Of a stretch of 64,000 nt of DNA, positions 1 to 64,000 are shown in pieces. The notes beneath the pieces are model-generated. The model searched no databases. It saw only the letters and a list, made by a program, of their open reading frames with translations, and was not told the DNA's origin. The position numbers were made by a program, and so were the translations under genes. Numbering within the stretch: the first letter of the stretch is position 1; the number at the start of each line of letters is the position of its first letter. Origin of the DNA: Leucoraja ocellata (Eukaryota); assembly GCA_036785375.1 (NCBI GenBank), contig JAWMAR010000252.1, forward strand, positions 62,001 through 126,000, written 5' to 3'.

Positions 1-600
1 TTAAACATTTACATAAGCAAGATGGGATTTCAATTCCGAAAATCGATCAAGTGCAACCTTAAACATAAACCATTTGCATTAAGTCTCTCGCAAACAGTAG
101 CTATTGCAACCACAAAATTCCCCAGCGTCTTCAAATAAGCATTTTGGATGTAAAGTGCTCAAAATGTAGTTCATAGGGAACAATGAACTGCAACAAGAAA
201 CATAAAACTTAGAAAGTAGAAGATTAATAGACCCCCCCCCCTGCTCAGCCAAAGGGGGGGGATCTATTAATGGGTGGAGAGGAGAGAATGAAAGTCAGGT
301 GGACATTAAAAATGGCAGGTTTGGAGGGGTTCCTCAAATAAAATTGGTGCACATCAGCTGGTCTGTAAAAGGTTTGGTGCAGTCAACCAAGCAGAGAGCT
401 GTTCACTAATGCCTCTCCTTGAACCACACATCAGCACAAATGTGGGAGAAATGGTGAAGCCCTGCACAGTGCAGGATTTACCTGCTGAAAAGTAAAGAAA
501 CTCATAGAAACACCACCCCACTGCTAAATCAAAATGTTGACATACCAATTGAAAAATAATCAACTTAAATTCATATCCGTAAAGTAGTGAAATCCATTTA

Positions 601-916
601 CCATATTTCCCAGCAATGAAGACGCTATTTTTTACCCAAAAATAAGGCACGAAAATTTACCTGCGTCTTGGAGGCCGAAGGTTAGGTTGTTAGCCAAGAA
701 AGATAGACTTGGCTATCCCTCAGTACAGCAACATCAAGAACGATGGGGGGGGGGGGGGGGGGGGGGGAGGGAAGAAGAGAGAGAGAGAGAGAGAAGGAAT
801 ACCCATCATGTTGCCGACCCCTGGACTAAACCAAACCCTTGATCCTGTCCCGCCATCCTTTTTTCAAAATATAGCAACTTAAATTGGGGGTGCGTCTTCA
901 TTGCCGGGAAATATGG
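601..916. mobile_element. Tc1/mariner-pogo-type MITE
   Basis: 25-bp TIR CCATATTTCCCAGCAATGAAGACGC (601-625) vs 892-916, 1 mismatch; TA on both sides; internal poly-G and (GA)n. Confidence 0.8.
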
Positions 917-3077
917 TAATTTAAAAAAAAAGTCACCCATTCCTTCTCTCCAGAGATGGCTGCCTGTTACTCCAGCTTTTTGTGTCGATCTATGACTATT
1001 CAAACATTGTAATGTGGCCAAAATGACATCTGCAGGGACACCTCGGGTAGCTTCAACCACTACGTGCATGCAGGAAGCTCTCCAGAGATCTAAATCAGCA
1101 ATCTGGCCCTTTCTGCCAAAAGGTTGCACCACATGGACATTCTTCTAAATAAAGGTTTACGTTTGTGCTTCTCAAAATGGACGTGAAATCCTGTGTATTG
1201 TTCAGCTATAGTAAATCAGATATGGTCACTAAAGTCAACAGCTACCATCATTGCTAAGATCTATGCAGCTTGCAGCATAAACCAGAAAAGTCTAATAGAA
1301 ACTCCAGCCACAGTTAATGTACAGTGCAAAGAACTTGTTTTGCGTATTATTTATTTTTACAAGACTGACATTCAATTTTGTCCAGCTCTGTTCAATATTC
1401 AACTTGAATATTTCAAAAACAAATTGTTGCAAGCAAAGAAATCGTTTCCAGAAAAGATCTTATGCAAGGTGTACAAATTTTAATCACCACCACCTAATAA
1501 TACCTTTTATCAGTATAGATACAGCTCAATTTAAGAACAAAAGTTAAAAAAACTGAATATCGACTGGTGGTACTGGATCCAGCAGATTTTCTGAATTCAT
1601 GAATGTGATTCAGCCTTACACATTAACACATTTTGAAAATTCACTTTTACAGATATTAACTTGAAACTTTCCAGTGAACCAAGTTTATAGAGAGCCTCTA
1701 ATCTGGGATCCCGACATTACAGGAGGAAGCCAGTTGCCAAACCCTCAGGATTTCCAAATGGTCAAATAGCTGATTAGCTTATCTGTTGTTAGTGAAGATT
1801 AAAGTTTAATGATTCCATGGAAGCAGGACAAATATGTTTAAATTGTAATTATTATCCAAACATCATAAAAAATATTTCCTGGTGTATTGTTTCATGAACT
1901 GTCATTGTAAATTTGCATGGGAACAGGGTAAATTTCTAATAATCTGTTATCTAATTATTCTGGGTTACTGATAGTTTGGTGCCTTTTCACCAGGACCAGC
2001 TTCCTTCATGCCCCCTACCAATATGTTCCAATTAACCCAGCAAGTATTATTTAAATCTGCAATATCTGAAAAATAAAATTAAGTGTGTTGTAGTATTAAC
2101 AGAAATAACACTCAATAGTCCCAAAGATCTGCTTGTCTGGCACCATGTCCTGAGGGGTGCTGGATTATGGCCCAGCGGACAGCAGGATCGGGAACCCGCC
2201 CAGAGGCCTTCTGGACCCGTGAGGGTGCTGACATTGGACGCGAGGGTGAACCGGGACAATGCCTGCAGCACCTTCAAGGTCAGTTGCAGGAGGCATCCCC
2301 GAGACACAAAGATGGCCGGACAAGGAGAGGGACGTTGGTTCGCAGGAACTGCTCCAATACATCAAGCATGCAGACGCGGAAAATGCACCAAAACATGCAT
2401 GTGTAATATTTGTAAAACTGTGCAATTGCAGATGTGATATACAAAGCACCATTGAGTTTTATTTCAATACTCCACAAGGAACTTGTGTTGGAGCCAACAA
2501 GCTCCACACAGCATGCTTCCCCCTTCTCCTCTGTCCACAATTGGCACTCAGCAGTGACTGAAATATTCAATTTGGACAAGCTTAATTCCTTTTTAAGGAT
2601 CACTATGAAAAAAAACACAAGTATTTTGTCAGGCTGAGATTTTGGCTGTGTAACTTGTGCTTTTTCTCCCAGGAATTACCACAGTTTTAGTCCCTAATTA
2701 AGCAGCTGGACTGCATTCCATTCTGCTCAAACAGTTTACAATATCAGGAATTAATATAATTCCAAACTAAATTTAAATTAGAAATATTTGTGTGTAACTT
2801 TTAGTTTTGGTCTGTGTTACTCTCTCACAAATCACATTCAGTACAATACTTACTCTTCAATAATTCCAGCTTCCGGCTTGCATCTAATAACAAAGATTCA
2901 GCTTCACTTTGTAACATCTTTGCTTTCTTTTGAGCATCAGAAGCCATATCTGATTTTTTCTCAATGGTGTCTTCTATTATATTGTACTTTTCTTTAAGGA
3001 CAGTGTCAAGGACCTAGGTTTTGTTAAAAGAAAAATCTTGTAAATAACGGTCTACATCAGACAACATAATTGGCCAT

Positions 3078-3262
3078 GGTTACACAAAAAAGCTGGAGAA
3101 ACTCAGCGGGTGCAGCAGCATCTATGGAGCGAAGGAAATAGGCAAAGTTTCGGGCCGAAACGTTGCCTATTTCCTTCGCTCCATAGATGCTGCTGCACCC
3201 GCTGAGTTTCTCCAGCTTTTTTGTGTAACCTTCGATTATCCAGCATCTGCAGTTCCTTCTTA
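3078..3262. mobile_element. Palindromic Penelope-like terminal-repeat insert
   Basis: About 150-bp near-perfect inverted repeat centred on TTTCGGGCCGAAA; flanked by AACATAATTGGCCAT at 3063-3077 and 3263-3277. Confidence 0.8.
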
Positions 3263-3479
3263 AACATAATTGGCCATTGCTGATCAGGGGCAGTTTGGGA
3301 AATTATGTTAAATGCTAACCATTGTCTGTCAAGTGTCCTATAAAATAAATAATTCGCAATTTGCAACAAATATACATTAATATAAGGCATACAAATACAA
3401 CTGGAAAAAGTGAAAGACCATGTACATAAGACATTAATACAAGGCATACAAATATTTAGTAAATACCTCGGGAAATAAT

Positions 3480-4093
3480 TGACCAAATTTATAGAGGGGG
3501 GGGGGGGGGGGGGTGTTGTTACCGAACTGAACTCACTGTGGAATGAATGCATTAACGGAGCCACTCTGCTGCCGGATCCGAGGTTGTCCGTGCCGCTGAC
3601 GGTAAAGTCAGTGAAAGCGGCCCCATCAGAGACTGTGAGGCCTCGCATCCTCGGCACTTCTGACACGCCGGCTCTGTTGCGTGGCTGTTCCCCCGTTGTT
3701 CGTAAAGCAGCGGTTGAACATCCGATGTTTGGCTTGAGGCAGCGTGCCAGAGCGGGGGCCGGACACCAGTGGTAGGGAAAAATGTTGGCGTTTTTCGAGC
3801 AGAGCTGGGCGTCAGCAGCCGTTATGGTGGCTGGCCAGCAGGAGGTGACAAAATGAGTGAGCCGGGGGGGGGGGGGGGGGGGGAGATTTAATTAAAAAAT
3901 GTGTACATAAAAATGTCCAAATATTTTGAGGAGTGCATGAGTGAATGTAAAAGAGAAATCTCTAGCAAAATGGAAAAAATGACGGAGTTTCAGCATGTGG
4001 TGCTGGCAGACCAAGGAATCAAAGGCCGAATCTGACAAACACCTATATACACACACACACACACGTGCACAGAGTTTTAATAGTACATAGATT
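3480..4093 (+). mobile_element. GC-rich non-autonomous repeat, possibly Helitron/Helentron-like
   Basis: CpG-rich body between two poly-G runs; ends in (CA)n then TTTTAATAGTACATAGAT, resembling non-autonomous Helentron-type ends. Confidence 0.4.
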
Positions 4094-4688
4094 CAAATAG
4101 GACAGAATCTTATTTAACTATTAAATAATACTTATCACATTAGTGATCACTAGTTTTATCTTAATCGATGAAACTATAAAAAGTGTAGTGAAAATAATTA
4201 CGTGGTCCTGTGTACTACTTAGCATGCCCAACTCTGCCTCTGATTTCTTTGAGGACAACAACTTTTCTTCAGAGTAAATATCCACAATGAGGTACATGAT
4301 TAGAATTTTAATAAGTGACAGAGGAACTCAGTGGTACAGACAGCATGTGTAGAGACTGAATAGTCTGAAGAAGAGTCCCGATCCAAAACATCACTTGTTC
4401 GTTCCCTTCACAGAAGCTGCCTGACCAACTGAGTTCCTCCAACACTTTGTTTATTGTTCAATATTCTAGCGCCTGCAGTCTCGTAATGTATGTAATTTTG
4501 GCATCAAATCTGACTAAAACACATGTTTGGTGCTAAGGGTTTGGACTTGAATGTACATTTGTTTTACTAAGAGCACTTTGGTAGTAATATCCAGGCAGAT
4601 AGATACCAGAAAGATCAACCAAACTGAAAGACACTATAATGCATCATTGTAGCTGTAAAACATTTCACTTTAGGAGATGAATGCTTTA

Positions 4689-4868
4689 AGGGCCTGTCCC
4701 ACTTATGCAATTTTTTTCACCGACTTGCCGGCATCCGTCAGTCACAGCAGGTTACTGAAAATGTTCAAAATGTTGAAAATCCAGCGACGACCAGAAAAAG
4801 GTACGACTCTTTGGGTGACTACTCACGACCAAACAGGCGTCACAAGTCGGGTAAGTGGGACAAGCCCT
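4689..4868. mobile_element. PIF/Harbinger-type MITE
   Basis: TIR AGGGCCTGTCCCACTTA / TAAGTGGGACAAGCCCT; TTA duplication. Confidence 0.85.
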
Positions 4869-5470
4869 TTAGGACAAAGCCAGTCTACAACAATTTAATG
4901 TAGAGAGTTAAAGGGAATGTAAATGTATTCCAAGAAAAACAGTAGACTGTTTAGTCTACAATCGCAAAATTGATGCTTTAGTTTTAAATTAGTATTTAGA
5001 TAAAATTCTAATTTCAGGAAGAAAATTGGGCAACAAATAGATATAGCATGCAAATATTTGTTCTGAAACACTAACAACTCAACCCTAGAATTAGAAAAGC
5101 ATTATGCAGAGTCGGTAACACTGTTTTATATCGTTTGCCATAACTAGCGAATAATTAAAAACAGTACAGCACCAAAAATGCACAGGGCAGGAACGTATTT
5201 TCTAGTTTAAATGTTGAATCTAATTTAATGAAAACACTCATGGTATGTTAATTAAGGTATTTCATAAGATTCAAGACTAGATCTTGATAAGCAAACGGAA
5301 AACAATTGGTAATAATATTGGATTAGAGAAGGTAGTTCAATTTCCTGGACAACCTCCTCTCAATTACTGAATAGACAAAAATTGGCTCTTGTTTTTGGTT
5401 ACAAAGGAATTTGGGATATCTTGCTGTGCTATAAAAGAAGAACGTTTTCATTGCGCAAATCAGTGCCTAC

Positions 5471-5647
5471 CTGTTTAGCCTCGGTTGCAGCCTGCTTCAC
5501 TCTCTCTGCTGTTTCTTCAATGTTTTCTGCCGCATTTGTATTATCTGTAGTCTTTTGCTTTAGTTCATCAATATCTTTTTCAATCTGTGCTAAGCGCACC
5601 GTTGCATTGTTGAGACTTTGTTCTGATGCTACAGTTTCAGATACAAT
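5471..5647 (-). CDS. LAMB1: LAMB1 exon ~32 (coiled coil), 177 nt
   Basis: tttag|IVSETVASEQSLNNATVRLAQIEKDIDELKQK...AATEAKQ|gtaggc. Confidence 0.93.
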
Positions 5648-5859
5648 CTAAAAGGTATTCAAAAAAGGGCAACATTTTATACTGCCGAACAAAGACAATG
5701 CAGGTACAATTCACTCTCTGCAGTTGGAACATCTAAGCAACAGTTCAACACAAGAGAGATACTACACATAATCAACATAATTTCATTCAGATTATACTTC
5801 AGGTGTGTGAAAATATAGTTGAATTTTACTATGCAGATATTAAAGGGGTTCCAGTCACT

Positions 5860-6220
5860 ATACAACAGTGACTGGAACCCTCAAGTCCTATCCAATTGCC
5901 ACAGGCACAAACCCATTACCTCAGGTGGAAACGAACTGTGGGATACACCCAATACAGCAAATAAATATCTTGTCACTAAAGTAAGAGGTTCCTGGTGTTA
6001 CTCTCTTCCAAAGATAATATACAACTCTCCACAAGACTATGGATGCTACTCCAATAATGACAATGTATTATGATCCAAAATGTCACTGTGGCTATGAGTT
6101 CCAAACCAAGGAACACACCATTTCAACCTGTACATCTATGTGTACATAATGGCACCACAGCTCCCAGGCAATCATAGAGATTAGGCAGATTGAACATCCG
6201 AGTGTGAGGCTTTTAATGTT
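5860..6220 (+). mobile_element. Degenerate Vingi/Ingi-like LINE 3' fragment
   Basis: 6072-6137 encodes DPKCHCGYEFQTKEHTISTC (C-x-C-x8-H-x4-C knuckle). Confidence 0.5.
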
Positions 6221-7199
6221 GTATGAAAGAAGAAAGTAACTACTAGAATATATAAAGATACAGACAAATTAGTAATGTCAAGTAAATACAAATATTGGGC
6301 AAATCAGAGATTGAATATATATTGGACTGCATTCAGTATGAACAATATGTGGTTAATCAATCTTCTTTAATGTAGCTAACCCAAGTGTAACAAAATTCTA
6401 TTAACCCTGTAACATATTATGATTTCTTATGTATGCAAGGTGTCAGTGCAATACCCATGACTTTTCAATACTTTGCTATTTTCTTTGTCATCAGTTAGAT
6501 TTACTTTACATTTCGCTTAGATAAGAAGTTTAAACAAACAGGTGCCTGTCTGCAAGGCTGAATCGATTATTGAAACAGACAAAAGCCACATGCTACAACT
6601 GAAGATGAGACAGAGATAAAAGACTGTTTTAATTGGAATAGATTACGCTGTGCATTTGCTGTCAAACAAATATGCACTTAGGAGCCCGTAATAGTTAACT
6701 TTGCTCTTGTTCTTTGATCTAATCACAGGAGTTACAGAGACTGAGCATGGACTATTCTGTTGATACAAATGGCAATGCAGCTGCAGGCAATGGATGAAAT
6801 GCTGGTATTTTATCCGGAAACATGAACCCTCAAAGGGCAGTTCAAAGACTCTTCAGACTACAACATTAGCACCCAGATGTTTTACTGCTCTGGGGTTAGC
6901 TGTAAATTAACAAGAATCTAAGATTTTTTTTTTAAGCTTGGCTATATGACAAACTTAATTCATTCTGACAGGGAAGAGTTGTTATTTGATAAACATTTCA
7001 GTCAGCTCAAAGAATTAATTCCTCAATGCCTCCCATGGTTTGATGGGTCGGTAAACAGCACCTTATGTCATGCTGTCCAGGAAATGAAAGTCTCAGATTC
7101 CTGGTATGTGCGGAGTTGCCAGCTCAGCTGGGGCACTGCAAATACCCTTAACATGTCTGGAATATGGATGACAACAGTAAATCCTGGACTGATTATTGA

Positions 7200-9420
7200 T
7201 CCTGATCATTGTTGCACAAGGTTCATGTACCTGATGGAGCAGCTAACTACATGCTCCATGTTCTTACCAGGAGCAGCCATCCTCAGCGGAAACATGGGAG
7301 ACGAGCTGGAGTACAGGTGAGATTGAAACAATGTGGTTTCAAGTGCTCCCTCTCCAGCATTCTGCTGGTAAATGTACAGGCTACCTCGAACAAACTGGTT
7401 GGACTTAAAGCTAGACTTGTGTAAGAAGGAACTGCAGATGCTGGTTTAAACCAAAGATAGACACAAAAAACAGGAGTAACTCAGCGGGACAGGCAGCATC
7501 TCTGGAGAGATGGAATGGGTAATGTTTCAGGTCGAGACTGAAGAAGGGTCTCAACCTGAAATGTCACCCATTTCTTCTCTCCAGAGATGCTGCCTGTCCC
7601 ACCCGCTGAGTTACTCCAGCTTTTGTGTTTAAAGCTAGACTTATCCACCTTAGAGGGACTGCTGTATGCTCTGTGCTCACTCTTCCTCACCCAACAGTGC
7701 CATTCAATCAGAGGGCTTCTCGCTACACCAGATGGACTGCAGAGCATCTTCGGGTAAGGTTAGGGTACTTTATAATTAACTCCACATGATGCTCAGACGT
7801 GTTGGTCCCGACGAGCTCCTGCTTCCCAGAATTGGAATATGGTAGTGGTGTTGTTTTCCCTACCACCTGCCATGGAAATGCCCTTGGGCTGTCCTGACAA
7901 CAGTCCACATTCCACTCCAGGATGATGCTAAGCTTGCACTTGAGGTACTACACACCATCGCCAATAGCCTTGAAATCAAGTGCCCTGAGGCCCCGGTCAT
8001 AATAACCAGGGACTCAAATCAGGCCAACCTCGGGTATGTCCTGCCAAAATAATATCAGCACGTCTCCTGCTCAATCAGAGATCTAAACATCCTCATCCAC
8101 CGTTACACAACCATCAGGAACACATGCTGCTGCAATCCCACTTTGGTAAATGTGATCACTGGCCTGCGCTTTTACTCCCTGTTTACAAACAGTAACTGAA
8201 GCGGGAGAATCCGGTTCAGAAAGTCGTACAGTTTTGGTCCGAGGAAACAGATGAGATACTTTGTGACTGCCACGAGTCGGAGGACTGATCCTTATTCAAG
8301 GACTCAGCAGCTGAGCAGGATGAATGAACCTGCTGTCACAGACGTCATCAACAAGTGTGTAAAGGACCGTGTACCAAAGACGACAATACATGTTTCCCAA
8401 CTGGAAACGATGAATGAACCAAGTTACACTCCCAGGTGAAGTCGAAGTCTGCAGCATTCAAGTCAAACAATCCCGAGCAGTACAAGAAATCCATAATGAC
8501 CTTAACACACCTATTAAGGATGCAGAGGGGAAATTGTGGGCCAAAGCAATGATCTGGACACCCACAGATTGTGACAGGGTAACGGCGAGCATCATTGGCG
8601 ACAACTGATTGCTCCCAATGAACTCAATGCAGCTACTCTCGCTTTCAACAGAAGGCTGGTGGGGGAGGACGTCACCCACCCTGCCAGTTTCGGGTGCACC
8701 CGTACCAACAGTTACCCATGGCAGATGCGAGGTTGGCCTTGCCGAGTTAATCCGTGGGCCCGGCTGGAGTCCCTGACCCTGGCCTCATGACTTGGTGTGG
8801 ATCAACTGGCAGAGGTATTCACAGACATCTTTAACCTCTCACTGCTCCATTCAGAGGTGCCAACCTGCTTCAAGAAGACCACTATCATTCCAGTAGCAAA
8901 GAAAAGTGAGGTAGCATGTCTGAATGACTACCATACAATGGCTTTGATATCCACCATTATTTACCCTCAAAGTGATGGTGCACATTAACCCCAGCCTCCC
9001 AGCCTGCCTTGATCAACCCGCAGTTTACTTACAGTCACAAAGTGTCCGCAGCAGACATCATCTTCCTGGTTCTAAATGACCCCAGTCATTTCTCCTTCTC
9101 CCTGCTCCCATCTGGCAGACAATACAGAAGCTTAAAGCATTCACCCCCAGAGTGAGGAACAGCTTCTTCCATTTTGTTATCAGCTTTTGAATGATTCTTT
9201 CATAAGCCAGAGTACTGTCAAATTCATCTCTACGCCATTATGGACAATGGACATTGTCTGCGGAACTGATGGACCACAATGCTAAGAACATTCTACCTAT
9301 TGTGCTTGAGTTTGACTTAAATGTATTTATGTTTGGATTACCAGATTTATTTTTGGATAGTAAGTGAAACAAAGCTTTTCACTGTACTTCGTGCCCATGA
9401 CATGAACTGAACCTAAATCG
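7200..9420 (+). mobile_element. Decayed Rex1/Babar-type LINE (APE and RT fragments, internal deletion)
   Basis: SILLVNVQATSNKL (APE start); [32 protein letters not shown] (RT); LLPSGRQYRSL (C-terminus); multiple stops and frameshifts. Confidence 0.8.
7419..7628. mobile_element. Palindromic Penelope-like terminal-repeat insert nested in the Rex1 LINE
   Basis: Inverted arms around CTGAAGAAGGGTCTCAACCTGAAA; TTAAAGCTAGACTT duplicated at 7405-7418 and 7629-7642. Confidence 0.8.
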
Positions 9421-9969
9421 ATCAAGATTGCTGAATCAGATTAGTCCAAACTCAACTGGGACATCCAAACAACTAATTAGCACCACTAAATCTATATCTG
9501 TGGCAAAAAGATCTAAATGATATTATCAATTATTGTATCAAGAGAACAGTACAACCAAGAGGAATACAACTTTTTGGAATGTTGAAGGAGAGGAATGGCT
9601 GAATTACTACACAGTATTCATTTTTTTTGCAGATTAGCACCAATATCCGCCAAAGAGGGAACAATAAAACAGTGTACGGTTTGACCCAACAAGCCAATAA
9701 GTAGCAGTGCAACGTGGACGAGAAGAAAGGTCAAATGTTATATTTCACAGAGATCATTCACTAATTATATATATTATTTAGATGCACAGCAAAATGAAAA
9801 TATTAATAAGGTAACAAGAGCAGATGCCTGAAGACACTTAGGATGATGAATGAACATTTAGAATGCAGTAGAGTTGAGATCTGATTTAATGTTTCAAGGA
9901 TATCAGAAGCTATACAACTAATAATGATTGCAATTTAACTATGGGTCTATTGCCTAAATAGTAACTTAC

Positions 9970-10111
9970 TGAAGTCAGCAGGTTCTGTGTTCCCTCAATG
10001 TCTTCATTGGCTTGTTTGATGGCTTTTGTTGCTGAATTTTGTGCCCTTTCAGCTTCATTCAAAGCCACCTTTACACGATCAGCTGTGACTTTAAGATCTG
10101 TTGCATGAATT
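9970..10111 (-). CDS. LAMB1: LAMB1 exon ~31 (coiled coil), 142 nt
   Basis: tgcag|IHATDLKVTADRVKVALNEAE...DIEGTQNLLTS|gtaagt; not in the ORF track. Confidence 0.94.
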
Positions 10112-10159
10112 CTGCAAGGGGCAAGGTTTAGGGAGACATCATGTTTAAAACATAAATCA

Positions 10160-11062
10160 TTGTATTGTATTCAATTTATTGTCATTGTCTCAGTTTGAGA
10201 CAACGAAATGAATTTTCCTTACAGGCAGTATCATTAAAAAAAATCACAAAGAAATTATAAAAATAAATAATAAATAAATAATAAAACATATTAAAAATAA
10301 AATTGAAATTGAATTAAAATTTTAAAAAAAGCACAAATACAGAAGTCCACGACACAACATAACATAAATGGCACCCAGGTGAGGACGGCACCATAGTCCA
10401 GCCAGCCTCCCCTCCGTGTTCATCCGTGGACGGGGCCTTCCAAGCACCCGCAGTCGCCGCCCCGGGTGGCCCGATGTTCAGGCCCTCACGCCGGGCCGGT
10501 GGAACGCCGACGCCGAACCCCGACGGTGAGCAGCCTCCTCCTCAGCGGCCCGGACCTCCTGATCAGCCGCCTCCCGCTGCCGGAGTCTGCAGCTCCCGAG
10601 TCCGCAGGTCGAGCCGGGCAGAGTCACAGGACCCCGCGTTGATTAGTCAGCGCCGCCCGCGTTGGGAGCTCTGCAAACCGCAGCTCCGTGATGTTGGTGC
10701 AGCAGGTCCAGCACTCCGGGCTCCAAACGGCGACCCCCGGTAAGGCATCACCAGCCCCGCGATGTTCCAGCGCTGTCCCGCCGCTGCTGGAGCTCCGGTC
10801 GATCCCGGCAGGAAAGGCCGCGCCAATCCAGGTAGGTAGGCCGCTGTGGGGGGGGGGGGGGGGGAGGACGCAACTCGAATAATAGTCGCGTCCTCACCAG
10901 GAAGCGGCTGAAGGACGGTATCCCCCGCACCGTGCCCTCTTCCCCCACATAAAAACACCAAAAAAACACAAAAAAACACACTTTTACATAACTAAATAAA
11001 TAAAAAAACAAAAAGATACCGGGCTGTAGGTGGAGGCTGCTGGCACCAGCGCCACCGGAAGT
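10160..11062 (-). mobile_element. GC-rich SINE-like element with LINE-type tail
   Basis: CpG-rich body; minus-strand 3' end CATTTCGTTGTCTC...GAGACAATGACAATAAA(TTGAATACAATACAA). Confidence 0.65.
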
Positions 11063-11344
11063 ACAATGGGGAATGGGGAAGTAAATGGGGAACGTCAAAC
11101 AACATGCCAGGCTACCAGGAGTTTATAGTGTGGATATTATGAATATTACTGGAAACTGAGTTTTAAATGACAGGTGGCAGCAACAATAAAAATTAGAATT
11201 GATATATAACAATATTAATCTGCATTTAGAAGACTTTATTGCCTTTGAGTATCATTAACATACTTAAAATGAGCAAACAGGCAGAAAATATTAATTTTAA
11301 GTAAATCTTCAGAGACATAGCTGGTAGATGAAGCAGCACATTAC

Positions 11345-11552
11345 CTGGATTTCCTGGCCTCATCCAGTAGCATTTCTGCTCGTTCAATGTCTGCTGCACT
11401 CTGGTTTAGGATTATCTCCACATCTGACAGACTCTCTACCCGGACACGAATGTCATTGGTCAGATTCTGCAGCTGCTCAGGAGTAGTTGGCATTTCTAGT
11501 TTCAATACTTCATTGGCAACTGCTTCAATGCTCTCCAAGTCAGCACCATCCT
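11345..11552 (-). CDS. LAMB1: LAMB1 exon ~30 (coiled coil), 208 nt
   Basis: tgtag|QDGADLESIEAVANEVLKLEMPTTPEQLQNLT...DEARKS|gtaatg. Confidence 0.95.
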
Positions 11553-11899
11553 CTACATGAGAAGCAAAATAAAGCTGTTGAAATACTTTCAGATTAAGTG
11601 ATTAATGTTCCAACGTAAAATGGTGTGTGATGCACAGCCACAGAAAAATAAAATAACCCAAAATATAATAGATAATTCCAAATTGATCACACAGGACATC
11701 ACTGAGAAAAGACCAAATTACTGCTTTTTGTGGCTGATTTTGAGTAAACTGCAATTGATCTGTATTGTGAAAAGTACATTTACTTGCTAGATTTCAACAG
11801 AATTACTACACTAATAGAAGTTTGATTGAAAATGCTGCAAAGGAATTTGCCACAAAGAGTTTCGTAATGTAAACTTTCATGTAAATATATTTATTTATT

Positions 11900-11999
11900 G
11901 CTCATATTCTACGTCGCTCTTCTAGGAAGATGCTAACTGCATTTCGTTGTCTCTGTACTGTACACTGCACAATGACAATAAAGTTTGAATCTGAATCTG
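11900..11999 (+). mobile_element. Solo retroposon 3' tail
   Basis: GATGCTAACTGCATTTCGTTGTCTCTGTACTGTACACTG...TGACAATAAA...(GAATCT)n; near-identical to the reverse complement of 36517-36598. Confidence 0.65.
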
Positions 12000-12679
12000 T
12001 ATGCATCTCTCTTGGGAGTTCTCATCTGTACTCGGATGTCATGATCGATTTTCTAAATATATAAAGTTATTAGTCCAAATCTTGTTCTATTATCTTACTA
12101 ACTAAGAATTCAGCTTGAATGTTGACTGTTTCTGTCTAATGGGCACAGAAGAAACACTATATGAATGTGTCAGAAATATCCAAGTGGTTACAGTCCGTTT
12201 CCAACATGCTGTGTTAGTACAACTAAATAACAGCATCACCACAGCATTGTATATTCTCCTGTGTCGATGGGAGTTTTCTCAAGATAAACAGGCTTGTAGA
12301 TTAATGATCAGTGTGATTTGTCCCTAGTAAGATCTAGGAACTGGGAGAGGAGGGCTTGGGTAATTGGAGGTAGAATGCAAGATGTTCCGGGGAAAATTAA
12401 TGGGGAAATGGGTCTGCTCTGTGAAATGTCATAGACTCAATATGCAGAAATGCCTGCCTGTGTCATAAGGAAATATGGGAAAATACAATCCATTAATTTT
12501 AAAACAAATCTTTTATAAGAGAAGACTAACTCTAGAAATATAGTTGATTCAACTATATTATAGATCATCAGCTCAAATTGAAAGTTTTTCTTGTTCGGTC
12601 TCTTGGCTGTCAGAACATGCAATAGATAAGTTAGCAAAAAGAGAAAAAGAGCAGCAGCGGTTCAGGCTGGCTTTATACT

Positions 12680-13045
12680 ATAAAAATTATGTGCGTTTGA
12701 TGGCACTGGGCGACTACTCGTTGGAGTTTGGAAGGATGAGAGGGACCCTCATTGAAACCTACTGAACAGTGAAAGACCTGGATTGAGTGGACGCGGAGAG
12801 GATATTTCCACCAGTGGGAGAGTCTAGGACCAGAGGACATAGCCTCAGAATGAAAGGACAGTTTTTTAGGAAGGAGATGAGGAATTTCTTCAGTCAGAGG
12901 GTGGTGAATCTGTGGAATTCATTTCAGCAGAAAGCTGTGGAGGTCAAGTAAATGGATATTTTTACGGCAGAGATAGATTCTTGATTAGTATGGGTGTCTG
13001 GGGTTATGGAAAGAAGGCAGGAGAATGGGGTTAAAAGGGAATGGA
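12680..13045 (+). mobile_element. CR1 LINE 3' fragment
   Basis: LGDYSLEFGRMRGTLIETY followed by the CR1 3' region AGTCAGAGGGTGGTGAATCTGTGGAATT. Confidence 0.8.
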
Positions 13046-13355
13046 CTAATTCAGCTCCTCCTATCATTTATGAACATGAAAAATACACTTATGAACATTG
13101 AAATGAGCTTGATCAAATGGGTGTGTTGTGGACACATGGAACTGCAGATGCTGGCTTACAAAGTGTACTGCTGGATTGACCCTTCTGGAGCAGTGGCAAT
13201 ACAGCAGCAGGTGATGTAGACATCAAACTCAGAACATTTGGGACCCCATGATCATTTGGCTCATTCCTTATCTGGTTATGAGGGCACCGACTTTAAATAA
13301 TCATGCCTAGATAAATGCAAGATAACATTAAAAACGGATTCATTTCAATACTTAC

Positions 13356-13500
13356 GTGTAAGAAATTCTCTGATTTGTTTGATTAGATTTCTCAAATCTT
13401 CATTGCTCTTATCCACTTTTTCTTTTGTTGCATTTGTTTTTAACAGTACTTTTTGTGCATTTAGCTTAGCCTCATCTGCTTTCACTTTTGCATCAGTGAC
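13356..13500 (-). CDS. LAMB1: LAMB1 exon ~29 (coiled coil), 145 nt
   Basis: tgcag|VTDAKVKADEAK...SNEDLRNLIKQIREFLT|gtaagt. Confidence 0.95.
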
Positions 13501-14860
13501 CTGCAGGGATATAAAATTACCACCTATTAATGCTCCACGTATTATCCGTAAACAGTTAATGAAACCTGTTAAATTGCAGCCACACAAAAATTGTGACAGA
13601 CTTGCAACTTATAAATGGATAACAACAAAAAATACTTTCCTTGGCAATTGACCAGTATCTAAACTTTGTATTATTTTATAAAAATGACAACAAAATATAC
13701 TTGGATTACTTCTAACATGACAAAAAGGCTGTTTAATTCAAGCAAAGAATGCAATTAGAAACTGCATCATCCCTTAGTCTCTTTGTAGACCTATTCCACC
13801 TTAATCAGCATGTGCTCTTATTGCCAAGTACTGCAGCCAACTGTTTGCCGACTTTGTTCTCTTTAATTTCTTATGTTTCCTATAATTTTCAATGTGTTTG
13901 AAGGAAATGGCTTCCAAACACTGTCCGCTGTCATATCCAGCAGCACATTTCAGCCAAAGTACTTTTGAAACAGTTCCAGAAGAAAACGCAAAACCTAATT
14001 TGCATGCAACAAACAGCAATTGCGATAAAATGTTTTAGATTTCCACCAACAGCTCCCGCCAATACCAATGGCACTAAAATGTTTTAGACACTTGCTTCAA
14101 GAATCAACCCATATCTGAATGCTAGGAGCAACTCCTCTGCTTTTCTCTGAACTAGTAATATGGAATGCTTTTATGCAGGGTGGAAGTGCAGAAAGGGGCT
14201 TTGATTAATGTCTCATCCAATATGTAATCTCTCTGACAGTGCTGCATTCCAGTCAAAAAGGACGGGAATATCAGCCGAGATTTTGCTGCTCAAATCTCAG
14301 GTGGGTCTAATACCTGGCATCCTTTGACTCACTGGGCAGATTGTTGTTTGCCACAGATACTAACTGATGAGTGGAAAGATCAGTTATAACCACACCCTCT
14401 CACCAATGGATGCATAAACTCAATGTACTAATTGTCCTTGCTTCCTGTCCTGGCCCCGTGGACCAGCTTTGCTATCGTTCATCCTTTGCTTAATGATAAA
14501 CACAGATTTCTGGTTCAGTCAATTGTAAAATTTATACCATTGCTTTCAAACTCTCCCCATCTTCAGCTGAAACATTCAAATTTTTAAGCTTCTCCAAATC
14601 TGGCTTCCTACACATTTGCAGTTTTTTTATGTCAACCATTTGTGAGCATGTATTTCTCTCTGGTTTATGTTCTAAAGTTACCCTTCAAAAGTCTGCCTTT
14701 CCCCCATTTTAAGGCTGAAACTCCTTAGCAATCCCATTGAACAATTTTTAGTTTTTGATTCCCAACATCTTTGTATCTCGGCATCAAATTTTGTTTGCTA
14801 AAGCCTTTGAAATAGATACAAATATTTTACATGTCAGAGATTGTTGTTGTTGAGGTAGCT

Positions 14861-15142
14861 TTAGATTTTAGAGATACAGCGTGGGAACGGACCCTTCAGT
14901 CAACCGAGTCCGTGCCAACCAACAATCACCCATACACTAGTTCTATTCTACACTCTAGAGAGAATTTACATAAGCCAATTAACCTACACGTTTGTGGATT
15001 GTGGGAGATAACTGGAGCACCCGGAGGAAACCCATGCATTCACAGGGAGAATGTACAAACTCCATATAGACTGCACCCATAGTCAGGATCAAACTCAGGT
15101 CTCTGGTGCTCTTGAGGCAGCAACTCTACTACTGTGTCACCC
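14861..15142 (-). mobile_element. tRNA-derived V-SINE (HE1-like)
   Basis: Reverse complement is similar to 52168-52467. Confidence 0.75.
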
Positions 15143-15901
15143 CTAAATCCCACTGCATTGCAGAGGTAATCCCACTGGAATGAGTTGTCGAGCTAAACCT
15201 GCCCAAAGCACTCAGATGTTTAATGCAGTATAAATAGTACTTCTGTTCTGGCCATCTGTGGGAATTGAGAAGCTTATTATCTTTTATCAGATTCTATTGA
15301 AAGGTCAGTTGTCCAATAGTGACTGGATCTTCCCACCAAATTTGCAGGACTCCCCACCCCTCTGAGTATTTCTAACATTTTATTTTTTTTATTTCAAATC
15401 TCTTGGATCTGTATTGCATTGCTTCTGTATTAAAAACATCACCCATCATAGAGACAGTGAGTTCCCGAATTACTGAAAGTTTTCATATATAAAGTTTGTC
15501 ATTGTATTAAAATTGAATTGCACAATAATGGAAGTTCATACAAAAATGAATCAAAACAATCCAGTTATTTATACCAAAGGCAAATTAATTATTACTCCTC
15601 TTGGTCAAATCTCACAGAAAGTTTATGTTGTATAATGCAGATAACTGCAAGAGATTCATGTTTTTGTACGTGATGCACAAATTAAGTATTATCTTATTCC
15701 AAACTTTCTGCAGAATGGTGTTGGTGGCCTTGATTTTGGAATCAGTACCAACTAGCGTGTTGGCAAATGCTATCTTACTGACTGCTGTGGCAGGATTTGC
15801 AGCCAAAAGGGTTTGTGTTTTTGGAGTGGCAAAACAAAGCTACAACTTACTTTAAAAATTAATTTTATTTCTTTCAACTATGTCTCTGAAAAGGAACATA
15901 C

Positions 15902-16105
15902 CATTTTGGAGAGCTGATCCACTTCTGCCAGAGCGTTGAGGATATCTGTATCAAAATCCATAGAATTCTGCCATGCGTTGTGTGCTAAAGTTACGAGTCC
16001 ATCACAGCCTGGTCCTCCACACTTCCTAGTTTTGTCATCAGCTCGACAATTTGGACCTCCGCACTTTGCCTCATCACAAGGTATACTGGCAGGACTCCCG
16101 CAAAC
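15902..16105 (-). CDS. LAMB1: LAMB1 exon ~28 (L-beta knob), 204 nt
   Basis: tccag|VCGSPASIPCDEAKCGGPNCRADDKTRKCGGPGC...VDQLSKM|gtatgt. Confidence 0.96.
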
Positions 16106-16471
16106 CTGGACAAGCACACAAGTGTTGTTTAAACAAATTAGGTTTTGCACAACGCATTTTCCTTTAATCAAGAAAGGTTGGAGTGATTTAAAGGAAGATT
16201 TATAAAATTAGGATCGAGTGTGTAAATAGGTCAATTTCACATTCACAATATTGAAAGGTTAAATCACAATTTAGATGTAGTGCATCCATTTTGAATGTTA
16301 TAATTAAGAATCAGCATTAACTGGCAAATGTGCATTTCTATCACTGAAAATGTCTACACATCTTTTTTCAGTGCATCACTAGAAATGGTTGGTTAGAGCA
16401 GAACATAGAAATTCCTCTAATGCTTTATAATGTTAAAATTAGCCATGAAGGTGTAGAAACAAAAACTGTAC

Positions 16472-16713
16472 CTTTTCACTTAATGGTGAAAGGTCCAGGC
16501 TCTCCAATTTATCCGCCAATTCTTCCAGGCTCTGTGAATGTTCCTTTTGCTGTTCCCCAAACTGACCCTCTCTCTCTGTAATCATTTCATCCACCTTTTC
16601 TCGAATGGTGGAAGATTCCAGCAGTGTATTGTCAGGATCGGTGGTGGAAGCATTAACTTTTTCCTCAGCCTCTACAGATTGCTTATAGTATTTCTGCACA
16701 CTGTCCAAGGCGC
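16472..16713 (-). CDS. LAMB1: LAMB1 exon ~27 (coiled coil), 242 nt
   Basis: tatag|GALDSVQKYYKQSVEAEEKVNASTTDP...LDLSPLSEK|gtacag. Confidence 0.95.
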
Positions 16714-16975
16714 CTATAATTGTAAAGAATAGACAATACCAAATCATACTTTGTCTTTAGTACTATAAAAATGAATTCTGCAGAACAGAAAATATGGTCT
16801 ACTGTTTATAAATGATATATCTAACCTTAATGATTTAGGACCATGGAAAATAAACTTTTTGCACTGGTAAAGTCAACTATAGCAGTGTGACCCAATATAG
16901 AAATTAACACCGTGAAACTGAAATACTTAGAACAAATTATGGCTTTTACATCAACAACATGGAGAATTGTTTAGA

Positions 16976-17862
16976 TATAATAGTCATGGAATCCTACAGC
17001 ATGGCAACTGGCCCTTTGGCCCAACTTACTCCCACTGGTCAACATGTCCCATGTACACTGGTCCCACCTGCCCGTGTTTGGCCCATATCCCTATAAACCT
17101 GTCCTATCCATGTACCTGTTTAAATGTTTCAGAAATGTTGTGATAGTACCTGTCTCAACTAACTGCCTCAAGGATAGTACCTGCCTCAACAATAGCAGCC
17201 CATTCCATACACACCCCACCGTTTGTGTGAAAAAGCTATGGCTCGGGTTCCTATTAAATTATCCCCCCCACCTTAAAACTATGTCTTCTGGTTCTCGATT
17301 TCCTTACTGTGGGCAAGAAACTAGTCTCCTACTCTGGGCAAGAGACTGCTTCTACCCAATCTATTTGTCTCACGATTTTGTACTCATCCTCCTGTGCTCC
17401 AAGGAATAGAATCCTAACCTGCTCAACATCTCTCCATAGCTCAGGCCCTCGAGTCCTGTCAACATACTCGTGAATCTTCTCTGCACCCTTTCCACCTTGA
17501 CAATATAATTGCTATAAAATGGTGCCCAAAACTGAACACAATACTCTAAATGCAGCCTCAGCAATGCCTTATACAACTGCAACACGACCTAACTTCTATA
17601 CTCAATGCTCTGATTGATGAAGACCAATGTGCCAAAAGCCTTTTTGACCACCCTATCTACCTGTGATGCCACTTTCAATAAAATATGTATCTGTACTCCT
17701 AGATCCCTCTGATCTACAACACTCCCCAGAGCACTACCATTCACTGTTTAGGTTCTGCCCATGTCAGTTCCCAATCTACAACACCTCACATTTCTCTGTA
17801 TTAAATTCCATCAACCATTCCTCAGCCCACTTGCCCAACTGATCAAGATCCTGCTGCAATTT
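16976..17862 (-). mobile_element. CR1 LINE 3' fragment
   Basis: LQLYKALLRLHLEYCVQFWAP...LEGLSYGEMLSRLGFYSLE. Confidence 0.85.
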
Positions 17863-18067
17863 TTAACAATATGTTTATAAAAGCAGTTACATTTTTGAAA
17901 TAATCTGAATATCTAAACATTCTTTAGAATGTTGCAATGTGCTTGGCATTTCTAAATTATACTTGCACCATTTGAAATTCAGGGCAAACCAACCACAGAT
18001 GTGCAGGGCAGGTTACTTTTCATTTGAAGTTATATTACAACTTCATTAAATAGAAATCTATACTTGC

Positions 18068-18252
18068 CGTGGATATCAGAGTTCTTAATGTATTCCAGTC
18101 GCTCTGCCAGCTCAGTTACAATAGCTTTCAAACCCTCAGTGTCACTCTGAAGATCATTTAGTTCTGTGGCAGTCACATTATTTTGGTCTTCTGTTGCTGC
18201 AAGATCTGATTCCATTGAATTCACCTTTTTTGCAAGATCAGCTACTTTCTTC
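18068..18252 (-). CDS. LAMB1: LAMB1 exon ~26 (coiled coil), 185 nt, GC donor
   Basis: ttcag|KKVADLAKKVNSMESDL...LEYIKNSDIH-G|gcaagt; frame with the next exon is kept with the GC donor. Confidence 0.9.
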
Positions 18253-18404
18253 CTGAAATATCAAGAGTTTGAGAGCTTAGTACCATTATTTCATTTAAGA
18301 ATGGCATTTGTGAAAGCCCTTAATTCAACACTTTTAACTGGTGTTCATAGGAATTTGAACACCCTTGTACATGACCATTCACAAAAAGAGAGAGGTATGG
18401 ATGT

Positions 18405-18588
18405 TTAAGAAAGAACTGCAGATGCTGGAATAATCGAAGGAAGACAAAATGCTGGAGAACTTCCGCGGGTGAGGCAGCATCTATGGAGAGAAGGAATTGG
18501 CGATGTTTTGGACCCGAAACGTCGCCAATTCCTTCTCTCCATAGATGCTGCCTCACCCGCGGAGTTTCGCCAGCATTTTTCGTCTACC
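18405..18588. mobile_element. Palindromic Penelope-like terminal-repeat insert
   Basis: Inverted arms centred near 18510; AGAGGTAYGGATGT at 18391-18404 and 18589-18602. Confidence 0.8.
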
Positions 18589-19599
18589 AGAGGTACGGAT
18601 GTGCTGGACAAACGGGCTGGGCTTGTTTTTGTGCTGCATGCCTATGGGTCTGAGCAACCATCTAGGATGGTGAATTGTTCAGGGTATAAAGAAAGTATTT
18701 TACAATTCCATTCAATTTCAACTATCTAGAACGAATCAGCTTACCAGGGGTTGAAGGTTAGACTACATTTAAAAGAGTTGGGTTGGCTAGGTGGTGTAAA
18801 ATACCTAATATTCTTCCTTTGACCTATTATTTTTTTCAACTCCGGGTGGAAATAACCCGAGGAACTTGAGATGTTCTGCGATTTTAAAGAAATCCTGGAG
18901 CAACTCCAAACATGAGCCTCGATTGTTAAACCGAGCCTAAAAATGTTTGTAGAGCATGAAAATTACTTTACAGCTGCGTTGCAGATGGTTTCTTTCAATA
19001 AACATTTCCAGATTGAACAAACATGCTGCCAGACCACTAGTAGAACAAGCTAAGGCTAACATAATGAAACCAACAGAAAGAGGGCTGTTTATCAATTTAA
19101 ATTAAAAATGTTGGCTGGCTCATGTTTTGTTTAATCCAAGCGATTCCCAAGACAACCTTTAAATTATCTTCTCTTAGGAGCATACAGTACAAGAACAAAT
19201 AGTACAATGGCCAGAAAAATAATCTCCATTACAGTTTTTTTAATGTACAATATAGTGATTTTAGAATAAATCCATGGGTGTTTGGATTCTTCAGTTAATT
19301 ACATTTTAGTTTCACGTTAATTGATGCTAAATGGTCCCAAACATGTTCCTTCCTACTCATAGCAAACTTACTGACATTCGACCCACTCCACGTTGTAGAG
19401 AAAAAAAGTTCAAACAATAAATACACTATAGTATCAGGAAAAAACAAGTCAACAACATCTCATTTGTACCTGTGAAAGACTGTGTTCAGGGAAAGGTGCA
19501 CTGATAGGCTGGATCTTGCCAGTACAAAGAAGGTGGTGGTGTTAGATGTCTTGGAATGCACGAGTGGATAAACCCCCAGGACTAGATGAAGTCTACTCC

Positions 19600-20810
19600 A
19601 GTGTGCTATGAGAAGGGAGGAGATGACCCCCTTAGGTTGGCTCACATTGTCCCTTCATTTAAGAAAGGCAGCAGGAATAGTAGAGCCTTGTGTCAGCAGT
19701 TAGGAAATTATTCAAGAAAACTCTAAAGGATAGGTTTTATATACATCAGTAGTAGTCAGCAAAACTTTGTGTGGGGAAACCACGCTTCACTAATTTTACT
19801 AAGAAGGCAGGACAGTAGATGTTGTCTATATGGACTTTAAGACATCTGGCAAGGTCTCACATGGTCAGCTACCCAGAAGGTCAGGGTGCATGGCACCCAA
19901 GACCATCTGACTAATTACATCCAAATTAGGTTGAGCGATAGAACAGAGGATAGTGGTGAAGGGATGTTTTTCTGATCGGAAGTCTAAAATGTGTACCACA
20001 GAGATTGGTGCTGAGACCTTTTTATTTGTGAATACTAATGACTTAAATGTACACATAGGAGAAATGTATAGTAAGTTTAAGGATGACAAAAAAAAATTGT
20101 GGTGGAGTTGTCAATAGCAAGGAAGGTTGTCCATATTACAGCATCATATAGATTAACTGAAAAGTTGGGCAGAACATTAAAGATGGAATTTAATCCTAAT
20201 AAGTGCAAGGCGGTGCATTTTGGAAAGTCAAATGGGGGGGGGGGGGGTACGACATGCAGAGTAAATGGTAGGGCACTCGGGTGTATTGTTGAAAGGAAGG
20301 GACTGGGGTTTAAATCCATGGCTCCTAGAACGTGGTGATCGAGGTAGATGGGAGATGAAGGCTGTATACAGGGCATGCTGTGTCAAGGGTCAAGCCACAG
20401 AATATGAGAATTGGGCTATCACGTTGCAACTTTATGGTTTGGCAATTCCTAGAATATTCTGTGCAGTTCTCGTCACCACGTTTGAAGGATGCAGTTGCTC
20501 TTAGAGTGCAGAGAAAATTCTTCAAGATGTTGCCAGGGTTGGAGAAAGTTATGGGGCGAGATTGAATAGGCCAGGTACATTTCCCTGGTGTGATGGAGGC
20601 TGAGGAGTGATCTGATAGAGGTAGATAGAAATACTAGAGGCGAGACAAATAAGGTAGCTAGACAAATATTTTTTCCATTGTAGACGTATCTAAAGCAAGA
20701 CAAGAAGGAGGAGTTTTAGAGGTTTTGAAGGGATTGATATTCTGGAATGCACTACCAGAGGTGATGCTGGAATCAGATATAATCACTACATTCAACAGGC
20801 ATTTAGACGG
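19600..20810 (+). mobile_element. Decayed CR1 LINE RT fragment
   Basis: MEFNPNKCKAVHFGKSN and LEYSVQFSSPRLKDAVALRVQRKFFKMLPGLE remnants. Confidence 0.8.
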
Positions 20811-21110
20811 GTCCTGGAAAGCATAAAATACACCATATAGGGCAGAAGGGTCAATTTCAAATGGATAGAAGGGTCAATTTCATTACTGTCCAACTCAAAC
20901 TCTAAAATAGAAACTACACTTCATTGATTATGGGGCTTTGGGAAATTTTGAAATGGATGCAAAAGTCTATATTAATATCATTCCTGTTTTCTCTTTCTTT
21001 TCAGGTACGGCCAATGTTTCATTCAATGACAACCCGTACTGTGTCACCTGCAGTTTTCTTCATGCATACATAGAATGGTGAGAACGTTGGCATGAACTGA
21101 GCCTACTTAC

Positions 21111-21480
21111 TTGGCTTCTTCCAAAAGATCTTCAATATTGTCAAGTGGTTGTGTTGCAGGATTTGCAGCGAGCAGAGATTGTATCTCATTAATCTTTTCC
21201 TGCACGGCATTAACAGTTTCTTGGTAAGGACCAATAACTCCATTGGCTTTGACTGTATCGGCTTGCTCTACAAGTTGTCTACTTTGAGTGGTCAGCTCGT
21301 CAATTATTTTATCCCAGAGATTGAAGCATGCGTGGCATTGTTCACAATGAGGGAATGTTCCAAAGTAGCCTCGGGCACATCTATCACACCGTTCACCTGC
21401 AATTCCTTTTCGACAGACGCAGCGTCCATTTGTCTGGTTACATTGCTGTGTCTCGATGCCAAGTTCGTTGCAGTCACATT
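21111..21480 (-). CDS. LAMB1: LAMB1 exon ~25 (last LE / start of coiled coil), 370 nt
   Basis: ttaag|CDCNELGIETQQCNQTNGRCVC...CHACFNLWD...GVIGPYQET...LLEEA|gtaagt; the correct frame is not the one in the ORF track. Confidence 0.95.
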
Positions 21481-24013
21481 CTTAAAGTAAAACAAAATTG
21501 AACAAGCACATTCATTTCATGAAAAATAAAACACAATCTTTTGATGCACTTTCCATATGGCAAAACTGAAGGGATTGGTCCAAACATCTGATGTACAAGA
21601 ACAAATTTTTTTGTCCACACCGTCTCCTCCTGGCTCGAACATCTTTTACTGTTTGGCACCCACATTGTGGCAACAGATCTCAAATCTTATAATATAAATA
21701 GCTCAGAGGTCCTTGCATAACTGGGAGTCAAGATGACAATTGTTTTCTAGGCAAATTCATTTTATTTGAAAGCCTTGGAAGAGCAAGACTCCATACTCAG
21801 TGGAAGGCCCCAGTACTGGCAAACTGGCAGCGCCAGTAACACAAGAACAATACGAGAGGAAGCCCAGCTTTCACAGAAGGTACATCAATGCTAATCATAT
21901 GATTGGAAGGCAAGTGGCACCAGGGATTAAAGTCAAACAACAAAGCAAAATTAAATTACAGAATTTTCCTTTCCCTTTCTTGAAAAAATCATTTACAGAT
22001 TTAGTTTAGTCATGTCCCACCCAACCACCCAAAGCTTTGATGTTCTAAAAGCAATGTGTATTATTGGCAGCATTATATCCACATATTGACTTCATTAGGG
22101 TGATGTTTCTTCATTCAATGCCGTGACATTTTGCATCCCTTCTTTCAGTCCTGGCTGGATCAACTTCTGAGATGCACTCAGTCACAAGATTAAATGTATT
22201 TTCTTGTATCTTTCTGGAAAATATTGAGATTAGAGTTATCTTATCTCCCATTTTCACAAGATACCCTTTGCATATTTCAACAACCACGCCAACATTCCAA
22301 CATTCTTTTTCCAAGAGTCAGATTTCCTTGAGTGCTTCTCCGAACAGCAGCTATCATGCAGTTTGATTTTTTTTCTGTTCACAATACTGAATGGCCATTT
22401 CCACTCATGCAGTCTTCGCCAGCAATCCTTACAGGCAGGCCACTCATCTACTCTCTGCCAGTAAGCAAATCCATTTTCTCCCAATATATCTACCATCTTC
22501 GCCAACTCCATTGCTGTTGTGCATTCTCTGCTTTTTGCAATGCATCTGAAGTTGAAAATTATTTCAACACTTCTGCATTTCGATTATGTAATCACATTGA
22601 GGTAAAAGACTGGGGCCATCATTGCATAATTGTCAGATTTAGAACCACAAATCACTAATAAAATGTTTGTGATGTCTGAACAAAATAAAAGGTTTATCCA
22701 ATAGAAATGTATAAATTGTTTCTCTACAGAGGCAATGCTCTACTCTAAATTCAAGATTGCAATCCAATGGCAAAGATCTACACTTTTTCTGAAGAAGTCT
22801 TGACCCAAAACATCACCCACTCCTTCTCTCCAGAGATGCTGCCTGTCCCACTGAGTTACTCCAGCTTTTTGCATCTATCTTCAATACTATAAACTAACTG
22901 GTCCATTGTAGATTGAAAGATCTTTAGTGATTAGCTCACATCTGTAAGGCATTTAGTAAAAACTCAAACAAGCATCATCTCACAAAATACAATGTCCTAA
23001 TTATTTGTGATGGAAAGGTTCATGGATTCTCGTGGATAACAAATAGAAATGTGAGTAACCATCAAGGCATTTGGCAAGGACATACAAAAAACAAGTGTCA
23101 TGGATGCAACAAGCTTCAATTTCAGCTTGTGTCCAAAGTCTCCAATGATTCCGGTCCTAGCCACCCACCTGACGCACTCTGGGCTCTAACCCTGGCCCCT
23201 ACAATATGCATGACCTGACCCCCTTCAACCCAAATCACCCCCAGCCCCCACATGTTCCCAAACTCAATAAGTGAATCCACATGTGGTAAACGAGCAGATG
23301 AGAATTGTGTGCATTGCAGAGTTCTTATCCACTTTCAACTGCACATAAGCACATGCCTGATATAGTCCATCTCCTTTTAACTCTGCACACATCACAGGAT
23401 CAACACGCATTGGATGCACTTCCCCAGCAGCCTGGTACAAGATCATCTTGCAATCAGACATCTCCAACAGTTTTGTTCACTTTAGACACAACCAATGCTC
23501 AATCACTTGGGTTCAATCTTCACCAGAACATAACTTTATTTTAATTTATCCAACTCTTCCTTCACCTGGCTGTTGATGCACATGGACCAGGTAAAGGTTT
23601 GTAATGTGTAGGAAGGAACTGTAGATGCTGGTTTACACTAAAGATACACATAAAACATTGGAGTAACTCAGTGGGACAGGCAGCATCTCTGTTTCTGAAG
23701 TCTGAAGAAGGGTCTTGACCCAAAACGTCACCCATCCCTTCTTTCCAGAAAGGCTTATAATGTTTGCTTTTGCATCCGATTTGATGCGTTTGATATGAAC
23801 AGGTACTGAGAATTTTAATACTCAGGTACTATGGAACCTTTCTGTATACTTTCCTAATAGTATGCCAAAGTACAAGTTTGAAACATTCATGCTAAGTGCA
23901 GTATAGCTTCAATTTCCATCGAGATTGTTTATATTAAGACTAATATTAGGTAAACAATCACAACCATTGGTAGTTCTCTTTGCCCACTGTGACTCACTAA
24001 ACTTCTGGTCTAA

Positions 24014-24260
24014 GTCTTCTTCTTCATCTTCTTCTTCGTGTCCATCTTGTTACAAATGTTGAGCTCGCTGTCATCGTCCGTCCTGAAAAGGACGCAAACT
24101 TCCGGCGACAATCAGTGGAAGCCATCACTTGTCGTAATAGATGATGGTGGTACAAAACGTCATAAATATCTTTTGAAATTTGTTCTATTCTTCATCTATT
24201 AATTTGGCCACACTTTTTGTTATCAACGCTTGCCCATAATTGATTGATCTCCTGCCCCAC
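24014..24260 (-). mobile_element. Short retroposon fragment with (GAA)n tail
   Basis: (TTC)n tract at about 24016-24036 next to a CpG-containing body; family not assigned. Confidence 0.4.
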
Positions 24261-25189
24261 AAATACTCAAGATTATGTATTGACCAGTGGACCCTGATTT
24301 AGTCTTGAAGTCAATCTATTTTCTGCAATCGTAATTATCCTTTGTTCTAATGATCCAAATAGTACAGAATTCCTGAAGTCCCAACCAAAAATGTCACCTA
24401 TCCATTTTCTCTAGAGATGATGCCTGACCCACTGAGTTACTACAGCACTTTGTCTTTGTTTGTGTTAAGCCAGCATCTGCAGTTTCCTTCCTCTGAATGA
24501 AGACTTTCCTCTGAAAAAAGTTAATTACAATTCCTAGAATAACTACAGCAGCTTTGCATTTGTTTGCCAAGGATACATGCCCTTTTCCTTAAAGCAAAAA
24601 CATTTTTCCGATGTAGCTCAACATGATAGCTTCTTCATAACAGCAACAGCATAAAAGCCATTCCTACCCGTTTGGTTCAGATTGCTCTTAAATGCAAGTC
24701 TGTGCACTTCTCTATAAATGTATACTGTCTGGCACCATTTCCTGCCATCTCCAGAGAGATTGTAATTTTTCCAAACATAGATCAAAAGTGAGAACAGCTA
24801 CTTTTGATTAAAGCAGGAACTGGTCATAACAATGTTATAACAGGACTTTCAATATAATATAGAAAATCTCACCAATTTCTGATTCCTAATCCTAAATTTG
24901 GAGATATGTACAATTTAAAGTTTAGACTGTGCCAACCTTTGAACTAAAGCACTAGACATTTTTCTGTGGCAATAACCATGTTGAGACAACACTTTTCAGA
25001 ACCATTCAATTAAAGTCTCATTTTTGCACTCCCATATAACAATATTCTGTGCAGGCAGGCTCACAATTTCTATCAACTTCCACTGTTATTTGATCTAAAA
25101 AACACAAGATTTCCACACATTCTAGTAAGAGAAAGTCTCAGGGACTGACAACATACACAAATGCGTACATGATTCTAATCTCCTCTGCC

Positions 25190-25570
25190 TGCACGTGATC
25201 AATATTCCTCCATATCCCTGTGCCCATCTAAAAACCTCTTAAACATCAGTATAACATTTGCTTCCAGCAAATTCTAAGCACCCACCACACTGTAAAAAAA
25301 AACTTGCTCTGTACATCTTGAAACTTTCCCCCTCTGACCTTAAAGCTATGCCCTCTGGTCTTAGGCATTTCCACCCTGTCTACCCCATGTATATCTCCCA
25401 ATTTTACATATTTCTGTCAGGTCTCCCCTCAACCTCCGACACTCTAACAAAAACCAATCCAAGTTTGACATCCGCTCCTTATAGCCAATACCCGCAAATC
25501 CAGCCAGCGTTCTGGTAAATATTTTCTGCATACTCTCCAAAACCACCACATTCTTCTTGTAATTGGTACA
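25190..25570 (-). mobile_element. CR1 LINE 3' fragment
   Basis: VVVLESMQKIFTRTLAG...YKERMSNL...LECRRLRGDLTEICKI. Confidence 0.75.
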
Positions 25571-28392
25571 TTTGAGACTCAAAATGTCATGAAAAATTCT
25601 CATATTTTTTATTCTGAATTCCTTAGACCATACTGTGAGAATTGAGTGCTTCAACATTTATGCAACAAGGCTCAGCAATCTGCAAAAACTTGGACTTTGT
25701 AAACAGCAAACAAATTGCATTCACTAGTAAACTATAAATGCCGGCATCAAAATGCTTCAAATCTTGTTTTCCTAATAAAAACCAACTAGTGCTAATTATA
25801 AGTACACTGGCATCCATTAACAATGATTAAAACAGACAGACTCACCATTAAAACAGAAGAATCTTCAGACAGCAATCCAGAAAGTTAAGAGTATAAATTT
25901 CAATTGACTACTTCATTTTACTGAAATCAGATTTTTAAAAAATGAAATACAGCCTTTGTCTTATTTATCCATCATGGAATTTCAATTGGATTACACAGCT
26001 CAACTCTGAATGTTCATATTTCTTCCCTTCGAACCATTGAATTTTGCACAATAACAGTTACTGCCTTAATACGGATACATCTACCAATAATTCTACCACT
26101 ATGAACAAGAATATATTATTTCTCCTCCTGGACTTTCCCTGTGGGTCAGAGATGACTTGTATCCATTCAGTTCCTTTGTCTACCCGCCTCTAGCCACGAC
26201 AACCCCCCACAAAAATCCTCAGCCAAACTGCAAATATTTACACCAATTCAATAATTTGCTTGAATTTCCTACAAGGCTATTATTTGAAATAAATGCATCA
26301 TTATTTTTGAAACTTGCTATGAAATATTCCATAAACGCTTGAAAAAAAGAACACTTTCTGGGCAGTGCATGAGGTTTTGCAAGATGAAGGGTTGAAAGAA
26401 AAAGCAAAAGAACCAAATGTGTAGGAAGGAACTGCAGATGCTGGTTCAAACCAAAGATGGACACAAAATGCTGGAGTAACTCAGTGGGACAGGCAGCATC
26501 TCTGGATAGAAGGAATGGGTGACGTTTTGGGTCGAGCAACATAATCAAGTTATGTTTCCCCGAATTATGAATTACTGCTGACCAGTTCAATCACATGCAA
26601 GATAGTTGTATAAAGAAAGTAGTATGGCTGTTTGGAAAAAGTCCTCAAATCTAATTAAAAAAGTTGTTTGATGTGAATCAGTCAGTTGATCTAGAAATGA
26701 GCCGCAGTGGATGCAACTAAAACAGGAAATTACTGACCTCAAAAGACAGATGTTTTAACAATGGAAAGCAATCCGATAAACAAAGGAAGAAATACAGTCT
26801 GGAAGTTCACACAGTTAACCAAATTTACACAGATCATTATCATCATGTTGTGACATTGTGTTTGATAGAACAGACCCTCGGAGTTCAACAGATCAAAGGT
26901 AGCTGCAGGATATCACATCTGACTGTGACAGGCCATCAATTTAACAAACTTTATGAAAGCTCCTACACACAGAGCCTTTTTAAGTGCTCATGCTATGATA
27001 TGAAGTGGAACCTGATATTACATAGTACATTAACTACCAGTTATCAAACTTGCTCACTCCTTGAGAATGAGTTGCAATCAATGATGCTTTAGCAAAACTG
27101 ATTGGTGCTCCAAAGTAGGCAATACATATAATGTCAAAATATTAAAGAGGTGATAAAAATTATAAATATAGTTTAATTATAAAATATTAAGCAACATTAT
27201 TTCCAAAATATAGCCAACATTAATTATACATTGAAAGTTTTTTTGCTAGTTAAACATTCATTGACAGAGTTAAACTACTGTTGCTTATTAACTTCTACAA
27301 CAGATACTGACGATAGTTTACTTTCAAAATTGTGACATGTTTGAGTGCAAACTTCAAGGTAGTTTGAAAGCCAGATATTCAATGTTTGGCCATAGAATAA
27401 TTTTTCATCGGTAACGGCATTCAGAGATATATTACAATATATGGATGGTTTGAGAAAGTAAATACGTTTTGTTTACCCAAAGACTTTAACTTGTAAACCT
27501 CAGTGACCCAAATAAATAAATAACCCAGTCAAGAAATTGCTTATTACTAATTCTTCAGCAACATCGTCATGCATCTCCTCTTTCAGTGATCCTTCCAGTG
27601 ATGTGATCAAACCATGCACCCGGAACTATACATATGGTTTAAATTTTACACTTTCAGCATTATCTGCTTACTCTCATATTCCATGCCAGAATCTATATAT
27701 GCATGTGTCTCATTATAAATTTTAAGTTTATCTGTCAATCTACACCGGTTTTGCTATCTTCAGGAGTCTATGAACCTGCACTTTAAGAGTTCTGGTCCTC
27801 TACATATTCAGCACCCTCGTATTTTATAATGCATTCCCTGCTCAAAAGTCACAAGATTCAACAAGTTTGAGACCAAATACTGCAGCCATTAGTTGCACAT
27901 GATGATCGCATGATTCTGCAGTGTAACACAGTCCAGCTGTGTTTCTGTCATGGATAAAAGACATCTCCACCTTAAAAGTACAGTTTGCCCATTAATCCAC
28001 TTTACAAGAGCAATTTTCACTTTTGTCAATGATTACATGAATTTAACAACCCATGAACCATCACCTTTCTCTTTAACAGTTATTGTTCAATTCCATTTCT
28101 AGATTTAGAAGTTGCTATAGTTCTTCTGAGGCAGTCTCTTGGGATTAAGGACAATTTATTACCACTCTGATTCTGTAGCTTCCGAGTTGGCTATCGAGAC
28201 CAATGTGGCTACTGCAGATACTTCCAGAGATGAAGCAGGTGAGTGGGTGGTTTGAGAGTTGCTGCCAACATAGGCAGGGCTTGTGTGTGTGTTTGACACA
28301 TGGACTCGGGGTTCTAAATATTATGCTCTCCACTTTGTGTGGCCATTTCTAAGATCAGTGTGGATACTTCATTTTTCAAATAGCCAAATACA

Positions 28393-28450
<58 letters not shown>
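28393..28450. repeat. (TC)n(TA)n microsatellite
   Basis: Direct reading. Confidence 0.95.
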
Positions 28451-28452
<2 letters not shown>

Positions 28453-29400
28453 CATGACTACTGCCAGACACAGCTCCAAGCCAATTTTTAAATTTACAGA
28501 CAATACCACCATAGTTGTAGGAATAATGGGTGATGATTAGGCAGAATACAGGAGGAGCATTTATAATCTTATTCAATTATGCTCCCAACATTAGCAGAAC
28601 AAAGGAGATAATTATTTACTTTGGGAAGGGAAAACTGAGGATCCATGAACCAGTCTTCATCAAGGGGACGATGGTGGAGAGTCAACAGCTGCAAGTTCCT
28701 GGGTATACATACCTCTGAAGCTCTGTCCTGGGCATAGCACATTGACGAATTGATAAATAAATCTCATCAATGACTCAATTTCCATAGAAGATTGAGGAGA
28801 TTTGGTATGTTAAGGAATACGCCATTGAACCTTGACAGATCTACAACACACTGGCTGGTTGCATTATTGCCTGGTTTGGGAACTTGAATGCCCAGGAATG
28901 AAGGCGGCTTCAGAAAATGGTAGATATTGTCTAATCCATCATGGGTACTGATCTCCCCACCATCAAAGCCACCTCAAAGACTACAAAAGCAGGCAGGTGA
29001 CGTTGCCACAACAAGGCAACTATAAGGAAAGACTCGTATCACCCTGGCCATGCTCTCATCTTGCCAATAACATCAGGAAAAAGATACAGAAGCCTGAAGA
29101 CTATAATCTCCAGTTTCAAAAACAGCTTCTTTCCAGCAAACATCTGGCTCTTGAACATAGACAACACTAACCACAATCTTACCTCAGCAACTATGATCTA
29201 CTATAGACTTTGTTTTGCTTGCATTGCAGACTTACATTTTGATCTATTATGGGCCAATTACCTAGCAGTACTGATTATTAATTTATTATAGATATTTGAA
29301 TATTGTGTTTTCACATTAATGAAACTCTAAAGCTGCATCAAGTCAGAATTTTATTGTTCTATTACTGGTACTTAAGCAATTAAATATGATTCTTGACATC
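28451..29400 (+). mobile_element. Decayed Rex1/Babar-type LINE 3' half
   Basis: ARHSSKPIFKFTDNTTIVVGI (degenerate FADD motif); SGKRYRSLKTIISSFKNSFFP. Confidence 0.75.
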
Positions 29401-29759
29401 CTTAAATCGTTTCAGCTATCTGCTTGGTAATTTATTTCCAAAGCAGAGAATGGTATCAGGTTTGGGACTCTCATGCTAGGCATGTGAATGAGATAGCTGT
29501 CCAAAGTCCTCAAGTATAATGAGAGCTTCTTTGCTGGGGATCTAAAATGAGATTGCTGGGAAAATCTAGGTAGTCAGGCTGCAGCTGTGGGAAGAGAAAT
29601 GGATAAGCATTTCAGATTTTGAGACCCTTTGTCAGAACTCACGAGGATTCTATGACCTATAATATTGTCTTTCTGTCTCTTCCCACAGATACAGACCAGC
29701 CTGTTCTTATCTCAGATTTTGATTTTTTTTGTCTTAGATTTTTAGCATCTGCAATATTT

Positions 29760-30350
29760 TGATATTCAATGCTGTGGTTGTTGACATTGGAAAGGAGAAC
29801 AATGCTGGCTTGTCCATTCCTCAAATTTATAAACTGCATTGGTGCCCACTCTATGTAGCCCAGTTCTCACACCAAAATATTGCAGGAATTCCACTGACTG
29901 GTACACCACACATTTTGCCCCAGGTCCAAGATCTTGATGTTCAAATCCAGCTTTCTTTAAGTAATCAAAGGCTTGGCTGACACTTGGGAGTTGCCAGTAA
30001 ATTTCATTTCCAAGATTATCAGAACCTTTATTGTTGAGCAACAAAAGGTCATGGGCACTGATTGTTGTTTCATTTTTCTTGGAGATGGTATCTGGTGAAG
30101 ATCATGCCCACTGTTTCACTGGATGGACGTAATATTTACACGGGGAAGAGATAATTGTGGAAGACCTATACTTGGCACCATTTGAAGTTGAATAGCAGGC
30201 AGCAGAGACCACCACTTCCTTGTTCTCATTTTGTCGTTACCAGCTTAGGCTAGCCTTCCTTCTTGGAAATTATTATGATCCCAGCAACTGAGCTCCAGGC
30301 ATATCATCCTCCTCCAATGTGGAAAATGAGATTGTGGTATTGTTTATGAA
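29760..30350 (-). mobile_element. Old RTE-clade LINE fragment
   Basis: NEIYWQLPSVSQAFDYLKKAGFEHQDLGPGAKCVVYQSV resembles the RTE post-RT region EI..RI..AS.AFG.L..RVF...DL...TK..VY.AV. Confidence 0.6.
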
Positions 30351-33079
30351 GCTCTTCATTTCTGCTTCAGTGTAGCAACCAATGAACTGATGGAATTAAC
30401 CATTTGGTATATTTGCTGATATGAATGATATGAACTCATTCACAACAAATTATTGCATTTAAATAAAACATATCAATTTACTGCAAATTCATTTTCTCCA
30501 ATATCATTGACTTAAAATTCCATTCTATGTTAAACAAGGCAGCATCATTGCCCCAATACATTCCACAAACTTTCCAAATTTGAATCATGGTCTAGTTCTA
30601 CAGTGTGTACATTATGCATGGACTTAATACTTCTTATGTCTTGAAACAGAATCTCACTTTGCGAATTTCAACAGGAAATCCCACAACAACTTTAGTCCAA
30701 GCAGTGGACTGAAAAAAGAGTTAATTTTAAAGCCTTATTAAAAAGTTTAAAGTTGAACATCGAGTTCTACAACTAATTCTCTACAAATCAAGTTGCAATT
30801 CATGATATTTTTTTTAATTAAACTTTATGAACTTGTAATGCACCATCCCAACTTCATGTACAAAAAAAATCAAAATATTAATGTAGTTTGATTGCACGTG
30901 ATAAAATGTACTATTCAGAAAGACACTAATGGTTAGTTAATGGTATAAAAAAGTGACAACATTTATTATGCAGCACATAATGTTAATTAATTTAGTGGTG
31001 GCAAAGGAAACCCACATATTAATATAGTTTAAAATTCATACATTTGAAAAAAAGGAATGCAAATTATAAACAGGAAGTGTCTATGTGTGCAGTCAATTCA
31101 TAATCTGGATCTTAATGTCTCGTTTCCTTTCCCAAAGGACCTCCCCTGCAGTACAAAGTCATTATATATTGCTAATGCTCTGGCCACTGTGCTGACTCTG
31201 CTGGAGTTCACCATAAAACCCAACGGTCCCAACGTATACTCTCCAGCAGGAAATTGCAGAACAGCGATTAGCAATAGGAATGCAGGCAGATGTTTATGAA
31301 GCTTAAACATCTCAAGTTAAACTATGCATCCCACTCAGTGGATTTCAACTTTGGCAACAGCATATATTCAGTATCATGAACCTGCACAGATGGGATGCAG
31401 TTACCAGTTTCCGTCCACATATTTTAACCATTTGTGATCAAATTATCTATTGACTGCTCTCCAGGATCAAGGACAGTCCATTTCACTACAGTTCAATGGG
31501 TTCCCAGGTGATTGATAAGACCAGCATGGGACTGGAAACTGCCTTCAATAAGGTAGGTTATCTATAATAGAGTGGATAGTTTATCGAAGGTGGTGCACCA
31601 CTTCTTCAGCCTTTATGATGCACGATTCAAATGAATGAACATCAATGTTATCCCAAACATTCCCCCTCCAAGGGCCAGAGATTATCACGTCAGTGAGGAT
31701 ATTATATTTGTTCAAGGCTTTGAGAACATCCTGTCCAACTGGTAATCTGTGTTTTGGGAATCTGGCATGGAAATGAAATGGCCTGTTCACTGGAGCCAAC
31801 TGTATGAAACAATGTTTTGATTATTCTTCCAGTGCACAACAGCAGTAGAAGTATCACTCTTGCGATTTGAGAGGCACTTGCAATTTGAGAGGCACTTGTT
31901 GTCCATGATTCAGAAGTGTTTAGGAAGATTTCATTTTGTTCCATGGGTTTTGTGCTGAAGCCTTTACTCTCTGGGTTAGTTTATTAGTGTATTCAAATAG
32001 AAACATACAATGATGAAACAATCCCTTTTGCCTATCGTTAACACTGATCCTCAATCACCCATTTTACAGTAATCCTACATTAATTGCTTCTTTAAATTTG
32101 CCCACATTCTCTTCAGGTCCTTTCAGATTCCACCACTCAAACTTGTGGCAATTTACTGGCCAATTAATCCACCAACCAATCTTTGGGATTTAAGGAAACC
32201 AAAGCACCTGGAGGAAACCAAGTGTCACAGGGAGAATCTATAAACTACACACAGACAGACTCCTCTCAAGACCAGAATGAAAGAACATAAATATAAGACA
32301 ATCACAAATAAATGCATTAATGCTACACAAAGAGCATTCTTTGTGCATGAAATGATTAGAAAATGAAACTCATGACAGTGAGATGACAGTACGAACATTA
32401 AACAAATTTCCTTAACAAAAGATGTTTTGATACAGTTGATAGCTAAATGCTGATAAATGCTGATGTAGGGATAGTCAGGAGGGATAGTTAATGTCTACTG
32501 GAGCATGGTGATTCATGACATTCATAAACAGAGGATTACAGGGTAAAAATGTCCATTTACTTGAAGTTACATTCTTAATCCTTTGGTATTTTGAAAGGTA
32601 TAATAAACCCATTATTTAAATTATCATTCATAAATTTTCAAAGACCACCACAGAAGGCGAATTCACTCCACATAGCATAACGGTCAACATCAATGAATAA
32701 AGCAATGCTATAGGACTGGACAACAGCCATTACCGTAATTTTTTTTTAAAGTGCTGAAAGTAGATCAAACAGCTTCTGTGGAGATAAAAGGGATGTGTCC
32801 ACATTTTGGGCTGAGCATGGGCACCATTCTGCTGAATACTTCTATGCCAGAATCTTTCCACATATTTCCCAAGTTGTACTAACATATTCCCCTACTAGGA
32901 ATTTCACCAGCACTGTACGTGTGTGATCTACATTGATATTGTACAAAGTAACAAAATACGATAAATGTCAGAGTTCAATAAAAATACCTCCAGTAATGTC
33001 CAAGAAATACCATTTGGATAATCAAAATTTACTTTGCATTAATTTCTCCCTTGATTATATTTGAAAACTTGAAATAAGG

Positions 33080-33712
33080 GCCCCCAACACCAGCAAAACC
33101 AAGGAACTGATTGTGAACTTTGGAAGGGGTAGGATGGGGACCCACAGTCCCGTTTATATCATGGTGGAAAGGGTCAAGAGCTTCAAATTCCTGGGCGTGC
33201 ACATCTCTGAAGATCTCTCCTGGTCCGAGAACACTGATGCTATTATAAAGAAAGCACATCAGCGCCTCTACTTCCTGAGAAGATTACGGAGAGTCGGTGT
33301 GTCAAGACTCTGACCTCCCTACCATCGAGGGGATCTATCGCAGTTGCTATCTCAAAAAGGCTGGCAGCATCATCAAGGACCCACATCACCTGGCCACACA
33401 CTCATCTCCCCGCTACCTTCAGGTAGAAGTTACAGGAGCCTGAAGACTGCAACGTCCAGGTTCAGAAACAGCTCTTCCCCACAGCCATCAGGCTATTGAA
33501 CGCAACGCAAACAAAACTCTGACCATTAATAGCCCATTATCTGTTTATTTGCACTTTATCTGTTTTATTAATTAATGTGTGTATATATTTATACAATGGT
33601 ATAGAGACTCACTGATCTGTTCTGTATTCATGCCTTCTATATTCTGTTGTGCTGAAGCAGAGCAAGAATTTCAGTGTCCTATCTGGGACACATGGCAATA
33701 AACTCTCTTGAA
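33080..33712 (+). mobile_element. Rex1/Babar-type LINE 3' fragment
   Basis: VERVKSFKFLGVHISEDLSWSENTDAIIKKAHQRLYFLRRLRR; tail GGCAATAAACTCTCTTGAA. Confidence 0.85.
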
Positions 33713-33744
33713 CATATGAACTAGAATGGGGCATATAAAAACAG

Positions 33745-34008
33745 GTCCCACCGAGTCCGCACTGACCAGCGATTCCCGCACACTTACACTATCTTACACA
33801 CACTAGGGACAATTTACAATTATACCAAGACCACCAAACCTTTAAGTCTTTGGTGTGTGGGAGGAAACATGAGATCCTGGCGAAAACCCACGCAGGTCAC
33901 AAAGAGAACATACAAACTCCGTACAGACAAGCACCCGTAGTCTGGATTGAACCCAGGTCTCTGGCGCTGTAAGATAGCAACTCTATCACTGCGCCACTGG
34001 GCTGCCAT
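33745..34008 (-). mobile_element. tRNA-derived V-SINE (HE1-like)
   Basis: Minus strand GGCAGCCCAGTGGCGCAGTGATAGAG (A box)...GGGTTCAATCC (B box), then the central V-like domain. Confidence 0.8.
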
Positions 34009-34396
34009 CTAAAAAAATTTCATGTAAAAAATTTCTTACAAGTACCTCAATTACATCAAGCTCCACTTTTTAGAATATGGAAAAACAACTTAACGATGAA
34101 ATTTAACCCATATTTTAGCACCATCACAAAACCCAAAACAGCTCAATAGGTTTTCTTTTAAAAAGAACTGCAGATGCTGGAAAAATCCAAAGTAGACAAA
34201 AAATGCTGGAGAAATTCAGCGGGTGAGACAGCATCTATGGAGAAAAGGAGTAGGTGACGTTTTGGGTCGAGACCATTCTTCAGATCAATAGGGTTTTCTT
34301 TGTGATGCTCAAATTACCAATATATACTGAACCAACTGTAGTTGTAATCTTGTGAGACAATTGATAACCGCCAACATTCCGTACACAGCTACTTAC

Positions 34397-34493
34397 TCAT
34401 ACATTCCACGTCGGGATCTCCCCAGAAGAATTCTTGGCAGTCACTGCAAGTTCGTCCTCCAAATCCAGCCAGGCATTGACACTGCCCTGTAAA
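34397..34493 (-). CDS. LAMB1: LAMB1 exon ~24 (LE), 97 nt
   Basis: cccag|[32 protein letters not shown]|gtaagt; not in the ORF track. Confidence 0.94.
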
Positions 34494-35001
34494 CTGGGGA
34501 AAATATACTATATTCAATTCATATTCATTATTTTTAATTATTGGAAGACAAGATGATCAAAATGTAAACTCTGCAAACAACCCCTTGATTTTGTCTAGCA
34601 CTTAAGATGAACAAAATACACTTCCAATGGTGTGCACATTCCTGGGACCAAATCTTGCTGAGAAAACAAGACCTTTAGCTTACATATTCACAAAATAAGG
34701 GGTCAGCCATTTAATAATGAAAAGAAGAATTTCTTCTGACTGGCTTCCAAATCTTTGGAATTCTCTAATTGAGGGAGCTATTGAGGCAGAAGCATTAAAT
34801 AGACTTAATGAAATACAATTTTCACACTTAACAGGAAATCGGCCTCTTGATTAAGTGAGGAGACATAAATTATCTATTTGTAACAGAGATGGGTATACAA
34901 GGGATCTAAAATAGGTATTTAAACAGGGTGTGAGCCAAGAGAAACCGTTACAATTAACAGAGGGGTCAAGAACAATGGGGCATAGAATGGAAGTAACATC
35001 G

Positions 35002-35440
35002 ATAGGACCAAGCGTAGGCTTAGCGATCGCCCAACACCTCCGCTCAGTTCGCAATAACCAATCTGATCGCCCAATGGCTCAGCACTTCAACACCCCCTCC
35101 CATTCCAAATACGACCTTTTTGTCCTGGGCCTCCTCCATGGCCAGAGTGAGTCCAACTGCAAATTGGAGGAGCAGCACCTCATATTTTGCTTGGGTAGTT
35201 TACACCCCAACGTTATGAACATTGACCTCCAATTTCAGGTAGTCCTTGCTTTCTCCCTCTTTCCCCTCCCCTTCCCAGCTCTCCCACAGCCCATGGTCTC
35301 CGCCTCTTCCTTTCTTCTTCCCACTCCCCCCACCCCCACATCAGTCTGAAGAAGGGTCTCGACCCGAAACATCACCTGTTCCTTCGCTCCATAGATGCTG
35401 CCTCACCCGCTGAGTTACTCTGTATTGTGTCTACCTTCAA
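35002..35440 (+). mobile_element. Penelope-like element 3' fragment (GIY-YIG C-terminus plus terminal repeat)
   Basis: AQHLRSVRNNQSDRPMAQHFNTPSH...KLEEQHLIFCLGSLHPNVMNID, then CTGAAGAAGGGTCTCGACCCGAAAC at 35346; ATAGGACCAA at both ends. Confidence 0.85.
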
Positions 35441-35849
35441 TAGGACCAACATTACTTCTTTCAAAATACAGTGATTAAAGCTTTGGATGGTATGGGTGGT
35501 GGCTTAAACTGAAGCATTGAAATGCTATTTCATCAAGTATCTGAAATCAAAGAATGTGCAGCGATGGGGAGGAGAACGTTGAAGCGTGGTGACTACTTGG
35601 ATTGCTTTTGGATCAAGAGAGTATGGACGTCATGGCCAGAATCTTGTGCTTCTGTGTCACAAACAATCCAAGACCATTAAAGCAATGAATTTTCTACAAT
35701 AAACCGGAGTTTTACAATCAGTTCTTAAGCTTTCCTTCTCTTCAATCCTTGTTCCCAATCATTGGGCAGTGCCATAAATGCCCAATTACCTCAGAACATG
35801 TGACAATAATAAGCTAAATTGTTTTTTTTCAATAAAGAAATGCTCTCAC

Positions 35850-36061
35850 CTCATTGCAAGATGCTGCACGTGAGTGGACTTCATTGCAATTGCAGAGTTC
35901 ACAGCCTGTTCCACTTGCCAGCTTCCAGGTATTAGGTGCGCAGTGATCACATGTTAAACCAACCACATTGGAAAGGCAAGGACATTGACCAGTGGTTTGA
36001 TTGCAATGGCATTCATCTGCTGATGGGCACTGTATTGTGCCCAAGTAATTACAGACACACA
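35850..36061 (-). CDS. LAMB1: LAMB1 exon ~23 (LE), 212 nt
   Basis: tttag|CVCNYLGTIQCPSADECHC...SRAASCNE|gtgaga. Confidence 0.95.
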
Positions 36062-36331
36062 CTAAAATTTAAATAAGAGACACACACTTATTACTTAAAG
36101 TCATATAAACTATACACAACAATGCTAATGAGTTAATATTCTGAATAAATATAAAAAATAAATCTAGCTCAATGAAAATAAAGCATACTTTGGATAAGTT
36201 GTTTTTGACAATGTGGCAGTAAATTCAACTTGGCAACAGAAATCTGCACCTTGAAGTTCTATTCCAGATTTGATAAACTAATACAAACTTATGTTCCACG
36301 TAGATTCGCAAACGATATTAAATGGCAGTAC

Positions 36332-37148
36332 TAATCAGAATCATACTTTATTAGCCAAGTATGTTCTGCACCATACAAGGAGTTTGATTTGCCATACTCA
36401 TACCAATAAAAAGCAACAAGACATATAGAATGCATGTTAACATAAATATCCACCACAGTGACCCCTCCACATTCCTCACTGTGATGGAAGGCGAAAAAAA
36501 TGTAAACCTCATCCGGATTCAGATTCAGATTCAATTTTATTTGTCATTGTCATTGTCAGTGTACAGTACAGAGACAACGAAATGCATTTAGCATCCCCTC
36601 TTTGTCCTCCTGCATTCGGGGTGTTCGAGCCTTCCGTTGACGGGACGATCTTGGCTCCCGTAGCCGGCGGTCGGGCCTCCATGTGGGGGCGATTAAGCTC
36701 CCGCATCGGGGGGGGGGGGGGGGGGGGCGGGGGATCTCAGCTCCCTCGCGCCGGGACGAACCTCCTGCGACATCAGTCAGATGTCATCAGAACCTCAAGC
36801 TCCTCGATGGTGAAATCCGCAGGCCACGGTTGGAGCGTCGATCCCAGGCAAGGGATCGCAGGCTTCGATGTTAAGTCCACTGCCCTGCGGTGGGGCTCAA
36901 AGTCAGTCTCGAGCAAGGCCGCCAGCTCAATGATGTTAGGCCGCAGAGCGACCGGAGATAGGATCCGGAAAACAAATCGCAATTGCATCTCCAGCAAGGT
37001 AAGAGATTAAAAAAAGTTTCCCCTAACCCCTCTCCCCCACATAAAACAAACAAGAGAACATTAACATACTTTAAAAACACACTGAAAATAACCAAAAAGA
37101 CGAAAAGACAGACAGTTGGCGAGGCCGCCATTGCTGACGGCGCCACCC
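36332..37148 (-). mobile_element. GC-rich SINE-like element containing a second nested tail (36517-36598)
   Basis: Same leader architecture as 39785-40601 and a shared CATCACAGTGAGGA pre-tail motif. Confidence 0.65.
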
Positions 37149-39377
37149 AATATTCCAGTAGAGCATAAATAATACCCATCATTCAATAATCACCAATAAC
37201 AAAGTGACATTATTCAACTGAAGAGTCCTTTGTGCAACGACCATACTTCAAAAGTAGTTAACACAATGTGAAATTCTATCTTGTAAACTGATATTATTTG
37301 GGGAAAAGAACAAAAACCCATAATGGAGTGAAATCATTAATTATTCTGTGGAGAAAGTCAGGGTTAATACAGAGCTATAAAGCCCACGGATAAAAAAAAA
37401 TACAAAATACTGATCCACCTTAAAATCCAAAACAAATTACGACTTATTTGTTATGCAGGCTAAATAAATTGACACATAAAAAACATTTGCTTGAGTGGTT
37501 TTATCTCATTCTAATGTTACAACCACCTTCCGCTCTACTCCCTGGTTTATATCCTGGGGGTTTTAGTTGGTGCACTGTGTCCCCTTTGCCCTTTCTCCAC
37601 AATGGTTACAGAGCTGTATGAACATAGCCACTCTGCTATGAATTACAGATTGCAATTCTGTGAAGATCATTCAGATTCTTACCATTAAAGGAAAGAGAAT
37701 GGATACACAAATAAAAATTAATTTAATCTGAAAAATGACTAAATCTCAATTGCTGCTGGTGAACAGTAACTCCAGCTTTCATTTTAATTACTTTGTTCTT
37801 TAATCAAAGGAAGCCCAGGAATCCCTCAATTGCCCTTGATTAGTTAAACAAAAACAAATCAATTGCTGCAGAACGATCAATCAGCAGGAGGGCCACTGGC
37901 CAGGAATGCTTTCAAATATTTTACCATTGTACTGAGGTTTTAAAATCATTCGTGTTTATTGTCAACCAAGTTAACATTTGCCAAGGAATGTGCAACCACA
38001 GGGAACAAACATATTGATCTGGTGATAAAAATCAAAGGAATGCTGTAAATCTGACCCAAGGGGGTGAAAAGTTATCCTCATTCCATTGGGAAATTCAGAT
38101 GAATTTAACAGGGATAATTAAAAACTCCATTATAAAGAAAAGATGAAAATAAAACTACAAGTACATATTTGGAGCATCTCCATGTCTACAGTTTTTGTTT
38201 AATTAATGAGGGTGGGCTTATTACTTGTCAATTTTAACAGCATGAACTACTAAATGTTAACTATCAGGAGAGCCGATTCCCCCCATCCCATTTATTCTAA
38301 CACCTGCTGTGTTGAAGATTATCCAGAACAAAGGACAGGATATCAAAAACACACGACTGGGTGTTACCTTACATTTCACTCAAAAGAAAAAGACTAGAAT
38401 TTAAAAGGAGTTTCTCTCAATCTCTGAATGCTTCATATGCATTGTAGGCAAGGAAAGGCAGCAGGCTGCAAGCAGCAAGCAAACCAACACTGCAGTGTAA
38501 TCATCAAATGGAAATTCGATTTGAAGTGATGTTTAACTGAAAGAATTCACACATTCCTTAAAGGAGAAGTTTGGGATATTTTATCTTCATCTCAGAGGGT
38601 AAATGGGAAAACCTCTATTTACCATCTTAAATGAAAGACAAGACATCTCACAATGCTGCATTCTCAACACAGCACTTTTTTTTGTGCTTGTGCCTCAGGA
38701 CGGGAGTATGTGAACACCTTCAAAAGATCGATATAGCTGTGAAGCATAACCAACATCTAAAAGAGAAGTATTATTGGAAACCTTATTTAGTTCCGAGCCA
38801 ATCACAACCTGAACTCAAGTGATGAAATAATCAATTATTTTCAGATTGTTTTTCCTTTAATACTAAGATTGCCAAATTGTCACTGACTTCTGCTTTTTTT
38901 TGCCAATGCAGCAAACCTCTAATCTTATCCAAAATTAGAGCATGCATGTACATTTAAAACAACCATGCTGATGTTAATCTGCCACATATGCTCCAGGTGC
39001 TGTTAAATCTTTCACAAAGTGTAAACAGACCAAAGCGAGCACAAATGAAACCACGCATTATACCAACAGGTGACACAACATAAAGGGTTGAATAATGCCT
39101 AAATGGATGAGAAGGCATACAAAAGATCAGAACTGCCACAAACAGATATTGTGAGCCAAAATAAATACAGAAGGATGTTGCAAATACCGATAAACTATTA
39201 ACCTGAACTAACTTTTTTCCTATCAGAGATGCTGTGGAGACTAGCATTTCCAGCATTTCCTATTTTTGAACATATTGGAGCCTTTAAAAGTAGTGTAAAT
39301 ATACAAGAGATAAAATGCAAAATCTATTCCATAATTATCAATTTTGTGTAGTTTACAAAATGTTTTGTGTATCTTAC

Positions 39378-39602
39378 TTATGCAGTTCTGTTGCACTGCA
39401 TTCCCATAATAGCCAGGCTTGCAGAGGTTGCAGTGTTCACCCTCGGTATGATACAGACATTTTAGACACTCTCCAGTTCGCTTGTCACAGGACTGGGGGT
39501 CAGTCACATCGATGTTGTTGTTGCATTGACACCCCTGACAATACCCTCTGGTCTCATTAGGGTTACCATAAAACCCAGATGCACATTCATCACATCTAGC
39601 AC
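39378..39602 (-). CDS. LAMB1: LAMB1 exon ~22 (LE), 225 nt
   Basis: gacag|GARCDECASGFYGNP...CLKCLYHTEGEHC...QQNCI|gtaaga. Confidence 0.95.
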
Positions 39603-39784
39603 CTGTCAAGGTAAAAGCAGTAAATTGTAAAAACAAGGGAAAAACACGCCTTGTAGTTACATGGAAACAGACAGCTGATGTTAATCCTCAACAGTACAAT
39701 TTGTAATTTAGCATATTCTGTTCCCATCTTTTGCTACCATTCCATGAAGTTTGATGTGATACTTGCCACAATCATTATTAACCC

Positions 39785-40601
39785 TAGTGGGTTGGCGGCA
39801 CGACTGACGTTACAGCGGCCTCTGCAGTCAGTCTGTCTTTTTTTATTTTATTGTCCTGTTGAGGGTATAGTTTGAGGTGGGTTTTTGACTGTGTATGTGT
39901 GGGGGGGGCGGGGTCGGGTGGGGGAAACTTTTAGATCTCTTCCCTGTGCGGGGACCCGACATTTTCCCTGTCGGGTCTCCGTTACCGTTGGGGCCTAGCA
40001 CCGTGGAGCGGCCTCCAACTGAAACGACAGCTCAAGACACGGAGCCTGCGGAGCTGCGGACCTACCATCGTGGAGCTGGCCGGCTTCGGAGCATGGAGAG
40101 CTGCGGTGGCGTGGTGCTGCGACCCGACTCCGGTGGATGGTGACACCGGGCGCTCGCGGGTCCCCGGTGGGAGACTGCTTTGCGGGGCACCGGCAACGGC
40201 GACTTCTCCCGCTCGAATTGCGGGGTTGAGATTGACCTGGAGCGGGGCCTTACATCACCCGGCGCAGCTTTAAATGGCCGCGGACTTGCTAGCGCCCGCC
40301 GGGGGCTCCAACATCGGGACCCGGAGCAGGTCCTTACATCGCCCGGCGCGGCTCTAAGTGGCCGTGGGACTTGCTAGCGCCCGCCGGGAACTTTGACCGG
40401 TAGAGGAATGGAGTGCAGGGGAGAGACAAGACTTTGCATTTCATCACAGTGAGGAGGAGATTCACTATGATAGATGTTTGTGTAAATTGTATTGGTGCGT
40501 GTCTTGGTTCTTTTCTTGTATGACTGCAGAAACCACATTTCCTTTGAACTTCATGTGTGGTTCAAATGACAAATAAACGGTATTGTATATTGTATTGTAT
40601 T
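39785..40601 (+). mobile_element. GC-rich SINE-like element with LINE-type tail
   Basis: CpG-rich; internal tandem duplication of about 65-80 bp (40240-40388); ends TGACAAATAAA...(TATTG)n. Confidence 0.65.
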
Positions 40602-40687
40602 CAAATCACCATCTGAGAAAAAAGAATACTCCTGCTCTCTAAACCAAATCTCTTGCATTTAGTCATGTATCTGTGGAACAATAACCA

Positions 40688-41760
40688 GACATCCAAGATG
40701 TCCTAATTCTTTAGGGAACGGGGGTTTCCCTCTCCCATCATAGATGAGGCCCCATAGATGTGTCTCCTCGGTACCCCAGAGCTCTGCCATTGCTCCCACT
40801 CCTAGTCGCAACAGAGACAGAGTCCCACTAGTCCTTAACTTTCAACCCATCAGCCGTCGCATACAGCACATAATCCTCTGAAATTTCCGCCACCTCCAAT
40901 GGGATCCCACCAGTAGATACATTTTCCCATCTCCACCCCTTTCCACCTTCCACGGAAACCTTTCCCTCCCCAACTCCCTGGTTAACTCATCCCTTCCCAC
41001 CCAAATCACCCCTTCCCCAGGTACCTTCCCCTGCAACTGCAGAAAATGCAACACCTGTCCCGATGCCTCCTCCCTCGTCTCTATCCAGGGACCCAACAGT
41101 CCATTCAGGTTAGGCAGAGGTTCTAGTATCACTTGCACCTCCTCCAACCACATCTACTGTATCCATTGTTCCAGATGTGGACTCTTATCCATTGGTGAGA
41201 CCAAACATAGACTGAACGATTGTTTTGTTGAACACCTTTGCTCAGTCTGCCTGAATCTACCGGATCTCCTGGTTGCTAAACACTTTAATTCTCCTTCCCA
41301 TTCCCACACAGACCTTTCTGTCCCAGGTCTCCTCCATTGTACGAGTGAGGCTAAACACAAATTGGAGGAACAACATCTCATATTTTGCGTGGGCAGTTTA
41401 CAGCCCTGTGGTATGAATATTGATTTCTCTAACTTCAGGTAGCCCCGGAATTCCCTCTCTCTCTATCCCTCCCTCACCCAAGTTCCACTAGCTTCTTGTT
41501 TTCACCTAACAAACATCTACCAATGGCCTGTTTCCATCACCATCGTTACGTTTTTGCATATCTTTCATTCATTGTTCTTTATCTCTCTACATCGTCGCCT
41601 ATATCTCTCATTTCTCTTATCCCAAACCAGTCTGAAGAAGGGTCTCAACCCAAAACGTCACCCATTCCTTCTTGCCAGAGATGCTGCATGTCCCACTGAG
41701 TTACTCCAGCTTTTTGTGTCAATCTTCAGTTTAAAGCAGCATCTGCAGTTCCTTCCTACC
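40688..41760 (+). mobile_element. Penelope-like element: linker, GIY-YIG endonuclease remnant and terminal repeat
   Basis: RVPLVL.F.PI.RRIQHII; PGTFPCNCRKCNTCP; IYCIHCSRCGLLSIGETK; KHFNSPSHSH; KLEEQHLIF..GSLQPCGMNIDF; stops and frameshifts present. Confidence 0.88.
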
Positions 41761-41870
41761 CAATAACGTGCTACTCGTAATTAACAAATGTCCCAAGATC
41801 ACCAGCAGCATTAGTATATAATCCACACTGTTAGCATATCCTGCCAGAAAATGGAGCTGCAGTCAGTATT

Positions 41871-43125
41871 AAACATAGAATCATAGAAAATAGGTGGAGG
41901 AGGCCATTCGGCCCTTCGAGCCAGCGCCACCATTCATTGTGATCATGGCTGATCATCTACAATCAGTAACCTGTGCCTGCATTCACCCCATACCCCTTGA
42001 TTCCGCTAGCCCCGAGAGCTCTATCAAACTTTTTTTAATTCATCCAGTGAGTTGGCCACTCCTGCCTTCTGTGGCACAGAATTCCACAAATTCACAACTC
42101 TCTGGGTGAATAAAGTTTTTTCTCATCTCAGTTTTAAATGGCCTCCCCTTTATTCTTAGACTGTGGGCCCTGGTTCTGAACTCCCCCAACATTGGGAACA
42201 TTTTTCCTGCATCTAGCTTGTCCAGTCCTTTTATACATTTCTATAAGAATCCCTCTCATCCTCCTAAACCCCAGTGAATACAAGCCCAGTCTTTCCAATC
42301 TTTCCTCATCTGACAGTCCCACAATCCCGGGGATTAACCTCGTGAAACTACGCCGCACTCCCTCAATAGCAAGGATGTCCTTCCTCAAATTAGGAGACCA
42401 AAACTGCACATAATACTCCAGATGTGATCTCACCAGGGCCCTGTACAACTGCAGAAGGACCTCTTTACTCCTATAGTCAAATCCTCTCATTATGAAGGCC
42501 AACATGCCATTAACTTTCAAGAAGGAACTGCAGATACTGGAAGATCGAAGGTACACAAAATTGCTGGAGAAACTCAGCGGGTGCAGCAGCATCTATGGAG
42601 CAAAGGAAATAGGCGACATTTCGGGCCAAAACCCTTCTTCAGACTACTCATTGGCAAATGCCATTAGCTTTCTTCACTGCCTGCTGTACCTGCATGTTTA
42701 CTTTCAATGACTGGTGCACAAGGACACCAAGATCTCAGTGCACTTCCCTTTTTCCTAATCTGATACCATTGAGATGATAATCTGACTCCTTGTTCTTCCG
42801 CCAAAGTGGATAACCTCACATTTATCTACATTATTCTGCATCTGTCCACCCAGTCAACCTGTCCAAGTCACCCTGCAACCTCCTAGCATCCTCTTCGCAG
42901 TTCACACTGCCATTCAGCTATATGTCATCTGCAAATTTGCTAGTTACTCCCTCTCCTTAGACTCTCTGTCCTCTAGTACATTTGGGAGATTGTTTGTGTC
43001 TTCCTTAGTGAAGACAGAACCAAAGTACCTGTTCAACATTTCCTTGTTCCCCATAATAAGTTCACCTGTTTCTGCCTTCAAGGGACCCACATTTGTCTTT
43101 CCTAATCTTTTTCTCTTAACATACC
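41871..43125 (-). mobile_element. CR1 LINE (internally deleted) with a nested Penelope-like repeat at 42519-42657
   Basis: EVLLQLYRALVRSHLEYYVQFWSP...LERLGLYSLGFRRMRG; KTNVGPLKAETGELIMGNKEM; nested insert flanked by ATGCCATTARCTTTC (42504-42518, 42658-42672). Confidence 0.85.
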
Positions 43126-43510
43126 TCTCCCACCCATGTCGCACTAGCTTCTCATTTTCACCCTACAAACAGCTCACAATGGCCTGTTTCCTTTACCATC
43201 ATTACATTTTTGCATTTCTTTCATTCATTGCTCTTTATCTCTCCACATCACCATTTACATCTCTTGTTTGCCATATCCCTAACCAGTCTGAAGAAGGGTC
43301 TCGACTCTAAACGTCATCCATTCCTTCTCTCCAGAGATGCTGCCCGTCCCGCTGAGTTACTCCAGCTTTTTGTGGCTATCAATGTTTTAAAAAAACTTGG
43401 AGGGATATTGAAATATTAAGATCCAATGGGTTAGACTTAATACAACATCCGTATTAGAATGGATGACCAACATAAACTAACAATCACCTTTAAAAAAATT
43501 AAAAACATAC

Positions 43511-43674
43511 CTGTGTATCCATTTTGACAAAGGCAAACAATATTGAGGGTATAAGGATCCTGGTAACAGCCAGTGGCAAACTGCCGTTGACTATCTGGTC
43601 CATCTGGGCAGGGGCATGGGCGGCAATGGTCACCTGACCCAAGTACAGGGTCCCCGTAATAACCCGTCATACAG
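43511..43674 (-). CDS. LAMB1: LAMB1 exon ~21 (LE), 164 nt
   Basis: tacag|[26 protein letters not shown]...CQNGYT|gtatgt. Confidence 0.95.
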
Positions 43675-43781
43675 CTGTAAGAGACAACAACATTTTACCG
43701 AGAGCTGTTCAGTTACATGAGCTGCAAGAAATTTTACCCAAGGTGATGAAGGCCAGTAAAACTAATCAAGACTGTCAATAC

Positions 43782-44013
43782 CTCTCACAGTTCTGTCCAC
43801 TGGTATGATCTCTGCAGTTCAGACATTCACCGGTTTCCAAGTCACAATGATCTGCATGCCCATTGCAATGGCATGGGTGGCAAATAGGAAATCCCCAAAA
43901 CCCAGGCTGACACTGGTCACATCTTCGACCATAGACTCCTTCCTTACACTCACACTGGCCAGTGGCATGATGACAAAATTCATTGACAGAACCTTCTGGA
44001 TTACAGTCACATG
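43782..44013 (-). CDS. LAMB1: LAMB1 exon ~20 (LE), 232 nt
   Basis: tttag|[22 protein letters not shown]...HTSGQNCE|gtattg. Confidence 0.95.
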
Positions 44014-44999
44014 CTAAAAATAAAAAAAGGTACAATTACAAATGGATGACTGTTAATTTGAACTGAACAGCAAATGCATTTTAATGAACTAAATTTTACA
44101 ATGAAATGCAAAGTGGAATAATAGAAATCTCTGTATGAAATCTCAGGCACATCTACTTGGGTGAGCTGTTGCAGTATATTTTTCCACTGTTACATGGCGT
44201 TAATCTACTTCTCCAGGGGATGGTCTCAAAAAGACCTGGTTAAATCCTTGGAATGTTGGAGGTAAAGGCAAAATTGTGAAAATAACAGAAATAATAAGAG
44301 AAAAAAAAAATCAAATATTTGGTCTTAAATAGAATCTTTATATTTGCTTCAAAGCATAAAACAATTGATTATCTGCCAAATTAGAACATTGCAGCTGTAA
44401 CTAAAATAGTGGTCAAGTTTCTAACTTTATAAAGAGAGGGTTAGTTAGAGAAGAATTACACAACAAAACTGTCTGAGAGAACATCTGCCAATAAAGATGA
44501 GAAGGAGGGATGAGTTCCTATGTGTGAACAATGAAAACTTCTTGGGGAGATAAAAAAGCTCAAAGGGAAGGCAAAACTTTAGCATAAGAATTGGAGGCAT
44601 TGTAGGGCAGAGTAATGCAAATTAGACAAGAGAGCAGTAAAAGATGAATAAGGACCCAATTTGGAAATATGTCACTGGATGGCAAATATTCTATCAGATA
44701 CGATAGCAGCATTTGAGAGGCTTTTCGAAAGGTACATGGCAGACAATTACAATTAGTTTATCCTGGCCCGTTCCTGTGCTGTCCTGGTCTACATTTTATG
44801 TTCTTAATGGGGAAAATTATATAGGTTTTTATTCAATAAAATATGCATTTATGCCCACTGCTGCCATGGGCACCCATCAATAATTTTGCTTAAACTAAAT
44901 GGCTTGCCAGAAAACATAAAAGTTGAGAATTGATCAGCAGCTGAAGTTTAAAAAAAAATAGCAGTTGATAGAAATCCAAAACACAAAGCATATTGGAAG

Positions 45000-45124
45000 A
45001 ATGAAGAAGGGGTTCGACCCAAAACGTTGCCCATTTCCTTCGCTCCATAGATGCTGCCTCACCCGCTGAGTTTCTCCAGCATTTTTGTCTACCTTCGATT
45101 TTCCAGCATCTGCAGTTCCTTCTT
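45000..45124 (+). mobile_element. Solo Penelope-like terminal repeat
   Basis: AAGCATATTGGAAG duplicated at 44986-44999 and 45125-45138. Confidence 0.8.
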
Positions 45125-47135
45125 AAGCATATTGGAAGTGTTCAGCAGTTCAGGCAACATCAGTAGATAGAAAACAATTTTAAAACATCAGTTCCGTGTG
45201 GCTGACTGACACTGCTCCATGTCTCAGCACTTCCAGCATTGTTTGTATTAAGAATTGACAATATTGGCGAGAGTCTGGGGTCACATACCTGGCTCTAGAG
45301 CAGAATTATCTTTCTGTAAAGGCAACAATTTACTAGAAGAATTCACCTGACAGTTTCATTGCCTCACTGCTGATAGTAGTTTTTTTTCCAAAATTGCATT
45401 AAATTAGCAATACACCAGCTGCAAATCTGAACATGCTCCAGTCCAGACATCTGGCCTACTTACCCAGTTGTTTAATCACTATCAACCTGATATTGGTGAA
45501 TAGGTGATCATAAACAATCATGGTATTAGACTTAGCCAATGCCTTTTTCTATTATATTCTTCAAGTTAACATTAGAAAAAAGCTAGGATCAAATACAAAG
45601 CTTGGCTTGTGGAACAAAAGGAAAAAAAACGTGTTTTTTTTAAAATATCCAACTTTAATCCACACTGGATTTCCAATTTTCTGGAAACTGAACAGATAAA
45701 ATGCTGGTTGGCAGCAGGAACAGAATTCTCACATTGTAAAGACGTATTTGATTCCAAAATTTTGAGAAAAAAGATAAATAGCTCATCTTTGAAATAATTC
45801 GCACAAGGAAGAATATGTAGCTTTCCATTGGTGAATTCACTTCTACATGGTCTCATTGCCAAATTGCTTTCTCCATTATGCATTTATGCATATAGAATTT
45901 AGTTGCAAATGGTGCAAATATTAATGTTCAGGCAGTTTATTTTAGATATAGATCTCCATTTTAACATTTTCTAATTTTTACAGGGATTAGAATTAAGTTG
46001 ATTAAGAATGGCCTACTCCTGCACCTATTTTTCTATGTTTCTATCCAGAAATCTATTTGAAATTAACTAATTGACCAGAGGATGTAGAAATATGAATAGG
46101 AATCAGAGGGGTAACTTTTTCACCCAAAGTGTGGTGGGTTTATAGAACAACTGCCAGATGAGGTAGCCGAGAAAGGGACTATTGCAATGATTAAAAAACA
46201 ATTAGCCAGGTACATGGATTTCCACACTGTACGACTATAAGTGAGGAATTATTTCCTCATCTCCAATTGGTCTCTCCAGATTTGTGACTGAGACACCTCA
46301 GCCTGGTGTCCAGGATTTTTTAAATTTAATTGAAATCTCGGACGTTCATTTTAAAACAACTAAAGAGGCCTATCAAGTCAACCTCTCATTAAACTAGAAA
46401 TCTTGTTACCTCATTTAAATCTTGTTACCACATAGGCTAAAGCACCATTTACTTTCTCACCACTTACTGCATCAGCACTGTGGACTTTTGTGACGTGTAC
46501 AAGCAGACCTAGATCCCTAGAAACATCTATAATATAAACTTTCTCTGGTTAAAAAATATTCTGCTTATTCTTATTTATGCATTAAATACACGGGAGCCAG
46601 TAACAAACTTAATGAACATAACAAAAATACACTCCCTCAACTTCCTTAAACTAAGAAGGCATAGCATATGCCTGAAACTTCTCTTATTCACTTGGTTTAT
46701 AATGTATAACTATCCTTCACTGTCTTTTAATGAAGTAATCAACTAACCTTTGAAATATTTGCTGTATTTTGATCATGGGTTTTGCTTGTAACTCTTTGAA
46801 TGTATTTTTAGAGATTCTTTGCTTTAAATAAACTTTTGATGGTGGACCTCCTGCAAGCCCTACCTTGCCTTCATCCCATGGACCAAAAGCATGGAGGTCA
46901 GTAGACACTGACAAGGATAAAGTATCAAATCATTTGAATCAACATGTAATGCCAGAATGGTCACTAAAACAGTTTCCAGAAATTTTGGAAAGTACCTTTT
47001 TTCTTCACAGCAAGAGCAAAAAGGCAGCAAAATGTGAATAAAAGCCAAAAGTAATATTTTTCCAAACATACAAGAAAATATTAAAGTGCAGAAGAATTAA
47101 ATGCCAAATGTACCACCTTGATAAGCCCTACTTAC

Positions 47136-47279
47136 GTCTGCAGCCACTAGGGCCAAACCCATAAGTGGCAGGAGCACATCGATCACAGTTTCGGCCGACT
47201 ACATTGGAACGACACTGGCACTGTCCACCATTTGAATTACAGATAGAACTGAGAGAGCCTTGAGGGTCACAATTGCATG
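47136..47279 (-). CDS. LAMB1: LAMB1 exon ~19 (LE), 144 nt
   Basis: ctcag|[22 protein letters not shown]...GFGPSGCR|gtaagt. Confidence 0.95.
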
Positions 47280-48614
47280 CTGAGGAGACAACAAACATTA
47301 GAATCTGATAGCATAAGGAAATTATCACATCCAAATCCTCAATTAAACACACTGTTTGAAAAGGAGCAGCTCCAATCTGTACCACTGTGTCCTGATCCCA
47401 AGTTAATAACCTCCAAACCAATTCAAAACCCAGAAGGAAACAAAGGATTCCCTTAGAACCCAGATGATGAGCCTTGCACTCGGCAGCTTTACAGCAGCAC
47501 AGAACAGTGGAGACTTTATGGGCTTCTGAGGAAATGTATCACTTTTCTCTTTCCCTTCCCATTATTTCAATCAAATTTTACTTGGCCTCAGGCATGGAAT
47601 TTGAAGTGCTACTTGAAGAGCTAAGTATTTAAACAAAAACCTTTACAGACCAAATTTACATACCTCCTCAAAGCATTCCTCAAGAGTCATGACCCATAAC
47701 TTTTAAACTGTGCTCTTTCATTGAACACTGATAAAGCATCCCATTAAAACATCTGAATATTTCCTCACTAATGATGTCAGGGTATCTAGCCATGTCCTCA
47801 ACTCAAGTTTAACTTCTTGTTAACTACACAAATCATTGACAACTTTCAATTTAAGAAATGACACAAAACTAACAACCATGCTGACAAAACCTTTTCAGAA
47901 TTCAAAATGCCCCCCCCCCCCCCCAATAGCACTGACATCAAAAAATAAACACAATGAAAAAATGTGTTTATTCTGCATCACCACAGAATAAAATTCTGCT
48001 ACAAAATTCTTTGAACACATTGGTAAGAATTTGTAAAACTTTTACAGAATAATGGAATTTTCACAAAGGGATGGGGTGGCCTTTTCTGCCCACCTTAAGC
48101 ATCTTCAAACATTGACCCCATTTTCTTCTTTATACAAGCACTGACCAGCAATCTGCAGTGATGCATTTCACAATGTTGTAACCCTTTGAAAATAATTTAG
48201 TCTAGATCCCCCTTTTCATTTCCAGTACCAACAACATAACTTAATCGTCTGACCTCAGATTCGGTGACCAACTGAAATAAATCTTACATTATTTGCTCTT
48301 TCTCACCTTTAAACAATTTTCAAGTCTTAGTTACATCTGCTCTAATCCACAGAGATTTGTACAGGTTAATTTTACACTATTAACGCATCCTATGTTAAAT
48401 TAGATATCAGAGATATATTTTCAATGTCCAAGCATCCTTTCTATGACAGCATTGCCCAAACTTCATTCAGTGCTCTAGCTGCAATTTAACCACATTGGAT
48501 AATTCGTATGGCTATCCCCACCACCCTAAATGTAAGCGATGTTCCAACACTGTTCAGATGATATTTTTATACGAGCAGTCCACCAGATCCCTCATGAAGT
48601 TTAAATAGGCTTAC

Positions 48615-48816
48615 GCAAAGCTCCTTCATGGATTATAGAAGAAATGCTGGAAAGAATGCCTCTGCAGACATCAGTCATTGGAGTCTTGGTAACACTTTGA
48701 CTGCTCTCCAAGCAGCGGTACCGCTGGAAGGTATCCCATATGCTATTTGTGATCATCTCGCCCGATTCTCCTGTAGAGAATATATCCAAAGACCTGCAGT
48801 GGGGCATGAGTACGAG
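48615..48816 (-). CDS. LAMB1: LAMB1 exon ~18 (LF), 202 nt
   Basis: cccag|LVLMPHCRSLDIFSTG...FQRYRCLE...IHEGAL|gtaagc. Confidence 0.94.
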
Positions 48817-49977
48817 CTGGGGAGAAAAACATTGTCAGTTGGTGAGAAAACATGAAATCATCCACCTTTGCAGGAAGCATCAAAGGTGCATATTATCTAA
48901 AATAATATGTGCAGGACTCTTGAGACGCAGAGATCTGCGTGCCTTGGTGCATGATTTAGAGGCAACAGTAATTGTAACAGTAATCTGCAGCAATTATAAA
49001 AGCTAAAAAAAAATCTTTAATTTAATGAGAAAAAAACTTATGCTACAATTACATGAGGCAACTGTGAGACCTCCTCTTGAATACTATATATTGTATTGGT
49101 CTCCTTATTTAAGCATTTCATATGTTTTTTTCGTCTGACATTTGGAATTAGCAGCATGTTTTATAACAGAAGCCTATCCTGCCCAATCTTCCATATGCTG
49201 GAGGTTTTGAGTGAAAGGATAGTCTAAAACACAAAATTCTCATGGGTCTTGACTTGGAGGAAGCGAGGACATTTTTTCTCCACCAGGAGAATCTAGAACT
49301 GAATCGCTAGTTATGTTATGTTACATTTTATTTTATGTGGCTGTGTGGCTTGTTACTTTTCACTTAGTATGGCTGTATGGCAACTCAAATTTCATTGTAC
49401 CTTAATTGGTACATGTGACAATAAACTGGCCTTGAAACCTTGAAAAATGAGGTCACATTGAAAAAAGCAGAGGCAATTTTTTCAAAAAAGTGGGGAAAAA
49501 AAGTATTTGAACAGTTTATAATGCAGATATAGATTCTAGATTTAAGGACAGTGGGTGAAGGCAGAAATGTGGAGTTAAAGTTACTATCAACCAGTGCCCT
49601 ACCAATGGCACAGCAAGTTCTTGGGCTGAGTAACCTTCTCCTAATTCACACCTTAGCTCCCAAAATCTGTTTTTTTTAAACTACAAAGCAAAAAAAAAAA
49701 AAAATTCTACTTTTTGCAGTTAGAAGCTAAAGTAACATTAGTCTCCATGCGATGATGTTTAAAATGAAAAAGTAGAATATGGGCATACAAATGATAAAAA
49801 TCTATTCATTTCAGTAATATCCACATCAGTGAACACTCAATAATTACATAAAATTGTGTTTGTAATTCGTGGCTTACTTCCAAAGATAGTGAGACCCAAA
49901 CATTGAAGAATTATATTAATTAGACTTGCACTCTATTGAATGGATGTTTCCAATGTTGCAATCTTAGTTATACGTAC

Positions 49978-50098
49978 CGAATCAATTAAAATATAAGGAG
50001 TCTCCATTTCATCACCAGAGGCATATTTTGTTAATTCTAGCCGAATGGTGTAGTTTAGTCCTTTTTCAAAGCATACAGGTCGAGGTAGAACCACATAC
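49978..50098 (-). CDS. LAMB1: LAMB1 exon ~17 (LF), 121 nt
   Basis: tctag|(R)YVVLPRPVCFEKGLNYTIRLELTKYASGDEMETPYILIDS|gtacgt. Confidence 0.93.
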
Positions 50099-50274
50099 CT
50101 AGAAGAACATTAATACCAATGCATATAGTTAGCCCAACCCATAAATTACAAATCTTCTCTTATAAATGTACACATCAAATTAGTCACTTTCCAAATCCGT
50201 TGTTTATCACCTCAACTCAAAGAATATATGGAATCAAAACAACGAACAAGAAAATATATTTTATCGATCCCAAC

Positions 50275-50402
50275 CTTGATCCTGATGGTAGAGAGAACAC
50301 TTGGTTATCATCATCAGGAATAGTATTCACACATCGACTGCCAGTATGAATTTCACCAGGTCGCAACACCGTTATTTTTGCCACTTCCCAGTTCTTTGGC
50401 AG
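50275..50402 (-). CDS. LAMB1: LAMB1 exon ~16 (LF), 128 nt
   Basis: ttcag|LPKNWEVAKITVLRPG...DDDNQVFSLPSGS|gttggg. Confidence 0.93.
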
Positions 50403-50497
50403 CTGAACAAAAAGAGTCACATTCAATTCATGCATATTTTTTTTTTTTTTTTTTAAAGCTATTAAAGGATGCATCTTGTTAAATGAAGATTACTAAC

Positions 50498-50656
50498 CTG
50501 TGGTTCATACCGAATCAATATGTTGTATTCCATGGAATGTGGAATAGCATTTATATGGAATTCTAGATGTGCTCCTTGAGGAACACGTCCAAATCCAATT
50601 CCTGTCCAGGTTGGGGGACGATCCTGTGGATATTGTCGTTGGATAATCATAACTCC
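50498..50656 (-). CDS. LAMB1: LAMB1 exon ~15 (LF), 159 nt
   Basis: tgcag|GVMIIQRQYPQDRPPTWTGIGF...YNILIRYEPQ|gttagt. Confidence 0.94.
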
Positions 50657-50738
50657 CTGCAAAGAATGAAAGTCATGGCATTAATCTAAAGTATTGATCA
50701 TAATTTAACATCTTGCCTCCGTCCCAAACCAAACTTAC

Positions 50739-50874
50739 AGGACCCAGGTCAGCTTCCTCTGCTTCGTGTGTGTAATGGTCCAGTGCAATAAAGTAAAATC
50801 CAGACTCAACCTCGTTGCAGCGACGTGCAACCATATGCTCTTTGCATTGACACTGGCCTGTCTCTGCCGAACAG
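50739..50874 (-). CDS. LAMB1: LAMB1 exon ~14 (LE/LF), 136 nt
   Basis: tgcag|[45 protein letters not shown]|gtaagt. Confidence 0.94.
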
Positions 50875-51108
50875 CTGCAAAGGGGAAAGAAAACAAATAC
50901 TATTTACTTTTTATAACCAAATCTTTGTGCACGAGATCAAATCATCTAGTTAACATGCTACATGAACGCCTCATTTTTAAACTAAGTTAATTTGCAAATA
51001 AAATGCTGTGCATGTTTCCACCAGCTGTAACAGAGAGATCTTTTGCAAAGTGTCAAATAGTTTGTCTGCACAGGTGGTTCTGCTATAATACGATAGTTGT
51101 GCTCCTAA

Positions 51109-51833
51109 TGGGCCTGTCCCACAGGCGATTTTTCAGGCGACTGTTAAGTTGCCGGCAGTCGCCTGAAAAACCGGCGACTGGAACGGCGACTGTCAGAGTG
51201 GAACACACACACATCGCTTCCTTCACCAGCCCGTTATGCAGGCGAGGGACAGTGCAAGCAGGGGGAGCGCTGTCTTAGTGAAATTCACATGGTGCAAAGC
51301 CAATGTGATACAGACACACACAGCGATGAACAGGAAGGTTGGCGCTGTAATTAAGACGGTGATAGCAAAGTGTACGGAAAGGGTCACGTAAATCCTTTAA
51401 AAGAGGGGGGGGGGGGGGGGGGGGAGAAAGAGTGGACACAACTTTTAAAAAGCCAGAGATACACGGCTGTGAAGCTCGGCAGACATTAACATTACAGGTC
51501 GGTTATCCTTGGTTCTGAAAACTACTGCTTACGTTTTTGTTCCCCCCAATGAGCCAGCACCTTCGACTCCTGGTGACCCACTAGGATCTCCTGGCGACCC
51601 ACCTACGGCACGAGAATTCTCGCTATTCTCCATGGCGGCTTCATCCTGATCGCCGCTAATTTTTCAACATGTTGAAAAATCTGCGGCAACCATAATGAGG
51701 CCGCGACTAGTTCCCAGAATGCGGGAACTCCTCACGACCATGAAGGTGGCTACCCAGCAACCACCCGCGAACATGTGGCGACTGCATAGTCTCCTGCAGT
51801 CACCTAAAATGTCACCTAAGTGGGACAGGCCCA
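51109..51833. mobile_element. PIF/Harbinger-type non-autonomous transposon
   Basis: Perfect 13-bp TIR TGGGCCTGTCCCA / TGGGACAGGCCCA; TAA duplication; internal GGCGAC repeats. Confidence 0.88.
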
Positions 51834-52167
51834 TAAGAAACCTTGTGTGCAAGACAGCTTTTTTCCTCCTTGCCAATTTCCAAAATAATTTTTAAGTGGC
51901 TCTCCAAGTTCGTGACTGAAATCATATAACAAATTAGGCCAGCGTAATTCAAAAAGGTGTTCCCTGATTAATTGATGGTATTATATCTAATTTGCATTAT
52001 GGAAAGACGTGTTATAGCAGAACTAGGTATTTGATACTGAATTTACTGAAATTCAACATTCCTTCAAAAGCATTAACACCAAAACAGACATATTTTGTCA
52101 AATCTTAAGCACTCACTTAATTTGCTATTAAACAATTAGTAAATGCAATTCACTTTTAAAGATTGTG

Positions 52168-52467
52168 GGCAGCACGGTGGCGCAGTAGAGTTGCTGCCTT
52201 ACAGCATCAGAGGCCCGAGTTCGATCCTGGCTATGGGTGCTGTCTGTACGGAATTTGTACGTTCTCTCCATGACTGCGAGGATTTTCCCTGGGGTCTCCA
52301 GTTTCCTTACATACTCCAAAGGTGTACAGATTTGTAGGTTAATTGACTTTGGTAAAGATTTTAAATTGTCCCTAATGTGTAGGATAGTGCTAGTGTACAG
52401 GGATTGCTGGTCGGCTTAGACTTGGTGGGCTGAAGGGCCTGCTTCCGCACTATTTCTCTAAACTAAC
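52168..52467 (+). mobile_element. tRNA-derived V-SINE (HE1-like), near full length
   Basis: GGGCAGCACGGTGGCGCAG (A box), GAGTTCGATCC (B box), central domain, CR1-like tail GGGCTGAAGGGCCTG. Confidence 0.85.
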
Positions 52468-52867
52468 CTAATTAGGTATGAAATGCTCATTTGAATACTG
52501 TATCAGAGTATTATGATACTATCTCCACTGTGGCACAATTATGGACTGGAAAACACAGATGATACTTCAATAAATTTCAACAGGAGCAAGTCACTTCCAA
52601 AAAAATGTTAGGAGTGATATAATTTATTTATTTGCTTAAATGGTTTGTGAAACTAAATTAAGCTTTAACCTGTGTGGCACATATCACAATTATTGGATTT
52701 AGAAAACAAATTAGAATTACGCAGTTACTGTTCAACTATGAAAAGCAAATAACCAGAGATAATACTTCAGCAGTTTGAGATGCCTGCTTCTTGTACAAAC
52801 TATTGCAATATTTACTAATTAGCTGTGAAAACAAATTTAGTGTAGGAAGTTGAGAAGCCAGTCTTAC

Positions 52868-52947
52868 TCATTATTGTAGGCACCCCCAAGATCACAATCA
52901 CAAGGGCGACATCCGTCTAGATCATTGCTTAGCCCCCAGTGTTGAGA
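52868..52947 (-). CDS. LAMB1: LAMB1 exon ~13 (LE), 80 nt
   Basis: tgcag|[26 protein letters not shown]|gtaaga. Confidence 0.94.
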
Positions 52948-53347
52948 CTGCAAAACAATAACCCCCAAATGTAAACCATGTGAATGGCATATCTTTGTTG
53001 AACAGCTTAAATCTTCTGGCAAAAACAAATGGTAAAAGCGAAAGTTAACATGATGTGGAAAGTTTTTAAATATCATGGCATTATGAGCTACATTTCAGGG
53101 GAATGGATATACAGTTTGATGCCCATGCTCTCATTTAAGAATGGGTGCATCCTGAAAATATACAGCATAAAAAGGGGGGAAACCCCCAAATCTGTTTTCT
53201 AAACATTTTACAATATTAAACCAAGCTGAAAACTTTTGAGTCCACCTTTTAAATTTTCAGCAGCAATTCTGAGGGGTTTTGAAATTTAACATATTTTCGT
53301 GTTTTGTTTACAGTGGTTTTCCACTGCTGCTTTAACAATTCACTTAC

Positions 53348-53460
53348 CAGACACTGATCACAGTTCCTGCCCACCACCAGACGTTTACAGAAGCAGCTTC
53401 CTGTTACATCATCACATGGAGATCCTCCTGGATGAGTTCCCAAATGGTTACAGGCGCAGG
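53348..53460 (-). CDS. LAMB1: LAMB1 exon ~12 (LE), 113 nt
   Basis: tttag|[37 protein letters not shown]|gtaagt. Confidence 0.94.
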
Positions 53461-53935
53461 CTAAATGACCAAACAAAGCAATAAGCTCACTTTTCAAACA
53501 AATATCAGCAATTACAATTAGGTGTAAACTGATTACTGAGGCAGAGGCAAAAATTCCACCTCCCAGCTGGATTCATCTCATACATGACAGAGGAAAGAAA
53601 ACATCTTGGACACAACGAACATCCATTCCTTACCTTTTTCAACTTCTGGACAGTTTCTATTCACATGCAAACAAAGCTGAGGCTCAAATAAACATGCCAT
53701 TTATCACTCTGTCTAGTTGTAGGCCTCTGATTGTGATGTACACTCCATCACACTAGTGTCCAACACTAGCAGTCCAACACTAAAGTGACAAGAGGTCTTT
53801 CCAGAAGTAAACTCACGTTAAGGGAGATTCTTTACACCCTCCATTTCTCCTGACTGTCATCCCAACCCACCTGCCCTCCGTTGCCCCTCCTCACCCATCA
53901 CCACCACCACCTCTGGCCACCCACTTTGCTGCACC

Positions 53936-54040
53936 CACCCCTGATCAGTCTGAAGAAGGGTTTCGGCCCGAAACGTTGCCTATTTCCTTCGCTCCATAGA
54001 TGCTGCTGCACCCGCTGAGTTTCTCCAGCTTTTCTGTGTA
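53936..54040 (+). mobile_element. Solo Penelope-like terminal repeat with intact hammerhead-like core
   Basis: CTGAAGAAGGGTTTCGGCCCGAAACGTT at 53950-53977; ACCCACTTTGCTGCACC duplicated at 53919-53935 and 54041-54057. Confidence 0.8.
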
Positions 54041-54985
54041 ACCCACTTTGCTGCACCACCTGCCAGTTGGATTGACACAGAAGGGCCAAACATGTGAGCA
54101 GTTACAGAACTTTTGCCAAATGATTAAGCTCACCACTGATACTCAAATCAAGCTCATGCAGTTCAAATATTTGCAAATAATAGTCTTGGCCAGCAACAGC
54201 AGACACATCAACCTAATTTTAAAGAAACTTATTTTACAAATTAAAAAAAAAAAAAATGTCACAGAATCATTCTCCATTATAATTTATTCTGTTTTGCTCT
54301 TTTTAACTGCATTCACAATTCTATGTTTTACCAAGCAGCCATCACACCAAATTAAAGCAATGTACCAAGGAAAGGAAACCAGTATCTGAAAAATGTGAGG
54401 ACGTTCCGAATCAGTGGATCTGGAAGAAGTTATTAATACAATACAGAAAAGATGATAGTTTACTTCATGTGTAATAAAAAAATATTAATTTTGCAGTTCT
54501 TTTCGATGTGGAATAATTACATATTGGACACAAATTCAGATTTATTTCCTTCAAATGAACTAAAATGTATAATTTTGGGCATATCAATGACTTAGAGATG
54601 CTAAGTGGAGCTAATATTTCCTCCCACAAGATTCAGCATTGTAGAATTGCAGCTCCTAAAAACCTTTTTTTATGACAGTTACAAGATTTACAACAGAACT
54701 CTCACTTTTACTCACATCTGCACAAAAGGAACATCCCTCTGTAGCAGTCCAGTGCCTACTGAAACCAAATTTGAAATATGCCAGTAGAAAAGTTTAATTA
54801 GACCTGATTATGCCAATTTTTGAAAAAATTGTAGAATTGTAGATTTTCAAATGAGTACAATCCTGCACTGAACATTACCATGTTTAACTATAGTCTTCTG
54901 AAATTCTGGAATCAAAAGGTACGATGCAAAATTAAAATATGAAAAATGAACTTTGCATAATTTTCAAGAACAAGCAAATACTTAC

Positions 54986-55165
54986 GTTGGCAACCTAGTG
55001 GATCATTTTCACTTAGTCCAAAGAAACCCTCTTTGCACAGATCGCAGCGCTCACCCTCAACATTCATCTTACAACGGCATTGCCCCGCTATGAGATTAGC
55101 TGTCAAATCGGTGTGACTATCACAAATCCCACCATTCAATGATCCAGCAGGGTCACAGTTACAAG
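54986..55165 (-). CDS. LAMB1: LAMB1 exon ~11 (LE), 180 nt
   Basis: tgcag|[20 protein letters not shown]...DPLGCQ|gtaagt. Confidence 0.94.
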
Positions 55166-55568
55166 CTGCAATAAAAAGATTAGAGCAATATTACGCATGC
55201 ATTGTAACAAATTGTGTTGGATTTTTCATCTAAATTTAGCTCCAACTTTTTTTAAGCCATTTTCACAAAATGTAATACACCAGTTTTGCAGTTCAAATTG
55301 TGAAATAACAAACCCTTTAGGCTTACAGTTAAGAAATCAGAACATATGCCACATATTAAAACTTCATCTTCAAAAATTAAATATGTAGTTTAACATTTCT
55401 GAATAACTTTTAAAACACTGGATAATCAGTGTGCATAAAAAAGGTATCCGGATACCTTGAGGCAAACATTCTCTTTAAAACTCTTGACGCAACCCACCAA
55501 CAAAAATAATTCAAGTGGATCAGTGTCATTTACTTCTTGGTCATGGTGTATCAAATGGCAGTACTTAC

Positions 55569-55757
55569 GCTCACAGATGTCAGTGGCACGAATACCTCGT
55601 TCTGGATGCTGGTAGTAGAAAGGTTTGCATTGTTCACAGTGCTGCCCCATTGTATTATTCTGACAGCCATCACACACACCACCACTGACATTACCCGTGG
55701 CTAAATACACAGCCATGTCAAAGTGACATTTATGAGCATGTCCATTGCAGTTACACC
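55569..55757 (-). CDS. LAMB1: LAMB1 exon ~10 (LE), 189 nt
   Basis: ttcag|[32 protein letters not shown]...DICE|gtaagt. Confidence 0.94.
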
Positions 55758-55787
55758 CTGAAATTTAAAGCAGAGAAAGCCTAATTT

Positions 55788-55941
55788 NNNNNNNNNNNNN
55801 NNNNNNNNNNNNNNNNNNNNNNNNNNNNNNNNNNNNNNNNNNNNNNNNNNNNNNNNNNNNNNNNNNNNNNNNNNNNNNNNNNNNNNNNNNNNNNNNNNNN
55901 NNNNNNNNNNNNNNNNNNNNNNNNNNNNNNNNNNNNNNNNN
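55788..55941. other. Assembly gap (154 N)
   Basis: Run of N. Confidence 1.
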
Positions 55942-57146
55942 AGGATTTTAACATTGAAATACAAAACATTCAACAGACACAAATGATAAATGGTCTCCTC
56001 CACCCAGTGTTGGCTTTTGGCCCTACAGAGAAGAACCTCACATCGCAGTTATACCTCACCTTCTAGCATCTGTAAGTTTAGGAGATCTTAGTTTTATCTG
56101 AAAGAACTTTCTTTTAAATTCCTTGGATAATTATAAGAAGTCTCTAAATGTAACACCATATCAAGATTTAGTACAATATATTTAATCAGATAAATGATGC
56201 AAAGAGAAGACTAAGGGTGGAATCAAAAAGGATTGCACGAATCATTATTAAATCTATTTGCAAACTTCACCAATATAAAAATAAATAAATATTCTTGCAT
56301 CCCACAAAATATTGTTCATAGTGGCTTTTATTAGCATTTTCTTAGTTAGGTACTAAGGCACTACTTTACGCTGGCACATTATCCAAGCATTTAGTATCCA
56401 TCCATGTTCATCCACAACAAAACATGCCAGCAAGATATATAGCAGCAAAGGAGGCATGGCACTGGCGTTTTTACAAATGTATTTTCACCAATGGTTCATT
56501 GGTTAAGAAAAGGGAGCAGGAATTAAATATAATACATTGCACCATTCTGCTACAAAATCTCTCATTTTAAAAGAAACATAATAAAAGCAAAAACTTATCT
56601 GCTAGCTTCTGGTTTAGCAGAGTGTTGCTTTATTTGGGGTAAAGTCTACTTGCGTGGACAAATATCGCTATGGTTTCGCTATTTTTCATTCTACAAATTT
56701 ATGCAAAAGTATTCATTGAAGTATCAGTCAAAACATCACAAGAGGCCATAGGTTCGAACATTTCACAAAGTTCAAGCAGACTATAATTTATTGATTAAAA
56801 AAAAAATCAGTACCAAAATAGCAATTGTTTTGTTACTATGCAAGCAATTAAGTTATGAAATAATGCAATGTTTTCTGTTAAAATGGAAGACATTGAAAAT
56901 TGTTTGATTCTTCCTTCAATTTGGACATAGCAATTTACAATCATTCTTACTATTACTTCAAATGAGAACAAATAACTGAGCACAGGTTGGAACACAAAAG
57001 GTTGCTTTTGTTAGTCCAGGGATGAATGTCAGCCTGGAATCCTGCTTGTTTTGTGTTTTAAAGCTATTTATATTGCCTGCATACAAATACAACCTGAAAT
57101 GAAGATATTCATTATCAAGAGCAAAATGTTTTAACCCAAAACCCAC

Positions 57147-57267
57147 TTTTGCAAGCATTGCTGTTGCGTCCTTCAGCTGGTTTCCAAGGCACATCCTGGT
57201 GGAACTCTTGACACAGCTCACAGTTTAGACCTTTCGTGTTGTGCCGGCACACACATCGACCGTGTAC
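57147..57267 (-). CDS. LAMB1: LAMB1 exon ~9 (LE), 121 nt
   Basis: tccag|[40 protein letters not shown]|gtgggt. Confidence 0.94.
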
Positions 57268-57707
57268 CTGGAAAACAATGCGTCAAAATCATTTCATTGC
57301 CCGAAGGACTACATCTGCAAGTTCTCTACACCCAAGGAAACTGGTCAATATTGGTCTGTTTAGCCTTGATTTCAACATTCATTATCATTTAGTATTTTTC
57401 CAAATTAAATAGGCACAAGAATAATTGGAGTGGTGACAGACTTGAATTTTCTAGCAACTATCCAAGATTGTAAGTACTAAACTACTTACTCCAATTACAC
57501 CAAAAATCAAAATTTCTGAATTCCTGCGCATGCACTTAGGCTTCATTCTTCCTGGTACAAAATCACTTTCTCAATTAACACAAAATACAAACAGAAACGG
57601 ATAAGAATGTGTATATAATCAATAATGAAGTTGATTCGCAGGAGATCTTACAGATGAGGTTGCAATTTTGACATTTTTATCCCTGCACCAATTACTAGAG
57701 TGTATAA

Positions 57708-57873
57708 AAATGCTGGAGAAACTCAGCGGGTGCAGCAGCATCTATGGAGCGAAGGGTTTCGGCCTGAAACATTGCCTATTTCCTTCGCTCCATAAATGCT
57801 GCTGCACCCGCTGAGTTTCTCCAGCATTTTTGTGTACCTTCGATTTTCCAGCATCTGCAGTTCCTTCTTAAAC
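57708..57873. mobile_element. Palindromic Penelope-like terminal-repeat insert
   Basis: Inverted arms; ACTAGAGTGTATAA duplicated at 57694-57707 and 57874-57887. Confidence 0.8.
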
Positions 57874-58805
57874 ACTAGAGTGTATAACATCAGTTCTGAC
57901 AAAGGGTCTCCAACCTGCAACATTAACACAATTTCTCCTTCCACAGATGCTGCTTTATCTAGAAATGTTCTCTTTTTATTGAATACAATTTGTTTTCTAC
58001 TGTAACGAAAGGGTAAGTGCTAAACAAAAAAATGATGAGGGGTGGACAGGAAGGAAAGTACAATTTCTCAAATTGAAGATTTAAGATTAAGCTTTCACAA
58101 GTATTCCTCCAATTTCTCCAGTGTTGCCTTTCATTTTGAAATGATTCTCAAAAGAATTAAGATAGACGCAACTATTAAAGTAATACATCAGCATAGGATC
58201 ACAAGAATCCCACTTTCAGTTAAACCAAATGAATTATTGACCACAGGCATAAAACAGCTGGGAATCTGGAATCAGAGGCACCAAGAGGGAAACAAGGAAT
58301 TATTGCCTCAGTCATTCTTTCGTGCATCTTTCAGATAGTTCAGCACAACACAACACAATTGCCATTCTTATCTGACAGCTGAGGTGCAACCCAGCAAACA
58401 GAAAAGGTAGAATTTAAAAAGTGTTAAGAAAATAACTGCTTGAGAATCAAGTATTTTCAGACTGCAGTCTGACCACTGCAACAGGAAGCTGAAAGTCTAC
58501 AACAGTCGCTTGGAATTTGTGAAGTCAAGTTTTGTTTTAAGACCTAAAACAGGAAATGGCAAAGCCAGGTCAGGGAAAGTTTTGTCTGGGTTCAATTAAG
58601 CTCCAAAGCAAACTTCATTGTGAGTCAGCCACATTTCAACTCACGACTGGAGAGAAAACAAACTTTGTGACCACATAGTTTGTAGCCAGATTAAGTCCAA
58701 TACTGCAGAAGTACTTTTTGCTTTCATGTTTAACATGGGACAAAGGCAATGAAAGACATTGAACATTACTCGAGGCAAAACATTTTTTTTTAATATACCA
58801 CTTAC

Positions 58806-59011
58806 CTTCCCTTCTACATTCTGATTGTTAGATTCATCAACGGGAGCACACTCACTAGCATGTCCATAGCAGAAACAATTGCCCCGAACCACCATGTCGT
58901 AGATGGCATAGTAATATTTTTCTTTGATTTCTACTCTCGAGTCCAGTAAATTGTCACCCAGAGTATGGAGTTTAGTAAACCTTATCCTCAGGTTTGTGAT
59001 CTTCAGCATAT
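58806..59011 (-). CDS. LAMB1: LAMB1 exon ~8 (LN end / LE1), 206 nt
   Basis: tgaag|[26 protein letters not shown]...[12 protein letters not shown]...VEGK|gtaagt. Confidence 0.94.
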
Positions 59012-60125
59012 CTTCAAAACAAAATACACAAGTGAATTAGAATTTGTTAGTCATTCAGAAAATTAGGATGTTTTCCCTCAAATGTAAAGTTTCCATTAAT
59101 ATTAATTGTCAATTCCACTAAAGTAGTAAAAACATTCAGCTTCATTTTTTTGCAACTAAAATGTTTCCCAAGAGTTGAGAGATGTTAATAAAAATAGCTG
59201 CTCATAGAATTAAATGACTATTACAAATGGAGGATTTTTTTTTGCAAAGATACTCCTATTAAAGTTGCAACATTTCTTGAAATAAGATTCAAGCAAAATA
59301 CTTCACTGTCCTTAGAATAAATTGAGAATACAAAATTACCAAAGTTTAGCTCTACATCCATTTTACAAATAATCAACATTCCTAGATGTGTTTCATCTGC
59401 AAGAGTTCATTTTTCCTGAAAGAGGAACTTTAATGTAGCTCCACTGCAACGACACGAGCCAACAGAAATAAACTGAAGAGATGCAGATAAAGAAAATGGG
59501 GAAACTGGTGCCATAATTAAAAAAATAACTCCTTGGAGGCAGATGAGGATCTTTTATGCCAGTTTCCTAATGACCCCAAGTGTTACTGTCCCTTGATCTC
59601 TTGTTCATTGGAAATTGTCAGAGTAAATTTAAATGCAAATCTGGATGGTACCTTTGCCCATTGTTTTTAAAACGTATAACAACCTCAAATGTTATTAATA
59701 TCAGTTAATAGAAAGATGTTTTAGTGGCAAAGGAAAATTCTGCCCCTCTCCCTCTTCCTTATTCCCCATTTTCTTTCAACCAAACAGAATGTGACTGTTA
59801 TTTCATCAGGAACGTAACATTAACAGGCAAAATTGAACAAAGGCTGGAAGTTAAGATCTATTTAAAAATGTCTACATTTTCCAATTCTCTGCCAAAAAAT
59901 ACATCCTGAAAAAGGAACACTCTACACTTATTAACAGCAAACAAGTTTTTGTCAACAGGAAGTATGCAGGCCACATGGGAAACTAGGTCTATCTCAAATC
60001 CATTTGAGTAATTGCTACAGTGTCAATACAAGAAAGAATCAGAAAAACAATGACAACGTATTAAGTGTTCCAGGCTAGTACTGGCAGCAAATAGCCCAAA
60101 TTATAAGCCCAAATATAACAATTAC

Positions 60126-60189
60126 TTTGTATTCTTCGGCTGTATGGATCTTCAATTTTAAACGCTGGGTCCAACACACGATAGATAAC
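60126..60189 (-). CDS. LAMB1: LAMB1 exon ~7 (LN), 64 nt
   Basis: tttag|VIYRVLDPAFKIEDPYSRRIQ|gtaatt; not in the ORF track. Confidence 0.93.
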
Positions 60190-60614
60190 CTAAAGGCAAA
60201 GAAGAAGTTATTTTTTTACATAATAACATAAAAGACAACATGTGCAAGTATAAGTTTTCTTAATTCACAAGTAACATCCATGGATGTCCTGGTCCCAGCA
60301 TATTGGGGCAATCCAAGAAGAAAGCTCACCAAATGTCTCTATTTCCTCAGCTTGACTGAACCACTTCACTCTTTGTGCTACTACAGTTCTTTGGTTTTTG
60401 CACTATTATGATCTTGCTTACTTAGAATAACTGATAATTTATTGATATTTATTTTTGTAGTTGTTGCATCTAATGTAAAGCTGCAGCAAGCAATTCCATT
60501 CTGGTGTATGTGACAAAAGAAAACACTCGACTTCTGACAAGTTCCTTAAATTTATGAGTTCTTCGATTTGCACCAAGTTTTGAGCAAAGCAGAAATTAGA
60601 CATTTGTCACAAAC

Positions 60615-60803
60615 CTCTCCTTCTGTCGAAGGTTCAATATCAGAATATCGAGAATCGCAGATGATGTCATCCACTTTTTTCAATGATCCTGTTGAAACGC
60701 CAGGAAAGGATGATTCACAGTCATAAGCGTAATATCGATACACCTGCCAGGTCTTTCCAGAATCTGAAGATCGTTCAATCATCATAGCAGCTGGACGAAA
60801 TGT
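60615..60803 (-). CDS. LAMB1: LAMB1 exon ~6 (LN), 189 nt
   Basis: ctcag|[29 protein letters not shown]...DIEPSTEGE|gtttgt. Confidence 0.95.
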
Positions 60804-60972
60804 CTGAGCACAAAAGAAAGAATCTTTGACTTAGTGGTGAACAAGCAAGTCTTCACAACGTTTCGTAAGTCATATGCGTAAAAACAGACTCCATTCAAAC
60901 AAGACCAAAACAAATCAAAAAAAGATTGAAAGCAACCATTTCACCAGCATCTGTTTTATTTTTTGTGTATAT

Positions 60973-61163
60973 AGGGCCTGTCCCACTTGGGCGTCATTTG
61001 CGCGTCACGCAGATGGCGCGCAAAGATTTTGTACATACCAAAATCCTGGGGCGTCGCGCGCAATCGCGCGTCACTGCCTACGTCACCACGCATGTGTGCG
61101 GCACAACGCGCGCGTCGTGACACGTAAATTACGCGCAAATGACACTCAAGTGGGACAGGCCTT
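60973..61163. mobile_element. PIF/Harbinger-type MITE, CpG-rich
   Basis: TIR AGGGCCTGTCCCACTTG extended by GTCATTTGCGCGT / ACGCGCAAATGAC; TAT on both sides. Confidence 0.85.
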
Positions 61164-61941
61164 TATAGCTTCAGAAAAAAAACCCGACTGGCTGACTACT
61201 GTCAGACGTTCAAAGTGTATACGTCACAATGCTCCACAGCTTCACAAGGTGTAGTAGAGCCAGCTTACAATGTTACTCTGCTCATGACCAAGAGATCACC
61301 CTCCTACAAAGTAGCTTGAGAATGGGAATATTATTATGTAAAAATGTGAAAATATGGGGCCATGAAGCTGCAACTTTGTCCAAAACCACTGACACTCTCC
61401 TCTTAAGGAAACACTTCATTTTATATGCATCACCCAAATTACACCCGAGCTCATAAAAACATCCAAGGTTCTTTACAGTGGCTCTTCATAAAACAGACTT
61501 CATTGGCAGAGGTCTTTCAAATACAGGAAGGCCTTTGCAGATGGGCAGGATGTACGACAACGTTTGCACATCATATTCCTAAATGTGCTGGTTTTATTAA
61601 AGCTAAAAAAACTTTTCAACCTTTGATGGCAACTAAAGTGTCCTCAGGAAATGTGACTGAAAGCAAGTTCTAGAGTCTGATAAACCCATAATAAACTCAC
61701 AAGCCCTATATACATATGTTTAAACTTCTCCGTGACCCGAAAAAGGGACAATAACCTGCACATAAAGAATTCACAGGTGATAATAATATTTGGAAGCTCA
61801 CATTTTCAAAGGTCAGTTACATAGCAAGCCTCACTTCCTGTAATAAAAACATAATTAATGATAGGTCATTACAAAGTATCCCTTCAATTACATCAAGATT
61901 GAGACTTCAAAACATTGAGTATTAGTGTGTAATTTTATTAC

Positions 61942-62015
61942 CTTGAAGGTCATGATGAGGTGGGTAAAATGGAATTCAGCCTCCAGATCCAACTGGAGAG
62001 AAACATTTTCAATGC
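61942..62015 (-). CDS. LAMB1: LAMB1 exon ~5 (LN), 74 nt
   Basis: tttag|[25 protein letters not shown]|gtaata. Confidence 0.95.
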
Positions 62016-62444
62016 CTAAAAAAGTGAAAGAAAAATGTTAAATTAGATAAAATGGATTTAAAAAAATAGAATAGTTTGTTTAAATGCATGAAACTTGCAT
62101 AGAGACATAACAGGCAATAAATTATATGGACAAAACATGAAAATAACACATATAGACACCATATCCCTGCTATATCTGGACCCCAAACAACCTCACGACA
62201 TTTGTTGTTACATTCTAAAAAAAAAGCAATGTGCATAATTTGTAGTGTTATAAGGGAAGCAAGCTATCGTAACAAAGGGCAGAGTCTAGAAGGAACACCA
62301 TTTGTGAATGTGCAATTTCCCATACTTTTTTGCAGATACTGACTTTAACAATCTATATCACAAGAAATTCTTGCAAAAAGATGCCTAATGTGTGGAACTT
62401 GTTATTCTGTACTGAGCAGACAATGCATCACACTTTAATTAGTA

Positions 62445-62520
62445 CAGTAAATCCTCGTTATAACAGACCATGGGGCAGAAAAATGGTGTCCGTTATTACC
62501 GCTTGTCCACTATAAGCAAG
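62445..62520 (+). mobile_element. Truncated Tigger/pogo-like MITE end
   Basis: TA-CAGTAAATCCTCGTTATAAC terminus; no matching second TIR found. Confidence 0.4.
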
Positions 62521-62745
62521 TAAACATAGAAACATAGAAAATAGGTGCAGGAGTAGGCCATTCGGCCCTTCGAGCCTGCACCGCCATTCAATATGATCAT
62601 GGCTGATCATCCAACTCAGTATCCTGTACCTGCCTTCTCTCCATACCCCCTGATCCCTTTAGCCACAAGGGCCACATCTAACTCCCTCTTAAATATAGCC
62701 AATGAACTGGCCTCAACTACCTTCTGTGGCAGAGAATTCCACAGA
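62521..62745 (-). mobile_element. CR1 LINE 3' end
   Basis: LWNSLPQKVVEASSLAIFKRELD; (TTTCTATG)n tail on the minus strand. Confidence 0.85.
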
Positions 62746-63054
62746 TAAGGGATTATTACCAAGTAATAGGGTATCATTGCACAACTTGTAGAAACAAAGA
62801 ACTGCCGAAGCTGATTAATACACAAAAGGACCATCTGGGAATAAACCATGAACAGAACTGTATATAAATCAGTATTCTGGTTATCATGTCTTAGAAGCCC
62901 ATGAGGTATCATTTAAATCAACAAGTCATTACATTGATAGGCTTAAGTTAATGTAACCCTGTTGAGCTTTTGAGATCACTTTGAAGTGAAAGCTTGTTAG
63001 TCTATCAGATTTTAAATATCTATACAAAAAGCACCCTGCTGGAGGCACTTAGCA

Positions 63055-63350
63055 AATCAGGCAACATCTCTGGAGGGTAGACACAAAATGCTGGAGTAAC
63101 TCAGCAGGACAGGCAGCATCTCTGGAGAGAAGGAATGGGTGACGTTTCGGGTTGAGACCCTTCTTAACAACTCTGGTGGGAATGGGCAGCCTTCATTTTG
63201 AGTTGTGCCTCTTCTTCCATTCCAGTCTGAAGAAGGAACCTGACCCAAAACGTCATCCAACCATTTCTCTCCACAAATGCTGCCTGACCTGTCGCGTTCT
63301 TCCAGCATTGTGTCTCTGGCTCAAGGTTCCAGCATCTGCTGTCTCCCATC
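63055..63350. mobile_element. Cluster of Penelope-like terminal-repeat copies in opposite orientations
   Basis: GGCAGCATCTCTGGAGAGAAGG...GACGTTTCGGG and CTGAAGAAGGAACCTGACCCAAAACGTC. Confidence 0.65.
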
Positions 63351-63421
63351 TCCTGAATACATGTACAATCATCTCTTAATGATCGATGGATGAATTCAAT
63401 TCACACAGAAACTACTCATAC

Positions 63422-63551
63422 CATTTTCAGACTGCCACCAGGTATTCAGTCGGTTGAACGCAAAAGTTGTGACCACATTCGCAATTCGGTGACTGCTTGG
63501 ATTTTCAGCAAAAGGAGTCTGGGATTCGCATGAAAAGCATTTCTTTTCTTC
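63422..63551 (-). CDS. LAMB1: LAMB1 exon ~4 (LN domain), 130 nt
   Basis: tttcag|[44 protein letters not shown]|gtatga. Confidence 0.93.
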
Positions 63552-63854
63552 CTGAAAGATCAAATGTAAAATGTTATATATTTTCTATTTTTCTAATTCT
63601 GAGTGTAATCTGGATCAGTGATGATGAGATGTTTAGTGACTGATAATCTTGCATCTTACTCATTTCCACAAAACCTCTCCAACCACTTTTACAAAATAAA
63701 ATGAAGGACTTTTGAAAATCATAGATTACTGCTATAAGTAACTGGCTTGTGAGTTTGATTGTTATTACTTGCAATAACATCCAAACTATCAAAAACAGGC
63801 AAACTAATATGACTTTCAGTACTACATCATGGGCTTCCTAATAAATTAGGTAGC

Positions 63855-63995
63855 AGAGGTGCTGTCTGCAAAACTTGCATGTTCTCCCTGCATGGTGGCT
63901 TGGGTTTTCTCCGGATGCTTCAGTTTCCTCCCAAATTCCAAAGACGTGCAGGTTTGTATGGTTAATTGACCTCTGTAAATTGCCACTTCTGTGAA
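63855..63995 (+). mobile_element. Partial V-SINE
   Basis: TTGCATGTTCTCCC...GGGTTTTCTCCGG...TCCAAAGACGTGCAGGTT central domain. Confidence 0.7.
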
Positions 63996-64000
63996 GGATG

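Follow-up and report, generated by a model that had tools for sequence, protein, structure and literature searches.

The window analysed here, a stretch of 64,000 nucleotides of the Leucoraja ocellata genome, carries at position 53950 a short sequence that a preliminary description had read as a hammerhead-like motif dispersed with the terminal repeat (pLTR) of a Penelope-like element (PLE), which raises the questions whether it is a hammerhead, whether it cuts and what its copies record of the element's RNA. Judged by its letters and by the element to which it is attached, the motif is very probably a type I hammerhead of the minimal kind, located in the pLTR of a PLE with an RT and, at the C-terminus, a GIY-YIG domain, a putative weak ribozyme of which the stub at 53950 is likely to be an inert copy. 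Cutting would occur only as a dimer or with the element's protein.

The motif at 53950 and its copies in the window

Checked against the window letters, CTGAAGAAGGGTTTCGGCCCGAAACGTT begins at 53950 (+) and CTGAAGAAGGGTCTCGACCCGAAACATC at 35346 (+), both exactly as first reported. The 53950 motif and its surroundings comprise:

53947..53979 (+): minimal type I hammerhead motif, by core pattern and the consensus in the PMC4209133 supplement
53948-49 (+): GT, 5' strand of helix I
53950-56 (+): core CUGAAGA, followed by an extra A at 53957
53958-61 with 53966-69 (+): helix II, loop TTCG at 53962-65
53970-73 (+): GAAA
53974-75 (+): CG of helix III, within the palindrome A-C-G-U at 53973-76
53976 and 53977 (+): U16.1 and U17, predicted cut 53977/53978
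53978-79 (+): GC, 3' strand of helix I
53936..54040 (+): solo 5'-truncated pLTR insertion of 105 nt, young subfamily A, without ORF
53919..53935: target-site duplication of 17 nt, left side, with the same letters as 54041-54057
54041..54057: right side of this duplication
53252..55190 (-): host laminin EGF-type exon frames at 53252-53572 and 54915-55190, from translations
58644-59036, 55429-55764, 39244-39687 and 21110-21481 (-): further examples of laminin gene exons

The insert terminates at the first of the two 3' end sites of the family. Since it lies between two laminin exons, it is intronic and antisense to the laminin gene, a beta-type gene with Laminin_N and EGF_laminin domains that occupies the minus strand of the region 247-59036. 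Helix II had been drawn as five base pairs with a 2-nt loop; a 2-nt loop cannot close a hairpin and the helix therefore has 4 bp and a 4-nt loop (TTCG or CTCG), the fifth pair being able to form only between two molecules in cofolding. Helices I and II can pair, though not as the best fold. The palindromic helix III holds at 53950 but is broken at 35346, which reads GAAAC-ATC and sets C15.2 opposite A. Other copies in the window are:

34999..35426 (+): 5'-truncated element with broken GIY-YIG C-terminal DNA (34999-35241), 3' UTR and the hammerhead at 35346
40882..41719 (+): 5'-truncated element with a linker and GIY-YIG fragment (40882-41439, 186 codons), 3' UTR and a pLTR (41629-41719) that has lost G12
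42550..42645 (-): solo pLTR starting at -3, full core, all pairs kept via wobbles
3078..3230: fold-back (inverted) pLTR pair, turn inside TTTCGG-C-CCGAAA, without CUGAAGA
7463..7631: inverted pLTR pair, plus arm with core at 7538, without helix I
18444..18582: fold-back pLTR pair, without CUGAAGA
57702..57838: fold-back pLTR pair, without CUGAAGA
63082..63312: inverted pair of decayed pLTRs, arms at 63165 (-) and 63227 (+)
23651..23758: inverted pair, plus arm at 23702 with G12 lost
4362..4451 (+): decayed pLTR, old subfamily
22788..22871 (+): decayed pLTR
34197..34284 (-): decayed pLTR
43285..43374 (+): decayed pLTR after a 3' UTR remnant
45002..45093 (+): pLTR truncated at the core's first bases

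All ten other places named in the preliminary description hold copies (eight on the plus and two on the minus strand), but its list omits about a dozen, among them the fold-back pairs at 3078-3230, 18446-18579 and 57706-57831, and the minus-strand copy near 42642, labelled there as decayed, keeps by descriptor the core and all pairs. Every descriptor feature passes in two of the 13 window copies that bear C3, namely 53947 (+) and 42645 (-), the latter on the same strand as the laminin gene; the remaining 11 fail at least one feature.

LINE-like 3' coding fragments, which we take to be CR1-like, lie at 42137-42549, 25364-25657 and 62619-62912 (all on the minus strand), and the 42645 (-) pLTR sits within one of them. 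Other terminal inverted repeats (598-919, 60975-61161 and 51635-51704, with arms of 28, 31 and 38 nt) are probably remnants of small DNA transposons unrelated to the Penelope-like family.

The autonomous element and the size of the family

The endonuclease fragment at 40882-41439 was used as a lead to long frames in sampled stretches (L-numbered). The frame at L041:4318-6762 encodes 815 amino acids with ADKGG, YIDD, the linker CNCKKCNTC and the series CIRCSRC...YIGET...EH...QHF, i.e. a single RT and C-terminal GIY-YIG frame with DKG and CCHH motifs. Pfam matched RVT_1 in L042 (E 4e-8) and GIY-YIG at E 4e-4 to 2e-3, weaker than Pfam's cut-off; the two endonuclease fragments of the window gave no Pfam match, nor did the 815-aa frame find one in a PDB sequence search. 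The hammerhead motif lies about 115-130 nt 3' of the stop of the RT/GIY-YIG frames, and a full unit in L131 has the motif at both ends (6525 and 2489, 4,036 nt apart) and a frame broken by shifts. This link to an element, together with the fit to the published consensus, bears out the original reading of a minimal type I hammerhead with palindromic helix III and 2-bp helix I in a Penelope-like pLTR. Short proline/alanine-rich repeats (GPDLP-like) precede the RT in the N-terminal coding region at L131:5900-5000 (-).

The traits of EN+ PLEs are present, namely pLTRs, an inverted 5'-truncated neighbour and a one-sided tail. Between RT and EN, the L041 element has the CX2-5CxxC linker, a Neptune trait common to Nematis; given this CxxCxxC linker the element would not be of Penelope/Poseidon type, and the linker points to Neptune or Nematis, an assignment by motif rather than by placement in an RT tree. 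Neptune-type EN+ elements, as described by Craig et al. 2021 (PMC8557442), share the RT followed by a C-terminal GIY-YIG, the DKG motif, the Zn-finger-like linker and the pLTRs, as well as the adjacent inverted 5'-truncated copy, the one-sided tail and heavy 5' truncation, while the sharp crowd of 5' ends at the hammerhead edge (see below) is not described in the portions of that paper covered.

The loose core pattern is only modestly enriched in the window, with 15 matches where shuffles give 5.7 on average and 13 at most. With a profile derived from 30 genome matches, 25 copies are detected in the window and 500 in a 1.144-Mb sample (the window plus 108 stretches of 10 kb at fixed coordinates), and none in the reversed control. 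In the 3.44-Gb genome the 31-nt pattern has 59,610 exact matches (control 0), all to one pattern, as compared with about 4,000-9,000 copies in coelacanth and frog by the descriptor of PMC4209133; core and all pairs are intact in 36 of the 246 sampled copies that bear C3. A second family, with U at N7 and a supposedly longer helix I, was considered and rejected: its matches number only 1,146, have the helix II of the main family and are read as point mutants. One copy, at L054:7159 (+), contains three head-to-tail 30-nt repeats of the segment from helix II to the cut site.

Junctions were analysed in 328 copies, the 500 matches minus those scoring under 35, near a stretch end or outside the alignment. 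The 3' ends form two groups separated by about 35 nt, at +86..101 in 157 and at +120..135 in 107 copies, and this is the optional tail of PLEs; PAc of Anolis carolinensis, of the Poseidon clade (Frangieh et al. 2024, PMC11167929), likewise has two 3' end sites and an optional tail of 30-40 nt. Of 246 copies examined for tandem arrays, only one has a direct copy in the 120 nt upstream of it. Non-LTR retrozymes, as portrayed in bioRxiv 10.64898/2026.07.22.740005, have the same type I hammerhead, are PLE-related and non-coding, but form tandem arrays, whereas the skate copies are dispersed solo or inverted stubs colinear with the end of an autonomous element.

Minimal hammerheads are already described as a class in PMC4209133, with dispersed copies numbering in the thousands in the genomes of fish, coelacanth and frog. 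The metazoan PLE hammerheads, including those of fish Xena, Poseidon and Neptune elements (Cervera and de la Pena 2014, PMC4209133), agree with the skate motif in (i) the CUGANGA, the extra base, G10.1-C11.1 and GAAA; (ii) an absent or tiny loop 3, the palindromic 15.2-16.2, the UH and the occurrence in both pLTRs; and (iii) mostly dispersed single copies from truncated elements and some inverted pairs. Compared with most of them the skate motif has a shorter helix II (4 bp, tetraloop), a shorter helix I (2 bp) and little sequence variety. Cartilaginous fish do not appear in the PMC4209133 text and the parts of its supplement 2 that were covered, and a literature search found no paper on the motif in cartilaginous fishes, a result that does not prove absence. 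The motif is ordinary apart from its intact predicted cut sites and front-edge starts; the 53950-type motif is no new system but brings to a known class another host lineage and a very large number of copies.

Where the copies begin

The 5' end lies within 6 nt of C3 in 184 of the 328 copies and at the cut site (±1) in a single one. The score filter disfavours very short copies, but the genome-wide pattern counts are independent of it: across the cut site, 64,656 matches from the cut site become 63,040 with a two-base extension (2.5% lost), which caps cut-site starts at about 3% before allowing for decay. At the front edge, there are 34,671 matches from G5, 27,069 from -2 and 18,901 from -4, that is, 30% are lost over the two bases from -2 to -4. 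Copies starting at the cut site (+28), expected if cut RNA were inserted, are ruled out by the junction counts; few copies start there, and cut RNA is therefore not what is inserted. The insertion of uncut copies agrees with PAc, where, according to PMC11167929, uncut RNA is the insertion substrate, the hammerhead likewise lies at the pLTR and no reads ending at the cut site are described.

Upstream DNA of edge-truncated copies is unrelated from copy to copy, hence the front edge is not a missing subfamily UTR. Target duplications of at least 12 nt occur in 20 of 109 truncated copies (4 of 400 in the control); they were discarded as exact 5' markers, being too few and too scattered to fix the start.

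The crowd of 5' ends would most likely reflect an RNA start at or near -3, placed there from DNA junctions. Young solo copies start most often precisely at -3 (10 of 77), which is the A in the word TCAGT; the full-length unit in L131 begins at -2; and for each 5-nt step the probability that a copy ends is 0.44 at -5..-1, compared with values mostly below 0.1 upstream of -30. A plausible alternative, which we consider somewhat short of probable, is that the crowd marks a stop of reverse transcription or a junction hotspot, at which the palindromes TCAG-T-CTGA and TTTCGG-C-CCGAAA or a bound protein end the cDNA or fold it back. Such a hotspot would account for the spread of the ends from -6 to +6 rather than at one base, for the inverted arm upstream of 120 of the 328 copies, with turns at -5 and +10..+22, and for the 72 copies that run further upstream of the front edge; it accommodates less readily the exact mode, the full-length unit and the steep rise of ending at the edge. 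Alongside a start at -3, stopping or fold-back at the two small palindromes explains part of the 5'-end spread.

In three 2026 RNA runs searched at 88% likeness, which come from coded organisms that may not be of the host's species and are dominated by passenger copies on both strands, coverage is thousands-fold on either strand for the repeat end and averages less than about 35 for the ORF region; no pile-up of read ends, at the cut site or elsewhere, was seen in them, and these runs tell little about the host species itself. At the first 3' end site of the element (L131:6430), loose ends on the antisense strand occur in 669 single-cell reads of one run (X22). The majority sequence of these loose ends resembles what we take to be a template-switch adapter (agreement 0.45); they could come from strand invasion by the adapter at GG or from antisense RNA that starts where the element ends.

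Conservation, folding and a proposed mechanism

PMC4209133 gives the consensus of PLE minimal hammerheads as NNN CUGANGAH G..C GAAA N N U H NNN, in which an additional base precedes G10.1 and 15.2-16.2 is palindromic; the motif matches it letter for letter. The 53950 copy and the majorities of four subfamilies all have C3-U4-G5-A6-N7-G8-A9, G12-A13-A14-A15.1 and U16.1-H17, as well as the unpaired base between 9 and 10.1 and the G10.1-C11.1 pair. Core letters are identical among the four; the five variable places are two in loop 2, N17 (C/U) and two A/G opposite U, and all the subfamily changes inside the motif fall on places that a hammerhead tolerates. Across the majorities of six UTR-defined subfamilies (62 of the 71 ORF-linked copies, the other nine being in small clusters left out), mean identity is 0.937 for the motif, 0.888 for the downstream 54 nt, 0.835 for the endonuclease DNA and 0.667 for the upstream UTR; within the element end, it is the stretch from -3 to +30 that is best preserved across subfamilies. 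On the sequences compared, support for a hammerhead comes from this conservation rather than from covariation, although a function as promoter or protein-binding site could also account for it.

The two helix II variants had been taken as a sign of maintained pairing, but they are one-sided wobbles: none of the nine pairs changes on both sides (500 of 500 shuffles score equally high), and in 176 gap-free copies with a score of 40 or more none of the four helix II pairs rises above shuffles, again with one-sided wobbles only. G2.2-C1.2 alone does so in that set (4 against 0.8, p 0.003 uncorrected, one of 15 pairs tested). Divergence within this genome is too low for a strong covariation test. 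An Rfam scan of the window, the check originally suggested, gave 20 matches at E up to 10, none of them to a hammerhead family; its miRNA-like matches are fold-back pLTR pairs.

No folding signal was found (z-scores -0.18 to 1.22). In five copies the hammerhead monomer lies 0.9-3.3 kcal/mol above the best fold, with a helix I probability of 0.007-0.08, and in four of the five it is outcompeted by a hairpin (GGGU with RCCY, plus CG/CG; window 53958-53981, +) that can pair in all four subfamilies. Covariation for this hairpin, suggested by 20 rows (4 cells, equalled in 10 of 500 shuffles), vanished in 176 rows and is therefore not claimed. Of the 46 matches to the descriptor (control 0), 32 have a helix I of 2 bp.

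It is rather unlikely that the motif is a hammerhead by descent and no longer a ribozyme, the block being kept as an internal promoter, a start or a protein-binding site. The short helix I, the winning competing fold, the lack of covariation and of cut-site copies, and a downstream 54 nt nearly as conserved as the motif would all fit such a loss, as would the finding that hammerhead mutants had no effect on PAc insertion in vitro (PMC11167929) and that Naiad elements are described without a hammerhead motif (PMC8557442). Against it, the subfamily changes all respect the hammerhead, this architecture is found again in different animal phyla whose helix sequences are unrelated, a helix I of 2 bp being recorded for Drosophila, Culex and Oikopleura (PMC4209133), and the PAc motif does cut with protein (PMC11167929). 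A putative, weak ribozyme remains our reading.

An intron-bearing element like the Penelope of D. virilis, in which the pyrimidine tract and CAG before TCTGAAG would be a splice acceptor and the spliced RNA would have a longer helix I, is very unlikely. In every subfamily the core is indeed preceded, at a distance of one base, by a CAG that closes a pyrimidine-rich tract, and the D. virilis intron end maps to the 5' end of helix I (PMC4209133); however, only one of 111 edge-truncated copies has upstream DNA that matches the element elsewhere, the rest having no common upstream exon, and by eye no GT donor common to the subfamilies was seen. The single match, at L157:47 (-), was rejected as a spliced copy: its upstream 37 nt match the element's +170..+206 region, which is no exon, joined directly to the front edge in a short tandem- or circle-like junction. 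From the accounts in PMC4209133 and PMC2377424, D. virilis Penelope shares the 2-bp helix I and a promoter and start inside the pLTR, but its start lies upstream and its intron ends at helix I; no sign of an intron was found in the skate element.

That the dispersed copies are active ribozymes cutting host pre-mRNAs, for instance via dimers of neighbouring copies, is extremely unlikely: the intact cores and pairs of the 36 copies, the abundance of the repeat end in RNA reads of both strands (organisms possibly not the host's) and the 42645 (-) copy on the laminin strand would allow it, but core and flank decay at equal rates in young subfamily A (3 of 200 and 9 of 540 non-CpG sites), as expected of dead inserts, the 53950 copy is antisense to its host gene, minimal hammerheads assayed in vitro are reported without monomer activity and with low dimer activity (PMC4209133), and the RNA runs, with the same proviso as to organism, hold no pile-up of read ends.

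We propose that transcription of the master element proceeds from its upstream pLTR and probably begins at, or close to, the A of the initiator-like word TCAGT, which lies three bases ahead of the core. A start at -3 would leave only 2-3 bases for helix I and would therefore explain both the sharp 5' edge and the 2-bp helix. PLE transcription start sites are reported to lie in the pLTR (PMC6765202). Alone, the RNA would fold into the competing hairpin (GGGU with RCCY), making cutting rare and conditional; weak, conditional cutting is reported for other minimal hammerheads (PMC4209133), and PAc cleaves only with protein, its uncut RNA being inserted from two internal RT starts (PMC11167929). 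As in PAc, the element's protein would begin reverse transcription of uncut RNA at either of two internal sites, which lie 90-130 nt downstream; copies reaching the RNA start would become stubs of roughly 95-135 nt, fold-back at the two small palindromes would yield the inverted pairs, and the stubs would afterwards decay neutrally. In PAc the ORF starts in stem II (PMC11167929), whereas the first ATG of the skate element lies 49 nt after C3 in one frameshifted full-length copy.

The role of PLE hammerheads is described as still unclear (PMC8557442). We suggest, as a proposal that is unlikely rather than probable, that the hammerhead may form the first 33 nt of a capped RNA, in which the conserved competing hairpin would hold off the putative ribozyme, a cut triggered by dimer or protein would remove the capped leader as a self-limiting switch, and only uncut RNA would be copied into the genome. 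If this were true, the 5' end of a PLE RNA would be recorded, to the base, in tens of thousands of stubs, and the question of the hammerhead's role would become directly testable. Young copies, in their tens of thousands, show that insertion does not use cut RNA, and the skate copies thereby extend the in vitro picture of PAc to a second clade and to genome scale.
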